Below are positions 1 through 64,000 of a stretch of DNA of 64,000 bases, in pieces (the stretch's first letter is position 1; each line of letters opens with the position of its first letter). A program made the translations under genes and the position numbers. Under the pieces are notes generated by a model. It made no database searches and had not been told where the DNA came from. It worked only from the letters and a program-made list of their open reading frames with translations. Source of the stretch: an uncultured Gammaproteobacteria bacterium (lineage in GTDB: Bacteria > Pseudomonadota > Gammaproteobacteria > Steroidobacterales > Steroidobacteraceae). The DNA lies in assembly GCA_963805965.1 (NCBI GenBank), contig CAWDVQ010000011.1, forward strand, positions 235,802-299,801, in the 5' to 3' direction.

Positions 1-2
1 GC

Positions 3-854
3 GAGCAGCGTACGCGCTACCTGAACGCGCGTGCGACGCTGGATGCCCTGCTGGCGCTCAAGGCCATCCCGGTCATCAACGAAAACGACACCGTGGCGAC
101 CGCCGAGATTCGCTATGGCGACAACGACCGGCTGGCCGCGCGCGTGGCGCAGATGGCGAGCGCCGATTGCCTGGTGCTGCTATCGGATATTGACGGCCTG
201 TATACCGCGGATCCGCATCGCGACCCGCGCGCACAGTTCATCGAGCGTGTCATGCGCGTCACACCGGAAATCGAGGCGATGGCCGGGCGTTCCAATTCCG
301 AGGTTGGCTCGGGCGGGATGGTGACCAAGATCGCCGCGGCCCGGATCGCGGTCAATGCCGGTTGCCACATGTGCATCGCGTCCGGACACCAGCGACATGC
401 GCTGCGGCGCCTGGAGTCCGGAGCACGCTGCACCTGGTTCGTGCCCGCCTCGACGCCACTGGCGGCGCGCAAGCAATGGATCGCCGGCACACTCAGGCCG
501 GCGGGCGCGATCCATATCGATGCCGGTGCGCTGCGGGCGCTGCAGGGCGGCAAAAGCCTGCTGGCGGCCGGCGTTACCGGGACGCTCGGGCGCTTCGAAA
601 GCGGCGAGACGGTCAGCGTGCTGGCGCCCGACGGCGTGGAAGTCGCGCGCGGCATCGCGGCCTACTCCGACAGCGACGCCACTCGCATCATGGGTCGCAG
701 GAGCAGCGACATTGAGGCCATCCTGGGGTTTCGAGGACGCGAGGAGCTGATTCATCGTGACGATCTGGTGTTTCTGCAGCATGATCATCGGCCCCAGGAA
801 CTGACGTCCGCGGCCCCAGCCGGGCCCGGGAGCGTTACCGAGATGAAATCGTGA
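3..854 (+). CDS. proB: glutamate 5-kinase, 5'-truncated at window edge
   Basis: Frame is open from the window edge. Translation [49 protein letters not shown]...[15 protein letters not shown] matches the ProB amino-acid-kinase core. A C-terminal PUA-like segment follows ([22 protein letters not shown]...GETVSV). GTGA stop/start overlap with proA at 851-854. Confidence 0.9.
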
Positions 855-2152
855 CCGGTGTCGTCACATCGATCGCCGAGCGCGCCGACTGCTCCGACCT
901 GCACGCCCTGATGCAGACCATCGGGCGCAGCGCGGTCGTAGCCGCGGAGCGGCTGGCGCTGGCCGACGGCGCCATCAAGGACCAGGCGCTGCTGGCAGCG
1001 GCTGCCGCGCTGCGCGTACAGGCGGACGCGATCCTGGCGGCCAACGCCGAGGACATGCGCGCAGCGCGGGATGCGGCCCTGAGCGGCGCGCTGCTCGATC
1101 GCCTGCAACTCGACGCCGCGCGCGTCGAGGCGATGGCGCGCGGGCTGGAACAGGTGGCGGCGCTGCCTGATCCGATCGGCGTGACGATCGCGCAATGGAC
1201 GCGCCCGAATGGCCTGCGCATCAGTCGCGTGCGCGTTCCCCTGGGGGTCATCGGCATCATCTACGAGAGCCGGCCGAACGTGACCGCCGATGCCGGTGCG
1301 CTGTGCCTGAAATCCGGTAACGCCGCGATCCTGCGCGGCGGCTCGGACAGCCGCCGCTCCAGTGCTGCGATCCACGCCTGCCTGGTCGCGGGGCTTGCGG
1401 CGGCGGGATTGCCGCCGACCGCCATCCAGCTGGTACCGACCGCCGATCGGGCCGCAGTCGGCGAGATGCTGTCGGGCATGCAGCAATTTATCGATGTATT
1501 GGTGCCGCGCGGCGGCAAGAGCCTGGTGGCGCGGGTGCAGGCCGAGGCACGGGTGCCGGTCATTGGCCATCTGGAAGGCAACTGCCACGTCTATGTGGAT
1601 CGCGACGCGGAACTGGATATGGCGTGCAGGATCGTGACCAACGCCAAGATGCGCCGCACCGGCGTGTGTGGTGCGGCCGAGACGCTGCTGGTCGACCGCG
1701 CCTGTCCGCCCTGGCATCTGACGTCCCTGATCAGTGAGCTGATGGCCGCCGGTTGCGAGGTGCGCGGCGATGAGGGCGCGCGCGAGGTCGATGATCGCGT
1801 CAAACCCGCGAGCGAAACCGACTGGTCGACCGAATACCTGGATGCGATCATCGCGGTGCGCGTCGTCGATGGCGTCGACGAGGCCATCGCCCACATCGCC
1901 CGCTACGGCTCGTCGCACACCGATGCCATCGTGACCTCCAATGCGGCCACGGCGGAATATTTCCTGCAGCGCGTGGACAGTGCGATCGTATTGCACAATG
2001 CGTCCACGCAGTTTGCCGACGGCGCTGAGTTCGGCATGGGGGCGGAGATCGGCATTTCGACCGATCGTTTTCACGCCCGCGGACCGGTCGGGGCGGAACA
2101 GCTCACCAGCTACAAGTACGTGGTGCACGGCTCGGGGCAGATACGGCCCTGA
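851..2152 (+). CDS. proA: gamma-glutamyl phosphate reductase
   Basis: 433-aa ORF with GPR hallmarks ([38 protein letters not shown]; [32 protein letters not shown]). Translationally coupled to proB. Confidence 0.93.
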
Positions 2153-2193
2153 GCCTGTCCTGATGACGCAGGACGATTGAACCTCACTTTCGA

Positions 2194-2254
2194 GTGGCAT
2201 TGGACCATGCGAGCCTTTTCGTCATGAAAAAGGGCTCGCATGGCCCGATGCCAC
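2194..2254. terminator. long imperfect hairpin between convergent proA and moaE (bidirectional terminator candidate)
   Basis: Inner arms ccatgcgagcctttt / aaaaagggctcgcatgg pair with one bulge. Outer arms gtggcat (2194-2200) / atgccac (2248-2254) also pair. A/T runs flank the loop. The hairpin ends one nt before the moaE stop codon. Confidence 0.7.
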
Positions 2255-2713
2255 TTAGGGTGTCATTCGCTCGTGCTGCGTCTCACGACTGGAGCAGTGT
2301 TCGCAGTTGACCCAGCCCGAGTCGCCGTCCTGGTAGTGCTCCTTCTTCCAGATCGGCACGCGGTGCTTGACCTCGTCGATGATGTAGCGGCAGGCATCGA
2401 AGGCCTCGCCGCGATGAGCGGCGCTGACCCCCACCCAGACCGCCAGTTCGCCCACCGCCAGCGGTCCCAGTCGGTGCGCGCAGCGGGCACGCTCGACCCC
2501 GAAGCGTTGCCGTGCCTCGGCAAGGATGCGCTCGCCCTCGCGGACGGCGAGCGGCTCGAAGCCTTCGTACTCCAGCCTGAGCACCGTGCGACCGTCGTTG
2601 AAGTCGCGCACCCAGCCCTCGAAAGCGGCATAGCCGCCACAGGCCGGATCCTGCAGTTCGATGCGTAGCTGCTCGGGTCGCAATGGCGCCTCATGCAGGC
2701 TGAAGCGGTTCAT
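2255..2713 (-). CDS. moaE: molybdopterin synthase catalytic subunit
   Basis: 152-aa ORF. GGYAAFEGWVRDFNDGRTV..LEYEGFEPLA...VGELAVWVGVSAAHRGEAFDACRYIIDEVKHRVPIWKKE is typical MoaE. Confidence 0.9.
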   Translation of the reverse strand: MNRFSLHEAPLRPEQLRIELQDPACGGYAAFEGWVRDFNDGRTVLRLEYEGFEPLAVREGERILAEARQRFGVERARCAHRLGPLAVGELAVWVGVSAAHRGEAFDACRYIIDEVKHRVPIWKKEHYQDGDSGWVNCEHCSSRETQHERMTP

Positions 2714-2717
2714 GGCT

Positions 2718-3575
2718 TTAGCCGCCCGCCACCGGCGGCAGGAAAACCACGGTGTCGCCGTCGGCCAGCAGCGAGCGCCAGTCGCCGAACTCGTCGTTCA
2801 CGGCCACGCGCAGGAATTCGGGCGCCAGGGTCAGCCCGTGGCGCTGGCGCAGCTCCTCGTACAGTTCGCGTGGCGTGGATGCCCGCGTCTCGATTTCTTC
2901 GCTGCTGCGTCCCGCCTGCTCGCGCAGCACCGCGAAGTAACGCACACGCAGGCGCCGCAGCGTCGCTGTCGCCGCATCTGCGTTACCGGCCCCGAGCGCT
3001 GCGATCGCAGCGGCATACTCCTCGCCGGTGTTGATGTTATCGAGCGCCTGAGGGTTTGGCAGATCCAGCAACTCGACGTCGCTGCGCGACAGCAGCCCAC
3101 GCGGGCATTGTTGTCCTGCGGCGAGCGACTGCTCGATGATCAGCAGACTGCGCGGCTCAAAGATGGCACACAGCGGCTCGGGCTGCCCATCGAAGTTGCT
3201 GCGATACGCGGTAGCCACGCGCGTGCTCGCACGCCGCGCGATCAGGTGCTGCAGCGTCGCGCGGTCGAGGAACGGCAGATCGCAGGCCAGGACCAGCCAG
3301 GCATGGTCTGGGTAGGAGTGCAGTGCGGCGTGAATGCCACCCATCGGACCCAGATCCGGCTTGACGTCGGTGATGGTGTCGTACGCCGTGCGCTGCGGAT
3401 CGTTGAGCTGGTCGGGCCGCACCGAGACGAAACAGCGCGTCACCAGCGGCGTCAGCAATTCCATGGCGCGCGCCAGCTGCGACTTGCCGGCATATTCGAG
3501 GCCCGCTTTGTCGCGCTGCATGCGACGGCTGCGTCCGCCGGTCAGTACCAGGCCGTACAGCTGTGGCGCGCTCAT
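2718..3575 (-). CDS. mobA/moaD: MobA-like molybdenum cofactor guanylyltransferase fused in frame to a MoaD sulfur-carrier domain
   Basis: N-terminal ~195 aa is MobA-like (MSAPQLYGLVLTGGRSRRMQRDKAGL...LVLACDLPFL). C-terminal ~80 aa is MoaD-like and ends in the obligatory GG (RYFAVLREQAG...DGDTVVFLPPVAGG). No stop codon separates the two parts. Start chosen at the ATG forming an ATGA overlap with the moaC stop (3572-3575). The 369-aa track ORF was trimmed. Confidence 0.8.
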   Translation of the reverse strand: MSAPQLYGLVLTGGRSRRMQRDKAGLEYAGKSQLARAMELLTPLVTRCFVSVRPDQLNDPQRTAYDTITDVKPDLGPMGGIHAALHSYPDHAWLVLACDLPFLDRATLQHLIARRASTRVATAYRSNFDGQPEPLCAIFEPRSLLIIEQSLAAGQQCPRGLLSRSDVELLDLPNPQALDNINTGEEYAAAIAALGAGNADAATATLRRLRVRYFAVLREQAGRSSEEIETRASTPRELYEELRQRHGLTLAPEFLRVAVNDEFGDWRSLLADGDTVVFLPPVAGG

Positions 3576-4099
3576 GCAGCCCGCGTGCGCTTGCGCACGA
3601 CGGCGCCTGCACGCACGGTGCGCTTGCCGCCGCTCTTGGACAGCAGCCGCACACCGGAAATGCGGATGTCGTGCGATAGGGATTTGCACATGTCGTAGAT
3701 GGTCAGGGCCGCGACCGTGGCACCGGTCAGGGCTTCCATCTCCACTCCGGTCTTGTGCCGTACCTCGACCCGGCAGTGCACCACGATGACGGTGCTGCCG
3801 GGGGCGAAGCCGATATCGATGCGGCATTGCTCCAGCGCCAGCGGATGGCAGAACGGGATCAGCTCCGAGGTGCGCTTGGCTGCCATCACGCCGGCGACGA
3901 TCGCGGTGTCGAACACCGGGCCTTTCCTCGTGCGCTGCCCGCTACGCCGCAATGCCCGGGCCACCGCCACGGGCAGACGTACGCGCGCTTCCGCTTCGGC
4001 AATCCGGTGGGTAACGGCCTTGGCACCGACGTCGACCATCGTGGGCCGGGAGCGCGCATCCAGATGCGACAGTCCGGTGTTGCGGGTGCGGCGTGGCAT
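3572..4099 (-). CDS. moaC: cyclic pyranopterin monophosphate synthase
   Basis: 175-aa ORF. LSHLDARSRPTMVDVGAK..T.R.A.A...GPVFDTAIVAGVMAAKRTSELIPFCHPL...GVEMEALTGATVAALTIYDMCK is canonical MoaC. Confidence 0.92.
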   Translation of the reverse strand: MPRRTRNTGLSHLDARSRPTMVDVGAKAVTHRIAEAEARVRLPVAVARALRRSGQRTRKGPVFDTAIVAGVMAAKRTSELIPFCHPLALEQCRIDIGFAPGSTVIVVHCRVEVRHKTGVEMEALTGATVAALTIYDMCKSLSHDIRISGVRLLSKSGGKRTVRAGAVVRKRTRAA

Positions 4100-4106
4100 G
4101 TGACGG

Positions 4107-5156
4107 CTAGCCCCCGACGTAATTCATCTCGACGTGCTGCACGCCTCGGGCGCGCAGTTTGTCACGCAGTTCACTGTATCGGTCCGAGCGCCGCTCCCAC
4201 ACCGCCCGCATCAGTTGCAGCAGCTCCTCATCGCTGGCGCCGCCGCGCAGCGGCGCCCGCAGATCGGTGCCCTCGGCCGCGAACAGGCAGGTGTAGAACT
4301 TGCCGTCCGAGGACAGCCGCGCGCGCGAGCAGTCGCCGCAAAACGGCTGTGTAACCGAGGAGATGAAGCCGACCTCACCACCGCCATCGCCGAACGCGTA
4401 GCGGCGCGCGACTTCGCCGCTATAGGCCGGATCGAGCGCGCTCAGCGGCCAGCGCGCGTGCAGCAGCTCGAGCAGTTGCTGCGAGGGCACGACACGCTCG
4501 CGGTTCCAGTCGTTGCGATTGCCGACGTCCATGTACTCGATCAGGCGCACGATGACGCCGGTGCCGCGGAAGTGCTCGATCAGATCGAGCACCGTGTGGT
4601 CGTTGACGCCGCGTTCCACCACCGCGTTGACCTTGATGGGTGACAACCCGGCGCGCTCGGCGGCGGCGATGCCGTCGAGCACGTCCTTGACGCTGCCGTA
4701 ACCCCCTGACATGCGCGCGAACACCGCCGGATCCAGGCTGTCGAGGCTCACGGTGACGCGTTGCAGGCCGGCCCCGCGCAGTTCAGCCGCGTGCTGCGCA
4801 AGCAGCACGCCATTGGTGGTCAGCGCAACGTCCTCGATCCCAGCCAGACCGGTCAGGTCGCCGATCAGATCGGCCAGCCCGGGGCGCAGCAGCGGCTCGC
4901 CGCCGGTGACGCGCAGCTTCACCACGCCGAGCTGCACGAACAGCCGGCTCAGGCGCAGCAGCTCGTTGAAATCGAGGCGCTCGGTGGATTTCAGGAAACG
5001 GTACTGGTCGTGAAAATGCTCGCGCGGCATGCAGTACGGGCAACGAAAGTTGCAGCGATCGATGACCGACAGGCGCAAATCGCGCAGCGGGCGGCCGAGG
5101 CTGTCCTGCAGCAGGCGCCGGCGCGGCAGCAGTGGATGAACGTTGGTACTGACCAT
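4107..5156 (-). CDS. moaA: GTP 3',8-cyclase (radical SAM)
   Basis: 349-aa ORF with the CNFRCPYCMP radical-SAM cluster motif, VTGGEPLLR, and a C-terminal CGDCSRARLSSDGKFYTCLF second-cluster motif. Confidence 0.93.
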   Translation of the reverse strand: MVSTNVHPLLPRRRLLQDSLGRPLRDLRLSVIDRCNFRCPYCMPREHFHDQYRFLKSTERLDFNELLRLSRLFVQLGVVKLRVTGGEPLLRPGLADLIGDLTGLAGIEDVALTTNGVLLAQHAAELRGAGLQRVTVSLDSLDPAVFARMSGGYGSVKDVLDGIAAAERAGLSPIKVNAVVERGVNDHTVLDLIEHFRGTGVIVRLIEYMDVGNRNDWNRERVVPSQQLLELLHARWPLSALDPAYSGEVARRYAFGDGGGEVGFISSVTQPFCGDCSRARLSSDGKFYTCLFAAEGTDLRAPLRGGASDEELLQLMRAVWERRSDRYSELRDKLRARGVQHVEMNYVGG

Positions 5157-5217
5157 GTAGCAAGGCTACCAGATCGAGTGCCTCGTCCCATCACGGCCGA
5201 GTCACAGGGGCTCACTT

Positions 5218-6423
5218 TTACCAGCGAAACAAGCGTGTTACGTAGCCTTTGGCGAAGTCGGCGGGGCCGGGAGGCAGCTCGACGAAGCCGTCGGTCAGCG
5301 CCAGCGAGGCGAAATCGCCGGAGCCGTTGGTCGCGCACGGCGCAGCCCAGGGCCGCGCCCAATCGTCGTTCGTCACCCGCACCGGCACGAAGCCGGCGAG
5401 CTGCGTTTCCCAGTGGATCGGCGCCGACAATGCCACGCGCTCGCGTGTGCCCGCCGGCATACCCATCGCGGCGTACAGCGCCGGTATCACGTAGCGCACC
5501 AGGCACACCAGCGTCGACACCGGATTGCCCGGCAATGCGAATACCGACCGGCCGTCCTGCGAAGTGCCGAACCACATCGGCCTGCCCGGGCGTTGCGCGA
5601 CCCCGTGCAGCAGGCAGCGCACGCCTATGTCCTCGAGCACTTTCGGCACCAGGTCGAAGCGCCCCATGGAGACCCCACCCGACAGGATCAGCACCTCATG
5701 TGTATTCAGGTGCAGCCGCAGCCGCTCGCGCAGCAGCGCGGCATCATCCGACAGGTGATCGTCGGCGACGCGCTGAAAGCCGCGCTGGCGCAAGGCGGCC
5801 ACTACCGCATAGGAATTGGAGCGCCGGATCTGATGCGGCGCAATCGGGTCGCCGGGCTCGACCAGTTCATTGCCGGTGGATATCACCATGATCGCCGGCT
5901 GGCTGCTGACCCGCACGCGTGCCATGCCGGCTGATGCCGCCACCGCGATCTCCGGTGCATTCAGCACGCTGCCAGCCACCAGCAGCAGCGCGCCCTGGGC
6001 GCGGTCACTGGCGCGACGGTGCACGTTTTTCCAGGGCGCAATCGTAAAGCTACGCTCGATCTCAGCGTAGCCGTCGGCGCTTTGCAGCCGCTCGACCGGC
6101 ACGACGGTATCGCAGCCTGCGGGCAGTACCGCGCCGGTCATGACCTCGATGCAATTCTCATCCGAGCTGAGCGTGCCTGGCGGATCACCGGCAGCCTGCG
6201 TCGCCTGCAGCCTGAAGCGCCGCCGGCCGTTCGCGGCTGCGCTCGAGGCCAGGGCGATGCCGTCCATCGCCACGCGGTCGAACGGCGGTTGGTCGCGCTC
6301 GGCATAGATGTTTTCGCGCAGCACGGCGCCAGCACACTGACCGACCGGCAGCGATTCGATCGGCAGGCAGGCGAGGTGCTCGTTGATCAGCGTTTCTGCG
6401 GCCGCCGGCTCTATCATTGCCAT
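5218..6423 (-). CDS. moeA: molybdopterin molybdenumtransferase
   Basis: 401-aa ORF. PPFDRVAMDGIAL, EVMTGAVLPAGCDTVVPVE, ISTGNELVEPG, LILSGGVSMGRFD and FALPGNPVST are MoeA signatures. Confidence 0.9.
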   Translation of the reverse strand: MAMIEPAAAETLINEHLACLPIESLPVGQCAGAVLRENIYAERDQPPFDRVAMDGIALASSAAANGRRRFRLQATQAAGDPPGTLSSDENCIEVMTGAVLPAGCDTVVPVERLQSADGYAEIERSFTIAPWKNVHRRASDRAQGALLLVAGSVLNAPEIAVAASAGMARVRVSSQPAIMVISTGNELVEPGDPIAPHQIRRSNSYAVVAALRQRGFQRVADDHLSDDAALLRERLRLHLNTHEVLILSGGVSMGRFDLVPKVLEDIGVRCLLHGVAQRPGRPMWFGTSQDGRSVFALPGNPVSTLVCLVRYVIPALYAAMGMPAGTRERVALSAPIHWETQLAGFVPVRVTNDDWARPWAAPCATNGSGDFASLALTDGFVELPPGPADFAKGYVTRLFRW

Positions 6424-6489
6424 ATGTTACGCCGGCGCTGGCCGGACTGTGGTGCGTTGCCGGGGTTCATGCCACGATGGCTGTTCGCT

Positions 6490-6563
6490 GCGCCCGTAGC
6501 TCAGTTGGATAGAGCATCAGGCTTCGAACCTGAGGGTCGGGAGTTCGAATCTCTCCGGGCGCG
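6490..6563 (+). tRNA. tRNA-Arg, anticodon UCG
   Basis: Hand-folded cloverleaf. Acceptor GCGCCCG/CGGGCGC, D-arm GCTC-AGTTGGATA-GAGC, anticodon arm TCAGG-CTTCGAA-CCTGA (anticodon TCG), variable GGGTC, T-arm GGGAG-TTCGAAT-CTCTC, discriminator G. CCA is not fully encoded. Confidence 0.9.
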
Positions 6564-6572
6564 CAAATCGAT
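6522..6572 (+). repeat. attL-type direct repeat (3' part of tRNA-Arg plus 8 nt)
   Basis: cttcgaacctgagggtcgggagttcgaatctctccgggcgcgc (43 nt exact), one mismatch (a vs g), then aatcgat. The same sequence is at 12551-12601. Confidence 0.9.
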
Positions 6573-6599
6573 CAATTACTTGCCGCTGATCGGCAATGC

Positions 6600-7685
6600 T
6601 CAGTTGACCAAACGTAGCGAAAACGTAGCGTTCTCTGCTACGTTTTTGCCGCGCGGCGCGACCTTCAGTTCTGGAACTTCCGGTTGCCGCTCGATGCGCC
6701 TGGCCACGGAACTTAGTTTCTCCGGGGCCAGATGCGCATAGCGCAGCACCATCTCGTACGACCTCCAGCCTCCCAGCTCCATCAGCTCCTGCAGTGAGGT
6801 GCCGCTCTGCACGTGCCAGGAGGCCCAGGTGTGCCTCAGGTCGTGGAAGCGGAAGTCCTCGATGCCGGCACGCTGCTTCGCCTTGTCCCAGGCTGTCGAG
6901 CTCTGGTGGATGCGCTGCCCGGCGAAGGTGAAACACCAGCGCCGGTGCTGACCCCGCGTCGACTCGAGCGCCGCCACGGCGTCCGCATTGAGCGGAATAC
7001 CGCGGCCCTCGCCCGACTTCGTGGTGCCATGATCGAGCCATGCCACCTTCCGAACGAGATCCACCCGGCTCCATTCGAGCCCGTGAATCTCGCCGGCACG
7101 ACAGCCGGTCGCCAGTGCGAACTGCACGATCGGCTTCATGTGCTCAGGCAGCGCCGCGATCAATCGGTCAGCCTCCTCGCGTCTCAGGAAGCGCACGCGC
7201 CGGCGGGGTTCCTTCAGCATCCGAATCTTCGGAACCCCACGCAGCCAACGCCAATCCTGATGCGCGACATTCAATATCCGCCGAACCACCTCGAGAGCGC
7301 GATTGACGGTCGCGTTCGAGACACCATCCTTCGACTTGCGATCGCGAATGTACGGCTGCAATGCCGTCATATCGATCGCATCCAACCGCAGAGAGCGTAG
7401 ATAGGGGTCGAGCTTCTTCAGGTGATCCCTGTCATTGAAGAGGCTCCTCTTATCCGCAAACTCCTCGAGATACCGTATGACCGCTTGCTGCCATACGAAA
7501 ATACCGAGAAGCCCCTGCTGCCGAGCTTCAATCGCCTCGTTCTTCAGGCGGACGACGTAGGCTTCGGCGTCGGTGCGTTCGACACACCCAGTGCTTTGGC
7601 ATACGCGGCGTCCATCCGGGAGAACGAGGTTGATCCACCAGAACCGCGAATCCTTGCGGCGGTAGAGTCCACGTTCACGGGCCAT
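6600..7685 (-). CDS. tyrosine-type site-specific integrase
   Basis: MARERGLYRRKDSRFWWINLVLPDGRR N-terminus. Catalytic-domain motifs ATGCRAGEI..L.W, HDLRHTWASW, LGGWRSYEMVLRYAH (R..HxxR..Y). Adjacent to the tRNA. Start could also be 7715. Confidence 0.9.
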   Translation of the reverse strand: MARERGLYRRKDSRFWWINLVLPDGRRVCQSTGCVERTDAEAYVVRLKNEAIEARQQGLLGIFVWQQAVIRYLEEFADKRSLFNDRDHLKKLDPYLRSLRLDAIDMTALQPYIRDRKSKDGVSNATVNRALEVVRRILNVAHQDWRWLRGVPKIRMLKEPRRRVRFLRREEADRLIAALPEHMKPIVQFALATGCRAGEIHGLEWSRVDLVRKVAWLDHGTTKSGEGRGIPLNADAVAALESTRGQHRRWCFTFAGQRIHQSSTAWDKAKQRAGIEDFRFHDLRHTWASWHVQSGTSLQELMELGGWRSYEMVLRYAHLAPEKLSSVARRIERQPEVPELKVAPRGKNVAENATFSLRLVN

Positions 7686-7873
7686 AGAATCTCCTTCCAG
7701 GCCCGCCCTCGGCACTTATCCTGCTGCATGCGCTGGTCCAGATCAATGCGGTCGTAGAGCTTGCAGCGGCCCTTGCGGATGAAGGGCAACCCCATGCCGT
7801 CAAGGAAGCGCACGCTGCAACGCACATAGGCGGCAGCCTCGCGGCGGGTGAAGTAGCGTGCAGGCGCAGCCAT
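7544..7873 (-). CDS. excisionase/AlpA-like helix-turn-helix protein (boundaries uncertain)
   Basis: MAAPARYFTRREAAAYVRCSVRFLDGMGLPFIRKGRCKLYDRIDLDQ resembles MerR/excisionase-type HTH proteins found upstream of island integrases. The 3' ~140 nt overlap the integrase start, so the real end or frame is doubtful. Confidence 0.5.
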   Translation of the reverse strand: MAAPARYFTRREAAAYVRCSVRFLDGMGLPFIRKGRCKLYDRIDLDQRMQQDKCRGRAWKEILWPVNVDSTAARIRGSGGSTSFSRMDAAYAKALGVSNAPTPKPTSSA

Positions 7874-8420
7874 CGGCTGGGCGCTCGGTGCCGCCCTGGA
7901 AAATGCCGATTCTCGGTGACGCCGAGGCGATGAGAAATCGAGCGGCAATTGCCCAGTCGGCGGCACCCCGTCGGGCAAACCCGCATTTTCAGTGCGATTC
8001 GGCATGTCGTCTTGCGGTTCCTGCCCATCATACCGGCGCCTTTCGGGCATCGACTATGAGTGCAGCAGGAGGTCAGCGCGAGAGCGGGTGGATCATCGAT
8101 CGGTCAAGACCGGCAACCTTGCAGACTTGCGGTAGCCGAAGGATCTGGACATAAGGGGCAGTCATGACAGTTCGAGCGTTCATGAGTGTGATGCCAGCGT
8201 GTGGTTCCGGTTGCTTCAGGGCGCGTTGTCACGTGAAGGAAGGATACCGCTCTCGCGCGCAAGATCGAGGGCGCGATTCGCAGTAAATTCAGCGAATCTC
8301 GGATCGCCTATTCTCTTGCCGCGGTGGGCCGTGTGCGGATCAGCGGGCATCATCGCGCTTCAGCGAACCACGACGGCGGCGATCAGTCGAAGTGAGGTTT
8401 CGCTGAATTTTGAGCGGATT

Positions 8421-8463
8421 GCAGGATAGCGCGCGGCTTACGTTTAGGGCCAAATTGGCCCTA
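8421..8463 (-). promoter_or_regulatory. oriT-like element: 19-nt palindrome plus TATCCTGC nic-type motif (minus strand)
   Basis: tagggccaaattggcccta at 8445-8463 has 9-nt perfect arms. Sixteen nt away on the minus strand lies TATCCTGC (plus strand gcaggata, 8421-8428), matching the MOBP-type YATCCTG/Y nic consensus. It sits directly upstream of, and overlaps, the MobC-like gene start. Confidence 0.4.
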
Positions 8464-9053
8464 TGCGTTGCACGGAAACCTTGAAGACGCACGTCTCGCG
8501 GGAGATGAAACTCCAGGCGAGGTCGGCTGCAGATCGCGAATTCCTGTCGGAAGCGGCTTGGCTCAAGCGCCTTGTGATGCGCGAGATTCGGGTTCGCAGC
8601 GACGCATCAGGTGCCGAGAGTGATCTCTTCCGGTCGGAGAGTATTCCCGGGCCGACCAGCGCGGCTCCTGGGGAGAATGGTGCCGGTAAGCCAATGCTGG
8701 TGCGCCTCACAGTCGAGGACAGGCTGCTCCTGGACGCCCGGGCCGAGGCGCGCGGCATGCGACCGGCCACCTACGCATCCATTTTGCTCCGATCCCATTT
8801 GCGCCAGCTCACGCCACTACCCAAGGACGAACTCCTTGCGCTCAAGCGCAGCATCGCTGAGCTGGGATCGATTGGCCGGAACATCAATCAGATCGCGAGG
8901 GCAGTGAGCGGCGGCGGAGAGGTGCCCGGTTCGCTACGGGGGGAGTTCTGGGGGATGCTGAAGATCTGCTCGGCGTTGCGCGACAACATCAAGACGCTTC
9001 TCAGTGCGAACCTGGCTAGTTGGGCGGCGGGGCACCCCCGTGGAGACACATAG
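8463..9053 (+). CDS. MobC-family / ribbon-helix-helix relaxosome accessory protein
   Basis: The C-terminal half, LVRLTVEDRLLLDARAEARGMRPATYASILLRSHL...ELLALKRSIAELGSIGRNINQIARAV, is the MobC mobilisation-protein motif. A second RHH-like segment lies near the N-terminus. Start may be 8505 instead. Confidence 0.7.
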   Translation: MRCTETLKTHVSREMKLQARSAADREFLSEAAWLKRLVMREIRVRSDASGAESDLFRSESIPGPTSAAPGENGAGKPMLVRLTVEDRLLLDARAEARGMRPATYASILLRSHLRQLTPLPKDELLALKRSIAELGSIGRNINQIARAVSGGGEVPGSLRGEFWGMLKICSALRDNIKTLLSANLASWAAGHPRGDT

Positions 9054-9183
9054 TCCGCCCAAATTGACTATGGGAACCTGGTTGCCGTATGTGGCTGAAG
9101 TTGACCCCTGAGCCGTCGGTGAGAAATGTCTGCTATCGGGCAGCGAAACATGGAACGCCGAGTGTGCAGTAGGGGCGGCCTGC

Positions 9184-9513
9184 TCATTTAGCAAGTATGA
9201 CAATGACCAGCGCAACTATGAGGGCGCCGACAAAAACGGTCAGAAGGAAGAATTTCTGAGAAACCCTGTTCGGCGTATCTACGGCGGCGCCAAGCTTTAC
9301 GAGAATCTCGTTGGCTCTCTGAAAGTCGCCGCCATTTCGAATGTAAATGCAAACGGTAAATGACGACCCGCCCGGCAAGGGTCCACCTGTCCTATAGCAA
9401 TGAACCCTAGCCTGCGTCAGCGCGTCGATTGCAGAATCAGCGAAGTCGGAGTCATCCGTTTCGTAGGTCAGTACGCCGCTGTTACCAACGCCCGTTCGTT
9501 TGATCACCCGCAT
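9184..9513 (-). CDS. hypothetical protein with C-terminal transmembrane anchor
   Basis: 109-aa ORF in the AT-richer island core. Hydrophobic C-terminus FFLLTVFVGALIVALVIVILAK. No family recognised. Confidence 0.45.
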   Translation of the reverse strand: MRVIKRTGVGNSGVLTYETDDSDFADSAIDALTQARVHCYRTGGPLPGGSSFTVCIYIRNGGDFQRANEILVKLGAAVDTPNRVSQKFFLLTVFVGALIVALVIVILAK

Positions 9514-9962
9514 GAGTCCACGCTATCGCACTGTCCTCTTAGTCGCGACTTCCTTCATCGGCGGCGTACGATCGCGACTTCGCGGCGATCGCCCGGATTG
9601 AACCCGCGCTCGCGCTGGTTGCTACCTAACAAGCCGCGGATGCAGCGCATCCCCGAAAAAAGAAAAGCCCCCGCTTAACGGGACCATGTTCGCTTGAATT
9701 GGTAGCGGGGCTGCGCTACTGTCCCGGAATTCATTGATTCGCCAAGCGAATGGCCGAGCCACGCAACGCTGCCCGAATCCGCTCCCACAGCGCCCCCTTG
9801 AAGACTTCATCCTAATTAAGAATCAAAGAAGGATGCGCTTTTTCACTTAGTAACTGTTAATTGGTGGCAGCTAAACTCGTCGTACCGCGTGGCTAGTGGC
9901 ACAAACACAAGCATGAGCAGAAGCGAAACAAGCAGACCATTTTCAATCTCGGAGAGGCCAAA

Positions 9963-10403
9963 ATGAAACAATTCGAGCCGAACGAGCGTCACGCTCTTGA
10001 AACCGCCGCCATACAGGCCGGCTTTCGACTTGAGCCGAGCGCCTATGATTGCTTGGCAATGATTGAAAATGCAAAGCATCGAACCCCTGAAGAGCTTCTA
10101 TCGGGCGAGCCCATCATGTTTGGGCGGTTTGCAATAGGGGGTAAGCTCGAATATTGTTCGGTCTCATTTGCTGAACGTGACGGTCACGAATTGGCGCAAG
10201 CGAGGGATAAAGACGGGCGGGTAATTGCCGAATATCGAGCCCAGATAATGGTGTTGGCACGCCGTCCGGGAGCTTCCTCGCCATTTGTCGTGATTGCTTT
10301 TCGACATTGTTGGCTTAAAGTCGAACTAGTAGATGGATGTTTGTTGGCCTCCGGCGGCTGTGGGACTGCATCATGGTCCTGGTCGTCCTGCGACTATTTC
10401 TGA
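9963..10403 (+). CDS. hypothetical protein
   Basis: 146-aa ORF preceded by ggagagg 6 nt upstream of the ATG. Lies in the AT-richer island core. No family recognised. Confidence 0.5.
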   Translation: MKQFEPNERHALETAAIQAGFRLEPSAYDCLAMIENAKHRTPEELLSGEPIMFGRFAIGGKLEYCSVSFAERDGHELAQARDKDGRVIAEYRAQIMVLARRPGASSPFVVIAFRHCWLKVELVDGCLLASGGCGTASWSWSSCDYF

Positions 10404-10993
10404 CAGCTCGAAGATCCTTGCGAAGGAATCGAAGCCTGCCCTCAGCAAGTCGTGCCCAGCATAAATCGGTCCTTTGAAAGGCAACTTCCTCTCGTCGCGG
10501 CTATACCGCGAAATGCTATATAGCCGGAGAATGCACTGAGCAGAGCGTCGAGCTTGAAAAGATGCTACAGGACGGGCGTCTGTCCCCGGCAATTGCTGGT
10601 GCGGCACTTGATCGAACTGTGCAGTGCGCGAGATGCCACTCCGCCCTCGTGATTCCTCTCCCTTGCGTTGAGCATGTGCAGGCGTCCCCCAAGCATGCTG
10701 GTGACGTCATCCGGAATCAGGAAATCACCCATGATTCTCAACGTCCATTGCGATTGCAATCGTTGCCATGCTAGGGGCCGGGAGCTAAGAGCCGATATCC
10801 ATCGGTCTTAGCCTACCGTAAGTGGCCAACGGCCGCTTTCCGGCGATCATTCACAGGTCGCAACTGGCCGCAGTTGGCCGGCTGCCGCCGGATCGCTCGA
10901 GCGTTGAACACGCCCATTAAAGGTGGCGGCCAGATTTGGGAAAGTCGTGAAGCTGCCACCGCTTCGGATGATCTGGGCATCTGCATTGTTGCG

Positions 10994-11275
10994 CTATGCA
11001 GCTTTTCGTACCCTTATTTCGACGCGCAGGCCCGCCGCTGCCGCCATGCTAACGAGAGCATCCAGACCAAACAGGTCGAGTTTTCCACGAATGAGGTCGG
11101 ATACGCGCGGCTGCGTGACACCGAACAGCTTCGCGGTCTGGGCCTGGCTGAGGTCGGTGTGGGCTAGATGCGCTTTCAGAGCAATCATCAGGGCCGAGCG
11201 CAGCTTCATATTTTCAGCTTCCTCGTGCGTACCCTCGATGGCGTCCCACACGCTAACAAATCGGTTTTTGCTCAT
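10994..11275 (-). CDS. XRE-family HTH protein (antitoxin-like)
   Basis: MSKNRFVSVWDAIEGTHEEAENMKLRSALMIAL...LSQAQTAKLFGVTQPRVSDLIRGKLDLFGLDALVSM is the recurrent ~95-aa XRE antitoxin-like family. An alternative GTG at 11368 would form a GTGA overlap with the brnA stop. Confidence 0.8.
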   Translation of the reverse strand: MSKNRFVSVWDAIEGTHEEAENMKLRSALMIALKAHLAHTDLSQAQTAKLFGVTQPRVSDLIRGKLDLFGLDALVSMAAAAGLRVEIRVRKAA

Positions 11276-11364
11276 TGCCCTAGCTCCGTCGTCAAGTCGC
11301 CGTAGCGCTTCTCGGCCAGGTCCAGTTTGCAGGCGCCTTGGGATCAATACCATGGTGCCGGTTG

Positions 11365-11616
11365 TCACCGCGTCTGCGCGAGCTCTTCCCGTACGATATT
11401 TCGTACTTGGGTGGCTGTCACGGGCTGCTCGACGTTGCTGGCATGTTTCGCCAACGCATCGTTGATGAGCGTCTGGTACCCCTTGCCGGTGCGCTCAGAT
11501 TCAGCTTTGAACTTTTCCAGTATCACGTCATCCAGATAGATCGTGATCCTGGTCTTGCCGGTCGTCGGTAGCACTGCACCCCGCTTACCGCGGGAAAAGT
11601 CATATTCCCTCTTCAT
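11365..11616 (-). CDS. brnA: BrnA-type antitoxin (CopG/RHH-like)
   Basis: MKREYDFSRGKRGAV....KTRITIYLDDDVILEKFKAESERTGKGYQTLINDAL-type sequence (here ITIYLDDVILEKFKAESERTGKGYQTLINDAL). Overlaps the upstream brnT by 17 nt. Confidence 0.85.
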   Translation of the reverse strand: MKREYDFSRGKRGAVLPTTGKTRITIYLDDVILEKFKAESERTGKGYQTLINDALAKHASNVEQPVTATQVRNIVREELAQTR

Positions 11617-11872
11617 AGGCTCTTCGCTCCTTCGGCTCCGCTTTCCGAGCAGAAATCAACCGCACATCGTCGTCTCGCTCAGCCCAGACGACCACCATGA
11701 GTGTTCCCACAGAATTCAAACCGACCGTAACGTATCGTACCTCTCCATCCGTCGAATCATCTTCGACCGTCAATGCGAGGGGATCGAGAAGCACGCCGTC
11801 TGCCTCCGACAGCGAGACGCCGTGCTTGGCGATGTTGGCCTCGTTCTTCTTCGGGTCGAACTCAGGGCTCAC
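11600..11872 (-). CDS. brnT: BrnT-type toxin (DUF497 ribonuclease family)
   Basis: FDPKKNEANIAKHGVSLSEA...EDDSTDGEVRYVTVGL...LMVVVWAERDDDVRLISARKAEPKERRAYE is typical BrnT. Confidence 0.85.
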   Translation of the reverse strand: MSPEFDPKKNEANIAKHGVSLSEADGVLLDPLALTVEDDSTDGEVRYVTVGLNSVGTLMVVVWAERDDDVRLISARKAEPKERRAYEEGI

Positions 11873-11935
11873 ATTGCTATTATATGTATATTGTGCATAT
11901 CACGCAAGGGGGCCCGAGGGCTTCCCCTACACCGT

Positions 11936-12124
11936 TCACTGGCGCGGGCTTGCTGCACCAGTAATTGATCGCTGTACGTACCTCAATTGGCCCTGCGCCC
12001 CGCAATCATCTTCAAAAAAGCGCATGCACCCGTTCAGTCGCTGCGCGCGGATTATTGCGAGCGAGTCATAAATGGCGTCGAAGTCGGCAGGCGCTGCGCG
12101 AAAGGGCTCGATCCGACGCGGCAT
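11936..12124 (-). pseudogene. ParE/RelE-like toxin, apparently truncated or degenerate
   Basis: 62-aa ORF coupled to parD by a TAATG overlap at 12122-12126. The N-terminus AAPADFDAIYDSLA resembles the ParE ADLDDIWDYIA motif, but the ORF is about one third too short and the rest is unrecognisable. Confidence 0.4.
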
Positions 12125-12390
12125 TAGCTCCGCGCCCGGGCGCGAGCGGCCAATCGACGGCGACCTCGCCGGATAACCAGGTTGATATCTAGTTTACCGG
12201 CCGGTGCGGAGTCGAGGCCCTTCTGGATCTCCGACCGCAACCTGGCAAGCTGTTCGCTGCGACGCTTCTGATGCAGGACCGCAGCGACGATGGCGGCTTC
12301 GCGGCTGCGATACGCGCCGTTGCGCACCTGCGAGGCCACGAATTCTTCCAGAGCGGCTGGAAGTTTTAGCGGGGTGATGGGCATTGCCAT
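12124..12390 (-). CDS. parD: ParD-family antitoxin
   Basis: LPAALEEFVASQVRNGAYRSREAAIVAAVLHQKRRSEQLARLRSEIQKGLDS is the ParD (CC2985-type) RHH antitoxin pattern. Confidence 0.8.
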   Translation of the reverse strand: MAMPITPLKLPAALEEFVASQVRNGAYRSREAAIVAAVLHQKRRSEQLARLRSEIQKGLDSAPAGKLDINLVIRRGRRRLAARARARS

Positions 12391-12550
12391 TCCAGCTTAG
12401 ATTACGAGCCTCAGCGATCAAACCGGAAGATCGACACCGTAGCGAAAACGTAGCGTTTGATGCCGTTTCATGCGCTACGGTGCCTGTTTCGAGAGAGGGC
12501 GGGCCTGCTAACTAGTTGAAAACTAAGAACCTGTAAAATCATCTTTGCGA

Positions 12551-12601
12551 CTTCGAACCTGAGGGTCGGGAGTTCGAATCTCTCCGGGCGCGCGAATCGA
12601 T
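12551..12601 (+). repeat. attR-type direct repeat (displaced tRNA-Arg 3' fragment)
   Basis: Same-orientation copy of 6522-6572, 50 of 51 nt identical. No 5' half of a tRNA precedes it. Confidence 0.9.
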
Positions 12602-12659
12602 TACATGCCTCGGGGTGCGGTACAACTGCGGCTGCGCTGACAGCCTTGAAAGGAACGTT

Positions 12660-13265
12660 ATGAGGGCCGCGGTCGATGGCGTCGGGAAGCCGGTCTTTCT
12701 GTCTTCCGAGCGGATGATCTGTCTCAGCGACACCATATTCGGGGTGGCGATGACCTTGCAGGCGTCGACGTTGCTGCTGTCGATCCAGGGCCTGAAGGGA
12801 GGCGTCACGGGCATCATCCAGGATATACGCGGCCAAGTCATCGCCGTGGCGCTGAGCTTTGCCATTTCGGGCAGCTACTGGATCGTGCAGCAGCGGCGCC
12901 TGGGGATGATCAGAGCCGTAACGCCGCTGCAGACGCTGCTGCATTTCCTGTTCCTGTTTTTGTTTGTCTTGTTACCTTTTTCCACTGGCCTATGGGGCCA
13001 GTACGGCGAAACCCGTCCGGTGGTGGTGATCTATGGCAGCCACCTGCTGCTGATCGCGCTCGTCAATCTGCTGCTGTGGATTGATATGCATCGGACCGTC
13101 GCAGCCCATGCCCAGATCGTGCGCTCATCGCTGGCCGCCGCACTGTTCGTGCTGGCGCTGCTGCTGGGCTCGATCAGGCCGGTCGTCGCCCCCTATCTCT
13201 GGTTAGCGGTATTCGCCACCTCTTTCATCGGTCCGAAGCTGGCGCGGCGTTTCTATGGCGCCTGA
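12660..13265 (+). CDS. TMEM175/DUF1211-family membrane protein (putative K+ channel)
   Basis: SERMICLSDTIFGVAMTLQASTLLL matches the RxxxFSDGVFAIAITL first-helix motif. About 6 hydrophobic segments. ATG at 12660 preceded by aaagga. Confidence 0.65.
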   Translation: MRAAVDGVGKPVFLSSERMICLSDTIFGVAMTLQASTLLLSIQGLKGGVTGIIQDIRGQVIAVALSFAISGSYWIVQQRRLGMIRAVTPLQTLLHFLFLFLFVLLPFSTGLWGQYGETRPVVVIYGSHLLLIALVNLLLWIDMHRTVAAHAQIVRSSLAAALFVLALLLGSIRPVVAPYLWLAVFATSFIGPKLARRFYGA

Positions 13266-14433
13266 CCGGCGCGCAATGCTGTTCGGCGGGGCCGCCGCGC
13301 TTTTCCTTGGGGGCCTGGCATTTCGCGCCTGGGATCGTGGTGTCTGGTCGGCCGGAGCCGGAGTGGCCTATGCCCCCTGGTCCGATTTCGAAAGCAGCGG
13401 CGTCGATCGCGGCACGCTGCCGCTGCGCGCCGCGATCCTGGCGGCCAATCCGCACGACACCCAGCCCTGGCTGTTTCAGGTGAAGGACAACTCGATCACG
13501 GCGTTTGCCGACCGGACGCGCCATCTGGGATCCTTCGATCCGTTCCGGCGGGAAATGCATCTGGGCCTGGGCGCGGCTGTGGAAAACCTGGCGCTGGCGG
13601 CGCAGGCTCTCGGGTTTTCCGCAAGCATAATGCCGGTGGAGGGCCGACTTACGCTGTCGCCGGACGACGTACCCATGGCGGTGGCGCGGATAGTGTTGCG
13701 GCCGGCGCCGGCCGCGCATGGTGTGCTGTTTACTGCCATCCCACGGCGCCATACCAATCGTGGACCCTATCGCCCGGACCAGCCTGTGGCTGCCGAAACG
13801 CTGCATCGTCTTGCCGGTCTGGTGACCGACGAGAGCGTGCGTGTCATCTTCGTCACCGACAAGATAGCGCGTAACGATTTGGGTGCGCTGATCATCGCAG
13901 CCACCGCTCGCATTGTCGGCGACCCGCAAATGTCGGCCGACAGTGCCCGCTGGTTCCGTACCGGCCGGCGCGACATCGCCGCGCACAGGGACGGTGTCAC
14001 TGTCGATACGTCCGGAGCGTCACCATCAATGGCAGCAATGGCAAAAATGCTTCCCGACCTCGATGCCAGGACGGCGGACCAATATTGGCTCGCCAGCACG
14101 CGCGATACCGCAGTGCCGACTGCGGCGGTGCTCGGCATTCTGCTGGTGCGCGACCGGCTGGACATGAGCGCGGCAATTGCAGCCGGGCGCACCTGGCAAA
14201 GACTGCATCTGGCCCTGACCGAGGCAGGCCTGGCCGCGCAACCGCTCAATCAGCCGGTCGAATGCGTCGACCGCAGTGCCATGCGCGGCGATGCAGATGA
14301 TATGGCTCCGGCGATCAACAAGTTCACCGCCATGCCGGGCTGGGAGCCCACCTTCATGTTCCGGCTAGGCGTGGCCGACAGCGCGGCGGGCCCTAGCCCG
14401 AGGCGGCCGCTGGCTGCAGTCTTGATGGCATGA
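13255..14433 (+). CDS. Acg-like nitroreductase-fold FMN oxidoreductase with twin-arginine signal
   Basis: N-terminus MAPDRRAMLFGGAAALFLGGLAF (DRRxMLF Tat motif). Also AANPHDTQPW.F, RHLG.FDP.RREMH.GLGAA.ENL and RRHTNRGPY, typical of Acg-family proteins. Overlaps the upstream gene by 11 nt. Confidence 0.65.
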   Translation: MAPDRRAMLFGGAAALFLGGLAFRAWDRGVWSAGAGVAYAPWSDFESSGVDRGTLPLRAAILAANPHDTQPWLFQVKDNSITAFADRTRHLGSFDPFRREMHLGLGAAVENLALAAQALGFSASIMPVEGRLTLSPDDVPMAVARIVLRPAPAAHGVLFTAIPRRHTNRGPYRPDQPVAAETLHRLAGLVTDESVRVIFVTDKIARNDLGALIIAATARIVGDPQMSADSARWFRTGRRDIAAHRDGVTVDTSGASPSMAAMAKMLPDLDARTADQYWLASTRDTAVPTAAVLGILLVRDRLDMSAAIAAGRTWQRLHLALTEAGLAAQPLNQPVECVDRSAMRGDADDMAPAINKFTAMPGWEPTFMFRLGVADSAAGPSPRRPLAAVLMA

Positions 14434-14500
14434 CGCCTGCAAATACCCCCGGATTCCAATATATTATTGCAGCGGACCCACCGGCGAGGGACAGACGGCG

Positions 14501-14923
14501 ATGCGTCACATCTGGGTGTTTGCATTCGCAGCACTGGCGTTGCCAGCCATGCGGCTTGAGGCGCAGCCGCCCGCACCGGTCGACGGACCGGCCGGGTACG
14601 AAGTGGCCTGTTCGCTGCATCCCTCGTCGGCATACCACTCCTGCAGCGATCTTCCTTCGGCGCAGTCCTGCGCGTCCGAACCCAACTTCGCATCGCGGCC
14701 TTCGAAGCAACACACCGGCATCACCTTCGTCAACCGCAGCGACGAGCCGGTCAAGATCTACTGGCTGAGCTTTCAGGGCGCGCGCAAACTCTATCAATAC
14801 CTGCCGCCCGGCGGGCGGCACACGCAACCGACATTCATTGGTCATTACTGGCTGGTGGCATCGTTGACCGAGCAGTGCATCGGCATTTTCAAAGGCGCTC
14901 CGCAATCGATCGCATTTTTCTAG
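14501..14923 (+). CDS. secreted VHL beta-domain-like protein
   Basis: Signal peptide MRHIWVFAFAALALPAMRLEA. The segment TFVNRSDEPVKIYWLSFQGARKLYQYLPPGGRHTQPTFIGHYWLV aligns without gaps to human pVHL 75-119 ([45 protein letters not shown]). Confidence 0.75.
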   Translation: MRHIWVFAFAALALPAMRLEAQPPAPVDGPAGYEVACSLHPSSAYHSCSDLPSAQSCASEPNFASRPSKQHTGITFVNRSDEPVKIYWLSFQGARKLYQYLPPGGRHTQPTFIGHYWLVASLTEQCIGIFKGAPQSIAFF

Positions 14924-14962
14924 CGCACCTGGTCGCGCGCGGCGCTGCGGAGGGGGTACGCG

Positions 14963-15388
14963 ATGCTCAGTTACGTCTACTACGGCACCAACGATCTCGA
15001 GCGCGCCATTCGGTTCTACGATGCGGCGTTGGCAGAGCTCGAGATGCAGCGTTGCATCACCGGTGACCCGGATTGGGATCGCACCTCGGCTGGCTGGGGC
15101 ATGTACCAGGATGGCGGTGCGCGCGAGCTCGCGTTCTGGATCGGCAAACCGTTCAATCAGCAGCCGGCGACGACCGGCAACGGCAGCATGATTGCGTTCC
15201 GGGCGCAACGGCGCCAGCAGGTCAACCAGTTTCACGCGGCCGCCCTCGCCAATGGTGGCAGCTGCGACGGCCCGCCCGGCGTGCGGTTGCATTACAGCCC
15301 GGATTTCTATGCGGCCTATGTGCGCGATCCGGATGGCAACAAACTCGCTGCCGTCTGCCGTGGGCATGCATCCGACACACGCGCGTGA
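14963..15388 (+). CDS. VOC (glyoxalase/bleomycin-resistance/dioxygenase) family protein
   Basis: MLSYVYYGTNDLERAIRFYDAAL...NGSMIAF.A...VNQFHAAALANGG...YAAYVRDPDGNKL is the VOC fold pattern. Confidence 0.8.
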   Translation: MLSYVYYGTNDLERAIRFYDAALAELEMQRCITGDPDWDRTSAGWGMYQDGGARELAFWIGKPFNQQPATTGNGSMIAFRAQRRQQVNQFHAAALANGGSCDGPPGVRLHYSPDFYAAYVRDPDGNKLAAVCRGHASDTRA

Positions 15389-16080
15389 GCAGCCGCGACC
15401 TGCTCGACAACATCATCTGGAACTCGCTTACCGGGGCACATGCAAAATTCGCTGCCGGCACCGGCGACGCGCGCCGCTATGCGAAAGGTTTCTCCCCGAT
15501 CGTCGGCTTCAGAGATCCGCAGCGACCTGATCTTGCGGCACTGGTTCCGTTCTGCGATCCGGGCGAACATTTCTATTGCGATATCTGGTCCGGTCCCGCT
15601 CCCGGCGGCTGGCAGATCGACCATGAGGCCAGGATGCTCAAGATGGTGTGGGAAGCTGCCATGCCCGCGAATGACGAAGCGCCGGATGCAATTGCATTGC
15701 GCGCACGGCACGCCGCGCAGGCCCTCGAGCTGGCGACGCTGACCAATCCCGGGCCCTTCGGGCTTCGCACCGTCGAGCTGGGCGAGTACTTCGGATACTT
15801 CGAGGATTCGCGTCTCATCGCCATGGCCGGTGAGCGCATGGCCGCCGGTGCGCTGCATGAAGTCAGCGGTATCTGCACCCATCCGCAGTTTCGCGGGCGG
15901 GGTCTGGCGCGTCGACTCACCAGTAAGCTGGTGCAGCGGCAGATGCGGCGCGGCGAGACCCCGTTTCTGCACGTGATGAGCGCCAACGCCGGCGCGCGGG
16001 CGCTGTACGAGAACATGGGATTCCGGACCTACCGCGAAACCGTGGTACGCGTCATATCGCGGCGTGCGGCCGCGATATAA
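15385..16080 (+). CDS. GNAT-family N-acetyltransferase
   Basis: C-terminal acetyl-CoA motif ICTHPQFRGRGLARRLTSKLV...FLHVMSANAGARALYENMGF. GTG start forms a GTGA overlap with the VOC stop. The 335-aa track ORF was trimmed. Confidence 0.75.
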   Translation: MSSRDLLDNIIWNSLTGAHAKFAAGTGDARRYAKGFSPIVGFRDPQRPDLAALVPFCDPGEHFYCDIWSGPAPGGWQIDHEARMLKMVWEAAMPANDEAPDAIALRARHAAQALELATLTNPGPFGLRTVELGEYFGYFEDSRLIAMAGERMAAGALHEVSGICTHPQFRGRGLARRLTSKLVQRQMRRGETPFLHVMSANAGARALYENMGFRTYRETVVRVISRRAAAI

Positions 16081-16108
16081 CCCGCGCACCGCACTTGCCA
16101 GGCCGGCT

Positions 16109-16882
16109 CTAGGGCTGTTTCACCATGGTGTAACTCGCCGTGGTAGCGCGTACTGCGCTTGTATCGACCACTGACAGGCTCTTGCCATCGGCCGACACGG
16201 TGGAACGTATGACATCGGTCACCTTGCCGCCGCGCCGATCGGTCTCTTCAATCGTGTGGGCGTCGATGCGCTTCAGCGACACCATGGTATTGCCGGGATC
16301 GTTCTTGGTCGGATATTCCTTGCCATCGAATTTGGCATCATAGCTCTGGCCGTTCCACTGCATCTGCAGGCCGTCGGCAGTGGATTGATACTTTACGGTC
16401 ATCAGCGTATCCGAGCCGTCGCTGAATGCGGCTGGGCGCCAGGTACCTGACACCGCATGCGAACCGGGCGCTCCCGCCGTGAGTCGGCTGGAGGTCGAGG
16501 TGCCACTCGCCGCTTGTGCGCCGCTGTGATCCACGAATTTTTCGGTGAGCGTCTTGCCGTCGGCAGATACGGTCAAGGCGTCAGTAACGATGGTCTTGCC
16601 GCCCTTCTTGAGCGTGGTCTCGATGGAATGGTCGTTGACGACCCGAACCGCAACGCTATCGTAATAATCGTGGCCGGTGACGCTCTGATCGGTGCCATCG
16701 GCCTTTACACTGACCGGTGGCACGCAGCTGTTGCATTGATACATGCCGTTGCTGAGTTGGTACGAATCGGGTTTGCCCGACTGTTGATAGGTGTCGGCCT
16801 TGGTTTTCCAGGTGCCATCGATGGAGCTGGCGGAGAAGGCGACAGCCGGCGCCATCCATAGCAGCATGAGGAGCTTGTTCAT
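16109..16882 (-). CDS. secreted protein of unknown function with internal tandem domain duplication
   Basis: Signal peptide MNKLLMLLWMAPAVAFSA. Two homologous halves: DGTWKTK...HSIETTLKKGGKTIVTDALTVSADGKTL and SGTWRPA...HTIEETDRRGGKVTDVIRSTVSADGKSL. Confidence 0.7.
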   Translation of the reverse strand: MNKLLMLLWMAPAVAFSASSIDGTWKTKADTYQQSGKPDSYQLSNGMYQCNSCVPPVSVKADGTDQSVTGHDYYDSVAVRVVNDHSIETTLKKGGKTIVTDALTVSADGKTLTEKFVDHSGAQAASGTSTSSRLTAGAPGSHAVSGTWRPAAFSDGSDTLMTVKYQSTADGLQMQWNGQSYDAKFDGKEYPTKNDPGNTMVSLKRIDAHTIEETDRRGGKVTDVIRSTVSADGKSLSVVDTSAVRATTASYTMVKQP

Positions 16883-16918
16883 CGTGAATCTCCCGGTGGG
16901 TATTGACTTCGACGCACT

Positions 16919-16945
16919 GCAGGCCGGGCTTGCTGCCCGGCCTGC
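16919..16945. terminator. GC-rich hairpin downstream of 16982-17428 (terminator candidate)
   Basis: gcaggccgggc-ttgct-gcccggcctgc has a perfect 11-bp stem. No clear U-tract. Confidence 0.35.
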
Positions 16946-16981
16946 CTGAATCGCAAATCAGCGTCTGGCCATTGGTTGAGG

Positions 16982-17428
16982 CTATTTGAGCTCGAGTACC
17001 TGCATGGTCGAGGAGCCAAGCACGCGCCGGATCTTGGCGCGATCAGCCTGCGCCTGACTGGACGCGGCTACCGAGCCCTCGATCTGCTTGGCGATGGCAT
17101 CGCTCTTGGCGATCGCCCCGTCGAGCGACGCCCAGTTCTTGGACCTGACCACCAGCAGGATATCCGCATCATCCGGGCCACGCGGCTCGACCGTGAGTAC
17201 TTCGTAGCTGGTGATGTAACCGGCCTTCTTTGCGGCTTCCTCCTCCTGCTTCCAGGTGGTATCAAGCCACTTCATGTAGTCATCGAAATGGCCATCCATG
17301 GTGCGGATTCTGGCGACGTTGACAACGCCGCCCTCCGTGTAGGCGTGATCGTCGGCAACGGCGCTGGCGCTCATGCCAGTGAGAGCGGCACAGGCCGCAA
17401 CGGCGGCCAACAGGTGCTTAGTCGACAT
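16982..17428 (-). CDS. secreted hypothetical protein
   Basis: 148-aa ORF with signal peptide MSTKHLLAAVAACAALTGMSASAVA. No family recognised. Confidence 0.6.
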   Translation of the reverse strand: MSTKHLLAAVAACAALTGMSASAVADDHAYTEGGVVNVARIRTMDGHFDDYMKWLDTTWKQEEEAAKKAGYITSYEVLTVEPRGPDDADILLVVRSKNWASLDGAIAKSDAIAKQIEGSVAASSQAQADRAKIRRVLGSSTMQVLELK

Positions 17429-17567
17429 GATGATTCTCCCTCATGGAAATATGTGCTGATCGGAGCGCGCCCGGCTAACGCTCCTGTGGCGCGCAGGCCG
17501 CGATTATGCACTCTCGAGCGGTGGCCGCAAATAAACCTGGTCGCAAATAGAGATAGCCGCAGACAAA

Positions 17568-18338
17568 CTAGATGCCGGCGTACCAGTCGTAACCCTGGTC
17601 CTCCCAGTATCCGCCGCGGCCACGCCCGATGGCACCTAAGCTATCCACCAGCTGCAGGCGCATGATGTACTTGGCCATCTTGTAGCCGAGCTGGCGCTCG
17701 ACCCGCACCCGCAGCGGCGCGCCGTTGGCGATCGGCAGCGTGGCATCGTTGAGTTCGTAGGCAAGAATGGTCTGGGGATGATAGGCATCCTCCATGTCGA
17801 TGCTCTCGTAGTATTTGGTGCCGAGAGCGTCCATTGGATCGGCGCAATGGAACACCACGAAGCGCGCCGCCGCGGTCGGGCGCGCCAGCGCCAGCACGTC
17901 GCCGAGCGGCACGCCCTTCCATTTTCCAATCGCGCTCCAGCCCTCGACGCAGTCATGGCGCGTGATCTGTACCCGGCTGCGCATGGCGCGCAGCTGCTCG
18001 AGCGACAACCCGAGCGGCTGTTGCACCAGGCCATCGACCTGCAGTTGCCAGTTGGAGAAGCCGGCCTGCGCGAGCGCCTGATAAGCGGCATCGTTGGGAT
18101 TGGCGGTGCCGTTGCTGCGGAAGCTCGGCGACAGATCGCGTTCGGTGAACTCCTCGGCCATCGATTTGCGCGCCGTCACCGCATGCTGCACGCGGCGACT
18201 CAGCACCTCACCGGCCTTGAGAATGCCGGGGAACCAGTCGGTGCGCGACAGCGCATCGCAGCCGCCCAGCAGCAGGCCGCCGATGGCGGTCAGCAGGTTG
18301 CGACGCAGGCGGCGCGGCGACTGGCTGTGCTTGGTCAC
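17568..18338 (-). CDS. molybdopterin-dependent oxidoreductase (sulfite-oxidase/YedY-like fold)
   Basis: ITRHDCVEGWSAIGKWKGVPL..VL and GAPLRVRVERQLGYKMAKYI are signatures of the Mo-binding oxidoreductase domain. N-terminus has RRLRRNLL plus an LLGGC lipobox-like motif. GTGA overlap with the upstream cytochrome b gene. Confidence 0.8.
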   Translation of the reverse strand: MTKHSQSPRRLRRNLLTAIGGLLLGGCDALSRTDWFPGILKAGEVLSRRVQHAVTARKSMAEEFTERDLSPSFRSNGTANPNDAAYQALAQAGFSNWQLQVDGLVQQPLGLSLEQLRAMRSRVQITRHDCVEGWSAIGKWKGVPLGDVLALARPTAAARFVVFHCADPMDALGTKYYESIDMEDAYHPQTILAYELNDATLPIANGAPLRVRVERQLGYKMAKYIMRLQLVDSLGAIGRGRGGYWEDQGYDWYAGI

Positions 18339-19156
18339 GTCGGTATCCGGTAGCGGCCGGTAATCATCGAGCGCAGGTTATTCCACACACCGCTGATCAG
18401 GACTTCGAATAAGTGGATCAGCACGAACAGCACCAGCGACCAGGCCACCACGAAGTGCAGCGTGCGCGCCGATTGCCGGCCGCCGATGAATTCCACCCAT
18501 CCGGGCAACGCCGAATCCAGCCGCGGTGACATCGCCCAGCCGGTCAGGATCATGAGTGGCAGCAGGATGAAGATGACTGCCAGGTAGGCGAGTTTCTGCA
18601 GCACGTTGTAGCGTGTCGCGGCCGCCCCGGTGGGATGACGCAGGCGCACGTGATCGAGAATGGAGCGGCCGATCGAGCGCCAATCCAGCCGTGTCGGCAG
18701 CAGGTCGCGCTCTACGTGACGGCTCAGGAATGAAAACGCCAGGTAGACGCAGCCGTTGATCACCAGCAGCCATGCGAAGAAGAAGTGCCAGTGCCGCGCC
18801 ATGGCGAGCCACGGGAAGCTCGGGATCGTAATCCAGGACGGGAAGCCCTTTGCCACCTGTCGGCCGCCGTCGGTCGACAAGCCCAGCACACCGGTGGTGT
18901 TGAAGGTGTGATCAAAAACGCGCGTGGTCCCGACGGTCCTGCCATCGGCCGTGACCGCAGCTCCGGTCTCGAAGATCGGAGCGCGATTGGTGTAGGACGA
19001 CTTGCCCCACGACAGGCTCGGGTGGGCATTGAAGATCTGCAGCCCGCTCATCAGCAGTATCGTCAGTGCGATGACGTTGATCCAGTGGGTGACGCGCACC
19101 ACCAGTGCGTGCCGAAAATATAGATTGCCGCGTGCGGCGGACTGCGATGCTGCCAT
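18335..19156 (-). CDS. cytochrome b (Ni-hydrogenase b-type/cyt b561-like) membrane subunit
   Basis: FRHALVVRVTHWINVIALTILLMSGLQIFNAHP, conserved His-bearing helices and 4-5 TM segments. Coupled to the Mo-oxidoreductase. Confidence 0.75.
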   Translation of the reverse strand: MAASQSAARGNLYFRHALVVRVTHWINVIALTILLMSGLQIFNAHPSLSWGKSSYTNRAPIFETGAAVTADGRTVGTTRVFDHTFNTTGVLGLSTDGGRQVAKGFPSWITIPSFPWLAMARHWHFFFAWLLVINGCVYLAFSFLSRHVERDLLPTRLDWRSIGRSILDHVRLRHPTGAAATRYNVLQKLAYLAVIFILLPLMILTGWAMSPRLDSALPGWVEFIGGRQSARTLHFVVAWSLVLFVLIHLFEVLISGVWNNLRSMITGRYRIPT

Positions 19157-19185
19157 GGCGCCTCCAGGGCGTAATCATATCGCGG

Positions 19186-19503
19186 TTATTCGCCGCAGGT
19201 CGGGCAGCGTTCGAATGTCGCCGGGCCGTACAGGTCGGTGACCGCCGGATCGGTAGGCCGGACATGCACGAAGCGGCGCACGCCGTCGCGGTGGCAGAAG
19301 AACGATCCAAAGCGCCCGTCATCCTCGATGCTCCAGCCTTCGGCCGCCAGGCGGTCCATCGCGCGCGCCAGTACGGCGTAAAGATCGGTGCCGGGTTGCA
19401 GCGGGCTCGAGTCCAGCACCCGGCCCTGCATATCGCTGACGGTGAGCCAGTGCGGGTCGCGGCGGTTGGATAACGGCTTGCGGTCGTCGCGGCGGCGTAT
19501 CAT
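19186..19503 (-). CDS. hypothetical protein (start uncertain)
   Basis: ORF ending in ...FERCPTCGE. The longest version starts at 19590, where its ATG would share nucleotides with the divergent SRAP ATG (CATG at 19588-19591). An internal ATG (MIRRRDDRK) was therefore preferred. Confidence 0.35.
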   Translation of the reverse strand: MIRRRDDRKPLSNRRDPHWLTVSDMQGRVLDSSPLQPGTDLYAVLARAMDRLAAEGWSIEDDGRFGSFFCHRDGVRRFVHVRPTDPAVTDLYGPATFERCPTCGE

Positions 19504-19588
19504 GCCGACACCGTAGGGGCGCGACGCGACCGGCGTCCATTCAGTACTCCGCGGTGCAGCAAGCTGTATAGACTTCAAGCTACCTATC

Positions 19589-20275
19589 ATGTGCGGCCGC
19601 TACATCACCAAGGATCAAAGGGCGCTCGAGCGCGAACTGCCGTTTCTCGACGTCAAGCACTGGCCGCAGTTCGAGGCCAGCTACAACCTCGCGCCGACCC
19701 AGCCGGCGCCGGTGGTCATCGCGAGCCCCGGCGGCAACGTGTGCCAGCTGATGCGCTTCGGGCTGATCCCGTTTTTTGCCAAGGGCGTGCCCGGCAAATA
19801 CAGCACCATCAATGCGCGCGTCGAGACGATCGAGACCTCCGCGGCCTTTCGCGGTCCGTGGAAGCGCCAGCAGCGCTGCCTGGTGCTTGCCAGCGGTTTC
19901 TACGAGTGGCATCTGCTGCCGGATGGCAAGAGCAAGCAGCCGTATTTCATCAAGCCGGCCGATCAGGACAGCTTTGCGTTCGCAGGTCTGTGGGACACGT
20001 CGAAGGCCGATGACGGCACCGTCATCTACAGTTTCACCATCATCACGCTGCCGGCGTCGCCGTTGATGGCGCAGATCCACAACACCAAGCAGCGTGAGCC
20101 GGCGGTGCTGAGCGCCGCGGGCTGCCGGATCTGGCTTGGCGGTACGGCGGAGCAGGGGTGTGAGCTGCTGCGCCCCTATCCCGATGATCTCCTGGTCGCA
20201 TGGCCGGTCAGCAGGCGTGTGAATTCGCCGGGCAACAATGACGCGCAGCTGCTACAACCGGTGGAAACTGCATGA
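19589..20275 (+). CDS. SOS-response-associated peptidase (SRAP/YedK family)
   Basis: N-terminal MCGRY with catalytic Cys2. Also YNLAPTQ, MRFGLIP.FAK, INARVET, FYEW and PAVL motifs. Confidence 0.9.
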   Translation: MCGRYITKDQRALERELPFLDVKHWPQFEASYNLAPTQPAPVVIASPGGNVCQLMRFGLIPFFAKGVPGKYSTINARVETIETSAAFRGPWKRQQRCLVLASGFYEWHLLPDGKSKQPYFIKPADQDSFAFAGLWDTSKADDGTVIYSFTIITLPASPLMAQIHNTKQREPAVLSAAGCRIWLGGTAEQGCELLRPYPDDLLVAWPVSRRVNSPGNNDAQLLQPVETA

Positions 20276-20337
20276 CCGCACCGATTTGCGTGCCGACTCG
20301 CGCGCCGAGGCTATGACGTGGCCGCGGGTTACGCATC

Positions 20338-21621
20338 ATGCCGTTGACGATCATCACTACCACCTGGCCGTTGCTGCTTGGCATGGGTGTGCTGATGCTG
20401 GGCGCCGGCCTGCAAAGCACGGTGCTCGGCTTGCGCGCGACACTGGAAGGATTCCCCACGCCGGTCACGGGCGCGATCATGTCCTGCTACTACGTGGGGT
20501 ACCTCGCGGGCACCGTCGCTGCGCCGCGCATGCTGCGCCAGATCGGGCACATCCGCGTGTTCGCCGCACTGGCGGCGGTGGCTTCGGCAGCAGCTCTGGT
20601 GCAGGCGCTGTTCGTGCACCCGTTTGCCTGGGGCGCGATGCGTGCGACTTCCGGCTTGTGTTTCGCCGGCATCTACGTCGTGGCCGAGAGCTGGCTCAAC
20701 GATCGCGCCAGCCGTGCCAATCGCGGCCGCCTGCTCGCGGTCTACATGCTGGTGCTGTACATCGGTCTCGGTTCCGCCCAGTTCCTGCTGATCCCTTCCA
20801 ATCCGAGCACCCCGGCGCCGTTCATGCTGGTCTCGGCCCTGATCTGCCTGGCGATGGTTCCGATTGTGGTCTCGGCACGCCAGGCACCGGAACCGGCACT
20901 GCCGAGCAAAGTGCGCTATCGCGACCTGTATCGGAATTCCCCGCTCGGCGTGGTGGCGGTCGCCATCTCAGGCCTGATATCCGCGATCATCTTCTCGATG
21001 GGTCCGGTCTATGCGCGCCTGAGCGGCATGGCGACGGCCGACGTCGCCACGTTCATGGCGCTGAGCATCTTTGCCGCCGTGCTGACGCAGTATCCGATCG
21101 GCCGGCTGTCCGATCGTATCGATCGGCGCACCGTGATCGCTGGCATCTGCAGCGTGGCCACCGCGCTGGCGGCCGGCATTGCTCTGTTTGGGGGCATGCC
21201 GCGGCTGCTGTTCCTGGCACTCTCGGCGCTGTTCAGCGGCTTCGTGCTGACGCTGTATTCACTGGCCATATCGCACGTCAACGACAAACTGGAACCGGCA
21301 CAGACGGTTGTGGCCAGCAGTGCGTTGCTGCGCCTCAATGGCACCGCTGCGGCCGCCGGGCCGCTGCTCGCCGGCAGCTTGATGGCGGCTTTCGGACCGG
21401 CGGCGTATTTCGTCACGCTCGGATCATTGACCGGGACGCTGACGATTTACGACCTGTGGCGCAAGAGTCGACGCCGGCCGGTGCCCAGCGCACTGAAGGG
21501 GCCGTTCATCAACGTGCAGCCGCAGGGCATGACCGGTCAGATCGCAGCCGGACTCGACCAGCGGCCCGAGCGGCCGCCCGGGGCCGTGACCGAAAGGCGC
21601 GCCCGGGTGCGCGACGGCTGA
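20338..21621 (+). CDS. MFS transporter (YcaD-like)
   Basis: 427-aa ORF with 12 predicted hydrophobic segments. GYLAGTV..PRML..IGHIRVF and ESWLNDRA..ANRGRLLAVYM motifs. Confidence 0.8.
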   Translation: MPLTIITTTWPLLLGMGVLMLGAGLQSTVLGLRATLEGFPTPVTGAIMSCYYVGYLAGTVAAPRMLRQIGHIRVFAALAAVASAAALVQALFVHPFAWGAMRATSGLCFAGIYVVAESWLNDRASRANRGRLLAVYMLVLYIGLGSAQFLLIPSNPSTPAPFMLVSALICLAMVPIVVSARQAPEPALPSKVRYRDLYRNSPLGVVAVAISGLISAIIFSMGPVYARLSGMATADVATFMALSIFAAVLTQYPIGRLSDRIDRRTVIAGICSVATALAAGIALFGGMPRLLFLALSALFSGFVLTLYSLAISHVNDKLEPAQTVVASSALLRLNGTAAAAGPLLAGSLMAAFGPAAYFVTLGSLTGTLTIYDLWRKSRRRPVPSALKGPFINVQPQGMTGQIAAGLDQRPERPPGAVTERRARVRDG

Positions 21622-21654
21622 TGAACGCAGGCCAATGAACGCGCGCCAGGGCGG

Positions 21655-24066
21655 TCAGCTACGCATGCGCCTGCCGTCAGGATCGAAGGCTGGCGCGCCC
21701 AGCCGCACCGCTGCGCAGCGCTCGCCGATCAGCTCCACTTCGAACCCGGTGGAGTGGGGCGCGACTTCACGAGTCACGTAGCCCAGCGCGAGCGATTTTC
21801 GAACGCTGTGCCCGTAGCCGCCGGAGGTGACCCAGCCGACCACGCGGCCATCGTGCCAGATCGGCTCATCGCCGATCGCGTCGGCATCGCGCGCCGCCAC
21901 CTCGAGCGTGATCAGGCGCCGCTCGCCGCCGCCGGCCTGTGCCGCGACCGCGGCGTCGCGACCGACGAACTCGCCTTTGTTCAGGTCGACGAAGCGGCCG
22001 AGGCCGGCTTCGTACGGGCTGTAGATCGGGCGGTATTCGCGCGCCCAGGTGCCAAAGCTTTTTTCCAGGCGCATGGCATGCAGGGCGCGGCCGCCAAAGT
22101 GGCGCAGCTGGAGCTTATCGCCCGCCTGTGTCAGCAGCTCGAACAGCGTGCGTTGATAGTCGGTGGTGACCCAGATCTCGTAACCCAGATCGCCGGTAAA
22201 TGAAATGCGGCCGACCAGCGCCGGGACCATGCCAACGTCCAGTTGCCGAAAGCTCAGGAATGGAAACGCCGCGCTCGACAGGTCCGCATCCACCAGCGAC
22301 TGCAGCAGGTCGCGCGAGCGCGGACCGGCCAGCGACAGGCCGACGTATTGCATCGCGCACGGGCGCAGGCTGACACCGCTCGCGGGCATGTGGCGCTCGA
22401 ACCAGCGCAGGTAATAGCGCTCGGCCGCGTAGGTGCCGATGAGAAAGAATCGCTGTTCGGACAGCCGGCACAGCGTGAAATCGCCGATCAGTCGGCCGCG
22501 CTCGTTGAGCATCGGAGTCAGCGTGATGCGACCGACGGCCGGAACACGATTGGCCATGATGGACGACAGCCAGGCGGCCGCGGCCGGCCCGCTGACCTCG
22601 AACTTGCCGTAATTGGAGATCTCCAGCAGCCCGACCGCCTCGCGCACCGCGCGGCATTCCTCGCCGACCACCGCATGAGCGTTGGAACGCCGGAAGCTGA
22701 CGGTCTCGTGCGGCGCGCTGCCCTTGGGTGCGAACCACAGCGGGTGCTCGAGTCCGCAGTATTCGCCGAACACGGCGTTTTGCGACTGCAGTCGCTCGTA
22801 GATGGGTGTGGTGCGCAGCGGCCGGGCCGCGTCCAGCTCCTCGTTTGGAAACCGGATGCGAAAACGCCTGGAATAATTTTCACGCACCTTGGCATTGGTG
22901 TAGGCAGGCGTGGCCCAGTCGCCGTAGCGCGCCACGTCCATGCCCCAGATGTCGGCGCCGGGATCGCCATCGACCATCCAGTGCGCCAGCGCCAGTCCGA
23001 CACCGCCGCCCTGGCTGAAGCCGGCCATGACGGCGCAGGCCACCCAGTAGTTGGCGAGCCCAGGCACCGGGCCGAGCAGCGGATTGCCATCCGGAGCGAA
23101 GGTGAACGGGCCGTTCACCACTTTGCGGATGCCGGCACTGGCCAGCCGCGGAAAGTGTTCGAAGGCCACTTGCAGGCTGGGTGCTATGCGCTCCAGATCG
23201 TTGGGCAGGAGGTCCTGGCCGAAATCCCACGGCGTGGTGCGCGGCGACCACGGCACCCCGGCGCGCTCATAGGTGCCCAGCAGCATGCCGCCGCGCTCCT
23301 GGCGCATGTAGATCTCGCCCTCGAAATCGATACAGTGCAGCTGCTCCTTCTGGCCTGCGAATTCCGGCAGGTCCTCGGTGATCAGGTACTGGTGCTCCAT
23401 TGCCAGCACCGGCAGCGTAAGGCCCACCATGCGGCCGACCTCGCGCGCCCACAGCCCCGCGGCATTTACCACGTGCTCGGCGTGTACCGTGCCGCGCTCG
23501 GTGATGACATCCCAGCTGCCATCGGGGCGAGCTTTCATGTCCAGCACGCGTGTCTGGCGGTTGATCTCCGCCCCGGCGAGCTGCGCCGAGCGGGCATAGG
23601 CATGGGTCACGCCGTACGGATCGACGTGGCCCTCGATCGGGTCATAGATGGCGCCGACGAAATGCGCCTCATCGAGCAGCGGATAGATCTTCTTGGCCTC
23701 CGCGACCGACAGCAGCTGCAGCTCCATGCCGAGGTAGCGGCCGCGCGCCTGTGCCATCTTCAGCCAGTCGAGCCGCTCGGGCGTACCGGCCAGCAGGATG
23801 CCGCCGTTGACGTGCGCGCCGCACGACACACCCGAGATGCGCTCGATTTCCTGGTATAGCCCGATGGTGTACTGCTGCAGCTTGGCGACGTTGGGGTCGC
23901 CATTGACGGTGTGCATGCCGCCGGCGGCGTGCCAGGTGGAGCCTGAGGTCAGCTCCGCGCGCTCGATCAGCATCACATCGCGCCAGCCGGCTTTGGTGAG
24001 GTGATACAGCACGCTGGCGCCAACCACGCCGCCGCCGATCACCGCTACCCTGGTGTGTGTCTGCAT
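21655..24066 (-). CDS. dimethylglycine/sarcosine dehydrogenase-family flavoprotein (DAO domain + GcvT THF-binding domain), paralog 1
   Basis: 803 aa. VAVIGGGVVGASVLYHL dinucleotide fold, SGSTWHAAGGMH (covalent-FAD His context), and a C-terminal aminomethyltransferase-fold region (ISFTGDLGYEIW). Confidence 0.88.
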   Translation of the reverse strand: MQTHTRVAVIGGGVVGASVLYHLTKAGWRDVMLIERAELTSGSTWHAAGGMHTVNGDPNVAKLQQYTIGLYQEIERISGVSCGAHVNGGILLAGTPERLDWLKMAQARGRYLGMELQLLSVAEAKKIYPLLDEAHFVGAIYDPIEGHVDPYGVTHAYARSAQLAGAEINRQTRVLDMKARPDGSWDVITERGTVHAEHVVNAAGLWAREVGRMVGLTLPVLAMEHQYLITEDLPEFAGQKEQLHCIDFEGEIYMRQERGGMLLGTYERAGVPWSPRTTPWDFGQDLLPNDLERIAPSLQVAFEHFPRLASAGIRKVVNGPFTFAPDGNPLLGPVPGLANYWVACAVMAGFSQGGGVGLALAHWMVDGDPGADIWGMDVARYGDWATPAYTNAKVRENYSRRFRIRFPNEELDAARPLRTTPIYERLQSQNAVFGEYCGLEHPLWFAPKGSAPHETVSFRRSNAHAVVGEECRAVREAVGLLEISNYGKFEVSGPAAAAWLSSIMANRVPAVGRITLTPMLNERGRLIGDFTLCRLSEQRFFLIGTYAAERYYLRWFERHMPASGVSLRPCAMQYVGLSLAGPRSRDLLQSLVDADLSSAAFPFLSFRQLDVGMVPALVGRISFTGDLGYEIWVTTDYQRTLFELLTQAGDKLQLRHFGGRALHAMRLEKSFGTWAREYRPIYSPYEAGLGRFVDLNKGEFVGRDAAVAAQAGGGERRLITLEVAARDADAIGDEPIWHDGRVVGWVTSGGYGHSVRKSLALGYVTREVAPHSTGFEVELIGERCAAVRLGAPAFDPDGRRMRS

Positions 24067-24102
24067 GCCGGGCGTTTGCTGTGGCTGACGCGCGTGAGCG
24101 TT

Positions 24103-24162
24103 ATGGTGGGCGTCATGGTGGGCGTCATGGTGGGCGTCGTGGTGGGCGTCGTGGTGGGCGTC
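24103..24162. repeat. perfect 12-nt tandem repeat, 5 copies, in the mttB-1/DMGDH-1 spacer
   Basis: atggtgggcgtc x3 then gtggtgggcgtc x2, with degenerate copies upstream (24079-24102). On the minus strand, in the frame of both flanking genes, it reads (DAHH)5. Confidence 0.95.
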
Positions 24163-24177
24163 TGGGAGTTGCGCGCA

Positions 24178-25767
24178 TCAGCTCACCGGAGGCGCGCCGC
24201 CGGCGGCGATGCGGCGTGCCACGTAGTCGTCCAGTGCCTCGACCACCGCCGGATCGCGCACCGGCGGCACGTAGTTCCTGAGCGTGTCCTGCCACAGTGT
24301 GCTGGCACGCTCGGTCGCGGTGTGCGAACCGGCCTCGGTCCACTGGCCGAAATTGCGCCAGTCGGAGACCAGCGGGGTGTAGAACGCGGTGCGGTAGCGC
24401 GCCATGGTGTGCGCGCAGCCGAAAAAGTGTCCGCCCGGGCCGACTTCCGCGATCGCCTCGACCGCCAGGTCATCGCCGCTGGCGGCAAGCGGCTGAAACA
24501 CCTCGGCAAACATCTGCAGCATCTCGATGTCGAGCATGAACTTCTCGTACGAGGTGGTCAGGCCGCTCTCGAGCCAGCCGGCCGCATGCAGCAGGAAATT
24601 GCAGCCGCCCATGAGCGCGCCCCACAGGCTCATCTGCGATTCGTACGCCGCCTGCGCGTCGGGCGCATTGGATGCGGTGGCATTGGAGGAGCGCCACGGC
24701 AGGCCGATATGCCGCGCCAGCTGGCCGGCGCCGATCGAGGACTTGACGTACTCCGGAGTGCCGAATGCCGGTGAGCCGGATTTCATATCGACATTGGAGG
24801 TGAAGCTGCCGTACACCACCGGCGCGCCGGGGCGCACGATCTGTGACAGCACGGTGCCAGCCAGCGCTTCGGCGTGGGCCAATGTGAGCGCGCCGGCAAC
24901 GGTCACCGGCGCCATCGCCCCGGCAAGCGTGAACGGCGTGATGATGAACACCTGTCCGGCGGCGGCGAACTCGAGGATGCCGTTGCCCATCGGGATGTCG
25001 AGCTGCAGCGGCGAGTTGGTGTTGATGATGGTGGACACGTACGGGCGCGAGCGAAATTGCTCCGGCGTCAGCCCGTACGCAATCCTGATCAGCTCGAAAT
25101 TGTCCGCGATCTGCGGTGAGCCGCGCGAGTAAATCTTGGGAATCTTGTCGGTCAGCAGCAGCATTGCGCGCGCAGTCTCCAGGTGCCGGAACTGTACCGG
25201 TACGTCCTGCGGTTCGACGCCGCCGCCAAGCACGTGGATCACCTCGAAGCTCTGGCACAGCTTCATGATGTTGCAGAAGTCCTCCATGGTGCCGGCGCGC
25301 TTGCCGCCCCTGGTGTCCATGATGTTCGGCGGTCCGGAGGTCGGCGCAAATACCACGTGGCGCCCGGAAATCGGCATGCTGTGCTCCGGATCCCTGGCGT
25401 GCAGCGTGACTTCGCGCGGCGCCGTGGCGAGTGCAGCTGCCACCAGGCCGCGGTCAACGCGCACCATCATCGATGATTCATCGACGCTGGCGCCGCCCCT
25501 GGCATAGGTGTGGCGGGCCTCAGGCAACAGCACCCGCATGCCCTGGTTCTCCAGCACGCCCAGCGCCGCCTCGTGGATGGCCGCGACCTGGTCGTCCGAG
25601 AACACCTTGAGCGGCTCGAACGGGTTGACCAGGTGACGGTAGCTGCGGGTGCGATCCACCACCGGCGCGCTGGCCGCGGCTCCAGGCGGCCGCCGCCGTG
25701 GCCGCCGCTCGACGCGCGCGCCGGATTCGCCGGCGCCGATGAGTGCAGCGGCGGGCTCGTCAGTCAT
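24178..25767 (-). CDS. MttB-superfamily (non-pyrrolysine) quaternary-amine:corrinoid methyltransferase, paralog 1
   Basis: Uninterrupted ORF. IITPFTLAGAMAPVTVAGAL, GSFTSNVDMKSGSPAFGTPEY, LHAAGWLESGL and GPGGHFFGCAHT are typical of the trimethylamine-methyltransferase (MttB) fold. Start chosen at MTDEP, which gives an 8-nt overlap ATGACTGA with the lysR stop. Confidence 0.88.
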   Translation of the reverse strand: MTDEPAAALIGAGESGARVERRPRRRPPGAAASAPVVDRTRSYRHLVNPFEPLKVFSDDQVAAIHEAALGVLENQGMRVLLPEARHTYARGGASVDESSMMVRVDRGLVAAALATAPREVTLHARDPEHSMPISGRHVVFAPTSGPPNIMDTRGGKRAGTMEDFCNIMKLCQSFEVIHVLGGGVEPQDVPVQFRHLETARAMLLLTDKIPKIYSRGSPQIADNFELIRIAYGLTPEQFRSRPYVSTIINTNSPLQLDIPMGNGILEFAAAGQVFIITPFTLAGAMAPVTVAGALTLAHAEALAGTVLSQIVRPGAPVVYGSFTSNVDMKSGSPAFGTPEYVKSSIGAGQLARHIGLPWRSSNATASNAPDAQAAYESQMSLWGALMGGCNFLLHAAGWLESGLTTSYEKFMLDIEMLQMFAEVFQPLAASGDDLAVEAIAEVGPGGHFFGCAHTMARYRTAFYTPLVSDWRNFGQWTEAGSHTATERASTLWQDTLRNYVPPVRDPAVVEALDDYVARRIAAGGAPPVS

Positions 25768-26728
25768 TCGATACCGCAAGGCGCACCGGCGCATCCTCGG
25801 CGCTCCGGTGCGGACCAAAATGTTCAATCAGCCAGGTGCGAAACAGCGCGACGGCGGTATCGCTCAGCGCCTCGGGCTGCGTGATCAGGTAATACCCGTA
25901 GCCATCGTCGAGCGAGACCTCGAACGGTCGCACCAGGCGGCCGGAGCGCAGTTCCTCGGCAAACAGATTCACGTCCACCAGCGCCAGCCCTTCACCGCTG
26001 AGGGCGTATTCGACCGCCAGCAGCGCGGTATCGAAAATCACTCCACGCTCGAAATTGATCTGGCCCAGGTTCGCCTGGCGCGCCAGCTGCGTCCAGACGT
26101 GGTGGCGCTCCTGGTCGGCGATGCGCACGTGGATCAGCTCGTTGTCGCGGATGAAACTGCCCAGCTCCTTGCCGGCATGGCGCGCGGCGAGTTCCGGATG
26201 GCACAGGATCGACAGCTTCACCGGCCACAACAGGTCGCTGACGTACTCGGTGACCGCGGGTTTGGAATACACCACCGCCACATCCACATCGCTGGGTGGC
26301 GGCCCGACGCCATAGGGGCTGACCAGATCGAGCTCGATGTCCGGGTTGGCGCGACGAAAATCGCGCAGCACCGGCACCGCCAGCCGCACCGCGAAACTCG
26401 GCGGCATCTGCACGTGCAGCGTGCGCAGCGTCGGGGCTCCGGCATTGCGGATTTCATCCAGCGAGTACTCGAGCCGGTCAAACGACTTGATCACGGTGGG
26501 CAGCAGGTGCTGTCCTGCCTTGGTGAGCACCAGGGCATGCGGCCGGCGGTCGAACAGTTGCACGCCGATCAGCTTCTCGATCGAAATCACGTGGCGCGAC
26601 AGCGCGCTCTGCGAGATGCGCAGCGCATTCGCGGCCGCGGTGAAGCTCGCGTGCTTGGCGACTGCTTCGAATGCGCGCAGCGCGTTCAGCGGCAGCCAGC
26701 GCCGGTCGATGCGTCCTCTGTTGGGCAT
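25760..26728 (-). CDS. LysR-family transcriptional regulator (GcvA-like)
   Basis: LPLNALRAFEAVAKHASFTAAANALRISQSALSRHVISIEKLIGVQLFDRR HTH, followed by a LysR substrate-binding domain. Track ORF trimmed to MPNRG. Confidence 0.9.
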   Translation of the reverse strand: MPNRGRIDRRWLPLNALRAFEAVAKHASFTAAANALRISQSALSRHVISIEKLIGVQLFDRRPHALVLTKAGQHLLPTVIKSFDRLEYSLDEIRNAGAPTLRTLHVQMPPSFAVRLAVPVLRDFRRANPDIELDLVSPYGVGPPPSDVDVAVVYSKPAVTEYVSDLLWPVKLSILCHPELAARHAGKELGSFIRDNELIHVRIADQERHHVWTQLARQANLGQINFERGVIFDTALLAVEYALSGEGLALVDVNLFAEELRSGRLVRPFEVSLDDGYGYYLITQPEALSDTAVALFRTWLIEHFGPHRSAEDAPVRLAVSND

Positions 26729-26939
26729 GGGTGTTCCCGTAAGATCCTTTGGGCCGGCAGCGCCGCGCCGGACGGTGGCGCGCACACATTCTAGCTCCGC
26801 GCCAGCCGGCCGCGCTCGAGAGTGCGGCAACGCCGGCCCTCAAGGCCAATGCCTTTTATTGATGCGGCCGATGCATTTTCTCGGTCTGGAGTCAGCGCTC
26901 GATCTGTGGAAGTATCGCCTGCCACTCAACGGATGGGTC

Positions 26940-28097
26940 ATGAGCGCAGTTCACCTGGCACGGGTTCCAGAAATCATCCAGGGCGCCGGAAGCGTGGACG
27001 CGCTCGGCAGCACGCTGGCGGGCTGCCTGCCGCGCGCCAGCGCCGTGGTGCTTCTGGCGGATCCCGGACTGCGCGCCAGCGGCCTGATCGACACGGCCGC
27101 CGCCGCTCTCACAAGCGCGGGCTTTGGCGTCGTGGTGTGCGACGACATACAGAGTGACCCGACCATGGCGCAGGCCGATGCGGCCGCGCATCTGGCGCGA
27201 CACGAGCGCGCCGCCGCCGTGGTGGCGATCGGCGGCGGCTCGGCCATGGACGTCGGCAAGTCGGTCGCCGCCATCGCTCCCGCCCCGCACCCGGTCAGCC
27301 ACTATGGGCTGTGCGCCAACGCATTCCCGGCCCAGGGCTTGCTGTTGGTGTGCGTGCCGACGACGTCCGGAACCGGCTCGGAAGCGACCCGCACCGCGGT
27401 GCTGGCGGCGCCTGATCATTCGAAGGTCTGGCTCTGGGGCGATGAGCTCAAGCCCAGGCTGATCGTGCTCGACCCGACGCTGACCACGGGGTTGCCGGCG
27501 TCGCTGACCGCCGCCACCGGCATCGATGCGCTGGTGCATGCCATCGAGGCATCGACCAACGCCAATGCCAACGAAGCCAATGATCTTTTCTGCTTCGAGG
27601 CGATCCGGCTGGTGGTCGGGAACCTGATGCGCGCGCTGGAGGCGCCGGGCGATCTTGTGGCGCGGGCCGGCATGCAGCGCGCGGCGACGCTGGCCGGTAT
27701 CGGCATCGACAACTGTGGCACTGCGATTGCGCACAACATCGGGCATGCACTGGCCTCACTGCGCCCGGTGCATCACGGCCGCGCGGTCGGGCTGGCGCTG
27801 CGCGCGACGCTGGCATGGAATGCCGCCGATGACAGCGCGGGGCGATTTGCCGCGGTCGCCGCCGCGATGGGCGAGCCGCGCGAGGCCGCCCGTGCTGCCG
27901 CGGCTTTCGAGCGGCTGCTGCGAGCGTGCGGCATCAAGGTGTCGCTCGGCGGCGAGGGCCACGACGCCATCCGCCCGGCGGATCTGGCGCGGCAGATGGC
28001 GCGACCCGAGAATGAGGCGATGCGCCGCTCCAACCGGCGCGCGGTGAGCGATGCCGACCTGTTAGCCTTTGCCACTGCCGTACTGACCGCGAGCTAA
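26940..28097 (+). CDS. iron-containing (group III) alcohol dehydrogenase
   Basis: VVAIGGGSAMDVGK, VPTTSGTGSE and GIDALVHAIE are Fe-ADH signatures. The 586-aa track ORF was trimmed to MSAVHL. Confidence 0.85.
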   Translation: MSAVHLARVPEIIQGAGSVDALGSTLAGCLPRASAVVLLADPGLRASGLIDTAAAALTSAGFGVVVCDDIQSDPTMAQADAAAHLARHERAAAVVAIGGGSAMDVGKSVAAIAPAPHPVSHYGLCANAFPAQGLLLVCVPTTSGTGSEATRTAVLAAPDHSKVWLWGDELKPRLIVLDPTLTTGLPASLTAATGIDALVHAIEASTNANANEANDLFCFEAIRLVVGNLMRALEAPGDLVARAGMQRAATLAGIGIDNCGTAIAHNIGHALASLRPVHHGRAVGLALRATLAWNAADDSAGRFAAVAAAMGEPREAARAAAAFERLLRACGIKVSLGGEGHDAIRPADLARQMARPENEAMRRSNRRAVSDADLLAFATAVLTAS

Positions 28098-28102
28098 AAC
28101 TG

Positions 28103-29608
28103 GTGAACGAGGCACTCACGTCCCGCGACCGGGCAAGTTGGGAACGCAGCGCCGCGGCGCTCAAGATCGAGGGCCGCGCCTTCATCAATGGCCGCCACGT
28201 AGCGGCGCAATCCGGCCGCGTTTTCGATGACATCAGTCCGATCGACGGCAAGGTTATCGGCCAGGTCGCACGCTGCGAGGCGGCGGACGTCGACGCCGCG
28301 GTGGCTGCGGCGCGCGCCGCGTTTGAGGGCGGCGCCTGGCGCAGGAGCGAACCGCGGCAGCGCAAGCGCGTGCTGCTGCGCTTTGCCGAACTGATCCGCG
28401 CCGACATCGAGCGCCTGGCCCTGCTCGAGACGCTCGATGTCGGGAAACCGATCCACAATTCGATCAATGTCGATGTTCCCAACTGCGCCGACTGCATTGC
28501 TTATTACGCCGAGTTTGCCGACAAGCTGGTGGATGAGATCGCGGCCACCGGCCCGGATGACCTGGCGCTGATCCGGCGTGAGCCGCTGGGAGTCGTCGGC
28601 GCGATCGTGCCGTGGAATTACCCGCTCATCATCAGTGCCTGGAAGATCGGGCCGGCATTGCTGGCGGGCAATTCGGTGGTGCTCAAGCCCGCCGAGCAGT
28701 CACCGCTCGGCAGCATCCGCCTCGGCGAGCTCGGCCTCGAGGCCGGACTGCCGCCCGGGGTGCTCAATGTCGTACCCGGTTACGGCGAGGAGGCCGGCAA
28801 GCCGCTGGCGCTGCATCCGGATGTGGACATGATCAGCTTCACCGGATCGACCGAGGTCGGCAAGCTGATGATGCGCTATGCCGGCGAGTCCAATCTCAAA
28901 CGCGTAGCGCTGGAGCTCGGTGGCAAGAGTCCGCACCTGGTGATGGCGGATGCGGACCTGGAACAAGCGGCCGCAGGCATAGCATGGGGCATCTACTACA
29001 ACGCCGGCGAGACCTGTCACGCCGGTTCGCGCCTGATCGTGCAACAGCAGGTGCGCGCCGGCCTGATCGACGCCATCGAGCGTGTAGCCCGCACCATCAC
29101 GCTGGGACATCCGTTTGACCCGGCGACGCAGATGGGAGCGCTGATTGACAGCGGCCATCTCAAACGGGTGCTGGGCTACATCGATTCCGGCATCGCCGAA
29201 GGCGCGCGCGTGGCCTTCGGCGGCCGCCAGGCGCTGGCCGACAGCGGCGGCTACTACGTCGAAGCCACGGTCCTGGATGAGGTGCAGCCGCACATGCGCG
29301 TCAGCCGTGAGGAGATCTTCGGCCCGGTACTGGCGGTGAGCGCTTTTCGCGAACCCGGCGATGCGCTGCAGGTTGCCAACGATACGATCTACGGCCTGGC
29401 GGCCGCCGTCTGGACCCAGGATATGAATCTCGCCCACCGGCTGTCGGGTGCGCTGCGTGCGGGCACCGTGTGGATCAACAGTTTCGATCGCTCGTCGATG
29501 GCCACGCCGTTCGGCGGCTTCAAGCACTCGGGCTTCGGGCGCGATCGCTCCCCGCACGCGATCGACAAGTACGTCGATCTCAAGACCATCTGGACCGCCT
29601 TTCACTAG
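28103..29608 (+). CDS. NAD(P)-dependent aldehyde dehydrogenase (PuuC/aminoaldehyde-type)
   Basis: 501 aa. VGAIVPWNYPL, FTGSTEVGK, LELGGKSP and EEIFGPV are classical ALDH motifs. GTG start 5 nt after the ADH stop. Confidence 0.9.
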   Translation: MNEALTSRDRASWERSAAALKIEGRAFINGRHVAAQSGRVFDDISPIDGKVIGQVARCEAADVDAAVAAARAAFEGGAWRRSEPRQRKRVLLRFAELIRADIERLALLETLDVGKPIHNSINVDVPNCADCIAYYAEFADKLVDEIAATGPDDLALIRREPLGVVGAIVPWNYPLIISAWKIGPALLAGNSVVLKPAEQSPLGSIRLGELGLEAGLPPGVLNVVPGYGEEAGKPLALHPDVDMISFTGSTEVGKLMMRYAGESNLKRVALELGGKSPHLVMADADLEQAAAGIAWGIYYNAGETCHAGSRLIVQQQVRAGLIDAIERVARTITLGHPFDPATQMGALIDSGHLKRVLGYIDSGIAEGARVAFGGRQALADSGGYYVEATVLDEVQPHMRVSREEIFGPVLAVSAFREPGDALQVANDTIYGLAAAVWTQDMNLAHRLSGALRAGTVWINSFDRSSMATPFGGFKHSGFGRDRSPHAIDKYVDLKTIWTAFH

Positions 29609-29644
29609 AGCGACGGCACGCGGCTGGCGCCGGCGGCGCGCATG

Positions 29645-31249
29645 TCAGACTCCGGCCTCGTCCGCCAGGATCATCGCCGCACCCCGTTCCGCCACCATCA
29701 TCACCGGCGCGTTAGTGTTGCCGGAGGTGATCGAAGGGAACACCGAGGCGTCCACCACCCGCAAGCCGGCGACGCCGTGCACCCGCAGGCGCGCGTCGAC
29801 CACGGCGTGCGCCGGGTCATTACCCATGGCGCAGGTTCCGACCGGGTGAAACACCGATCCGGCGCGTTGCCGGAAATCCGCCAGCAGCTCCTGGTCGGAC
29901 TGCAACTGCACTCCGGGCTGAAGCTCGCGCTCGATGAGCTCGGCCAGCGGCGGCGTGGCGGCGATGCTGCGCAACAGCCGTGCGCCCACGCACACCTTCG
30001 CAACATCGCCTTCGGTAGACAGATAATTCGGGAAGATTGCCGGCGCCATTTGCGGATCGGCCGAGCGGATGGCCAGGTAGCCGCGGCTGGTCGGCCGGCA
30101 GGCGTTGAAGGACAGCAGGACACCGGGGAATGAATCCGGATTCATCAGCCGCCGGTCTCTGGTGCGGGTACTGGTGTAGCTGGCCGGATTGAAATACAGC
30201 TGCAGGTCCGGCGCCGCTTTGTCCGCGTTGCTGCGGACGAAGCCGCCGCCCTGGTTCACGCTCATCGACAGCGGGCCGCGCCGCCGCAGCAGGAACTCGA
30301 TGCCGGCCCGGATCTTGCCGCGCAGCGGATAGAGCTGGTCGTTGAGCGTCGGCACGCGGCTGCGATAGATATAGTTGATACCCAGGTGATCCTGGAGATT
30401 CTGGCCAACCGCCGGTGCGACGTGCCGCAATGCAATGCCACAGCGCGCCAGCAACGCCGGATCGGCGATCCCGGACAGTTGCAGCAGTTGCGGTGAGTTG
30501 ATGCTGCCGGCGGACAGGATCACCGCGCGCGCGGCGCTCGCGCGGCGCGCCTGGCCGTGCCACAGGTATCGGACCCCAGAGGCGCGCTGGCCTTCGAAGT
30601 CGATCTGCCCTACCAGCGCCCGCAGCTTCAGCACCAGGTTCGCTCGGGTGAGTGCCGGTCGCAGGTAGGCGCTGGCGGTGGACTCGCGCATTCCGCCGCG
30701 TGTGGTGATGGGATAGATGCCGACGCCCTCGCTCTGGGCGCTGTTGAAGTCCGGTGTATAGCGGTAGCCGAGTGACTCGCAGGCGCGCAAGTACGCCTGG
30801 CACAGCGGATGCGCCATCGGATTCATATCCGTCACCCGCAGCTGCCCGGCGCCACCGTCGGCGCGATTTTCCAGGGATTCGAATATCGGCCGCACGCCGG
30901 CCCAGCTCCAGCCGGCATCGGTGCAGGCCGCCCAGTCGTCAAAATCCGCAGGCTGTCCGCGCACGTAGACCATGGCGTTGATCGAGCCGGAACCGCCGAG
31001 GACTTTGCCGCGCGGCCAGAAGCTGCGCGCGCCGTCCAGCCCGGCATCCGGCTCGGTTTCGTACATCCAGTTGACGTGCGGGTCGTTGTAGGTACGCCCG
31101 TAGCCAATCGGCACCCGGATCCAGAAGCGCCGGTCCGAGCCCCCGGCCTCGAGCAACAGTACCCGGTTGCGGCTGCGGGCCGACAACCGGTTCGCAAGCA
31201 CGCAACCGGCAGTGCCGGCACCGACGATGATGTAGTCGAAGCTGTCCAT
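29645..31249 (-). CDS. GMC-family FAD oxidoreductase (choline-dehydrogenase-like)
   Basis: MDSFDYIIVGAGTAGCVLANRLS, GGSGSINAMVYVRG, HPVGTCAMG and DASVFPSITSGNTNAP. Start could be the GTG at 31264. Confidence 0.88.
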   Translation of the reverse strand: MDSFDYIIVGAGTAGCVLANRLSARSRNRVLLLEAGGSDRRFWIRVPIGYGRTYNDPHVNWMYETEPDAGLDGARSFWPRGKVLGGSGSINAMVYVRGQPADFDDWAACTDAGWSWAGVRPIFESLENRADGGAGQLRVTDMNPMAHPLCQAYLRACESLGYRYTPDFNSAQSEGVGIYPITTRGGMRESTASAYLRPALTRANLVLKLRALVGQIDFEGQRASGVRYLWHGQARRASAARAVILSAGSINSPQLLQLSGIADPALLARCGIALRHVAPAVGQNLQDHLGINYIYRSRVPTLNDQLYPLRGKIRAGIEFLLRRRGPLSMSVNQGGGFVRSNADKAAPDLQLYFNPASYTSTRTRDRRLMNPDSFPGVLLSFNACRPTSRGYLAIRSADPQMAPAIFPNYLSTEGDVAKVCVGARLLRSIAATPPLAELIERELQPGVQLQSDQELLADFRQRAGSVFHPVGTCAMGNDPAHAVVDARLRVHGVAGLRVVDASVFPSITSGNTNAPVMMVAERGAAMILADEAGV

Positions 31250-31322
31250 TCGCCGAGCTTGCACCTGGCATCACGCAGGTCGCAGTATCTGCGACTGAGC
31301 CCGAGCCTCGCAAAGGCAATCG

Positions 31323-32861
31323 ATGACTGAAGTTCCCGCAAGGTCCCGCCGACGTGGAGGAGGGCGCGCTGCGCGCTCCACCGGCCCCTCGCTGGCGCCG
31401 CTGCCGCGGCTGACCAACCACTTTCCGCCGCTGGAGATCCTGAGCGCCGAACAGGTGGAGCGCATCCTGGTGGCGGCGTTTCGCATCCTGGAGGAGGCGG
31501 GACTGGAGATTCGCAGCAGCGCCGCGCGCGCGGTGTATCGCAGCGCCGGGGCACTGGTGGACGAGGACACGCAGCTGGTGCGCATCGGGCGGGACATCGT
31601 CGAGGCGCACCTGGCGCACGCACCGGAGAGCTTCGTGCTGCATGCGCGCGACCCGGAACGGCATCTGCACGTTGGCGGCAGCGTGGTGAATTTCGGGCCG
31701 GTGCACGGCGCCCCCAATATCAGCGACCGCGAGGGCGGTCGCCGCTACGGCGACATCGAGGGCTTTCGCAATATCCTGCGCCTCACCCACACGCTCGGTA
31801 TCCTGCACTGGCAGGGCGGCATCGTGGTCGAGCCGGTCGATGTCCCGGTGGCGACCCGTCACCTGGCGACCTACCAGGCGCACATCGAATGCGCCGACAT
31901 CGTCTGGGCGGCGCGCGGCGTGGGCGGCGTGCAGGCGGAAGACGCTCTCGCCATGTCGGCTATCGAGCACGGCTGCAGCATCGAACAGCTGGCGTCGCGT
32001 CCGACGCTGATGACGGTCACCAACGTCAATTCGCCGCGGCGCGTCGACGCCGAGATCCTCGACAACATCATGGTGATGGCGCGCCACGGCCAGTGCGTGG
32101 TCATCACGCCGTTCACGCTCATGGGGGCAATGGCGCCGGTGACGCTGGCCGGCGCACTGGTGCAGCAGACCGCAGAGGCCATGGGCATCGTCGCGCTGTG
32201 TCAGATGCTGCGCCCCGGCACGCCGTGCGTGATGGGTGGCTTTACCTCCAACGTCGACATGCGCACCGGCTCACCGGCGTTCGGCACGCCCGAATACGTC
32301 AATGCGATCATGGCCAGTGCGCAGATCGGGCGGCGCCTGAAGCTTCCGGTTCGCACCAGCGCCGTCAACGCCTCGCCGGTGGTGGACGCGCAATCCACCT
32401 ACGAGACCGCATTCTCGCTGCAGGCCGCGATCCTCAGCCACAGTCACCTGATCAACCACGCCGCGGGCTGGCTGGAGGGCGGCATGTCGGCATCGCTGGA
32501 GAAGATCATCGTCGACGCCGAACTGCTGCGCAGCTGGGCCGAGATCCTGCGGCCGGTCAGCTTCAGCGACGACGACCTGGCGGTCGATGCCATCAAGGAC
32601 GTCGCCGCCGGCGGGCATTTCTTCGGCAGCTCGCATACGCTGGCGCGTTACGAGTCGGCGTTCTATCGGCCGCTGCTGTCGGACTGGTCGAATTTCGAGA
32701 ACTGGACCGATGCCGGCGCGCGCAACGCGACCGAGCGCGCGACCGCGATCTGGAAGAAGACCCTGGCTGACTACGTGCCGCCGCCGCTCGACCCGGCGAT
32801 CAAGGAGGCCATCGACGCCTACGTGGCCCGCAGGAGCGGTGAACTGGGCGCCGCGGCCTGA
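31323..32861 (+). CDS. MttB-superfamily (non-pyrrolysine) methyltransferase, paralog 2
   Basis: 512-aa uninterrupted ORF. VITPFTLMGAMAPVTLAGAL, GGFTSNVDMRTGSPAFGTPEY, NHAAGWLEGGM and AAGGHFFGSSHT. Confidence 0.88.
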   Translation: MTEVPARSRRRGGGRAARSTGPSLAPLPRLTNHFPPLEILSAEQVERILVAAFRILEEAGLEIRSSAARAVYRSAGALVDEDTQLVRIGRDIVEAHLAHAPESFVLHARDPERHLHVGGSVVNFGPVHGAPNISDREGGRRYGDIEGFRNILRLTHTLGILHWQGGIVVEPVDVPVATRHLATYQAHIECADIVWAARGVGGVQAEDALAMSAIEHGCSIEQLASRPTLMTVTNVNSPRRVDAEILDNIMVMARHGQCVVITPFTLMGAMAPVTLAGALVQQTAEAMGIVALCQMLRPGTPCVMGGFTSNVDMRTGSPAFGTPEYVNAIMASAQIGRRLKLPVRTSAVNASPVVDAQSTYETAFSLQAAILSHSHLINHAAGWLEGGMSASLEKIIVDAELLRSWAEILRPVSFSDDDLAVDAIKDVAAGGHFFGSSHTLARYESAFYRPLLSDWSNFENWTDAGARNATERATAIWKKTLADYVPPPLDPAIKEAIDAYVARRSGELGAAA

Positions 32862-32885
32862 CATCCGCTTCGCAGGACGCCGCAC

Positions 32886-33701
32886 ATGAGCGACTGGATC
32901 ATGAACGCTCGCATGTACGCGGTGACGCCCGAGGTCGAGGCGGCCTGGCGCTCGCTGCTCGAGCACATCACCGATGAGGCCGGGGTCGAGTTCAGGTACC
33001 TGCGCTACCCGGCGCCGCAACCGCTCGAGCAGCTGTGGTCGCGAGCCGATCTGGGTTTGGTGTTCATGTGCGGCTTTCCCATTGCACTCAAGCTCGCGGC
33101 AGTGATCCCGCTGGCGGCGCCGATTCCACGAGCGGCCTGGGCTGGCGGCCGCGCACTCTACCGCACCGACCTGATCGTGCGCAGCGATGCGCCCTACCTG
33201 ACATTGGAGGATACCTTCGGCGCTCGCGCCGGCTGGACCGTGGCGCACTCGCAATCCGGCTTCAATGCCTTTCGCCACCACCTGCTCGCGTTCCGCACAC
33301 CCGAGCGCCCGGCGCTGTATGGCCAGATGGCGGCCAACCTCGTGACCGCGCGCAACGTGCTCGACAGCGTGCGCGACGGGCGCATCGATGTCGGGCCGCT
33401 CGACGCCTACTGGCACATGTTGATCGCCCGTCACGCCCCGCAGCTCACGGCAGGTATCCGGATCCTGAGCTCTACCGCCGCGGCACCAATGCCCGCATTC
33501 GTGGCCGCCGCCGGCGCGCCCGCGCCGATGATCGTCCGCTTGCGCGCTGCCTTCGCCGGCGCCGCAACGCGCCCCTGGTTCGGTCGGCTGGCGGATGTAC
33601 TGCTGTTGGACGGATTTGCCGAGGTCAGCGAGCGGTCCTATGAGACGCTGCTGGAATGGGATCGGGCAGCGACTGCGGCCGGCTTTGAGCTGCCGGCGTA
33701 A
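32886..33701 (+). CDS. PhnD/SsuA-like periplasmic-binding-protein-fold protein without signal peptide
   Basis: MNARMYAVTPEVEAAWRSLLEHI...FMCGFP...YRTDLIVRSD...SQSGFNAFRHHL matches the leaderless PhnD-like family. The N-terminus is not hydrophobic. Confidence 0.65.
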   Translation: MSDWIMNARMYAVTPEVEAAWRSLLEHITDEAGVEFRYLRYPAPQPLEQLWSRADLGLVFMCGFPIALKLAAVIPLAAPIPRAAWAGGRALYRTDLIVRSDAPYLTLEDTFGARAGWTVAHSQSGFNAFRHHLLAFRTPERPALYGQMAANLVTARNVLDSVRDGRIDVGPLDAYWHMLIARHAPQLTAGIRILSSTAAAPMPAFVAAAGAPAPMIVRLRAAFAGAATRPWFGRLADVLLLDGFAEVSERSYETLLEWDRAATAAGFELPA

Positions 33702-33712
33702 CTCGCGACACT

Positions 33713-34708
33713 CTAGCTCAAGGCGGCGGAGCGGGCTCCGGGCACGCGGCCCTTCGGCATCGGGTGCAGCGGCGCATCGTGGCGGCGAAACAGGAAGCGG
33801 CGCGCCACATCGAAATAGCTGTAGTAGACCAGGCCGCCGTTTTCCTCCAGCAGTCGATCGCGCACCACACGGTAACGGGCGTTGTACTGGTACCAGGGGA
33901 TATTCGGTGCCTCGTGATGCAACGAGTGCAGGTTGTTGAACAGGAACAGCGGACCGAACAACCACGAGCCCTCGACGATGGCGATGCGCTGGCGTGTCTC
34001 CAGGCGCGCGCGATGCTCGGCGAAGGAGCGGATCAGCTGGATTGAATGTGCCGGCATGACCATCACGAAGAAGTAGATCGACAGCGGAATGCCGCACACC
34101 AGCTTCACCCACAGCACCACCGGCACACACCACAGCAGGTGCCTGAGCCAGATGGCGCGTGCCTCGTGCTCATTGTGCCGCACGGCGTGGCATTCGAAGC
34201 GAAGAAATCTGCCGATGCTCCAGAACGGGCCGATGACAATGCGCCCCGCCAGCGTTTGCTGTGCCTGCAGCAGCGCGCGCGTCACCGGGCTGAGTTCGGC
34301 CCACTGGTCGGGTGTCCAGTAATAGGATTCCGGATCATCGAGCGGGTCGGTGAGGCGCTTGTCGTTGTGGTGCGCCAGGTGGCTGCGCCGGTAATGCTCG
34401 AACGGCAACCACAACGATAGTGGTACCACCCCCAGCATCCAGTTCACGCCCTGCCAGCGGGTCGGGTGGCCGTGCACGATCTCGTGCTGCAACGAGCTGT
34501 GCAGCGTGATCAGCAGCACTGCGATCGGCGCGGTGAGCGCCAGCGGCCAGTGACCATAGGCCAGAGTGATCGCCAGCCAGCCACCATAGACAGCCACGAT
34601 CAGCAGTAGCGTCGGCAGCTCCACGCTGGCGCGCCGTGCGCGGCGGATGACGCGGGCACCGGGTGCGTTGTGCTCGATACTCGTTGCAGCCATGGACGGG
34701 GCAGCCAA
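33713..34708 (-). CDS. membrane fatty-acid-desaturase-family di-iron enzyme
   Basis: Three His boxes, HEIVHGH, HLAHHN and HSLHHE, with intervening TM segments. Confidence 0.8.
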   Translation of the reverse strand: MAAPSMAATSIEHNAPGARVIRRARRASVELPTLLLIVAVYGGWLAITLAYGHWPLALTAPIAVLLITLHSSLQHEIVHGHPTRWQGVNWMLGVVPLSLWLPFEHYRRSHLAHHNDKRLTDPLDDPESYYWTPDQWAELSPVTRALLQAQQTLAGRIVIGPFWSIGRFLRFECHAVRHNEHEARAIWLRHLLWCVPVVLWVKLVCGIPLSIYFFVMVMPAHSIQLIRSFAEHRARLETRQRIAIVEGSWLFGPLFLFNNLHSLHHEAPNIPWYQYNARYRVVRDRLLEENGGLVYYSYFDVARRFLFRRHDAPLHPMPKGRVPGARSAALS

Positions 34709-34798
34709 TGTCGGGAACTTCCTACGTTCATTGTAAGCGTAATCGTCAAGCGGCGCCGTCGACGGGATCGCATAACCTGATGCCGCAACTGGCGTCGT

Positions 34799-35539
34799 CT
34801 AGTCGATGCGGGCGTTACCGAACAGGCGCCGTTCGACCGCTACCATGGCGTCATAAAGCAGGATTGCGATCAGTCCGGTCACCAGGCCACCCTGCAGGAT
34901 GAAGGCGGCGTTATTTGACAGAAGCCCGGCGATGATCACCTCACCCAGGCCTTTGGCGCCGACCGTGGAGCCGATGGCGGCGGTGCCCACGTTGATGACC
35001 AGGGACAGTCTTATTCCCTCTAAAATCAATGGCATAGCGAGAGGAAGTTCGATTGACAGCAGGCGCTGGGCAGGGCTCATGCCCATGCCACTGGCGGCCT
35101 CCAGCACCGCCGGCGGACAGGCGCGCAGTCCGCCGATCGTGTTCTCGAAGATCGGCAGCAAGCCATAACAGAACAACGCGATCAGGGTGGGCCTGAGGCC
35201 GAAGCCGACCAGCGGCACGGCAATCGCCAGCACCGCCACCGGTGGAAAGGTCTGGCCGATGTTCACCAGCGTGCGCGACAGCGGCAGAAACTGCGCGCCG
35301 CGGGCGCGGGTTACCGCGATCCCGAGCCCGACCGCCACCAGCGCGCTGGCCGCCGTCGCGCACAGCACGGTCCCGACCTGCGCCAGTGCCAGGGTCAGCA
35401 GATTGCCCTGATCGTATATCGCCGGCGCCCCGTACTGCGTCAGCGGCTCGAACAACGGAGCGAAGCTGCGCGGTGCCAGCAGGAATGCCGCCAGCAACCC
35501 CAGCGCCGCCAGGCGCAGCGGCAGCGCGCCGCCCGGCAT
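34799..35539 (-). CDS. ABC transporter permease (OpuC/ProW-type, betaine/choline/carnitine family)
   Basis: BPD-transporter fold with the EAASGMGMSPAQRLLSIELPLAMP EAA-loop motif. TGATG overlap with the ATPase stop. Confidence 0.85.
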   Translation of the reverse strand: MPGGALPLRLAALGLLAAFLLAPRSFAPLFEPLTQYGAPAIYDQGNLLTLALAQVGTVLCATAASALVAVGLGIAVTRARGAQFLPLSRTLVNIGQTFPPVAVLAIAVPLVGFGLRPTLIALFCYGLLPIFENTIGGLRACPPAVLEAASGMGMSPAQRLLSIELPLAMPLILEGIRLSLVINVGTAAIGSTVGAKGLGEVIIAGLLSNNAAFILQGGLVTGLIAILLYDAMVAVERRLFGNARID

Positions 35540-36474
35540 CAGCCCGCTCGCCCGTGCGCGAGAATCGCCGCCACCGTCAGTCGTCCGCATGGCATGCCGC
35601 TGGCATCGACCACGCTGGCGGAATCGGCGCCGCGCCACACCAGTTCCGACAGCGCGTCGCGCAACGAGGCGGATGCCGCCACTATCGGACCGTTGGAGAT
35701 TCCCGCAACTGCCACTTCCCCCGCCGTGGTCAGCGACAGCAGCTTCATGGCGCGATCGGCGCTGCCGGTCATGCGTGACACCAATGGGTCCGCCGGGTGC
35801 GTAAGCAGCACCGCCGGGCGGTCATACTGCAGCACCCGGCCCTGGCTCATCACGGCGACGCGACTGCCGAGACGGAACGCTTCATCCATGTCATGCGTCA
35901 CCAGCACGATGGTGGTAGCGAAGCGCCGTTGGATGTCGAGCAGGTCGTCCTGCGCCTTGGCGCGGATGATCGGGTCGAGCGCACCGAACGGCTCGTCCAT
36001 CAGCAGCAGCGCGGGTTCGGCCGCCAGCGCGCGCGCCACCCCGACACGTTGCTGCTGGCCTCCGGACAGCTGGTGCGGAAATTTTCCGGCGAATTCCGCC
36101 GGATCGAGCTGGAACGCGCCGAGCAATTCGTCCACCCGGGCGCGTACCCGGGGCTGATCCCAGCCGAGCAGGCGCGGCACGGTGGCGATGTTTTCCGCCA
36201 CAGTACGGTGCGGAAACAGCCCATGGCCCTGGATCGCATAGCCGATCCGGCGCCGCAGCAGGTAGGCGGGTTCGCGCGCGGTGTCGTTGCCGTCGATCAG
36301 CACCCGGCCGCTGCTCGGTTCCACCAGGCGATTGATCATGCGCAGCAGCGTCGACTTGCCCGAACCGGAAGTGCCCACGATCACCGTGATGGAGTTGCGT
36401 TCGATTACCAGCGACGCATGGTCGACCACCGTGGTGGCGCCGTAGCGCTTGGTCAGCTTGTCCACCGTGATCAT
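35539..36474 (-). CDS. ABC transporter ATP-binding protein with C-terminal CBS-type region (OpuCA/ProV-like)
   Basis: Walker A GTSGSGKST, signature LSGGQQQRVGVARAL, Walker B LLLMDEPFGALD. ATGA overlap with the upstream permease. Track ORF trimmed to MITVDK. Confidence 0.9.
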   Translation of the reverse strand: MITVDKLTKRYGATTVVDHASLVIERNSITVIVGTSGSGKSTLLRMINRLVEPSSGRVLIDGNDTAREPAYLLRRRIGYAIQGHGLFPHRTVAENIATVPRLLGWDQPRVRARVDELLGAFQLDPAEFAGKFPHQLSGGQQQRVGVARALAAEPALLLMDEPFGALDPIIRAKAQDDLLDIQRRFATTIVLVTHDMDEAFRLGSRVAVMSQGRVLQYDRPAVLLTHPADPLVSRMTGSADRAMKLLSLTTAGEVAVAGISNGPIVAASASLRDALSELVWRGADSASVVDASGMPCGRLTVAAILAHGRAG

Positions 36475-37631
36475 TGCCGCGCCCGATTCATCGTTTCCAC
36501 CAGCGCATCCAGCAGCACCGCGGCCGAGAAGGCCAGTGCCACCGTGGGAATGGCTCCGAGCAGCACCAGGTCGATGGCCGTCTGTCCGATGCCCTGGAAC
36601 ACGAACACACCCAGGCCGCCGCCGCCGATCAGCGCCGCCACGGTCGTAAGGCCGATGTTCTGCACCAGCACGATACGAATGCCGGTGAGAATGGTTGGCA
36701 ACGCCAGCGACAGTTCGATCCCGGTCAGGATCTGCCAGCTGGTCATGCCCATGCCGCGCGCGGCTTCCACCGCGGCGGGCGACACCCGTCTCAGGCCAGC
36801 CACGGTATTGGCCACCACCGGCAGCAACGAGTAGAGAAACAGCGCTACCACTGCCGGCGCCGCACCAATGCCGCGGATTCCCAGCCGCGCGGCCAGCGGC
36901 ACGGCTGCTGCCAGCGCTCCGAGCGGCGCCATCAGGATGCCGAACAGTGCGATCGCAGGAATGGTCTGGATCACATTGAGCGTCCCCAGGACGCCGCTCC
37001 GCAGCCGTGGTACGCGGTGGCACAGGACGCCCAGCGGCAGCGCCACGATGACCGCGGCGGCGAGCGAGCCTAAGGCCAGCCACACGTGCTGGCGCATTTC
37101 GTGCGCGAAGCGGCCGGCGTTGACCGCGTATTCGCGCATCACCGACAGCTGATCGAAGGTGCCGTGCGCCAGAGTGAACAGTACCAGCGCGGCGAACAGC
37201 GCCAGCATCACTACCCGTGCAGCGGGCCGCGGCCGCAGGCGCGTGATGGCATCGGTGGCCAGCAGGCCGACCGCCACCAGCAGTACCCAGAAACCCGAGC
37301 CGGGTGCGACGCGCACAATCCTGTTATCGGGCGGCGTCAGCAGATCGCCCGCGGCGGCGATCGCCGCTGCCACCACGATCACGCCCAGCAGCGCTGCCGC
37401 CAGCCGCACCTGGGGCCTGGATATAATCACCATTGCCAGTGCCACCAGCATCAGGCTCGCCAGGCAGGCGACTGATGCCGATGCCGGCAGCGCTGCGATC
37501 AGACTGCGGGCATCGCCCGGCAGGATGCGGTTCGGCTTCACCACCACGAATGGCAGCCACAGCAGCGCCGCGGCGCCCACGGCCGTCACCAGCGCACCGA
37601 GCGGATCGATCCGATGGCGTTGCAGTGTCAC
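36471..37631 (-). CDS. ABC transporter permease with extended N-terminal membrane domain
   Basis: 386 aa. C-terminal half is BPD-type (EAARGMGMTSWQILTGIELSLALP). Extra N-terminal TM segments are present. Confidence 0.85.
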   Translation of the reverse strand: MTLQRHRIDPLGALVTAVGAAALLWLPFVVVKPNRILPGDARSLIAALPASASVACLASLMLVALAMVIISRPQVRLAAALLGVIVVAAAIAAAGDLLTPPDNRIVRVAPGSGFWVLLVAVGLLATDAITRLRPRPAARVVMLALFAALVLFTLAHGTFDQLSVMREYAVNAGRFAHEMRQHVWLALGSLAAAVIVALPLGVLCHRVPRLRSGVLGTLNVIQTIPAIALFGILMAPLGALAAAVPLAARLGIRGIGAAPAVVALFLYSLLPVVANTVAGLRRVSPAAVEAARGMGMTSWQILTGIELSLALPTILTGIRIVLVQNIGLTTVAALIGGGGLGVFVFQGIGQTAIDLVLLGAIPTVALAFSAAVLLDALVETMNRARQ

Positions 37632-38539
37632 TTCAGCAGGCCGCGCGTGCGCAGATACTCTTCGGCCACCGACTGCGCCGACTCGCCGTCGATCTGCACC
37701 CGCTCATTGAGGCGCTGCAGGATCTCACGCGTGAAGCTCTCCATCAGCGGCTTGACCAGCGGCGCGATCTGCGGGTTGGCAGCGAGCACCGGCTCGCGAA
37801 TGATCGGCACCGGCGCATAGATCGGCTGATCGTGGCGATCATCCTCCAGGACCTGCAGGTTCGCCGCGTCGATGCCGCCGTCGGTGCCGTACACCATGGC
37901 GGTATTGGTGCCGTTGGTGCGCGCGGCCGCGGCGCCGATAGTGGCCGAGGTTTCGCCGCCGGCGAGCACGATCAATTGCGCCGATTGCATGGTAAAGCCA
38001 TAGGTCTTCTCGAGTGAGCGCAGCGTACCGGCATTGGCAAACTCGGCCGAACAGGCGAGTACCACCTTGCCGCCGCCAGCCACCCAGCGGCCGAAATCGC
38101 TCATGGTTTTCAGATTATTGGCACGGGCGACGTCGCGCCGCACCGCCAGTGCCCAGGAGTTGCTGGCGTTGGCCGGTGTCAGCCAAACGATGTGGTTGGC
38201 GGCGTAATCGAGCCGCGAGCCGAGCTGGTAACCCTGCTGCAGATCCTTCCAGGCAGGATCGGACGCGTCATTGAAAAAGAAACCGGCATTGCCGGTGTAC
38301 TCGACGTAGATGTCGATTTCGCCGGACAGCAGCGCCTTGCGCACCACCGGCGTCGCCCCCAGCGTCATGCGATCGACCGTGGCGATGCCGTCCGCATTCA
38401 GCAGCAGGCGGATCATGTGGCCGATCATCGCCGACTCGCTCGAGAGCTTCGACGACACGACCACCGCTGCCTGCAACTGCGCCGATGCACCGAGCGCCAG
38501 GGCTGCGGCCACACACAGCGTCTTCAGAATGTTGGCCAC
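37628..38539 (-). CDS. glycine betaine/choline/carnitine-type ABC substrate-binding protein
   Basis: Signal peptide MANILKTLCVAAALALGASAQLQA. IDIYVEYTGN and WLTPANASNSWALAVR are OpuCC/OsmX-like motifs. Confidence 0.85.
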   Translation of the reverse strand: MANILKTLCVAAALALGASAQLQAAVVVSSKLSSESAMIGHMIRLLLNADGIATVDRMTLGATPVVRKALLSGEIDIYVEYTGNAGFFFNDASDPAWKDLQQGYQLGSRLDYAANHIVWLTPANASNSWALAVRRDVARANNLKTMSDFGRWVAGGGKVVLACSAEFANAGTLRSLEKTYGFTMQSAQLIVLAGGETSATIGAAAARTNGTNTAMVYGTDGGIDAANLQVLEDDRHDQPIYAPVPIIREPVLAANPQIAPLVKPLMESFTREILQRLNERVQIDGESAQSVAEEYLRTRGLLK

Positions 38540-38655
38540 CGGCCACCTCCATGCCGAGCGCCACGGTGTCGGTTGTCGTGGTGCGCGTCAAGAGCGGAGT
38601 TGATCGCGCAAAATGCACTCCTGGCCACGCCAGCGCCTTATGATGGCCGGCGAAC

Positions 38656-39963
38656 ATGACCGCCGTGTCCAACCCTGAGCCGGTGCCCGCGCGCGCCGAA
38701 GGTGAATCCAGCGGCCGCTATTCGGGCTGGCGGCTGCTGCTCGAGGGTCTGACCGGGCAGCGTGGCTGGGGGCGTGCCTGGGCCAAGGCCGCGCCGCGGC
38801 CACGCTACCGGGTGGTGATCGTCGGGGGTGGCGGACACGGACTGGCGACCGCGTATTACCTGGCCAGTGAGTACGGCATCCGTGACGTGGCGGTGCTGGA
38901 GAAGGGCCCAATCGGACTGGGAAACGTCGGCCGCAATACCACCATCATCCGTTCGAACTATTTCCTGCCCCACAATATCCGCTTCTACGAGTACTCGCTG
39001 CAATTGTGGGAGCGCTTGGAACGCCGGCTGAACTTCAACACCATGGTCAGCCAGCGCGGCACGCTCAACCTGTTTCACACCGAGTCGCAGCGCGACCTGT
39101 TTACCCGGCGCGCCAACCTGATGCGGCTGCTGGGCGTGGATGCCGTGGCGGTGAACCGCGAAGCGGTCAAGCTGCTGGCCCCGCTGGTCGATCTGGACAA
39201 TGGCCGCTACCCGGTGCTGGGCGGTTTTTTGCAGCCGCGCGGCGGCACCGTGCGCCACGACGCGGTGGCGTGGGGCTACGCGCGCGCGGCCAGTAAGGCC
39301 GGCGTGGACATCATCGAACACTGCGAAGTCACCGGCATGCGGCGCGACGGCCGGCGCGTGACCGGCGTCGACACCACGCGCGGACTGATCGAGGCCGATA
39401 CCGTCTGCCTCGCGGTAGCCGGTCATTCCTCGCAACTGGCGGCCATGGCCGGCCTGATGCTGCCGATCGAGAGCCATGTGCTGCAGGCGTTCGTCAGCGA
39501 GGCGATCAAGCCGGTGCTCGACGTCGTGGTCACCTACGGCGCCGGGCATTTCTACATCAGCCAGTCGGACAAGGGCGGGCTGGTATTCGGCGGTGCGATC
39601 GATGGCTATAACAGCTACGGCCAGCGCGGCACGCTGCCGGTCGCGGAGGAGGTGGCGATGGAGGCGGTGACGCTGATGCCGGGGCTGGCGCGGGTGAAGG
39701 TGCTGCGGCAATGGGGCGGCGTCATGGATATGAGCATGGACGGCTCGCCGATCATCTCCAAGACTGCGGTCGACGGCCTGATCCTCAACGGCGGCTGGTG
39801 TTACGGCGGCTTCAAGGCCATTCCGGCCGGCGGCATGTGTACCGCACACCTGATCGCACGCGACGCCCCGCATCCGCTCGCGGCGCATCTGGATCTGGAC
39901 CGCTTCGCGGCCGGCCGGACGCTGGACGAGCGCGGCGCCGGGCCGTTTCCGTACGCGCACTGA
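38656..39963 (+). CDS. soxB: heterotetrameric sarcosine oxidase, beta subunit
   Basis: RYSGWRLLLEGL...YRVVIVGGGGHGLATAYYLA...GNVGRNTTIIRSNY is canonical SoxB. Confidence 0.92.
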   Translation: MTAVSNPEPVPARAEGESSGRYSGWRLLLEGLTGQRGWGRAWAKAAPRPRYRVVIVGGGGHGLATAYYLASEYGIRDVAVLEKGPIGLGNVGRNTTIIRSNYFLPHNIRFYEYSLQLWERLERRLNFNTMVSQRGTLNLFHTESQRDLFTRRANLMRLLGVDAVAVNREAVKLLAPLVDLDNGRYPVLGGFLQPRGGTVRHDAVAWGYARAASKAGVDIIEHCEVTGMRRDGRRVTGVDTTRGLIEADTVCLAVAGHSSQLAAMAGLMLPIESHVLQAFVSEAIKPVLDVVVTYGAGHFYISQSDKGGLVFGGAIDGYNSYGQRGTLPVAEEVAMEAVTLMPGLARVKVLRQWGGVMDMSMDGSPIISKTAVDGLILNGGWCYGGFKAIPAGGMCTAHLIARDAPHPLAAHLDLDRFAAGRTLDERGAGPFPYAH

Positions 39964-39975
39964 TACCGGCGATCG

Positions 39976-40260
39976 ATGCTGCGTATCCGATGTCCATGGT
40001 GTGGTGAGCGCGACGAAACCGAATTTCGCTATCGCGGCGATGCCAGCCAGTCGCGCCCGGCGGGCGACGCCGGACTGGCGGCGTTCACGGCCTACGTCTA
40101 TGAGCGCAAAAATTCACGCGGCTGGCACCTGGAATGGTGGCTGCACGTCGGCGGCTGCCGCCGGCTGCTGAAACTGGTGCGTCACACACTGACGCACGAG
40201 ATCCGCCTCGTCGCCGCGGCGCACGAGCAGCCATCGCTGCCGCCGGCACCGGGCAGCTGA
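39976..40260 (+). CDS. soxD: sarcosine oxidase, delta subunit
   Basis: MLRIRCPWCGERDETEFRYRGDA...YVYERKNSRGWHLEWWLHVGGCRRLLKLVRHTLTHEI is canonical SoxD. Confidence 0.92.
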   Translation: MLRIRCPWCGERDETEFRYRGDASQSRPAGDAGLAAFTAYVYERKNSRGWHLEWWLHVGGCRRLLKLVRHTLTHEIRLVAAAHEQPSLPPAPGS

Positions 40261-43202
40261 TGCAAGGGCCGACTCGTATCGCCGACGGTCTGCTCACCGA
40301 CGCTGCACGGCCGCTCGGATTTCGCTTCGACGGCCAGCGCCTGCAGGGCCTGGCGGGCGACACGCTGGCATCGGCGCTGCTCGCCAACGGCAAACGGCTG
40401 GTGGGGCGCAGCTTCAAGTACCACCGGCCGCGCGGCATCGTGACCGCCGGAGCGGAAGAGCCATGCGCGTTGGTCGATGTGATCGGTGCCGGCGGGCGCG
40501 AGCCGAACCATCTTGCCACCACGCTCATGCTCTACCAGGGCCTGGTGGCTGAGAGCCAGAACCGCTGGCCGTCGCTCGGCTTCGATGTCGGGGCGGTCAA
40601 CAACCTCGTGGCCCGGTTCCTGCCCGCGGGATTTTATTACAAGACATTCATGGCACCGGGCTGGGCCTGGGAGCGGCTGTATGAGCCGCTGATCCGCCGC
40701 GCCGCGGGACTGGGGCGGCTGGATGCGATCGTAGGCGAGCATGCAGCGCCGGCCGACACCGTGCACGATCATGCCGACGTCCTCGTGGTCGGCGCCGGGG
40801 TGGCGGGCCTCACCGCGGCGCATCGCCTGGGCGCGAGCGGCCTGCGAGTGCTGCTGGCCGAACAGGACGTTGTGCTGGGTGGTGGCGCATTGCTCGATGC
40901 GCGCTGGAGCGATTGGCGCGAGAGCACGTGTGCCGCGCTCGCGCAGCTGCCGCAGGTACGCTCTCTGGCACGCACCACGGTGCTCGGGGCCTACGGGCAT
41001 GGTGTATTCGGCGCGCTGGAAACCCTGGCAGGCGCGGACGCGGCCGCCGTCGGTGGCCTGCGCGAGCGGCTGCGCATCATCCGTGCCCGGCGCGTGATAT
41101 TCGCCACCGGGGCGATCGAGCGCCTGATCGCCTTCCCCGGCAACGACCTGCCGGGGGTGATGCTGGCCGGAGCGGCGCTGGGTTATCTGCGCCGCTACGG
41201 CGTCGCCGTCGGCCGCCAGCCGGCGTTTTTCCTCAACACCGACCAGGCCTACGAGAGTGTGTTTGCACTGGCCGGCGCGGGTATCGAGCGCGTCGGTGTG
41301 ATCGACGTGCGCACCGGATCGCTGGCAGCGGAGCGCGCGCGCGCGCTGGGCATCGAAGTGCATGCTGGCGCGGTGGTGGAGGCGGTCATTGGGCGCGGCG
41401 CGGTTGGCGGCGTGCGGGTCGCAAATCCGGACGGCAGCCAGAGGCGCGAGTTCGAGGCCGACAGCCTGCTGATCTCCGGCGGCTATTGCCCGGCGAGCGC
41501 ACTGCCCAGCCAGCTTGGGGCAACGCTCAAATGGCAGCAGGCGATCGCGGCCTTCACGCCCGATCTCTCGCCCGCGATCGGGCGGGTGGCGGGCGCGGCG
41601 CGCGGCGTATTTGGGCTTGCGGCCGCCGCGCGCAGTGGTGAGGCGGCGGCGCGTGTCGTCGCGGCGGAACTCGGTCACCGCAGCCTGGCCGCAGGCGTGG
41701 CACTGGCATGGCCGCCCGATGCGGAAGCGACGCCAATCGAGGCGGTGTGGGAAGTGAGCGCTCGCGGCAAGGCATTCGTCGATCTGCAGAACGATGTGAC
41801 CAGCGCGGATGTACGTCTCGCCGTACAGGAAGGCTACCAGCACGTCGAGCACATGAAGCGCTACACCACCCACGGCATGGCTACCGACCAGGGCCGCATC
41901 GGCGGCCTGGTCGGCAGCGCGGTGCTGGCGCGGGCGCGCGCAGTGCCGCTCTCCGAGGTCGGCCAGCCCAAGCCGCGCCCGTACGCGCAGCCGGTGCCGC
42001 TGGCCGCGCTCGCGGGCAGCGAGGTGCGCCAGCACCTGAAGCCCATGCGCCGCGTGCCGTTGCACGACTGGCATCAGGCCGCCGGCGCAAGCTTCATGAG
42101 CAGCGGACTGTGGCTGCGGCCGCTGGTCTATGCGCGCCAATCCGGCTGGGAACCGGTGCTGCGTGAAGCGCGTGCGGTGCGGCGTTCGGTCGGCATTACG
42201 GATGTGTCGACGCTGGGCAAGATCGACGTGCAGGGGCCGGATGCCGCGACGTTCCTGGATTTCATTTATGCCAATACCTTCTCGACGCTGGCGGTCGGAC
42301 GTTGCCGCTACGGCATCATGCTGCGCGAGGATGCCATGGTGCTCGATGATGGAACTACCTCGCGGCTGGCGCAGCAGCACTTTCTGGTCACCACGACTAC
42401 CGCCAATGCGACACCGGTGCTGGAGCACATGGAATTTCACCTGCAGGCGGTATGCCAGCAATTGGATGTGGTGCTGAGCGACGTCTCCGATCAGTGGGCT
42501 CAGTTCGCGATCGCCGGGCCGCGCTCACGCGAGGTGGTGGCGGCGGTGATTTCGGACCTGGATCTGTCGGGCCCGGCATTCGCGTTCATGGCGGCGAGCG
42601 CAGCCACGATCGCGGGGATCGCGGGCCGGGTGTATCGCATCTCGTTTTCCGGCGAGCTGGCCTATGAAGTCGCGGTGCCGGCGCGCCACGCGCTGCAGGT
42701 GTGGCTGGCCCTGCTTGCGGCCGGCCAGCCATTCGGCATCAAGCCTTACGGGCTCGATGCGCTCAACACGTTGCGCATCGAGAAGGGCCACGTGACCGGC
42801 GCGGAGATCAATGGCAATACCAGCGCCGAGGATCTTGGTTTTCAGCGCCTGCTCAAGCAGCAGGGTGACTTCATCGGCCGCACGCTGTCGCAGCGCGCCG
42901 GCCTTGCGGCGCCCGATCGACTGCAGTTGGTAGGCGTGCGCCCGGTAAAACGCGCGCGCCGCCTGCGCAACGGCGCCCACCTGGTCGCGCGCAAGGCACG
43001 CACCACCAGCCTGGGCTATGTGACTTCCTCCACGCCGTCGACTGAAGATTCCGGCTGGGTGGGCCTGGCGTTGCTGGCGGGCGGCAGGCGTTGCCTCGGC
43101 CAGCGCCTGCTCACAGTATCTGCGATCCACAATGAGACCACTGAGGTCGAGATCGTCAGCCCGCAGATGATTGATCCCGAGAACCTGCGTGTCCGCGCCT
43201 GA
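40260..43202 (+). CDS. soxA: sarcosine oxidase, alpha subunit (with GcvT-type THF-binding domain)
   Basis: FRFDGQRLQGLAGDTLASALLANG..LVGRSFKYHRPRGI N-terminus, VLVVGAGVAGLTAA, and a C-terminal aminomethyltransferase fold. TGATG overlap with soxD. Track ORF trimmed. Confidence 0.92.
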   Translation: MQGPTRIADGLLTDAARPLGFRFDGQRLQGLAGDTLASALLANGKRLVGRSFKYHRPRGIVTAGAEEPCALVDVIGAGGREPNHLATTLMLYQGLVAESQNRWPSLGFDVGAVNNLVARFLPAGFYYKTFMAPGWAWERLYEPLIRRAAGLGRLDAIVGEHAAPADTVHDHADVLVVGAGVAGLTAAHRLGASGLRVLLAEQDVVLGGGALLDARWSDWRESTCAALAQLPQVRSLARTTVLGAYGHGVFGALETLAGADAAAVGGLRERLRIIRARRVIFATGAIERLIAFPGNDLPGVMLAGAALGYLRRYGVAVGRQPAFFLNTDQAYESVFALAGAGIERVGVIDVRTGSLAAERARALGIEVHAGAVVEAVIGRGAVGGVRVANPDGSQRREFEADSLLISGGYCPASALPSQLGATLKWQQAIAAFTPDLSPAIGRVAGAARGVFGLAAAARSGEAAARVVAAELGHRSLAAGVALAWPPDAEATPIEAVWEVSARGKAFVDLQNDVTSADVRLAVQEGYQHVEHMKRYTTHGMATDQGRIGGLVGSAVLARARAVPLSEVGQPKPRPYAQPVPLAALAGSEVRQHLKPMRRVPLHDWHQAAGASFMSSGLWLRPLVYARQSGWEPVLREARAVRRSVGITDVSTLGKIDVQGPDAATFLDFIYANTFSTLAVGRCRYGIMLREDAMVLDDGTTSRLAQQHFLVTTTTANATPVLEHMEFHLQAVCQQLDVVLSDVSDQWAQFAIAGPRSREVVAAVISDLDLSGPAFAFMAASAATIAGIAGRVYRISFSGELAYEVAVPARHALQVWLALLAAGQPFGIKPYGLDALNTLRIEKGHVTGAEINGNTSAEDLGFQRLLKQQGDFIGRTLSQRAGLAAPDRLQLVGVRPVKRARRLRNGAHLVARKARTTSLGYVTSSTPSTEDSGWVGLALLAGGRRCLGQRLLTVSAIHNETTEVEIVSPQMIDPENLRVRA

Positions 43203-43212
43203 AGTCCCGTCG

Positions 43213-43782
43213 ATGCGCGGCGCCGCCTTCGGGCTGCACCTGGAGACCAGCGCCAGCGATATCGTCGAGATCGCGGCGCTGCGCGATCGCGACAATGATG
43301 TTACGAGCATCGCGCTCGGCCGCGGCGTGCAGCTTCCGGCGCTCGGCCGCGCGCTGGTGGCGAGGGATCACCTGGCGCTGTGCGCGCGACCGGGGCGCTG
43401 GCTGATACTGGCCCCGCCGGTGCCTGCCGGGGCCAGCGCGGCAAGCTGGCAGGATGCGTGCAGCGGCGTTGCCGCGGTGCTTGACCAGTCCTCGGCCTTA
43501 AGCGCGCTGGAATTCTCAGGCCCGGAGGCCCGCGCGGTGCTCGCCAGGTCCTGCCGCATCGATCTTGATCCACAGGCATTTCCGGCGGGAACGGCCTGCG
43601 CCACAATCATCGCCCAGGTGTCGGTGATCGTCGTGGCGCTGGCATCGGGACTGCTGCTGCTGACGCCGGCGAGCACGGCGCGCCATTTGCACGACTGGCT
43701 GGTATCCGCTTCCAGGCAGCTGGGTTTCCAGCCGCCATCGCCGCTGAATGCCACGGCTGACGCCGGGGACGAACTGTCATGA
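43213..43782 (+). CDS. soxG: sarcosine oxidase, gamma subunit
   Basis: Position after soxA, size ~190 aa, and L.LCARPGRWLILAP...LDQSSALSALEFSGP.AR.VLA. ATGA overlap with the next gene. Confidence 0.75.
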   Translation: MRGAAFGLHLETSASDIVEIAALRDRDNDVTSIALGRGVQLPALGRALVARDHLALCARPGRWLILAPPVPAGASAASWQDACSGVAAVLDQSSALSALEFSGPEARAVLARSCRIDLDPQAFPAGTACATIIAQVSVIVVALASGLLLLTPASTARHLHDWLVSASRQLGFQPPSPLNATADAGDELS

Positions 43783-46193
43783 AGTCCAGTGCACGAGCGG
43801 TGATCATCGGCGGCGGCGTGGTGGGCGCCAGCGTGCTCTATCACCTGGCGAAGATTGGCTGGACCGACCTGCTGCTGATCGAGCAGAGTGAACTGGCGGC
43901 CGGTTCGACCTGGCACGCGGCCGGCGGCATGCACACCTTCAACGGCGAGGCCAATATCTCGCGGCTGCAGAAATACACCATCGATCTGTATCGCGAGATT
44001 GAGGCGCTGTCCGGCCAATCCTGCGGCCTGCATCCCAACGGCGGCCTGATGCTGGCCGCAAGCACCGGCGAACTCGACAGCCTGAAACTGATCTGTTCGC
44101 GCGCGCGCTACCTCGGCATGGAAACCGAGATGATTTCGCTCGACCAGGCCCGGCAGCTCAATCCGCTGATCGATACCAGCCATTTCATCGGCGCGCTGTG
44201 GCGCGCGGACGGCGGGCATTGCGACCCGTCCGGTACCACGCACGCCTACGTCAAGGCGGCGCGGCAGCTCGGCGCCTCGGTGGAGCGCTTCACGCGTGTG
44301 CGCTCGCTGGCGCAGCGGCGCGACCGCTCGTGGGATGTGATCACCGACAAGGGTGCGGTGCACGCCGAGCATGTGGTCAACTGCGCCGGCCTGTGGGCGC
44401 GCGAGGTTGGCCACATGGTCGGTATCGAACTGCCGGTGCTGGCGATGGAGCACCACTACCTTATTACCGAGGACATTCCCGAGCTGGCCGGTCGCGAGCG
44501 CGAGATCGTCAACACCACCGACTATGCGGGCGAGATCTACATGCGCCAGGAGCGCGGCGGCGCGCTGATCGGGACCTACGAGCCGCAGGGCGTGATCTGG
44601 TCGGCGCTGAAGACTCCGGATGAGTTTTCGATGCAGCTCCTGCCGGATGACTTCGAGCGCCTGGCGCCGTACTTCGAGGTCGGGTTCCAGCATTTCCCGG
44701 CGCTCGGCCGCGCGGGCATCCGCAAGGCGATCAACGGCCCGTTTACCTTCGCTCCCGACGGCAATCCGCTGGTCGGTCCGGTGCGCGGCCTCAGCAATTA
44801 CTGGGTGGCCTGCGCGGTGATGGCGGGTTTCAGCCAGGGCGGTGGCATCGGCCTGGTGCTGTCGCGCTGGATGGCTCACAACGATCCCGGCCAGGACATC
44901 CTGTCGATGGACGTGGCGCGCTTCGGCGCATTTGCCACGCCCCGATACACGTCGCTCAAGGTGCCGGAGAATTACTCGCGCCGCTTCCGACTGGCCTACC
45001 CGAACGAGGAGTTGGCGGCCGCCCGACCGGTGCGCCGTTCACCGATCTACGATCGGCTGCGGGCAGCCGGCGCCGTGATGGGGGCCAACTTTGGCCTTGA
45101 GCATGCGCTCTGGTTCGCGCCGGAGGGTGTGGCGCCGACCGAGACGCCGACGTATCGGCGCTCGGAAGCCTTCGACTACGTACGGGCCGAATGCCGGGCG
45201 GTGCGCTCCGCTGTCGGCCTGTACGAGACCACCAACTACGGTAAATACGAGGTCACGGGCCGCGGCGCGCGCGCCTGGCTGGATCGGGTGTTTGCCAGCC
45301 GCATACCCGCAGTAGGACGGCTTGGGCTCGCGCCGATGCTCAGCCCCGCCGGCCGCATCATCGGCGACCTGACGATTGCCTGCCTGGCCGACGATCGCTT
45401 CATGATCGTGGGCTCTGGTTTTGCCGAGGAATTTCACCTGCGCTGGTTCGCAGGCCAAGAGCCTCCACCCGACGTGTTCGTACGCTCGGGCGCCTCGACG
45501 CTGTGCGGGGTGTCGATCGCCGGTCCGCAGTCGCGCGCACTGTTGCAGCAACTGGTGCGAACAGATCTGTCGGCCGCGGCATTCAAGTTGTTCCACCTGC
45601 GGCAAACAGCGGTCGGACTGGCGCCGGCGATCCTGACCCGGGCCGGTTTTACCGGTGAACTCGGCTACGAGATCTGGACCACGCCGGATTATTTCGCGAC
45701 GCTCTACGATGAGCTGTGGGAGTCGGGGCGCTCGCTGGGGCTTACGCATTTCGGCGGCCGCGCGCTGTCGTCGCTGCGGCTGGAGAAGGCGTATGGATCG
45801 TTCAACAAGGACTTCCGTCCCGACTACACCGCAGCTGAAACCGGACTCGATCGCTTCATCGATTTCGGCAAATCCGAATTCGCCGGCCGCGAAGCAGCGC
45901 TCGCCGAGCGTGCGGCCGGGCCGGCGCGCCGCTTCGTCGTCATGGAGGTTGCGGATGCCGATGCCGACGTGATCGGCTATGAGTCGATCATCAAGGATGG
46001 CGCGGCCGTGGGCTACGTGACTTCGGGCGCCTACGGGCACTGCATCGGCAGAAGCCTTGCCGCAGGTTATGTGCCCGCCGGCCTGGCGCGCGACGGGGAG
46101 CGGTTCGAAATCGACATCCTGGGCGAGATGCGCACCGCCACGGTGCATCTGCAGCCGCTGTACGATCCGGAGGGAGTGCGGCTGCGTGGCTAG
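43779..46193 (+). CDS. dimethylglycine/sarcosine dehydrogenase-family flavoprotein, paralog 2
   Basis: 804 aa and colinear with 21655-24066 (AVIIGGGVVGASVLYHL, AGSTWHAAGGMH, GFTGELGYEIW). By eye, roughly 60 percent of positions are identical. Confidence 0.88.
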   Translation: MKSSARAVIIGGGVVGASVLYHLAKIGWTDLLLIEQSELAAGSTWHAAGGMHTFNGEANISRLQKYTIDLYREIEALSGQSCGLHPNGGLMLAASTGELDSLKLICSRARYLGMETEMISLDQARQLNPLIDTSHFIGALWRADGGHCDPSGTTHAYVKAARQLGASVERFTRVRSLAQRRDRSWDVITDKGAVHAEHVVNCAGLWAREVGHMVGIELPVLAMEHHYLITEDIPELAGREREIVNTTDYAGEIYMRQERGGALIGTYEPQGVIWSALKTPDEFSMQLLPDDFERLAPYFEVGFQHFPALGRAGIRKAINGPFTFAPDGNPLVGPVRGLSNYWVACAVMAGFSQGGGIGLVLSRWMAHNDPGQDILSMDVARFGAFATPRYTSLKVPENYSRRFRLAYPNEELAAARPVRRSPIYDRLRAAGAVMGANFGLEHALWFAPEGVAPTETPTYRRSEAFDYVRAECRAVRSAVGLYETTNYGKYEVTGRGARAWLDRVFASRIPAVGRLGLAPMLSPAGRIIGDLTIACLADDRFMIVGSGFAEEFHLRWFAGQEPPPDVFVRSGASTLCGVSIAGPQSRALLQQLVRTDLSAAAFKLFHLRQTAVGLAPAILTRAGFTGELGYEIWTTPDYFATLYDELWESGRSLGLTHFGGRALSSLRLEKAYGSFNKDFRPDYTAAETGLDRFIDFGKSEFAGREAALAERAAGPARRFVVMEVADADADVIGYESIIKDGAAVGYVTSGAYGHCIGRSLAAGYVPAGLARDGERFEIDILGEMRTATVHLQPLYDPEGVRLRG

Positions 46194-46307
46194 AGCGAGC
46201 GCGCTGAATTGACGACGCCCGGACGAACGGAGAAGCTTGTCGTGTCGTGCAGTGTCACCCGCTGGCCTTATTATTAATTAACGCACGCGCTTCGGGACGG
46301 AGAAATT

Positions 46308-47372
46308 ATGAAAGCCCTGTTCGGCAATGTGCTGCTGCTGGCCCTCGTGCTCCACGGGACCGCGGTGGCCGACGATGCCAAGAAACTGCGCCTCATCACC
46401 TGGGCCGACTACGCGCCGGCCGAGGTGATCGCGCAGTTCAAGCAGGAGACCGGCATCCAGGTGGAAGTGACACTGTCGAACAACGAGGAAATCATCTCCA
46501 AGCTGCGCGCCACCGGCGGCGCCGGCTTCGACCTGGCGCAGCCGTCGCAGGACCGCATCACCGGAGTGCAGCGCGAATTCGGCATCTACAAGCCGATCGA
46601 TCTGAGCCAGATCAAGATCGAGCAATTCACCCCGGAGATACTCGAGGTCACGCGCAAGAACACCACGCTGGATGGCAAGCTATACGGACTGCCCTACCTG
46701 TGGGGTGCCGACGGGCTGGTGGTCAACACCAAATACGCGAAGCTCGCCGACTATCCGGACCTGTGCCGGCAGGACCTCAAGGGCAAGACCTCGCTGCGGC
46801 TGCGCCGGCCGGTGCTGATGGCGTTTGCGTTCGCGGCCGGCAAGGATCCATTTGCGTTGTATGGCGATCCCAAGGCCTATGCGGCGCTGATGGAGAACGT
46901 CGGCGCGACACTGTCGGCCTGCAAGTCGATCGTGCGGTTCTTCTACGACAACAAGGACCAGCTGCTCAACGGCATGCGCTCCGGTGAGATCGTTGCCGCG
47001 ATGATGTGGGATACCGGCGGCTGGACGCTCAATCGCCAGGATCCGAACATCCAGTTCATCGTGCCCAAATCCGGCGCCATGGGCTGGCTGGATACCTTCG
47101 CGCTGCCGGCTCGCGGCCGCAACGACGCCGCCGCTTACGCCTGGATCAATTTCACCATGCGGCCGGACGTGGCCGCGAAGATCACCAATGCGGTCGGCAA
47201 CTGGACCGCCGCGCGCGGCACGGAAAGCCTGGTCAACCAGAAATTCCGGGCGCAGTTCAACGCCAGTTTTCCGGGCGGTGCATTCAAGGACATTCACTGG
47301 TACCCCGCGATTCCGTCGGGTGTAGAGGAAACCGAAGGGCGCATCCTGGATCGCATCAAGGCCGCCAATTGA
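46308..47372 (+). CDS. PotD/PotF-family ABC substrate-binding protein
   Basis: Signal peptide MKALFGNVLLLALVLHGTAVA. LITWADY, YGLPYLWG and GWLDTFALP motifs. Confidence 0.8.
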   Translation: MKALFGNVLLLALVLHGTAVADDAKKLRLITWADYAPAEVIAQFKQETGIQVEVTLSNNEEIISKLRATGGAGFDLAQPSQDRITGVQREFGIYKPIDLSQIKIEQFTPEILEVTRKNTTLDGKLYGLPYLWGADGLVVNTKYAKLADYPDLCRQDLKGKTSLRLRRPVLMAFAFAAGKDPFALYGDPKAYAALMENVGATLSACKSIVRFFYDNKDQLLNGMRSGEIVAAMMWDTGGWTLNRQDPNIQFIVPKSGAMGWLDTFALPARGRNDAAAYAWINFTMRPDVAAKITNAVGNWTAARGTESLVNQKFRAQFNASFPGGAFKDIHWYPAIPSGVEETEGRILDRIKAAN

Positions 47373-47382
47373 GGATCGCCTG

Positions 47383-48492
47383 GTGAGCACCCCAGACCTG
47401 AGCGTGGAGCAGCTCGACAAGCGCTTCGCTGATCACGTGGCGGTCGACCGGCTGTCGTTCGCGGTCGAGCGTGGCAGTTTTTTCTCCATTCTCGGGCCGT
47501 CCGGCTGCGGCAAGACCACGCTGCTGCGGATGATTGCCGGATTCACGCTGCCCGACAGCGGCGACATCCGCATCGGCGGCCACAGCATGCGCGAGGTCGC
47601 TCCCAATCGCCGCCCGGTCAACATGGTGTTCCAGCATCTGGCGCTGTTTCCGATGATGTCGGTGGGAGAGAACGTCGGTTTCGGCCTGGCGCGGCGCGGG
47701 GTGAACAAGGCCGAGCGCACGCGCCGGGCCGCAGCCATGCTCGAGCGCGTGGGCCTGGCAGGGGCTGCCGGCAAACGGGTCGAGGAACTGTCGGGCGGAC
47801 AGCGCCAGCGGGTCGCAATCGCCCGCAGCCTGGTGCTCGAGCCGACACTGCTGCTGCTCGATGAGCCGCTGGGCGCACTCGATCTGAAGTTGCGCGAACA
47901 CATGAAAATCGAGCTCAAGCAGCTGCAGGCGGCCTTCGGCACCACGTTCGTCTACATCACGCACGACCAGTCCGAGGCGCTGGTGCTATCGGACCACGTG
48001 GCGGTGATGAACCGCGGCCGTTTCGAGCAGATCGGCACCCCGCAACAGCTCTACTACGAACCGGCCACGGCGTTCGTCGCCGGCTTCGTCGGTGCCAACA
48101 ATCGCATCCCCGGGCGCGCAGTGAGTGTCGACGGCGAAGTGGTGGAGCTGCACACGCCGCAGGGTTGGTCGGTGCGCGCCCGTCGCAGTGGAGCGGTTGC
48201 GGCGGGAGACTCAGTCGCGGCGTTCGTACGCCCGGAAGTCGCCAGCATCGAGCTCGACGCCGCGCAGCTGCCGCCGCAGATGCTGCGCTACGCGGGCGAA
48301 GTCCAGAGCCTGCTGTTCGATGGCGCCAACTCCGCGGTGCTGATCGTGGAACAGCAAAGCCGCTTCGAATTTCGCGTCGCGCTGCCACAGACCGGGCGGC
48401 TGGCGGACCTGAAAACCGGCGCGCAGGTATTCTTTGGCTTCGATCCGCAGCGCGCGATCTGCTTCACCGCCGCCGGCAGCACCCATGTCTGA
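47383..48492 (+). CDS. ABC transporter ATP-binding protein (PotA-like, with C-terminal TOBE-type region)
   Basis: Walker A GPSGCGKTT, LSGGQRQRVAIARSL, LLLLDEPLGALD. Confidence 0.9.
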   Translation: MSTPDLSVEQLDKRFADHVAVDRLSFAVERGSFFSILGPSGCGKTTLLRMIAGFTLPDSGDIRIGGHSMREVAPNRRPVNMVFQHLALFPMMSVGENVGFGLARRGVNKAERTRRAAAMLERVGLAGAAGKRVEELSGGQRQRVAIARSLVLEPTLLLLDEPLGALDLKLREHMKIELKQLQAAFGTTFVYITHDQSEALVLSDHVAVMNRGRFEQIGTPQQLYYEPATAFVAGFVGANNRIPGRAVSVDGEVVELHTPQGWSVRARRSGAVAAGDSVAAFVRPEVASIELDAAQLPPQMLRYAGEVQSLLFDGANSAVLIVEQQSRFEFRVALPQTGRLADLKTGAQVFFGFDPQRAICFTAAGSTHV

Positions 48493-49369
48493 ATCCGCCA
48501 GCAGCGCAGTGTGGCGGCGCCGGATGCTGCTGGCGGTGCTGCTTACGCCGGCGCTGCTGTGGCTGTTTGCGCTGATCATCCTGCCGCACGTGCAGCTGGC
48601 GCTGCTGTCGTTTCGCGAGCGCATCGCCCCGCGCACCTATGCGGCCAGCCTGATGCAGTACCGGACATTCTTTTCCGAGCCGCTGTACTGGGGGGTGTTC
48701 GTGCGTACCGCGATCATGTCGGCGCTCGCCACCGCACTGACGTTGCTGGTGGCGTTTCCGGTGGCGTGGATCATCGCCAAGGTCGCGCGCGGCCGCACCA
48801 GCTCGCTGCTGTTCGTGCTGTGCCTGATTCCGTTCTGGGTCAGCGAAACGGTGCGTGCGCTCGGCTGGCTGATCCTGCTGCGCCAATCCGGCGTGCTGCC
48901 GACGCTGCTGGTGCGCCTGGGCATCACGGCGGTGCCGGTGGAACTGCTCTACCACAATGCCACCATCCTGGTCGGACTGATCTATACCTCGCTGCTGTTC
49001 ATGGTGGTGCCGCTGGTGAGCAGCCTCGAGAGCCTGGACAACTCGCTGATCGAGGCGGCCTATAACCTTGGCGCCAAGGGACCTGCGATCCTGCGGCAGA
49101 TCGTCATTCCGCACGCCGCGCCCGGAATCACCTCCGGCTGCATCGTGGTGTTCATGCTCACGCTCGGCAATTACCTCACGCCCAATCTGCTGGGCGGCAA
49201 GAACTCGCAGTGGTTCACCGAGCTGATCTACACACAGTTCATCGTGCGCTTCAACTGGGAGCAGGGGGCGGCGTTCGGCTTTCTGCTGCTGGCGCTGTCC
49301 ACCGGCATGGTCGCACTCGGGCTGCGGGCCAGCGGCCAGCGCTTCGTCGACGTGATGCGGCGCGCATGA
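48485..49369 (+). CDS. ABC transporter permease (PotB-like)
   Basis: BPD fold with the EAAYNLGAKGPAILRQIVIPHAAPG EAA loop. 8-nt overlap with the ATPase stop. Confidence 0.85.
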   Translation: MSESASSAVWRRRMLLAVLLTPALLWLFALIILPHVQLALLSFRERIAPRTYAASLMQYRTFFSEPLYWGVFVRTAIMSALATALTLLVAFPVAWIIAKVARGRTSSLLFVLCLIPFWVSETVRALGWLILLRQSGVLPTLLVRLGITAVPVELLYHNATILVGLIYTSLLFMVVPLVSSLESLDNSLIEAAYNLGAKGPAILRQIVIPHAAPGITSGCIVVFMLTLGNYLTPNLLGGKNSQWFTELIYTQFIVRFNWEQGAAFGFLLLALSTGMVALGLRASGQRFVDVMRRA

Positions 49370-50256
49370 TCGCCTCGCTGCCACGTCCGGCCTGGCTGCG
49401 TGCCGCCACCGCGCTGTACCTGGGCGCGTTCCTGTTGTTCCTGTTCGTGCCGCTGACGGTAGTGGCGGTGTTCGCGTTCAACAATGCGCCCTATCCGGCG
49501 CCGCCGTGGCACGGCTTCACGCTCGACTGGTTCCTAGGTAACCCGGCCGCCGGCCGCGTCGGCCTGTTTCACGATGCGGAACTGCTCGGCAGCATCTGGA
49601 CCAGCGTCGTGGTCGCGAGCTGGGTGACCGCGCTGTCGGTGCTGGTGGGCACGGCGAATGCGTTCCTGATGGAGCGTTATCAATTCCCGGGCAAGCAGCT
49701 GCTGTCGGTGCTGATGCTGGTGCCGCTGGTGATCCCGGGTGTCATCCTCGGCATCTCCATCCTGGCGTTCTGCAGTCGACTGGCGGAACTTGCCGATAGC
49801 CTGTGGGGGCTCGATCTGGATTTCCTGCGGCCGGGCCTGGTGCTGGTGGTGCTCGGGCAGTTCTCGTTCGTGGCTACGATCGCCACGCTGATGATCAGCG
49901 CGCGGCTGAAGCGCTTTGATCGAACGCTTGAAGAGGCGGCGCTCAATCTGGGCGCCTCGCAGGCGGCGGTATTGCGCACCATCACGTTCCCCTACCTGCG
50001 TCCGGCGCTGATCGGTTCGGCGGCGATCTCATTTCTGATGTCGTTCGAGAACTTCAATACCACGCTGATGCTGGTGGGCGAGGACGCGCCGCTCACGGTG
50101 CTGATGTACGGCCGGATGCGCGAGGGCGCCAGCCCGGTGCTGAACGCGGTGAGCCTGTTTCTGATGCTGGCCTCGGCGTTGCTGGCGCTGTCTCTGATGC
50201 GCACCGGGCGCCGCGGCGCCGAACGGACCGCGGCCGCGGCCGCGGACGCGGCCTAG
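49366..50256 (+). CDS. ABC transporter permease (PotC-like)
   Basis: EAALNLGASQAAVLRTITFPYLRPA EAA loop. ATGA overlap with the upstream permease. Confidence 0.85.
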   Translation: MIASLPRPAWLRAATALYLGAFLLFLFVPLTVVAVFAFNNAPYPAPPWHGFTLDWFLGNPAAGRVGLFHDAELLGSIWTSVVVASWVTALSVLVGTANAFLMERYQFPGKQLLSVLMLVPLVIPGVILGISILAFCSRLAELADSLWGLDLDFLRPGLVLVVLGQFSFVATIATLMISARLKRFDRTLEEAALNLGASQAAVLRTITFPYLRPALIGSAAISFLMSFENFNTTLMLVGEDAPLTVLMYGRMREGASPVLNAVSLFLMLASALLALSLMRTGRRGAERTAAAAADAA

Positions 50257-51512
50257 ACCTTGATGCCGGTAGCGCGCTCCTGATCCTGCACCAGGCGCCG
50301 CGCCGACCAGAAGAAATGAAACGTGGCCCAGAAGCCGGTCGGCGCCAGGCACAGCAATGCCAGACGCAGCGATGCGGCATTGGCGATGTGGCCGGGTGCG
50401 AACCAGTCGCTCAGCAAGCCCACGGCCTGTGGCGCTACCACCAGGTTGAACACGTTGGCGACGAACAGCACCACGCAGCAGAACATGGCGCGCATGCGCG
50501 GCTCGGCCAGGTTATTCAGTAACCCGTAGCCCGGCCCGATATAAAAATATATCGACGGAATGAACACCCAGAACAGCGCCGTCGACAGCCGCAGCGAGTG
50601 GCTCCAGTAGATCACGATCGAGATCACCGTCGATACGCCGATGACGCTGCCGAGCAGCCATACGATGCGCCTGGGGTTGGCCATCCAGGGTTGCGCCAGC
50701 AGCCAGGCGGTCAACAGCGAGGCGGCGATGCCCCCATACAGATGAATCGGTGCGGTGATCGCGCCGGCCTGGCCTGCGCTGAGTGAATAGCTGCGCATCA
50801 GGAACGTCGGCGTCCACCACATCAGTCCCCAGCCCCACAGCGCACACACCGATGTGGCCAGCACCACATGCACAGCGGCACGCTGGCTCCAGAGATATTG
50901 CATCGTGACCCAGAATGACGGGCTGTCGGCATGCAGCCGCTGGTCGAGGCAGCCGCGCCGCGGTTCGCGCACCGTGGCGAACATCCACACGCCAAATACG
51001 ATGCCGGCGGCGCCGAGCCACAGGAATACCGTGCGCCAACCATAAAGATCGGATATGCGGCCGGTAAAGTCGGCCGCGATCCAGGCCCCGATCGGTGCGC
51101 CGAGGGCAAAGATGGTCAGCGCCATCGGCCGCCGCACGCATGGGAAATAATCCGACAGGATCGAGTTCGCGGCCGGAGTGCCGCCGGCTTCGCCAACCCC
51201 CACGCCGAGGCGCGATAACTGCAGCTGGCGGTAACTGCCCGACAGTCCCGTGCAGATCGTCATCGCTGACCAGGCCAACACCGAGCAGGTGAGGATAATG
51301 CGGCGGCTGTAGCGGTCGGTGAGCCAGGACAGCGGGAAGCCAAACACCACGTAGAACAGCGCGAGCGAGGTGCCGGTCAGGAATGCGATCCCGGAATCCG
51401 TCAGGTGCAGTTCCAGGCGGATCGGTTCCAGCACCGTGGAGATCGCGTAGCGGTCGGCGATACTGAGCGTATAGACCGCCACCATCATCAGCAGCACGTA
51501 CCAGCGCGCCAT
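50253..51512 (-). CDS. MFS transporter (Spinster-like; N-terminus uncertain)
   Basis: WYVLLMMVAVYTLSIADRYAISTVLEPIRLELHLTDS and 12 hydrophobic segments. Its TAG stop overlaps the TAG of the convergent permease (CTAG at 50253-50256). Confidence 0.75.
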   Translation of the reverse strand: MARWYVLLMMVAVYTLSIADRYAISTVLEPIRLELHLTDSGIAFLTGTSLALFYVVFGFPLSWLTDRYSRRIILTCSVLAWSAMTICTGLSGSYRQLQLSRLGVGVGEAGGTPAANSILSDYFPCVRRPMALTIFALGAPIGAWIAADFTGRISDLYGWRTVFLWLGAAGIVFGVWMFATVREPRRGCLDQRLHADSPSFWVTMQYLWSQRAAVHVVLATSVCALWGWGLMWWTPTFLMRSYSLSAGQAGAITAPIHLYGGIAASLLTAWLLAQPWMANPRRIVWLLGSVIGVSTVISIVIYWSHSLRLSTALFWVFIPSIYFYIGPGYGLLNNLAEPRMRAMFCCVVLFVANVFNLVVAPQAVGLLSDWFAPGHIANAASLRLALLCLAPTGFWATFHFFWSARRLVQDQERATGIKV

Positions 51513-51754
51513 GAAGGACGCCTGGCTGGCATCGACCGAAACCGGCTCCAGGGCGGCAGGGACTGAAATTTTGCTGGCCCCCGTGCTGATTATGAGATGC
51601 CGACGCTGCCTCGCGCCGAGCCATGGTACTGCTTTTGAGGCGGGTACGCAGGCCCGGGCGCTGCCGGATGCCTTTGTTTGCTGAGCCATGCGCCTTTTCT
51701 GTATGCGTGTGGGCATCTGAGCGCACCGGTTTGCGTCTATGCTTTCGCCACCGT

Positions 51755-52942
51755 ATGAAGCTTACGGACATCAGGACGTTCGTGGTCGGCAATCCGCCGC
51801 CGCACTTCGGCGGCCGCTGGTTCGTGTTCGTCAAACTGACCACCAACGACAACGTCACCGGGATCGGTGAATCGTACGGCGTGCCGTTTGACCCGCACTT
51901 GGTTGCCAGGATGCTCGAGGATGTATTCGGCCGCTATCTCGTGGGGCAGGATCCGCACGACATCGAACTGCTGTGGCGACGTGTCTATTCCGGCGGCTTC
52001 ACGCAGCATCCGGACCTCACCATGATGGGTGTGCTCAGCGCGCTCGAGATGGCGTGCTGGGACATCATCGGCAAGGCGGCCGGCCAGCCGGTCTACAAAC
52101 TGCTGGGCGGGCAGGTACACGAGCGCCTGCGCTCCTACACCTATATTTATCCGCGGCCCGACCAGGGCAGCGAGATCTATCACGATGCCGAATTGTCGGC
52201 TGAGCGCGCCCAGGATTACCTGCGCCAGGGCTTCACGGCGCTGAAATTCGATCCGGTCGGCCCGTACAGCGCCTTCGATGGGCGGCAGTTGTCGCTCGAA
52301 GCGCTGGACCGTTCCGAGCAGTTTGCGCGCGTGTTGCGCGAGGCGGTCGGATCAAAGGCCGATCTGCTGTTCGGTACCCACGGCCAGATGACCGCCGCCG
52401 CGGCCATCCGGCTGGCGCGCCGGCTGGAGCGCTACGACCCACTGTGGCTCGAGGAGCCGGTGCCGCCGGACAGCCCGGAAGAGATGGCGCGCGTGGCGCG
52501 TGCGACCACGATTCCGATTGCGACCGGCGAGCGGCTCACGACCAAGTACGACTTTGCGCGCCTGTTGCAGGCCGGCGCCGCCGCGATTTTCCAGATGAAC
52601 CTGGGTCGAGTCGGCGGCCTGCTGGAAGCCAAGAAGATCGCCGCCATGGCCGAGACGCAGCATGTGCAGATTGCGCCGCATCTGTATTGCGGCCCGGTGG
52701 TCGGTGCCGCGAATATCCAGCTGGCAACCTGCAGCCCGAATTTCCTGATACTGGAGAGCATCGAGCGCTGGCAGGGTTTCCACTCCGAAATCCTGATGAA
52801 GCCGATCCAGTGGCAGGACGGCTACGTGATTCCGCCAACCGGCGCCGGGCTCGGCGTTGAGCTCAATGAGGAAGTCGCGCTCAGGAATCCGTATCATGGC
52901 CGGCAGCTGCACCTGGAAATGCATCCCGCGCCGGTCACCTGA
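51755..52942 (+). CDS. enolase-superfamily enzyme (mandelate racemase/galactonate-dehydratase-like)
   Basis: MKLTDIRTFVV....WFVFVKLTTNDNVTGIGE, SALEMACWDIIGKAAGQPVYKLLGG, LWLEEP and IATGE are metal-ligand and capping motifs of the MR/DgoD subgroup. Track ORF trimmed. Confidence 0.85.
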   Translation: MKLTDIRTFVVGNPPPHFGGRWFVFVKLTTNDNVTGIGESYGVPFDPHLVARMLEDVFGRYLVGQDPHDIELLWRRVYSGGFTQHPDLTMMGVLSALEMACWDIIGKAAGQPVYKLLGGQVHERLRSYTYIYPRPDQGSEIYHDAELSAERAQDYLRQGFTALKFDPVGPYSAFDGRQLSLEALDRSEQFARVLREAVGSKADLLFGTHGQMTAAAAIRLARRLERYDPLWLEEPVPPDSPEEMARVARATTIPIATGERLTTKYDFARLLQAGAAAIFQMNLGRVGGLLEAKKIAAMAETQHVQIAPHLYCGPVVGAANIQLATCSPNFLILESIERWQGFHSEILMKPIQWQDGYVIPPTGAGLGVELNEEVALRNPYHGRQLHLEMHPAPVT

Positions 52943-52961
52943 AGGGCGCTGCGCGATGGTG

Positions 52962-53930
52962 CTAAGGCGGTGGCTCGGCGCGCCGGGTCAGCACTTCGTG
53001 ACCGGGCTGTTCAGGCTCCTCATCGGTAATCTGCGCCGGGAAGCCCTGGCCGAGTACCCGCACCTGGCAGGCATCCTCGAGACGCCGGATGATGTTGGGC
53101 GAAAACTCTCGCGGCCCGTAGCGTCGCTGTCCATCCCTGAAGATACCGAGCACCAGCGGCGAGATCTCGAGTGGCACATTCAGATCGCGCGCCAGCTGGT
53201 CGAACAGTCCCACGTCCTTGATCACCAGATCCATGGTGAAGTTGATATCGCGGCTGCCGTTCAGGATCACCTGGGATTCGGTTTCGTGCACGAACGAGTT
53301 GCCGGAGGAGATACGAATCGCCTCGTAGGCGGTGTTCATATCCAGGCCGGCCACCTTGCAGGTGGTCAGCGCCTCGGCCAGGGCGGCCAAATGCACCGTG
53401 CACAGATAATTGGTTACCACCTTGAGCTGCGATGCGGTGCCGAGCGCGCCGGTGTGCAGGATGTGCCGCCCCATCGTGGCCAGTACCGGCAGCACACGCT
53501 CGAAAGTCTCGCGCCGCCCGCCGGCAAAGATGGCGATGTTGCCGCTGGCAGCGCGATGACAACCACCCGACACCGGACAGTCCATCACCAGTGCGCCGCG
53601 CGCTTCGACCAGTGCGCCCAGCCGCAGCACCTCGGCGTGGTCCGTGGTGCTCATCTCGAGCCAGATCTGGCCGGCGCGCAGTGCGGACAGAAAGCCGTCC
53701 GCGCTTTCCACCACTTGCGCCGACGCGGCCGGCGAGGGCAGGCAGGTGATGATCAGGTCGACCGCCGCTGCCATCTCGCGCGGCGATGTCGCCGGGGTGG
53801 CGCCGCGCTGCTCGAACGACTGCTGCAGCTGCGGGTTGAGATCGCGTACCACCAGCGTATGGCCATTGCGCAGCAGCGTGCCGGCAAGCTTGCCCCCTAC
53901 GTTGCCCAGACCGATGAAGCCGATTTTCAT
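52962..53930 (-). CDS. NAD(P)-dependent 3-hydroxyisobutyrate-dehydrogenase-family oxidoreductase
   Basis: MKIGFIGLGNVGGKLAGTLL Rossmann start, DCPVSGG, and the 6-PGDH-like C-terminal domain. Confidence 0.85.
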   Translation of the reverse strand: MKIGFIGLGNVGGKLAGTLLRNGHTLVVRDLNPQLQQSFEQRGATPATSPREMAAAVDLIITCLPSPAASAQVVESADGFLSALRAGQIWLEMSTTDHAEVLRLGALVEARGALVMDCPVSGGCHRAASGNIAIFAGGRRETFERVLPVLATMGRHILHTGALGTASQLKVVTNYLCTVHLAALAEALTTCKVAGLDMNTAYEAIRISSGNSFVHETESQVILNGSRDINFTMDLVIKDVGLFDQLARDLNVPLEISPLVLGIFRDGQRRYGPREFSPNIIRRLEDACQVRVLGQGFPAQITDEEPEQPGHEVLTRRAEPPP

Positions 53931-54121
53931 AACATGCTTACTCTTTATGGATCAAAGGTTTACAACATCCCAGACAGCTGGCTGCCGGCGGGCGCAAGGC
54001 GCGCTGTGGGCGGCGATGTCGCGCCTAGACATGCGCCGGTCGCTATACCGGCATAGCGGCGCGGCTGCAGACTGTACGATGACAATGAGACTCCGTGCGT
54101 CCTTAAGTGGGGAGAACGTCG

Positions 54122-54820
54122 ATGGCCGATGGCCAGGATGAGGAATTCGATCTCGACAGCCTGGACGATCAGGAGCTGACCGAGCAGGTTCACGACGATC
54201 TCTACAACGGCCTGAAGGAAGAGGTCGAGACCGCGACCCGGATCTTCCTGGCGCGCGGCTGGTCGCCCGAGAAGGTGCTGAACGACGCGCTGGTCGAAGG
54301 CATGCGCATCGTTGGTATCGATTTCCGCGACGGCATCCTGTTCGTGCCCGAGGTGCTGCTGGCGGCAAACTCGATGAAAGGCGGCATGGAGATCCTGCGG
54401 CCGCTGCTGGCGGAGACCGGCGTCGAGCCGATCGGCAAGATCGTGATCGGCACCGTCAAGGGCGACATTCACGACATCGGCAAGAACCTGGTATCGATGA
54501 TGCTCGAGGGCGCCGGCTTCGAGGTCATCGATCTTGGCATCAACAATCCGGTGGAAAAGTACCTGGCTGCGATCGAGCAGCACCAGCCCGACATCCTCGG
54601 CCTGTCGGCGCTGCTGACCACCACCATGCCCTACATGAAAGTGGTGATCGATACCCTCAAGGAAAAGGGCATCCGCGACAAGTACATCGTACTGGTGGGC
54701 GGGGCACCGCTGAACGAGGAGTTCGGCAAGGCTATCGGCGCCGACGCTTACTGCCGCGATGCCGCGATCGCGGTCGAGACCGCAAAATCGATGGTGGCTG
54801 CGCGCCGGGCCGCGCGCTGA
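54122..54820 (+). CDS. corrinoid (cobalamin-binding) methyl-carrier protein, MtxC-type
   Basis: B12-binding helical cap followed by a Rossmann domain with DxHxxG (GDIHDIGKNL), SxL (LSALLTTT) and GG (LVGGAP) motifs. ggggag RBS 8 nt upstream. Confidence 0.9.
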   Translation: MADGQDEEFDLDSLDDQELTEQVHDDLYNGLKEEVETATRIFLARGWSPEKVLNDALVEGMRIVGIDFRDGILFVPEVLLAANSMKGGMEILRPLLAETGVEPIGKIVIGTVKGDIHDIGKNLVSMMLEGAGFEVIDLGINNPVEKYLAAIEQHQPDILGLSALLTTTMPYMKVVIDTLKEKGIRDKYIVLVGGAPLNEEFGKAIGADAYCRDAAIAVETAKSMVAARRAAR

Positions 54821-54834
54821 AGCAGCGCAGCCCC

Positions 54835-55455
54835 ATGCAGTGTAGCGACCGGGTACTGGTGATCGCGTGCGGCGCGCTGGCGCGCGAGATCGCGGCGCTC
54901 AAGCGCGCCAGCGGCTGGTCGGCGCTCGATGTGACCTGCCTGCCGCCGGAGCTCCACAACCGGCCGGAAAAGATCCCCGCGGCGGTCAGCGCTGCGATTC
55001 GCGAGGCGCGGGCGCGCTATCGACGAATCTTCGTGGCCTACGCCGACTGCGGTACCGGCGGCGCGCTCGACCGGGTGCTGGCCGAAGAGGGCGTCGAGCG
55101 GCTGCCGGGTGCGCACTGCTATGAACTGTTTGCCACCGCGGCGAGGTTTGCTGCGCTCGCGGAAACCGAGCCCGGCACGTTCTATCTGACCGATTTCCTG
55201 GTGCGGCATTTCGAGCGGCTGGTGATCGGCGGCCTCGGGATCGACCGGCATCCGCAGCTCGCGGGAGAGTATTTCCGCCATTACCGTCGCGTGGTCTACC
55301 TGGCGCAGGTCGCCGATGCACAGCTGGCCGATCAGGCACGCGCCATCGCCGCACGGCTCGGGCTTGCCTACGAGCAGCACGCCAGCGGCTATGGCGAGCT
55401 GGCGACCAGCCTGGCACGCGTGGTACGCGCTCCGGGCCCGCAGCCGGCGGCCTGA
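54835..55455 (+). CDS. DUF1638-family protein
   Basis: VLVIACGALAREI....DVTCLPPELHNRPEKIP...RIFVAYADCGTGGALD is the characteristic DUF1638 pattern seen next to corrinoid methyltransferase genes. Confidence 0.75.
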   Translation: MQCSDRVLVIACGALAREIAALKRASGWSALDVTCLPPELHNRPEKIPAAVSAAIREARARYRRIFVAYADCGTGGALDRVLAEEGVERLPGAHCYELFATAARFAALAETEPGTFYLTDFLVRHFERLVIGGLGIDRHPQLAGEYFRHYRRVVYLAQVADAQLADQARAIAARLGLAYEQHASGYGELATSLARVVRAPGPQPAA

Positions 55456-55473
55456 AAAAAAGGGCACCGCGGC

Positions 55474-55818
55474 GTGGCGCAGCTCATCATCATTTCGTGG
55501 CGCGACATCCCGGCCCAGGTGATCGTCAAGCGTGGGCGCGAGACGGCGAAGGTGCAGCTGTCGCAGCGCTTTCAGGAGGCGGTCGACCGCGCTGCGATGC
55601 GCGCCGGCAAGGGCAGCTCCGACGCTTATCTTGCCGACTGGAAGCGCAGCCCGCCGCGCTCCTGCGCTGATGATCTCAAGGCGGTGGCCGACGCCGAGGC
55701 TGCGGTGCTCGAGGCGCGCTACAGCGATGAGGATCTGGAGCGCATGATCCGCGCCAAGGGCATCGACGATCGCCTGACCGGCGTGGGCGCCGCGGCCGAT
55801 AGCCCCGGGGCGCGCTGA
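55474..55818 (+). CDS. small virulence-factor-like domain protein (function unknown)
   Basis: AQLIIISWRDIPAQVIVKRGRETAKVQLSQRFQEAVDRAAMRAG resembles the small protein family commonly encoded upstream of MetV/MetF-type genes. GTG start. Confidence 0.6.
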   Translation: MAQLIIISWRDIPAQVIVKRGRETAKVQLSQRFQEAVDRAAMRAGKGSSDAYLADWKRSPPRSCADDLKAVADAEAAVLEARYSDEDLERMIRAKGIDDRLTGVGAAADSPGAR

Positions 55819-56291
55819 TGTATCGCGCGCGCCTCTGGTCGGTGCGCCATGCACGCGGCCTGGATCGATTCTATGGCGTGTTCGAGCACCTGTTGGTGCG
55901 CCTGGCGCCGTTGTTCGCGGCGATCGGCTATCAGCGCCTGGAGCGCCCGGTGGCCGCGATCGAGCGCGGTGTCAAAGGCCTGCTGTTCGACTGCAAGATG
56001 TGCGGCCAGTGCGTGCTGAGTTCCACCGGCATGTCGTGCCCGATGAACTGCCCGAAGAATCTGCGCAACGGCCCCTGCGGCGGGGTGCGCGCCGATGGCT
56101 ACTGCGAGGTCGATGCCCGGATGCGCTGCGTGTGGCTGCTGGCATTCGCCGGCGCCGAGCGCATCCCCGGCGGTATCGACCGAATACGCGCGATCCAGGC
56201 GCCGGTCGACCGCCGCCTCGAGGGGCATTCATCGTGGCTGCGCCTGGTGCGTGATCGCACCGGATCGACGGCGCGCGCGAGTGCACCATGA
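55818..56291 (+). CDS. MetV-like subunit (methylenetetrahydrofolate reductase C-terminal-domain protein, Cys-rich)
   Basis: CKMCGQCVLSSTGMSCPMNCPKNLRNGPCGG Cys motif. TGATG overlap upstream and ATGA overlap downstream. Confidence 0.8.
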   Translation: MYRARLWSVRHARGLDRFYGVFEHLLVRLAPLFAAIGYQRLERPVAAIERGVKGLLFDCKMCGQCVLSSTGMSCPMNCPKNLRNGPCGGVRADGYCEVDARMRCVWLLAFAGAERIPGGIDRIRAIQAPVDRRLEGHSSWLRLVRDRTGSTARASAP

Positions 56292-57304
56292 GATTCGAGG
56301 ATGAGCCGGTTCCGGGCTATCCGCTGCCGATCCTGCCGGGCCACGTGTCCCCAGGCCGCTTCGAGCGCGTGCTGCGCGCCGGCGCGTTTGCGGTAACGAC
56401 CGAACTGGCGCCGCCGGATTCCGCCGACCCGCAGGAGGTGTACCAGCGCGCGCGCGTGCTCGATGGCTATGTCGATGCGATCAACGCCACCGACGGCTCC
56501 GGGGCCAACTGTCACATGTCGAGCCTGGCGGTGTGCGCACTGCTGACGCGCGTCGGCTATGCACCGGTGATGCAGATCTCCTGCCGCGACCGCAATCGGA
56601 TTGCCATCCAGGGCGACATCCTCGGCGGTGCCGCCATGGGGGTGTGCAACATGCTGTGCCTGACCGGCGATGGCGTGCAGGTGGGCGACCATCCGCAGGC
56701 CAGGCCGGTGTTCGATCTGGACTCGATATCGCTGCTGGAACTCGGCTGCACACTGCGCGATCAGCATTGCTTCCAGAGCGGTCGCAAGCTCAGCTTCTCG
56801 CCGCGGGTATTGTTCGGCGCCGGCGAGAACCCGATGGTGCCGCCGCTCGAACACCGTGCGCTGCGGCTAGCGAAGAAGGTGGCCGCCGGGGCGCAGTTCA
56901 TCCAGACGCAGTACGTGTACGATCTGCCGCGACTGCGCGCGTTCATGCGCGGGGTCGAGGACCTGGGGCTGCTCGACCGCGTGTTCCTGCTGATCGGGGT
57001 AGGCCCGATCAGGAGCGCCAAGGCGGCCGAGTGGATGCGCCGCCACGTGCCCGGGGTGCACATCCCCGATGCCATCGTCGATCGCCTGGCGGGCGCGCAG
57101 GATGCGGCGCGCGAGGGGCGCAACATCTGCATCGAACTGATCCAGGAGCTCCGCAGCATGCGCGGAATCCACGGCGTGCACGTGATGGCGTACCGCCAGG
57201 AAGAGGCGGTGGCCGAGATCATCACCGGCTCCGGCGTGCTGGCTGGACGAACGCCATGGCATCCGGGACGCGACCAGAATTCAGCCGACAGGAAAGCATC
57301 ATGA
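56288..57304 (+). CDS. metF: methylenetetrahydrofolate reductase (MetF-type catalytic subunit)
   Basis: FAVTTELAPP, YVDAINATDGSGA, QISCRDRNR, CLTGD and FIQTQYVYD are MTHFR TIM-barrel motifs. Confidence 0.85.
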   Translation: MRFEDEPVPGYPLPILPGHVSPGRFERVLRAGAFAVTTELAPPDSADPQEVYQRARVLDGYVDAINATDGSGANCHMSSLAVCALLTRVGYAPVMQISCRDRNRIAIQGDILGGAAMGVCNMLCLTGDGVQVGDHPQARPVFDLDSISLLELGCTLRDQHCFQSGRKLSFSPRVLFGAGENPMVPPLEHRALRLAKKVAAGAQFIQTQYVYDLPRLRAFMRGVEDLGLLDRVFLLIGVGPIRSAKAAEWMRRHVPGVHIPDAIVDRLAGAQDAAREGRNICIELIQELRSMRGIHGVHVMAYRQEEAVAEIITGSGVLAGRTPWHPGRDQNSADRKAS

Positions 57305-58224
57305 CCGATACGGTTCTCAGTTCCGCGACCAGGGAGGTGGTGATCGGATTCGATCGCCCGTTCGTCATCATCGGCGAGCGCATCAATCCGACTGGACGCA
57401 AGATCCTCGCAGCCGAAATGCTGGCCGGGGATTTCAGCCGCGTGGAGACCGACGCCCGCGCCCAGGTGGAAGCCGGCGCGCACATGCTCGACGTCAACGC
57501 CGGCATCCCGCTGGCGGATGAACCGGCGATTCTTGCGCGCGCCATCCAGCTGGTGCAGTCGATCACCGACGTGCCGCTGTCGATCGACTCCTCGATCGTC
57601 GCCGCGCTGGAAGCGGGACTCAAGGTCTACAAAGGCAAGGCGCTGGTGAATTCGGTCACCGGCGAGGAGGAGCGGCTGGAGAGCGTGCTGCCGCTGATCA
57701 AGAAATATGGCGCTGCAGTGGTCGCGATCTCCAACGATGAGACCGGCATCTCCGAGGATCCGGACGTGCGCTTCGAGGTTGCCAAGCGCATCGTGCATCG
57801 TGCGCTCGATCACGGCATTGCCGCTTGCGACATCGTGGTCGATCCGCTGGTAATGCCGATTGGCGCCATCAATCGCGCCGCGGTGCAGGTGATGCACCTG
57901 CTGCATCGGCTGAAGACCGAGCTAAAGGTCAACACCACCTGCGGCGCCTCGAACATCAGCTTCGGGCTGCCGCGCCGTAACGGTATCAACGCGGCGTTCC
58001 TGACCATGGCGATCGGCTCGGGCATGACCTCCGCGATCACCAACCCGCTGCATCCGGAAGTGGTGGAGGCGGTGCTCGGTGCTGACGTGATGATGGGCCA
58101 TGATCCGGACTGCACGCGCTGGATCAGGAAATTTCGCGAACCGCCACCGGCCGGCGCCGACGGTGAGGCTGGTCGCGGCCGTCGCGAGGGCGGTCATCGC
58201 CGTCGCCCGACGCCGGCCACCTAG
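57301..58224 (+). CDS. methyltetrahydrofolate:corrinoid methyltransferase (pterin-binding domain)
   Basis: FVIIGERINPTGRK, MLDVNAG, LSIDSS, ALVNSVTGE, VVDPLVMPIG and CGASNISFGLP are the pterin-binding (MetH/AcsE/MtrH-like) pattern. ATGA overlap with metF. Confidence 0.88.
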   Translation: MTDTVLSSATREVVIGFDRPFVIIGERINPTGRKILAAEMLAGDFSRVETDARAQVEAGAHMLDVNAGIPLADEPAILARAIQLVQSITDVPLSIDSSIVAALEAGLKVYKGKALVNSVTGEEERLESVLPLIKKYGAAVVAISNDETGISEDPDVRFEVAKRIVHRALDHGIAACDIVVDPLVMPIGAINRAAVQVMHLLHRLKTELKVNTTCGASNISFGLPRRNGINAAFLTMAIGSGMTSAITNPLHPEVVEAVLGADVMMGHDPDCTRWIRKFREPPPAGADGEAGRGRREGGHRRRPTPAT

Positions 58225-58232
58225 GAATCTGC

Positions 58233-60248
58233 ATGGCCGCGTCCGATGCGCTGGTCGTGTTCACGCCGTCGGGCAAACGCGGCCGCTTCGAGCTCGGCAC
58301 GCCGATACTATCGGCCGCGCGCAGCCTCGGAGTAGACATTGATTCCGTGTGTGGCGGGCGGGCGATGTGCACGCGCTGCCAGGTGCTGATCGCCGAGGGC
58401 GAGTTCGCCAAGCACAACGTGCGCTCCTCGGCCGGCAATCTGTCGCCGATGTCGGCCGCGGAACAAAGGCTCGCCGATCGCAAGCTGCTCGGCGCCGGAC
58501 GCCGGCTGTCCTGCCAGGCGCGGCTGCAGGGCGATGTCGTGGTGGACGTGCCGGCGAGCAGCCAGGTGCACCGCCAGGTGGTGCGCAAGGCCGCGGAAGC
58601 CTACGACATCGAGCTCTATCCGCTCATCACGCTGCACTACGTCGAGGTCGCCGAGCCGGACATGCACGATCCATCCGGCGACTTGAAGCGACTGACCGAC
58701 GCGCTGTCGCGCGAGTGGCAGCTGGGCGCACTGCAATGCGATCTGAAGGTGCTGCAGGGGCTGCAGGCTGCACTCAGGAGCGGCAAATGGAAGGTCACGG
58801 TCGCGGTCCATGACCGCTCGCGCATCGTGTCGGTGTGGCCGGGCCTGCACGAGAAGGTATACGGGCTGGCCGTGGACGTCGGTTCCACCACCATCGCCGC
58901 CCACCTGTGCGATCTGACCAGCGGCGACATCGTGGCGGCCGCCGGCATCATGAATCCGCAGATCCGCTTCGGCGAGGATCTGATGAGCCGCGTGTCGTAC
59001 GCGATGATGAACCCGGGCGGCGCCGCGCAGATGACCGCAGCGGTCAGGGGCGCGCTGAGCGAACTGGCGGCCGACGTGGCACGCGCTGCGGGCATCACGC
59101 CGGATGCGATCCTGGAGATGACCCTGGTGGGCAACCCGATCATGCACCACCTGGTCCTGGGCCTGGACCCGGTGGAACTGGGCGGCGCGCCGTTCGCATT
59201 GGCGGTGGACAGCGCGGTTACCGTCACCGCGGCGGAGCTCGACATCGCCGTGAACCCCAACGCCCGCATCTACGTGCTGCCGTGCATCGCCGGCCATGTC
59301 GGCGCCGACACCGCCGGCATGATCCTGGCGGAGCGGCCGGATCTGGCCGAGCCTCTCACGCTGCTGGTGGATGTCGGCACCAACGCGGAGATCGTGCTCG
59401 GCAACCGCGCGCGCCTGGTGGCCTGCTCCAGCCCGACCGGCCCGGCATTCGAGGGCGCGCAAATCAGTTGCGGCCAGCGCGCCGCCCCGGGTGCGATCGA
59501 GCGCGTGCGCATCGATCGCGCTACGCTCGAGCCGCGCTATCGGGTGATCGGCAGCGAGCTGTGGTCGGACGATCCGGGCTTCGCCCAGGCGGTCGGCGCC
59601 ACCGGCGTCACCGGCGTGTGCGGCTCGGGCATCATCGAGCTGATCGCCGAACTCTACCTGGCCGGTGTCATCAACCAGGACGGCGTCATCGACGGCTCGC
59701 TGGCGGCCGTGAGCCCGCGGGTGGTGGCCAACGGCAGGACATTTGCCTACCAGCTCGCGTCCGGCGAGCGCCCGCTATCGATCACGCAAAACGACGTGCG
59801 CGCGATCCAGCTGGCGAAGGCAGCGTTGTACGCCGGTATCCGGCTACTGATGGAGCGGCTGGGAGTGGAACAGGTCGATCGGATCCGGCTCGCCGGTGCG
59901 TTCGGCAGCCACATCGACGTCAAGTACGCCATGGTGCTCGGCATGATTCCCGACTGCGAGCTGTCGCAGGTCGCCTCGGCCGGCAATGCGGCCGGTACCG
60001 GCGCACGCATCGCGCTGCTCGACTCGCGCTCGCGCGCGACTATCGAGGCCATCGTGGGCCAGGTGGAGAAGATCGAGACCGCACTGGAGCCGCGCTTTCA
60101 GACGCATTTCGTCGAGGCGATGGCCCTTCCGCACAAGACCGCACCCTACCCGCACCTGCGCTCGGCGGTGCAGCTGCCGGCGCCCAAAGCGGTGCTGCAG
60201 AGCGATGGCCGCGAGCGGCGCAAGCGGCGCGTGATTCATCAAGGGTAG
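58233..60248 (+). CDS. RACE-type reductive activator of corrinoid enzymes (N-terminal 2Fe-2S ferredoxin + ASKHA ATPase)
   Basis: CGGRAMCTRCQV...LSCQA plant-type ferredoxin Cys pattern. Then GLAVDVGSTTIAAHL and LLVDVGTNAEIV ASKHA phosphate-binding motifs. 671 aa. Confidence 0.88.
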   Translation: MAASDALVVFTPSGKRGRFELGTPILSAARSLGVDIDSVCGGRAMCTRCQVLIAEGEFAKHNVRSSAGNLSPMSAAEQRLADRKLLGAGRRLSCQARLQGDVVVDVPASSQVHRQVVRKAAEAYDIELYPLITLHYVEVAEPDMHDPSGDLKRLTDALSREWQLGALQCDLKVLQGLQAALRSGKWKVTVAVHDRSRIVSVWPGLHEKVYGLAVDVGSTTIAAHLCDLTSGDIVAAAGIMNPQIRFGEDLMSRVSYAMMNPGGAAQMTAAVRGALSELAADVARAAGITPDAILEMTLVGNPIMHHLVLGLDPVELGGAPFALAVDSAVTVTAAELDIAVNPNARIYVLPCIAGHVGADTAGMILAERPDLAEPLTLLVDVGTNAEIVLGNRARLVACSSPTGPAFEGAQISCGQRAAPGAIERVRIDRATLEPRYRVIGSELWSDDPGFAQAVGATGVTGVCGSGIIELIAELYLAGVINQDGVIDGSLAAVSPRVVANGRTFAYQLASGERPLSITQNDVRAIQLAKAALYAGIRLLMERLGVEQVDRIRLAGAFGSHIDVKYAMVLGMIPDCELSQVASAGNAAGTGARIALLDSRSRATIEAIVGQVEKIETALEPRFQTHFVEAMALPHKTAPYPHLRSAVQLPAPKAVLQSDGRERRKRRVIHQG

Positions 60249-60269
60249 CGCGCAGCGGGGCGCGCGCAG

Positions 60270-61838
60270 TCAGACGTTCGAGTCTGGAAACGAGGCCTTG
60301 CGGCGCTGCATGAAATCGAGCAGCGCCTCGTCGATCGCGGCGTCCAGTGGCGGCGCCTGGTACTCGGCGAGCTGTTTTTTCCACAGCGCATTGGCGCGCT
60401 TGGCCATGTCGCTCGCCCCCTCGGCTTCCCACTGCTCGTAGCTGTTGTTGTCGGCCAGCGCCGAGCGGTAGAACGCGGTCTCGAAGTTGGCCTGGGTATG
60501 TGCACAGCCGAGGAAATGCTTGCCGGGGCCGACCTCGCGGATAGCATCCATCGCCTGGCCGTTTTCGGACATGTCCACGCCCGAGAGGAATGTCTGCATC
60601 ATGCCCGCCTGATCGACGTCCATGACGAATTTCTCGTACCCCATGGCCAGGCCGCCTTCGAGCCAGCCGGCGACATGCAGCACGAAATTGACGCCCGCAA
60701 GACAGGTCGGCAGCAACGTGTTAGCCGATTCAAACGCCGCCTGCGCATCCGGAATCTTGGATGCGCACAGGCTGCCGCCGGAACGAAACGGCACCCCGAG
60801 GCGGCGCGCCAGTGCCGCCATGACATACAGCACCAGTGCCGGCTCGGGGGTGCCGAACGTGGGCGCGCCCGACTGCATCGAGATCGAAGAGGCAAAGCTG
60901 CCGAAGATCACCGGCGCTCCGGGGTTCACCAGCTGCGTCAGTGCCATGCCAGCCAGCGCTTCGGCCAGCGTCTGGGCTGCCGTTCCCGCCACCGTCACCG
61001 GCGACATCGCGCCGGCAAGGATGAAGGGCGTCACGATCGTGGCCTGGTTGGCACGCGCGTAGACCTTGAGAGCCCCGAGCATGGTCGAGTCGAACGTCAT
61101 CGGCGAGTTGGCATTGATGAGGCTGACCAGCACGGTTCGGGGGCGCCCGGTCGCCGGGTCGATGAAGTCCGGCCCGAACAGGATCTTCGCCATCTCGACC
61201 GTATCGGCGGCGCGTTCGGGGTGCGTGACCGAGCCCATGAACGGCTTGTCGCTGTATTTGATGTGGCTGTAGACCATATCGAAATGGCGCTTGTTGACCG
61301 GCAGGTCGACCGGCTCGCAGATGGTGCCGCCCGAGTGATGCAGCGAGGGCGCCATGTAGGCGAGCTTGACGAAGTTCCTGAAATCCTCGATACGCGCGTA
61401 GCGACGCCCCTCATCCAGGTTGCGGATGAACGGCGAGCCGTAGGCCGGGGCAAACACGCTGTGCTTGCCGCCGATCGGGACGTTGTGTGCGGGATTGCGC
61501 GCATATTGAACGAATTCGCGCGGCGCGCTGTCGCGGATCAGGGAGCGGCACAGGCCGCGCGGGAAGTGCACGCGCTCGCCCTTGACCTCGGCCCCGGCCG
61601 CCTTCCACAGCGTGAGCGACTCGGGGTCGTCACGAAAGTCGATGCCAATCTCTTCCAGGATGGTATCGGCGTTGCGCTCGATGGTGACCAGGGCCTGCTC
61701 GTCGAGGACTTCGTAGTAAGGCAGGGCGCGTGTGATGTACGGAATAGTGACCGCCGAGCGTGCCGCTCGTGCGGCGCGCTTGGCCTCGCGTCCGCCGCCG
61801 CGATTGCGGCGCGCCGATAGCGCTTGCTGCTCATCCAT
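60270..61838 (-). CDS. MttB-superfamily (non-pyrrolysine) methyltransferase, paralog 3
   Basis: Uninterrupted ORF. VTPFILAGAMSPVTVAGTA, GSFASSISMQSGAPTFGTPE, LHVAGWLEGGL and GPGKHFLGCAHT. GGAGG RBS upstream of MDEQQ. Convergent with the RACE gene (21-nt gap). Confidence 0.88.
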   Translation of the reverse strand: MDEQQALSARRNRGGGREAKRAARAARSAVTIPYITRALPYYEVLDEQALVTIERNADTILEEIGIDFRDDPESLTLWKAAGAEVKGERVHFPRGLCRSLIRDSAPREFVQYARNPAHNVPIGGKHSVFAPAYGSPFIRNLDEGRRYARIEDFRNFVKLAYMAPSLHHSGGTICEPVDLPVNKRHFDMVYSHIKYSDKPFMGSVTHPERAADTVEMAKILFGPDFIDPATGRPRTVLVSLINANSPMTFDSTMLGALKVYARANQATIVTPFILAGAMSPVTVAGTAAQTLAEALAGMALTQLVNPGAPVIFGSFASSISMQSGAPTFGTPEPALVLYVMAALARRLGVPFRSGGSLCASKIPDAQAAFESANTLLPTCLAGVNFVLHVAGWLEGGLAMGYEKFVMDVDQAGMMQTFLSGVDMSENGQAMDAIREVGPGKHFLGCAHTQANFETAFYRSALADNNSYEQWEAEGASDMAKRANALWKKQLAEYQAPPLDAAIDEALLDFMQRRKASFPDSNV

Positions 61839-62179
61839 GGGGGTTGGACCTCCTGCCGCAATATACAAGTATGGTCAGGCCCACGGTGCGCGGCTGACCA
61901 ATTTGCGGCACCGATTTGTTTCGGCGCGACATTCCAGCGCCGCTGGCCCCGCAAATCGCCGCCAGCGTTGCGCCCCCGAGACAATGCACGCCGGATTGCA
62001 TTCCACTGCTTCCACGGTCCGTGTAGGACAAACACTGACAGAAAATTTTTCATGGTCCCACAGCATCATAGTCCGGGACTGGTGCAGCCAAGCGGCGCCA
62101 GTGGTTACAAGTAGCGTAGCGGTTCAATTTCCTTACCGTCGCGCGGCTATTTGCCCGCGCCTATTTGCTGGAGATTTGA

Positions 62180-63157
62180 ATGAACGACATGGCAAATTGG
62201 ATGGTTGGTGGCTCGGCGGCGATGCAGGCCATCCGCGATCTGGTGGACAAGGTAGCGCCCACCGACGCCACGGTTCTGATCTCCGGCGAGAGCGGCTCCG
62301 GCAAGGAGTTGGTCGCACAGGCGATCCACGCGCGCAGCGCGCGCGGTTCAGGACCCTTTCTCGGCATCAACTGCGGCGCTCTGCCGCCGACCCTGATCGA
62401 ATCGGAGCTGTTTGGTTTTGAGCGCGGCAGCTTCACCGGCGCCGGGCGCAGTCACGCCGGCATGGTGGAGCGCGCCTCCGGCGGAACGCTGTTCCTCGAC
62501 GAGGTCACTGAGATGAGCGCCGACATGCAGACGCGGCTGCTCCGGTTCCTGGAAACGCGATGCTTTTTCCGCGTCGGCGGCACGCAGGAGATCAGGACCG
62601 ACGTGCGCGTGGTCGCGGCGACCAATCGCTCGCCGGTACAGGCGGTGCGGGATGGCAGCCTGCGCGAGGACCTGCTGTATCGGCTGGCGGTGTTTCCGAT
62701 CGCGCTGGCACCGCTGCGCGAGCGCGGCGAGGATGTGGTGCTGCTGGCGGACCACTTCCTGAACGAGATCAATGCGCGCAACGACACTGCGAAAGTGTTC
62801 AGCAGCGGCGCCAGGCAGACATTGCGTGAATATCGCTGGCCGGGCAACGTGCGGGAGCTGAAGAATGCGGTCGAGCGCGCCTACATTCTGTGTGAGCACG
62901 AGCTGAAGCTGCAGCCGATGAATCTGCATGCGGTCGCCGGCGAGGCGGTCGTGGCAAACGAGGATACCGACGGCATCTGCGTGCCGATCGGATCATCGCT
63001 GGCGGAGGCGGAACAGTGGCTGATCGAGGCAACGCTGGCGCACTGGGCGGGCAATAAGAATCGCGCTGCCAAGACGCTGGGATGCAGCCTGAAAACGCTG
63101 TATAACAAACTGGCGATTTATGGACAACAACAGCAGGGCATGGAAACCCACGCCTGA
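62180..63157 (+). CDS. sigma54-dependent transcriptional activator lacking any N-terminal sensor/receiver domain (PspF-like architecture)
   Basis: The AAA+ domain starts at about residue 8 (GGSAAMQAIRDLV...VLISGESGSGKE). GAFTGA-type loop ERGSFTGA, RVVAATN, YRLAVFPI, and a C-terminal Fis-type HTH (NKNRAAKTLGCSLKTLYNKL). 325 aa. Confidence 0.88.
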   Translation: MNDMANWMVGGSAAMQAIRDLVDKVAPTDATVLISGESGSGKELVAQAIHARSARGSGPFLGINCGALPPTLIESELFGFERGSFTGAGRSHAGMVERASGGTLFLDEVTEMSADMQTRLLRFLETRCFFRVGGTQEIRTDVRVVAATNRSPVQAVRDGSLREDLLYRLAVFPIALAPLRERGEDVVLLADHFLNEINARNDTAKVFSSGARQTLREYRWPGNVRELKNAVERAYILCEHELKLQPMNLHAVAGEAVVANEDTDGICVPIGSSLAEAEQWLIEATLAHWAGNKNRAAKTLGCSLKTLYNKLAIYGQQQQGMETHA

Positions 63158-63190
63158 AATGCGTGAGCTTGCATGGGGATGGTTAACTCA

Positions 63191-63823
63191 ATGACAAAAG
63201 TATTGCTGGCCGATGACCACGCGATGGTACGAGCCGGGCTGCGCCAATTCCTGGTGGAAGATCGCTCCATCACCGAAATCGGCGAGGCCGCATCGGGTAA
63301 CGAGACGCTGGATAAGCTGCGTGCCGGAAGCTGGGATCTGGTGATTCTGGATATCAACATGCCTGACCGCAGCGGACTGGACATCCTGCGCTATATACGC
63401 GCGAGCTATCCGGACACCAAGGTGCTGGTGCTGAGCGGCTTTCCCGAGCGTCAATATGCCATCAACGTGCTGAAGGCCGGCGCCGGCGGATACCTGCCCA
63501 AGGAATGCGCCCCGGAAGAACTGTTGAAGGCGACCCGTACCGTGATGCAGGGGCGGCGCTACGTCAGCGCCAACCTGGCGGAGCTGCTGTTGTCGGATCT
63601 GGATGGTGACAGCGATCAACCGCTGCATCGCCGACTGTCAGAGCGCGAGTTCCAGATATTCTGCAAACTCGCCACCGGTCGGGCGGTGTCTTCGATCGCC
63701 GATGAGCTGTGCCTGTCGGTCAAGACCGTGAGTACCTACCGCACCCGCATCCTGGAAAAGATGAGTCTGACCACCAACGCCGACATCACCACCTACGCGT
63801 TGCGCAACGGAATCATCCAATAG
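63191..63823 (+). CDS. NarL/FixJ-family response regulator (REC + LuxR HTH)
   Basis: KVLLADDHAMVRAGL...DLVILDINMPD receiver domain. LSEREFQIFCKLATGRAVSSIADELCLSVKTVSTYRTRILEKM LuxR-type HTH. Confidence 0.9.
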   Translation: MTKVLLADDHAMVRAGLRQFLVEDRSITEIGEAASGNETLDKLRAGSWDLVILDINMPDRSGLDILRYIRASYPDTKVLVLSGFPERQYAINVLKAGAGGYLPKECAPEELLKATRTVMQGRRYVSANLAELLLSDLDGDSDQPLHRRLSEREFQIFCKLATGRAVSSIADELCLSVKTVSTYRTRILEKMSLTTNADITTYALRNGIIQ

Positions 63824-63945
63824 GAAGGCTGCTGTAGGCCAACGCTGATGGCGCCGGCCGGGCTGCGCGATTCTAATTTGGCGCGTGTACCCTACTAATA
63901 GACTGGCCCATGGATGCACACGCATCGTTTCTTGAGGCTGCTCAT

Positions 63946-64000
63946 ATGAGCTCGCGCAACCTGTCGGTGCTGCTGGTCGAGGATTCGCGGGTGCTGGCCG
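63946..64000 (+). CDS. response regulator, 3'-truncated at window edge
   Basis: MSSRNLSVLLVEDSRVLA is a typical receiver-domain start. Only 18 codons are visible. Confidence 0.5.
   Translation, partial: MSSRNLSVLLVEDSRVLA

Follow-up and report, generated by a model that had tools for sequence, protein, structure and literature searches.

A putative MtgBCD-type quaternary-amine demethylation operon in a Steroidobacteraceae-like gammaproteobacterium

Seven tightly packed plus-strand genes (54122–60248) and a convergent MttB-family gene, within the 64,000-nucleotide stretch of DNA analyzed here (the window), probably constitute the core of a cobalamin-dependent, O2-independent quaternary-amine demethylation system of the MtgBCD type in a Steroidobacteraceae-like soil gammaproteobacterium. 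We propose that a substrate-specific MttB-family methyltransferase would transfer one N-methyl group to the Co(I) form of the corrinoid protein, MtgC, with MttB1 most likely acting on glycine betaine and two paralogues, MttB2 and MttB3, on other methylammonium compounds. Next, MtgD would pass the methyl group from MtgC to tetrahydrofolate (THF), and MetV/MetF (55818–57304) would convert CH3-THF to CH2-THF for subsequent C1 oxidation or assimilation. Meanwhile, Co(II) arising from accidental corrinoid oxidation, which is expected to be frequent in an aerobe, would be re-reduced by a RACo-type ATPase, aided by the DUF1638 protein and probably by the PF13769 protein. Finally, the dimethylglycine product could be demethylated further by a neighboring dimethylglycine dehydrogenase (DMGDH)-like enzyme and then by SoxBDAG. 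The model builds on domains, gene order, conservation and conserved residues that are directly observed, and on a homologous system in which MtgC and MtgD have been shown to be needed for glycine betaine use during oxic growth. The initial annotation had already suggested a B12-dependent, O2-independent demethylation feeding CH3-THF to CH2-THF, which is very probably right, as the full set of components that it needs is encoded here and is conserved together.

Operon layout and the methyl-transfer machinery

The operon encodes, in order, the corrinoid protein, DUF1638, PF13769, a MetV-like subunit, MetF, a pterin-binding methyltransferase and a RACo-type activator, separated by gaps of 14, 18, −1, −4, −4 and 8 nt. 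The overlapping junctions (TGATG at 55816–55820, ATGA at 56288–56291 and ATGA at 57301–57304) and the 21-nt gap between the operon end and the convergent MttB1 gene were found exactly where the initial annotation had placed them, as was every other feature of the gene series, and the domain content that it assigned to the eight genes was borne out by profile-HMM searches, in which all eight families exceeded Pfam gathering scores. The start at 54122 and the end at 61838 also agree with the gene calls of a metagenome contig of 92–99% identity (232-aa corrinoid protein, 522-aa MttB). Searches for regulatory signals of the operon turned up neither a promoter nor a sigma-54 site nor a cobalamin riboswitch.

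The comparison of this neighborhood across genomes that the initial annotation had called for shows that, across Gamma-, Beta- and Alphaproteobacteria, 52 of 82 related loci share this seven-gene order, which indicates that the arrangement is not a product of chance; another 21 are truncated or differ in some other way. On plasmid pAZKH of Azoarcus sp. KH32C, for example, this operon neighbors ProVW, ETF, a DMGDH-like gene, PurU and FolC.

The corrinoid (cobalamin-binding) protein, a predicted MtgC-type shared methyl carrier (54122–54820, plus strand, in an ORF from 54107; Pfam B12-binding_2 and B12-binding), contains the DxHxxG motif as GDIHDIGKN in its translation and is 72–99% identical across at least 75 related loci. 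Among NCBIfam models it scores best against those for MtgC (212 and 171 bits), short in each case of the curated cut-offs (370 and 310) of these models of the anaerobe proteins. In the PDB it matches 1Y80 best, an entry annotated as a ‘predicted cobalamin binding protein’ (193 bits), followed by 7XCN_M, a trimethylamine methyltransferase corrinoid protein. MtgD, a predicted pterin-binding methylcobalamin:THF methyltransferase resembling MtgD, MtgA and AcsE (57301–58224, plus strand; Pfam Pterin_bind, 105 bits), scores 361 bits against the methyl-THF:corrinoid methyltransferase model PRK07535 (NCBIfam), above its curated cut-off of 259, and finds methyl-THF:corrinoid/Fe-S protein methyltransferases (2YCK and 2YCI, 156 bits) as its top PDB matches.

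The last gene of the operon (58233–60248, plus strand) encodes a putative ATP-dependent reductive activator of the RACo type, in which an N-terminal 2Fe-2S domain is joined to an ASKHA ATPase (Fer2, RACo_linker, Raco_middle and RACo_C_ter, the last at 304 bits). It matches PDB entry 3ZYY (‘iron-sulfur cluster binding protein’), which we take to be RACo of Carboxydothermus hydrogenoformans, over its full length at 327 bits. By contrast, it falls below the NCBIfam equivalog cut-offs for AcsV and RamA (98 bits for the RamA model versus 500), and its RACo architecture, with the N-terminal 2Fe-2S domain, distinguishes it from the RamA of anaerobes. The RamA-like protein PGA1_c15200 of Phaeobacter inhibens, which combines a ferredoxin domain with DUF4445, shares this architecture (PMC5764234).

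The 157-aa MetV-like protein, a Cys-rich subunit of a predicted methylene-THF reductase (55818–56291, plus strand; Pfam PF12225, MTHFR C-terminal/MetV-type, 87.5 bits), has eight cysteines (C59, C62, C65, C74, C78, C87, C96 and C104) that are kept in 99–100% of 68 orthologues. The metV stop overlaps the start of metF (56288–57304, plus strand; Pfam MTHFR, 113 bits), whose product is a paralogue predicted to oxidize CH3-THF to CH2-THF and does not reach the cut-offs of TIGR00676 and TIGR00677, the equivalog models for NAD(P)H-type MetF. MetFV of the acetogen Clostridium ljungdahlii is similar in that metV lies immediately upstream of metF and overlaps it and in that MetV is Cys-rich, with two predicted [4Fe4S] clusters (PMC8515935); the low NAD(P)H-type equivalog scores of MetF here are a further point of likeness. 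The C. ljungdahlii system differs in its longer MetV (about 23.5 kDa; PMC8515935), in the host, which is not an acetogen here, and in the direction of the reaction, which we predict to be oxidative. The MetFV-type reductases characterized so far are anaerobe enzymes that work in the reductive direction, using reduced ferredoxin or NADH (PMC8515935); in a putative aerobe, we infer that MetVF would run in the oxidative direction and donate to an electron acceptor. In Ruegeria pomeroyi, the counterpart of this MetF, MetF2, which is encoded beside mtgD, is the most induced protein on N-osmolytes (PMC12478193).

The accessory proteins DUF1638 and PF13769

The DUF1638 protein (54835–55455, plus strand; Pfam PF07796, 105 bits) is a candidate for an accessory role in reactivating the corrinoid. 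Across 76 orthologues, C12, C35, C72, C95, H41 and H94 are invariant or nearly so, and the four cysteines are invariant. A PDB fold search with its AF2 model (pLDDT 86.5) gave no convincing match (best E value 4e-3, TM 0.31), and a PDB sequence search gave no match. DUF1638 co-occurs with the RamA-like protein, and in P. inhibens DUF1638 mutants are methionine auxotrophs that are co-fit with a split methionine synthase, and mutants in either the RamA-like or the DUF1638 gene act as B12-reactivation mutants (PMC5764234). In R. pomeroyi, N-osmolytes likewise induce DUF1638 (PMC12478193).

The small PF13769 (Virulence_fact, ‘virulence factor’) protein (55474–55818, plus strand; Pfam, 94 bits) belongs to a family of 967 clusters at 50% identity, and W9, P13, L29, F33, D38, A41, Y52 and G96 are invariant. 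The AF2 model is confident (pLDDT 91.6); PDB fold and sequence searches returned no match. DUF1638 directly precedes PF13769 in 80 of 81 loci, and PF13769 is kept in nine loci that lack MetV/MetF. The literature searched makes no mention of PF13769, and the 2025 R. pomeroyi paper mentions neither this protein nor the MetV-like subunit (PMC12478193). The initial description of DUF1638 and the virulence-factor-like protein as having undescribed roles in such operons stands for PF13769 and holds only in part for DUF1638, given the methionine auxotrophy of its mutants (PMC5764234). We infer a role in corrinoid re-reduction for DUF1638 and, probably, for PF13769.

MttB paralogues and the betaine catabolic island

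MttB1 (60270–61838, minus strand) is a non-pyrrolysine MttB-family protein that matches the full-length Pfam MTTB model at 774 bits without an in-frame stop and is probably an MtgB-like glycine betaine:corrinoid methyltransferase. It is 70% identical to Sinorhizobium meliloti 4YYC (784 bits) and 48% identical to Desulfitobacterium hafniense MtgB (434 bits), and retains the MtgB residues Y97, R312 and H348, with Gly at F356, so that three of the four residues shown experimentally to bind glycine betaine are present (PMC13080624). The window holds two more MttB paralogues, which the initial annotation missed. MttB2 (31323–32861, plus strand; Pfam MTTB, 597 bits), which adjoins genes for a GMC oxidoreductase, an aldehyde dehydrogenase and an Fe-ADH, is 38% identical to MttB1 and has His at the Y97 equivalent. 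MttB3 (24178–25827, minus strand; 650 bits), which lies upstream of a second DMGDH-like gene and adjoins a LysR regulator, is 39% identical to MttB1 and 47% identical to MttB2, and has Ser at this position. Both retain R312 and H348.

Several observations bear on the substrate of MttB1. Gly replaces F356, the cation-pi residue of D. hafniense MtgB, in all three paralogues as well as in S. meliloti 4YYC, each of which has a Trp four positions upstream of it; the four-residue MtgB motif is a minimum set that does not by itself fix specificity (PMC13080624); and specificity varies widely among MttB-family paralogues within one genome (PMC12478193, PMC13080624). Glycine betaine is therefore a likely rather than a proven substrate, and MttB1 could instead take another methylated amine, such as proline betaine, carnitine, gamma-butyrobetaine, a choline derivative or trimethylamine, with glycine betaine handled by MttB2, MttB3 or another route, a possibility that we consider rather unlikely. 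Of the three paralogues, MttB1 comes nearest to D. hafniense MtgB (48% identity versus 36–37% for MttB2 and MttB3) and alone has Y97. Moreover, its orthologues (68–97% identity) are those conserved beside the operon across classes, lying within 10 kb of it in 31 loci and converging on it after the RACo gene in 22, and glycine betaine transport and the dimethylglycine and sarcosine steps are encoded nearby. The lack of a pyrrolysine codon and a score of 265 bits against the trimethylamine methyltransferase equivalog, below its cut-off of 525, argue against trimethylamine. We thus retain glycine betaine as the likely substrate of MttB1; those of MttB2 and MttB3 would be other methylammonium compounds, probably carboxylate-bearing.

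The operon is situated in a betaine/dimethylglycine/sarcosine catabolic island of a host that is probably an aerobe or facultative anaerobe and, judged from best matches to MAGs, Steroidobacteraceae-like. A DMGDH-like, THF-linked demethylase (43779–46193, plus strand) is predicted to catalyze the second demethylation, and a second DMGDH-like oxidoreductase gene (21655–24066, minus strand) lies downstream of MttB3; both proteins contain DAO, FAO_M, GCV_T and GCV_T_C domains (Pfam). The third demethylation is assigned to a predicted heterotetrameric sarcosine oxidase, soxB-soxD-soxA-soxG (38656–43782, plus strand), consisting of a SoxB-like DAO protein (38656–39963), a SoxD-like ORF with a CPWCG motif (39976–40260), SoxA (about 40134–43202; Fer2_4, SO_alpha_A3 and GCV_T) and a SoxG-like protein (43171–43782). 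On the minus strand, an OpuA/ProU-type betaine ABC transporter (34799–38539) comprises an OpuAC-domain binding protein (37628–38539), two BPD_transp_1 permeases (36471–37631 and 34799–35638) and an ABC_tran ATPase inside an ORF at 35539–37083. The window also holds BetA/BetB-like genes for GMC and aldehyde dehydrogenase proteins. The O2-dependent neighbors listed in the initial annotation are indeed present, namely soxBDAG, a GMC oxidoreductase (29645–31264) and a FA_desaturase-type protein (33713–34708).

Relationship to known systems and alternative functions

The initial annotation held that this partner set had been characterized in strict anaerobes, a statement overtaken by work on aerobic R. 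pomeroyi, in which MtgBCD demethylates glycine betaine, as established by proteomics and by mtgC and mtgD knockouts that abolish growth on this substrate (Mausz et al. 2025, PNAS, PMC12478193). MtgB paralogues, RamA, DUF1638 and MetF2 are induced alongside, and co-located or operonic versions of MtgBCD occur in Alpha-, Gamma- and Deltaproteobacteria and in S. meliloti (PMC12478193). By description, the MtgBCD(E) systems of R. pomeroyi and P. inhibens (PMC12478193, PMC5764234) resemble the one here in combining several MtgB (MttB) paralogues with one common stand-alone corrinoid protein, a pterin-binding MtgD, DUF1638, a MetF paralogue encoded next to mtgD and a RamA/RACo-like activator that begins with a ferredoxin domain, in a context of betaine transport and of dimethylglycine and sarcosine demethylation. 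The differences are that the R. pomeroyi genes are scattered (SPO2160, 2162, 1863, 1862, 2041, 2108 and 2134), whereas here seven form a single translationally coupled operon on which MtgB converges; that R. pomeroyi is marine and the host here terrestrial; and that MtgE was not seen in the window.

The anaerobe systems, including D. hafniense MtgABC and Eubacterium limosum MtpB, MtcB and MtyB with their RamA-type activators, share its chemistry and its three-component logic, in which the methyl group moves from the substrate onto a Co(I) corrinoid protein and from there to THF, and the same ATP-dependent reductive activation. In contrast to these systems, the operon here is accompanied by DUF1638 and PF13769, and the methyl group is predicted to be oxidized rather than used in acetogenesis or methanogenesis. 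The chloromethane (cmu) pathway of Methylobacterium extorquens CM4 (CmuA, CmuB, MetF2, FolD and PurU) is another aerobic example of B12-dependent methyl transfer to THF with a dedicated oxidative MetF paralogue (PMC3621897), and roseobacter MtgC is closest to the corrinoid domain of CmuA (PMC12478193). However, its substrate is chloromethane, and its first methyltransferase, CmuA, is fused to the corrinoid domain and is not of the MttB family.

An alternative that we regard as doubtful, but that can be compatible with demethylation, is that the operon serves mainly or additionally as a split cobalamin-dependent methionine synthase, in which MtgD would run in reverse, from CH3-THF to the corrinoid protein, MtgE, a homocysteine methyltransferase encoded elsewhere, would complete methionine synthesis, and RACo and DUF1638 would replace the reactivation domain of MetH. 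Homologous parts do exactly this in P. inhibens (PMC5764234), and the methionine auxotrophy of R. pomeroyi mtgC and mtgD mutants points to a dual function (PMC12478193). Yet some genomes carry mtgBCD as well as metH, and mtgE usually lies away from mtgBCD (PMC12478193). The window ORFs that were scanned yielded no homocysteine S-methyltransferase (MtgE) gene, and the MetVF pair within the operon, together with the flanking MttB, betaine-transport, DMGDH-like and Sox genes, argues for catabolism.

Returning to quaternary-amine demethylation as the principal role, operon-carrying relatives include denitrifier lineages (the Azoarcus sp. KH32C plasmid, Thauera and Aromatoleum), and Co(I) corrinoids are oxygen-sensitive. 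It is nevertheless improbable that a facultative host uses the module only anoxically, for example while denitrifying, with the O2-dependent neighbors as an alternative route and no aerobic B12 pathway, given that aerobically grown R. pomeroyi needs the homologous system to grow on glycine betaine and that this system is highly transcribed in the surface ocean (PMC12478193), that no GbcAB Rieske-type or BHMT-type alternative first-step enzyme was seen in the window, and that the adjoining downstream step, sarcosine oxidase, needs O2.

This B12-dependent system was already described in aerobes in 2025 and is widespread. What is new here is the association of PF13769 with DUF1638 even without MetVF, the conserved cysteines of DUF1638, and the presence in one window of three MttB paralogues around a common corrinoid module.

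The corrinoid methyl-transfer operon and its surroundings

Seven co-directional genes on the plus strand (54122–60248), defined by codon-position GC and the ORF listing, encode in order MtgC, a DUF1638 protein, a PF13769 (Virulence_fact) protein, MetV, MetF, MtgD and RACo, and a convergent gene, mttB1, faces the end of this operon from the minus strand (60270–61838). The initial annotation had drawn this layout exactly, including its coordinates, its junctions (TGATG at 55816, ATGA at 56288 and 57301, with ATGA as the metF/mtgD overlap) and the 21-nt spacer to mttB1; its outer limits, 54122 and 61838, also coincide with gene calls on L002, a 1.87-Mb metagenome contig that carries a related locus and is 92–99% identical. 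Successive intergenic gaps within the operon measure 14, 18, −1, −4, −4 and 8 nt.

The domain content that had been read from the translations held up equally well, as every family, including the corrinoid, pterin and RACo-type domains, scored above its Pfam gathering threshold in profile-HMM searches. MtgC combines B12-binding_2 and B12-binding domains and is a stand-alone corrinoid protein in which the B12-binding cap, the Rossmann domain and the DxHxxG motif (GDIHDIGKN in translation) are all present. The DUF1638 and PF13769 proteins match the families for which they are named, MetV matches PF12225 (MTHFR C-terminal/MetV type; 87.5 bits) and MetF matches MTHFR. MtgD matches Pterin_bind and scores 361 bits against the NCBIfam model PRK07535 for methyl-THF:corrinoid methyltransferases, where the curated cut-off is 259; its closest solved structures are methyl-THF:corrinoid/Fe-S protein methyltransferases. 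RACo has a complete architecture, with an N-terminal 2Fe-2S ferredoxin domain, a linker, a middle domain and a C-terminal ASKHA ATPase (Fer2, RACo_linker, Raco_middle and RACo_C_ter, all above Pfam cut-offs), and aligns with PDB 3ZYY, an iron-sulfur cluster binding protein, at 327 bits over residues 7–635. MttB1 matches the full-length MTTB model (PF06253) at 774 bits. The window holds a single corrinoid protein, a single MtgD and a single activator; no homocysteine methyltransferase (MtgE) was found among the window ORFs scanned.

The window forms an island of genes for the catabolism of methylated amines. The O2-linked neighbors that the initial annotation had listed are present as a sarcosine oxidase cluster (38656–43782; soxB, a soxD-like ORF, soxA and a soxG-like ORF), a GMC oxidoreductase gene (29645–31264) and a gene for an FA_desaturase-type protein (33713–34708), and they are accompanied by an OpuAC-type betaine ABC transporter (34799–38539), a dimethylglycine dehydrogenase-like (DMGDH-like) gene (43779–46193) and a second ABC transporter (46308–50256). 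The soxBDAG set is complete, counting the SoxG-like ORF at 43171–43782. Its soxD-like member, a 94-aa ORF with a CPWCG motif (39976–40260, plus strand), overlaps the longest SoxA ORF, and soxA therefore probably starts near 40257 instead of 40134.

Other parts of the window have a different character. A stretch at ~6400–17000 has a GC content of 56–63%, compared with ~67% elsewhere, and carries tRNA-Arg(TCG) (6490–6564), a phage-type integrase gene directly after it (6600–7715, minus strand) and a gene for a NikA-like mobilization protein (8463–9053); it is a probable integrated mobile element. One 140-aa ORF in this element (14501–14923, plus strand) has a hit to PF01847, the VHL beta domain (E = 1.2e-8), a family known mainly from eukaryotes. 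The window also contains a minus-strand molybdenum cofactor cluster (2255–6423), encoding MoaE, a MobA-like plus ThiS/MoaD-like ORF (2718–3827), MoaC, MoaA and MoeA, and an MsrPQ-like pair (17568–19156) with Oxidored_molyb and cytochrome b561 domains.

Relation to known systems and predicted chemistry

The initial annotation took MttB partner sets of this kind to be confined to strict anaerobes. That premise is overturned by aerobic Ruegeria pomeroyi, which needs both MtgC and MtgD to grow on glycine betaine and to synthesize methionine, and in which glycine betaine consumption was shown to be lost in the mtgC mutant (Mausz et al., PNAS 2025, PMC12478193). N-osmolytes induce two PF06253 proteins, RamA, DUF1638 and the mtgD-adjacent MetF2 in this organism, and in other Alpha-, Gamma- and Deltaproteobacteria as well as Sinorhizobium meliloti, mtg genes are often co-located or operonic with those for later demethylation steps (PMC12478193). 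The window has the same components as this MtgBCD system, namely a non-pyrrolysine MttB, a stand-alone corrinoid protein, MtgD with an adjacent MetF, a RACo-like activator and DUF1638. In Phaeobacter inhibens, a split methionine synthase depends on two proteins that co-occur across Alphaproteobacteria, one of RACo type (ferredoxin+DUF4445) and one with DUF1638 (Price et al. 2018, PMC5764234), and chloromethane use by aerobic Methylobacterium extorquens CM4 rests on B12/THF-dependent methyl transfer (PMC3621897). The window proteins are linked to the Mtg proteins of R. pomeroyi and P. inhibens indirectly, through identical domain architecture and through Rhizobiaceae loci with the S. meliloti-type arrangement (L070, L074 and L080; MtgC 74% and MttB1 68–69% identical to the window). 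We regard the operon as a new member, terrestrial and fully operonic, of the widespread MtgBCD-type system.

Two components set the operon apart from its anaerobic counterparts. MtgC scores below the curated cut-offs of the anaerobe-type MtgC models (NF047996 and NF047995; 212 versus 370 and 171 versus 310 bits, respectively), and the RACo-type activator reaches 98 bits with the model for RamA, the methylamine corrinoid protein reductive activase (TIGR04270; cut-off 500). MetV resembles the subunit of acetogen MetFV enzymes, in which metV overlaps metF and MetV bears [4Fe4S] clusters (PMC8515935). The window likewise has a Cys-rich PF12225 MetV, whose gene lies immediately upstream of metF and is coupled to it by an ATGA overlap; eight of its cysteines are kept in 99–100% of 68 orthologs.

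From homology we infer a four-step cycle. An MttB paralog would methylate Co(I)-MtgC, MtgD would pass the methyl group to THF, MetV/MetF would oxidize CH3-THF to CH2-THF, and RACo would use ATP to re-reduce Co(II)-MtgC. Genetic work on the related marine system supports the first two of these predicted steps. The methyl-transfer route in this cycle is the one put forward in the initial annotation, which is supported in that respect; given the aerobic MtgBCD, P. inhibens and chloromethane (cmu) precedents, it is a mechanism that had already been published.

MttB paralogs, predicted substrates and regulation

Two further MttB paralogs, absent from the initial annotation, occur in the window, each with its own accessory genes. 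MttB2 (31323–32861, plus strand) lies beside genes for an iron-dependent alcohol dehydrogenase (Fe-ADH), an aldehyde dehydrogenase and the GMC oxidoreductase, and MttB3 (24178–25827, minus strand) lies upstream of a second DMGDH-like gene (21655–24066) and next to a LysR regulator gene (25760–26830). The three paralogs are 38–47% identical in pairwise comparisons. MttB1 is 48% identical to MtgB of Desulfitobacterium hafniense and 70% identical to the S. meliloti protein of PDB 4YYC. With the model for the pyrrolysine-dependent trimethylamine methyltransferase MttB (TIGR02369; cut-off 525) it reaches 265 bits, and its translation contains no in-frame UAG or internal stop codon; as the ORF is uninterrupted by an amber codon, MttB1 is a non-pyrrolysine member of the family.

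In MtgB, mutagenesis and a ligand-bound structure show that Y97, R312, H348 and F356 hold glycine betaine, and R312 has been linked by the same authors to acidic quaternary amines (PMC13080624). The equivalent residues are Y, R, H and G in MttB1, a pattern that keeps three of the four and is shared with 4YYC, H, R, H and G in MttB2, and S, R, H and G in MttB3. The glycine at the F356 position is preceded by a tryptophan four residues earlier in all three paralogs and in 4YYC. By these residues and by its identity to MtgB and the 4YYC protein, MttB1 is the strongest candidate for glycine betaine among the paralogs. MttB2 and MttB3 lack the Y97 equivalent but keep that of R312 and, because the latter is tied to acidic amines, we infer for them carboxylate-bearing substrates other than glycine betaine. 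The overall layout is one common hub, consisting of the corrinoid protein, MtgD and the activator, with several predicted substrate-specific methyltransferases; a single MtgC can serve up to seven MttB paralogs (PMC12478193).

Adjoining mttB1 is a gene for a sigma-54 activator (62180–63157, plus strand) with AAA+ and HTH domains only and neither sensor nor receiver, and L002 has the same gene at the same place. No sigma-54 site was found upstream of mtgC or mttB1, and across the window the 109 consensus matches correspond to the chance rate (90 ± 9 expected). The sole exact −24/−12 match, TGGCACTGCGATTGC (27716–27730, plus strand), is internal to the Fe-ADH ORF, with the aldehyde dehydrogenase gene following ~390 nt downstream. 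Sigma-70-like promoters were absent from 53800–62300, and an Rfam search returned one tRNA only and no cobalamin riboswitch.

Distribution and possible roles of DUF1638 and PF13769

A PF13769 profile scan with one genome per species gave at least 597 confirmed loci, and we mapped the window proteins onto 82 loci, comprising the best 80 of these together with two further related loci, L001 and L002. The nearest PF13769 homologs, at up to 93% identity, come from Steroidobacteraceae and Steroidobacterales metagenome-assembled genomes (MAGs). Among the best 80 of the at least 597 loci are those of Steroidobacteraceae, other Gammaproteobacteria (Halomonas, Nitrincola, Ca. Thioglobus and Pseudohongiella), Betaproteobacteria (Rhodoferax, Comamonadaceae, Thauera and Aromatoleum), Alphaproteobacteria (Rhizobiaceae, Dongia and Kiloniellales) and one Gaiellaceae MAG. 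The full order MtgC-DUF1638-PF13769-MetV-MetF-MtgD-RACo recurs in 52 of the 82 loci, confirming the seven-gene neighborhood as a conserved unit; nine have MtgC-DUF1638-PF13769-MtgD-RACo without MetV/MetF, and 21 are truncated or otherwise different. DUF1638 directly precedes PF13769 in 80 of 81 cases, and DUF1638 and the RACo-like activator are co-conserved over the related loci. In 31 loci an MttB1 ortholog (68–97% identity) is encoded no more than 10 kb away, and in 22 its gene follows RACo in convergent orientation.

The same operon is found on plasmid pAZKH of Azoarcus sp. KH32C, where its neighbors are ProVW, ETF, a DMGDH-like gene, PurU and FolC. A plasmid origin of the window was rejected: pAZKH gave the best plasmid match, yet this reaches only 77% identity and spans half the region, and the window is not a known plasmid. 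Two loci carry actinobacterial labels. The Gaiellaceae locus (L081, CAVZVL010000016.1) has MtgC-DUF1638-PF13769-MtgD-RACo-MttB at 56–81% identity to the window proteins, which points to mis-binning or to horizontal transfer outside Proteobacteria. A second (L006, CALQLF020000018.1), binned as ‘Candidatus Planktophila lacus’, has the operon at 71–86% protein identity, and its taxon label is probably a binning error.

The conserved neighborhood bears on the two least familiar proteins. As PF13769 stays beside DUF1638 in the nine loci without MetV/MetF, we place it provisionally, on gene order, with the corrinoid/reactivation module rather than with the reductase. PF13769 was not mentioned in the literature searched, and PDB sequence searches with DUF1638, PF13769 and MetV gave no match. 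In 76 DUF1638 orthologs, C12, C35, C72, C95, H41 and H94 are invariant or near-invariant, and in an AF2 model of a database homolog (pLDDT 86.5), C12, C35 and C72 lie at or just past the C-terminal ends of three predicted beta-strands. Such strand ends are the usual position of cofactor sites in alpha/beta folds, and DUF1638 may plausibly carry a metal or Fe-S site. Foldseek comparison with the PDB gave only generic two-lobed alpha/beta matches for DUF1638 (E = 4e-3, TM 0.31). The corresponding model of a PF13769 homolog (pLDDT 91.6) is a confident one, with a three-stranded sheet followed by helices, and resembles nothing in the PDB (best E = 0.49, TM < 0.3).

Some long PF13769-family proteins appear in Pfam searches as fusions, of DUF1638 with PF13769 (P0136 and P0218) and of PF13769 with Fer2 and RACo_linker (P0171). 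P0136 comes from a contig (L084, ENA ERZ25039482 contig_59905) in which the neighboring mtg genes are all split into short ORFs by frameshifts. This breakage, of the sort usually caused by indel errors in long-read assemblies, gives rise to the fusion, which is probably an artifact. P0171, from a 977-bp contig, was set aside as a clue to PF13769. We accordingly give the apparent fusions little weight.

A more speculative proposal, which we regard as unlikely, is that DUF1638 and PF13769 are dedicated and so far unrecognized parts of an O2-tolerant corrinoid reactivation machine that works with RACo. In this scheme, DUF1638 would bind a metal or Fe-S center through four cysteines (Cys4), PF13769 would act as a small adaptor of a fold absent from the PDB, and the eight-Cys MetV, where MetVF is present, could feed in electrons from CH3-THF. 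If so, the pathway in MetVF-bearing operons would prime its own cofactor, with electrons from CH3-THF oxidation arriving via MetV.

More broadly, B12-dependent demethylation was long tied to anaerobes, and its occurrence in O2-respiring Proteobacteria was notable in 2025; the window provides a further instance. Its operon form offers a compact, self-contained model, suited to heterologous reconstitution and to substrate assignment for three MttB paralogs with their own downstream genes. With at least 597 species-level genomes, the system is common far outside the ocean, in soil and peat Steroidobacteraceae, freshwater Burkholderiales, Rhodocyclales and Rhizobiaceae, a distribution that touches on both cobalamin demand and the turnover of quaternary amines in soils.
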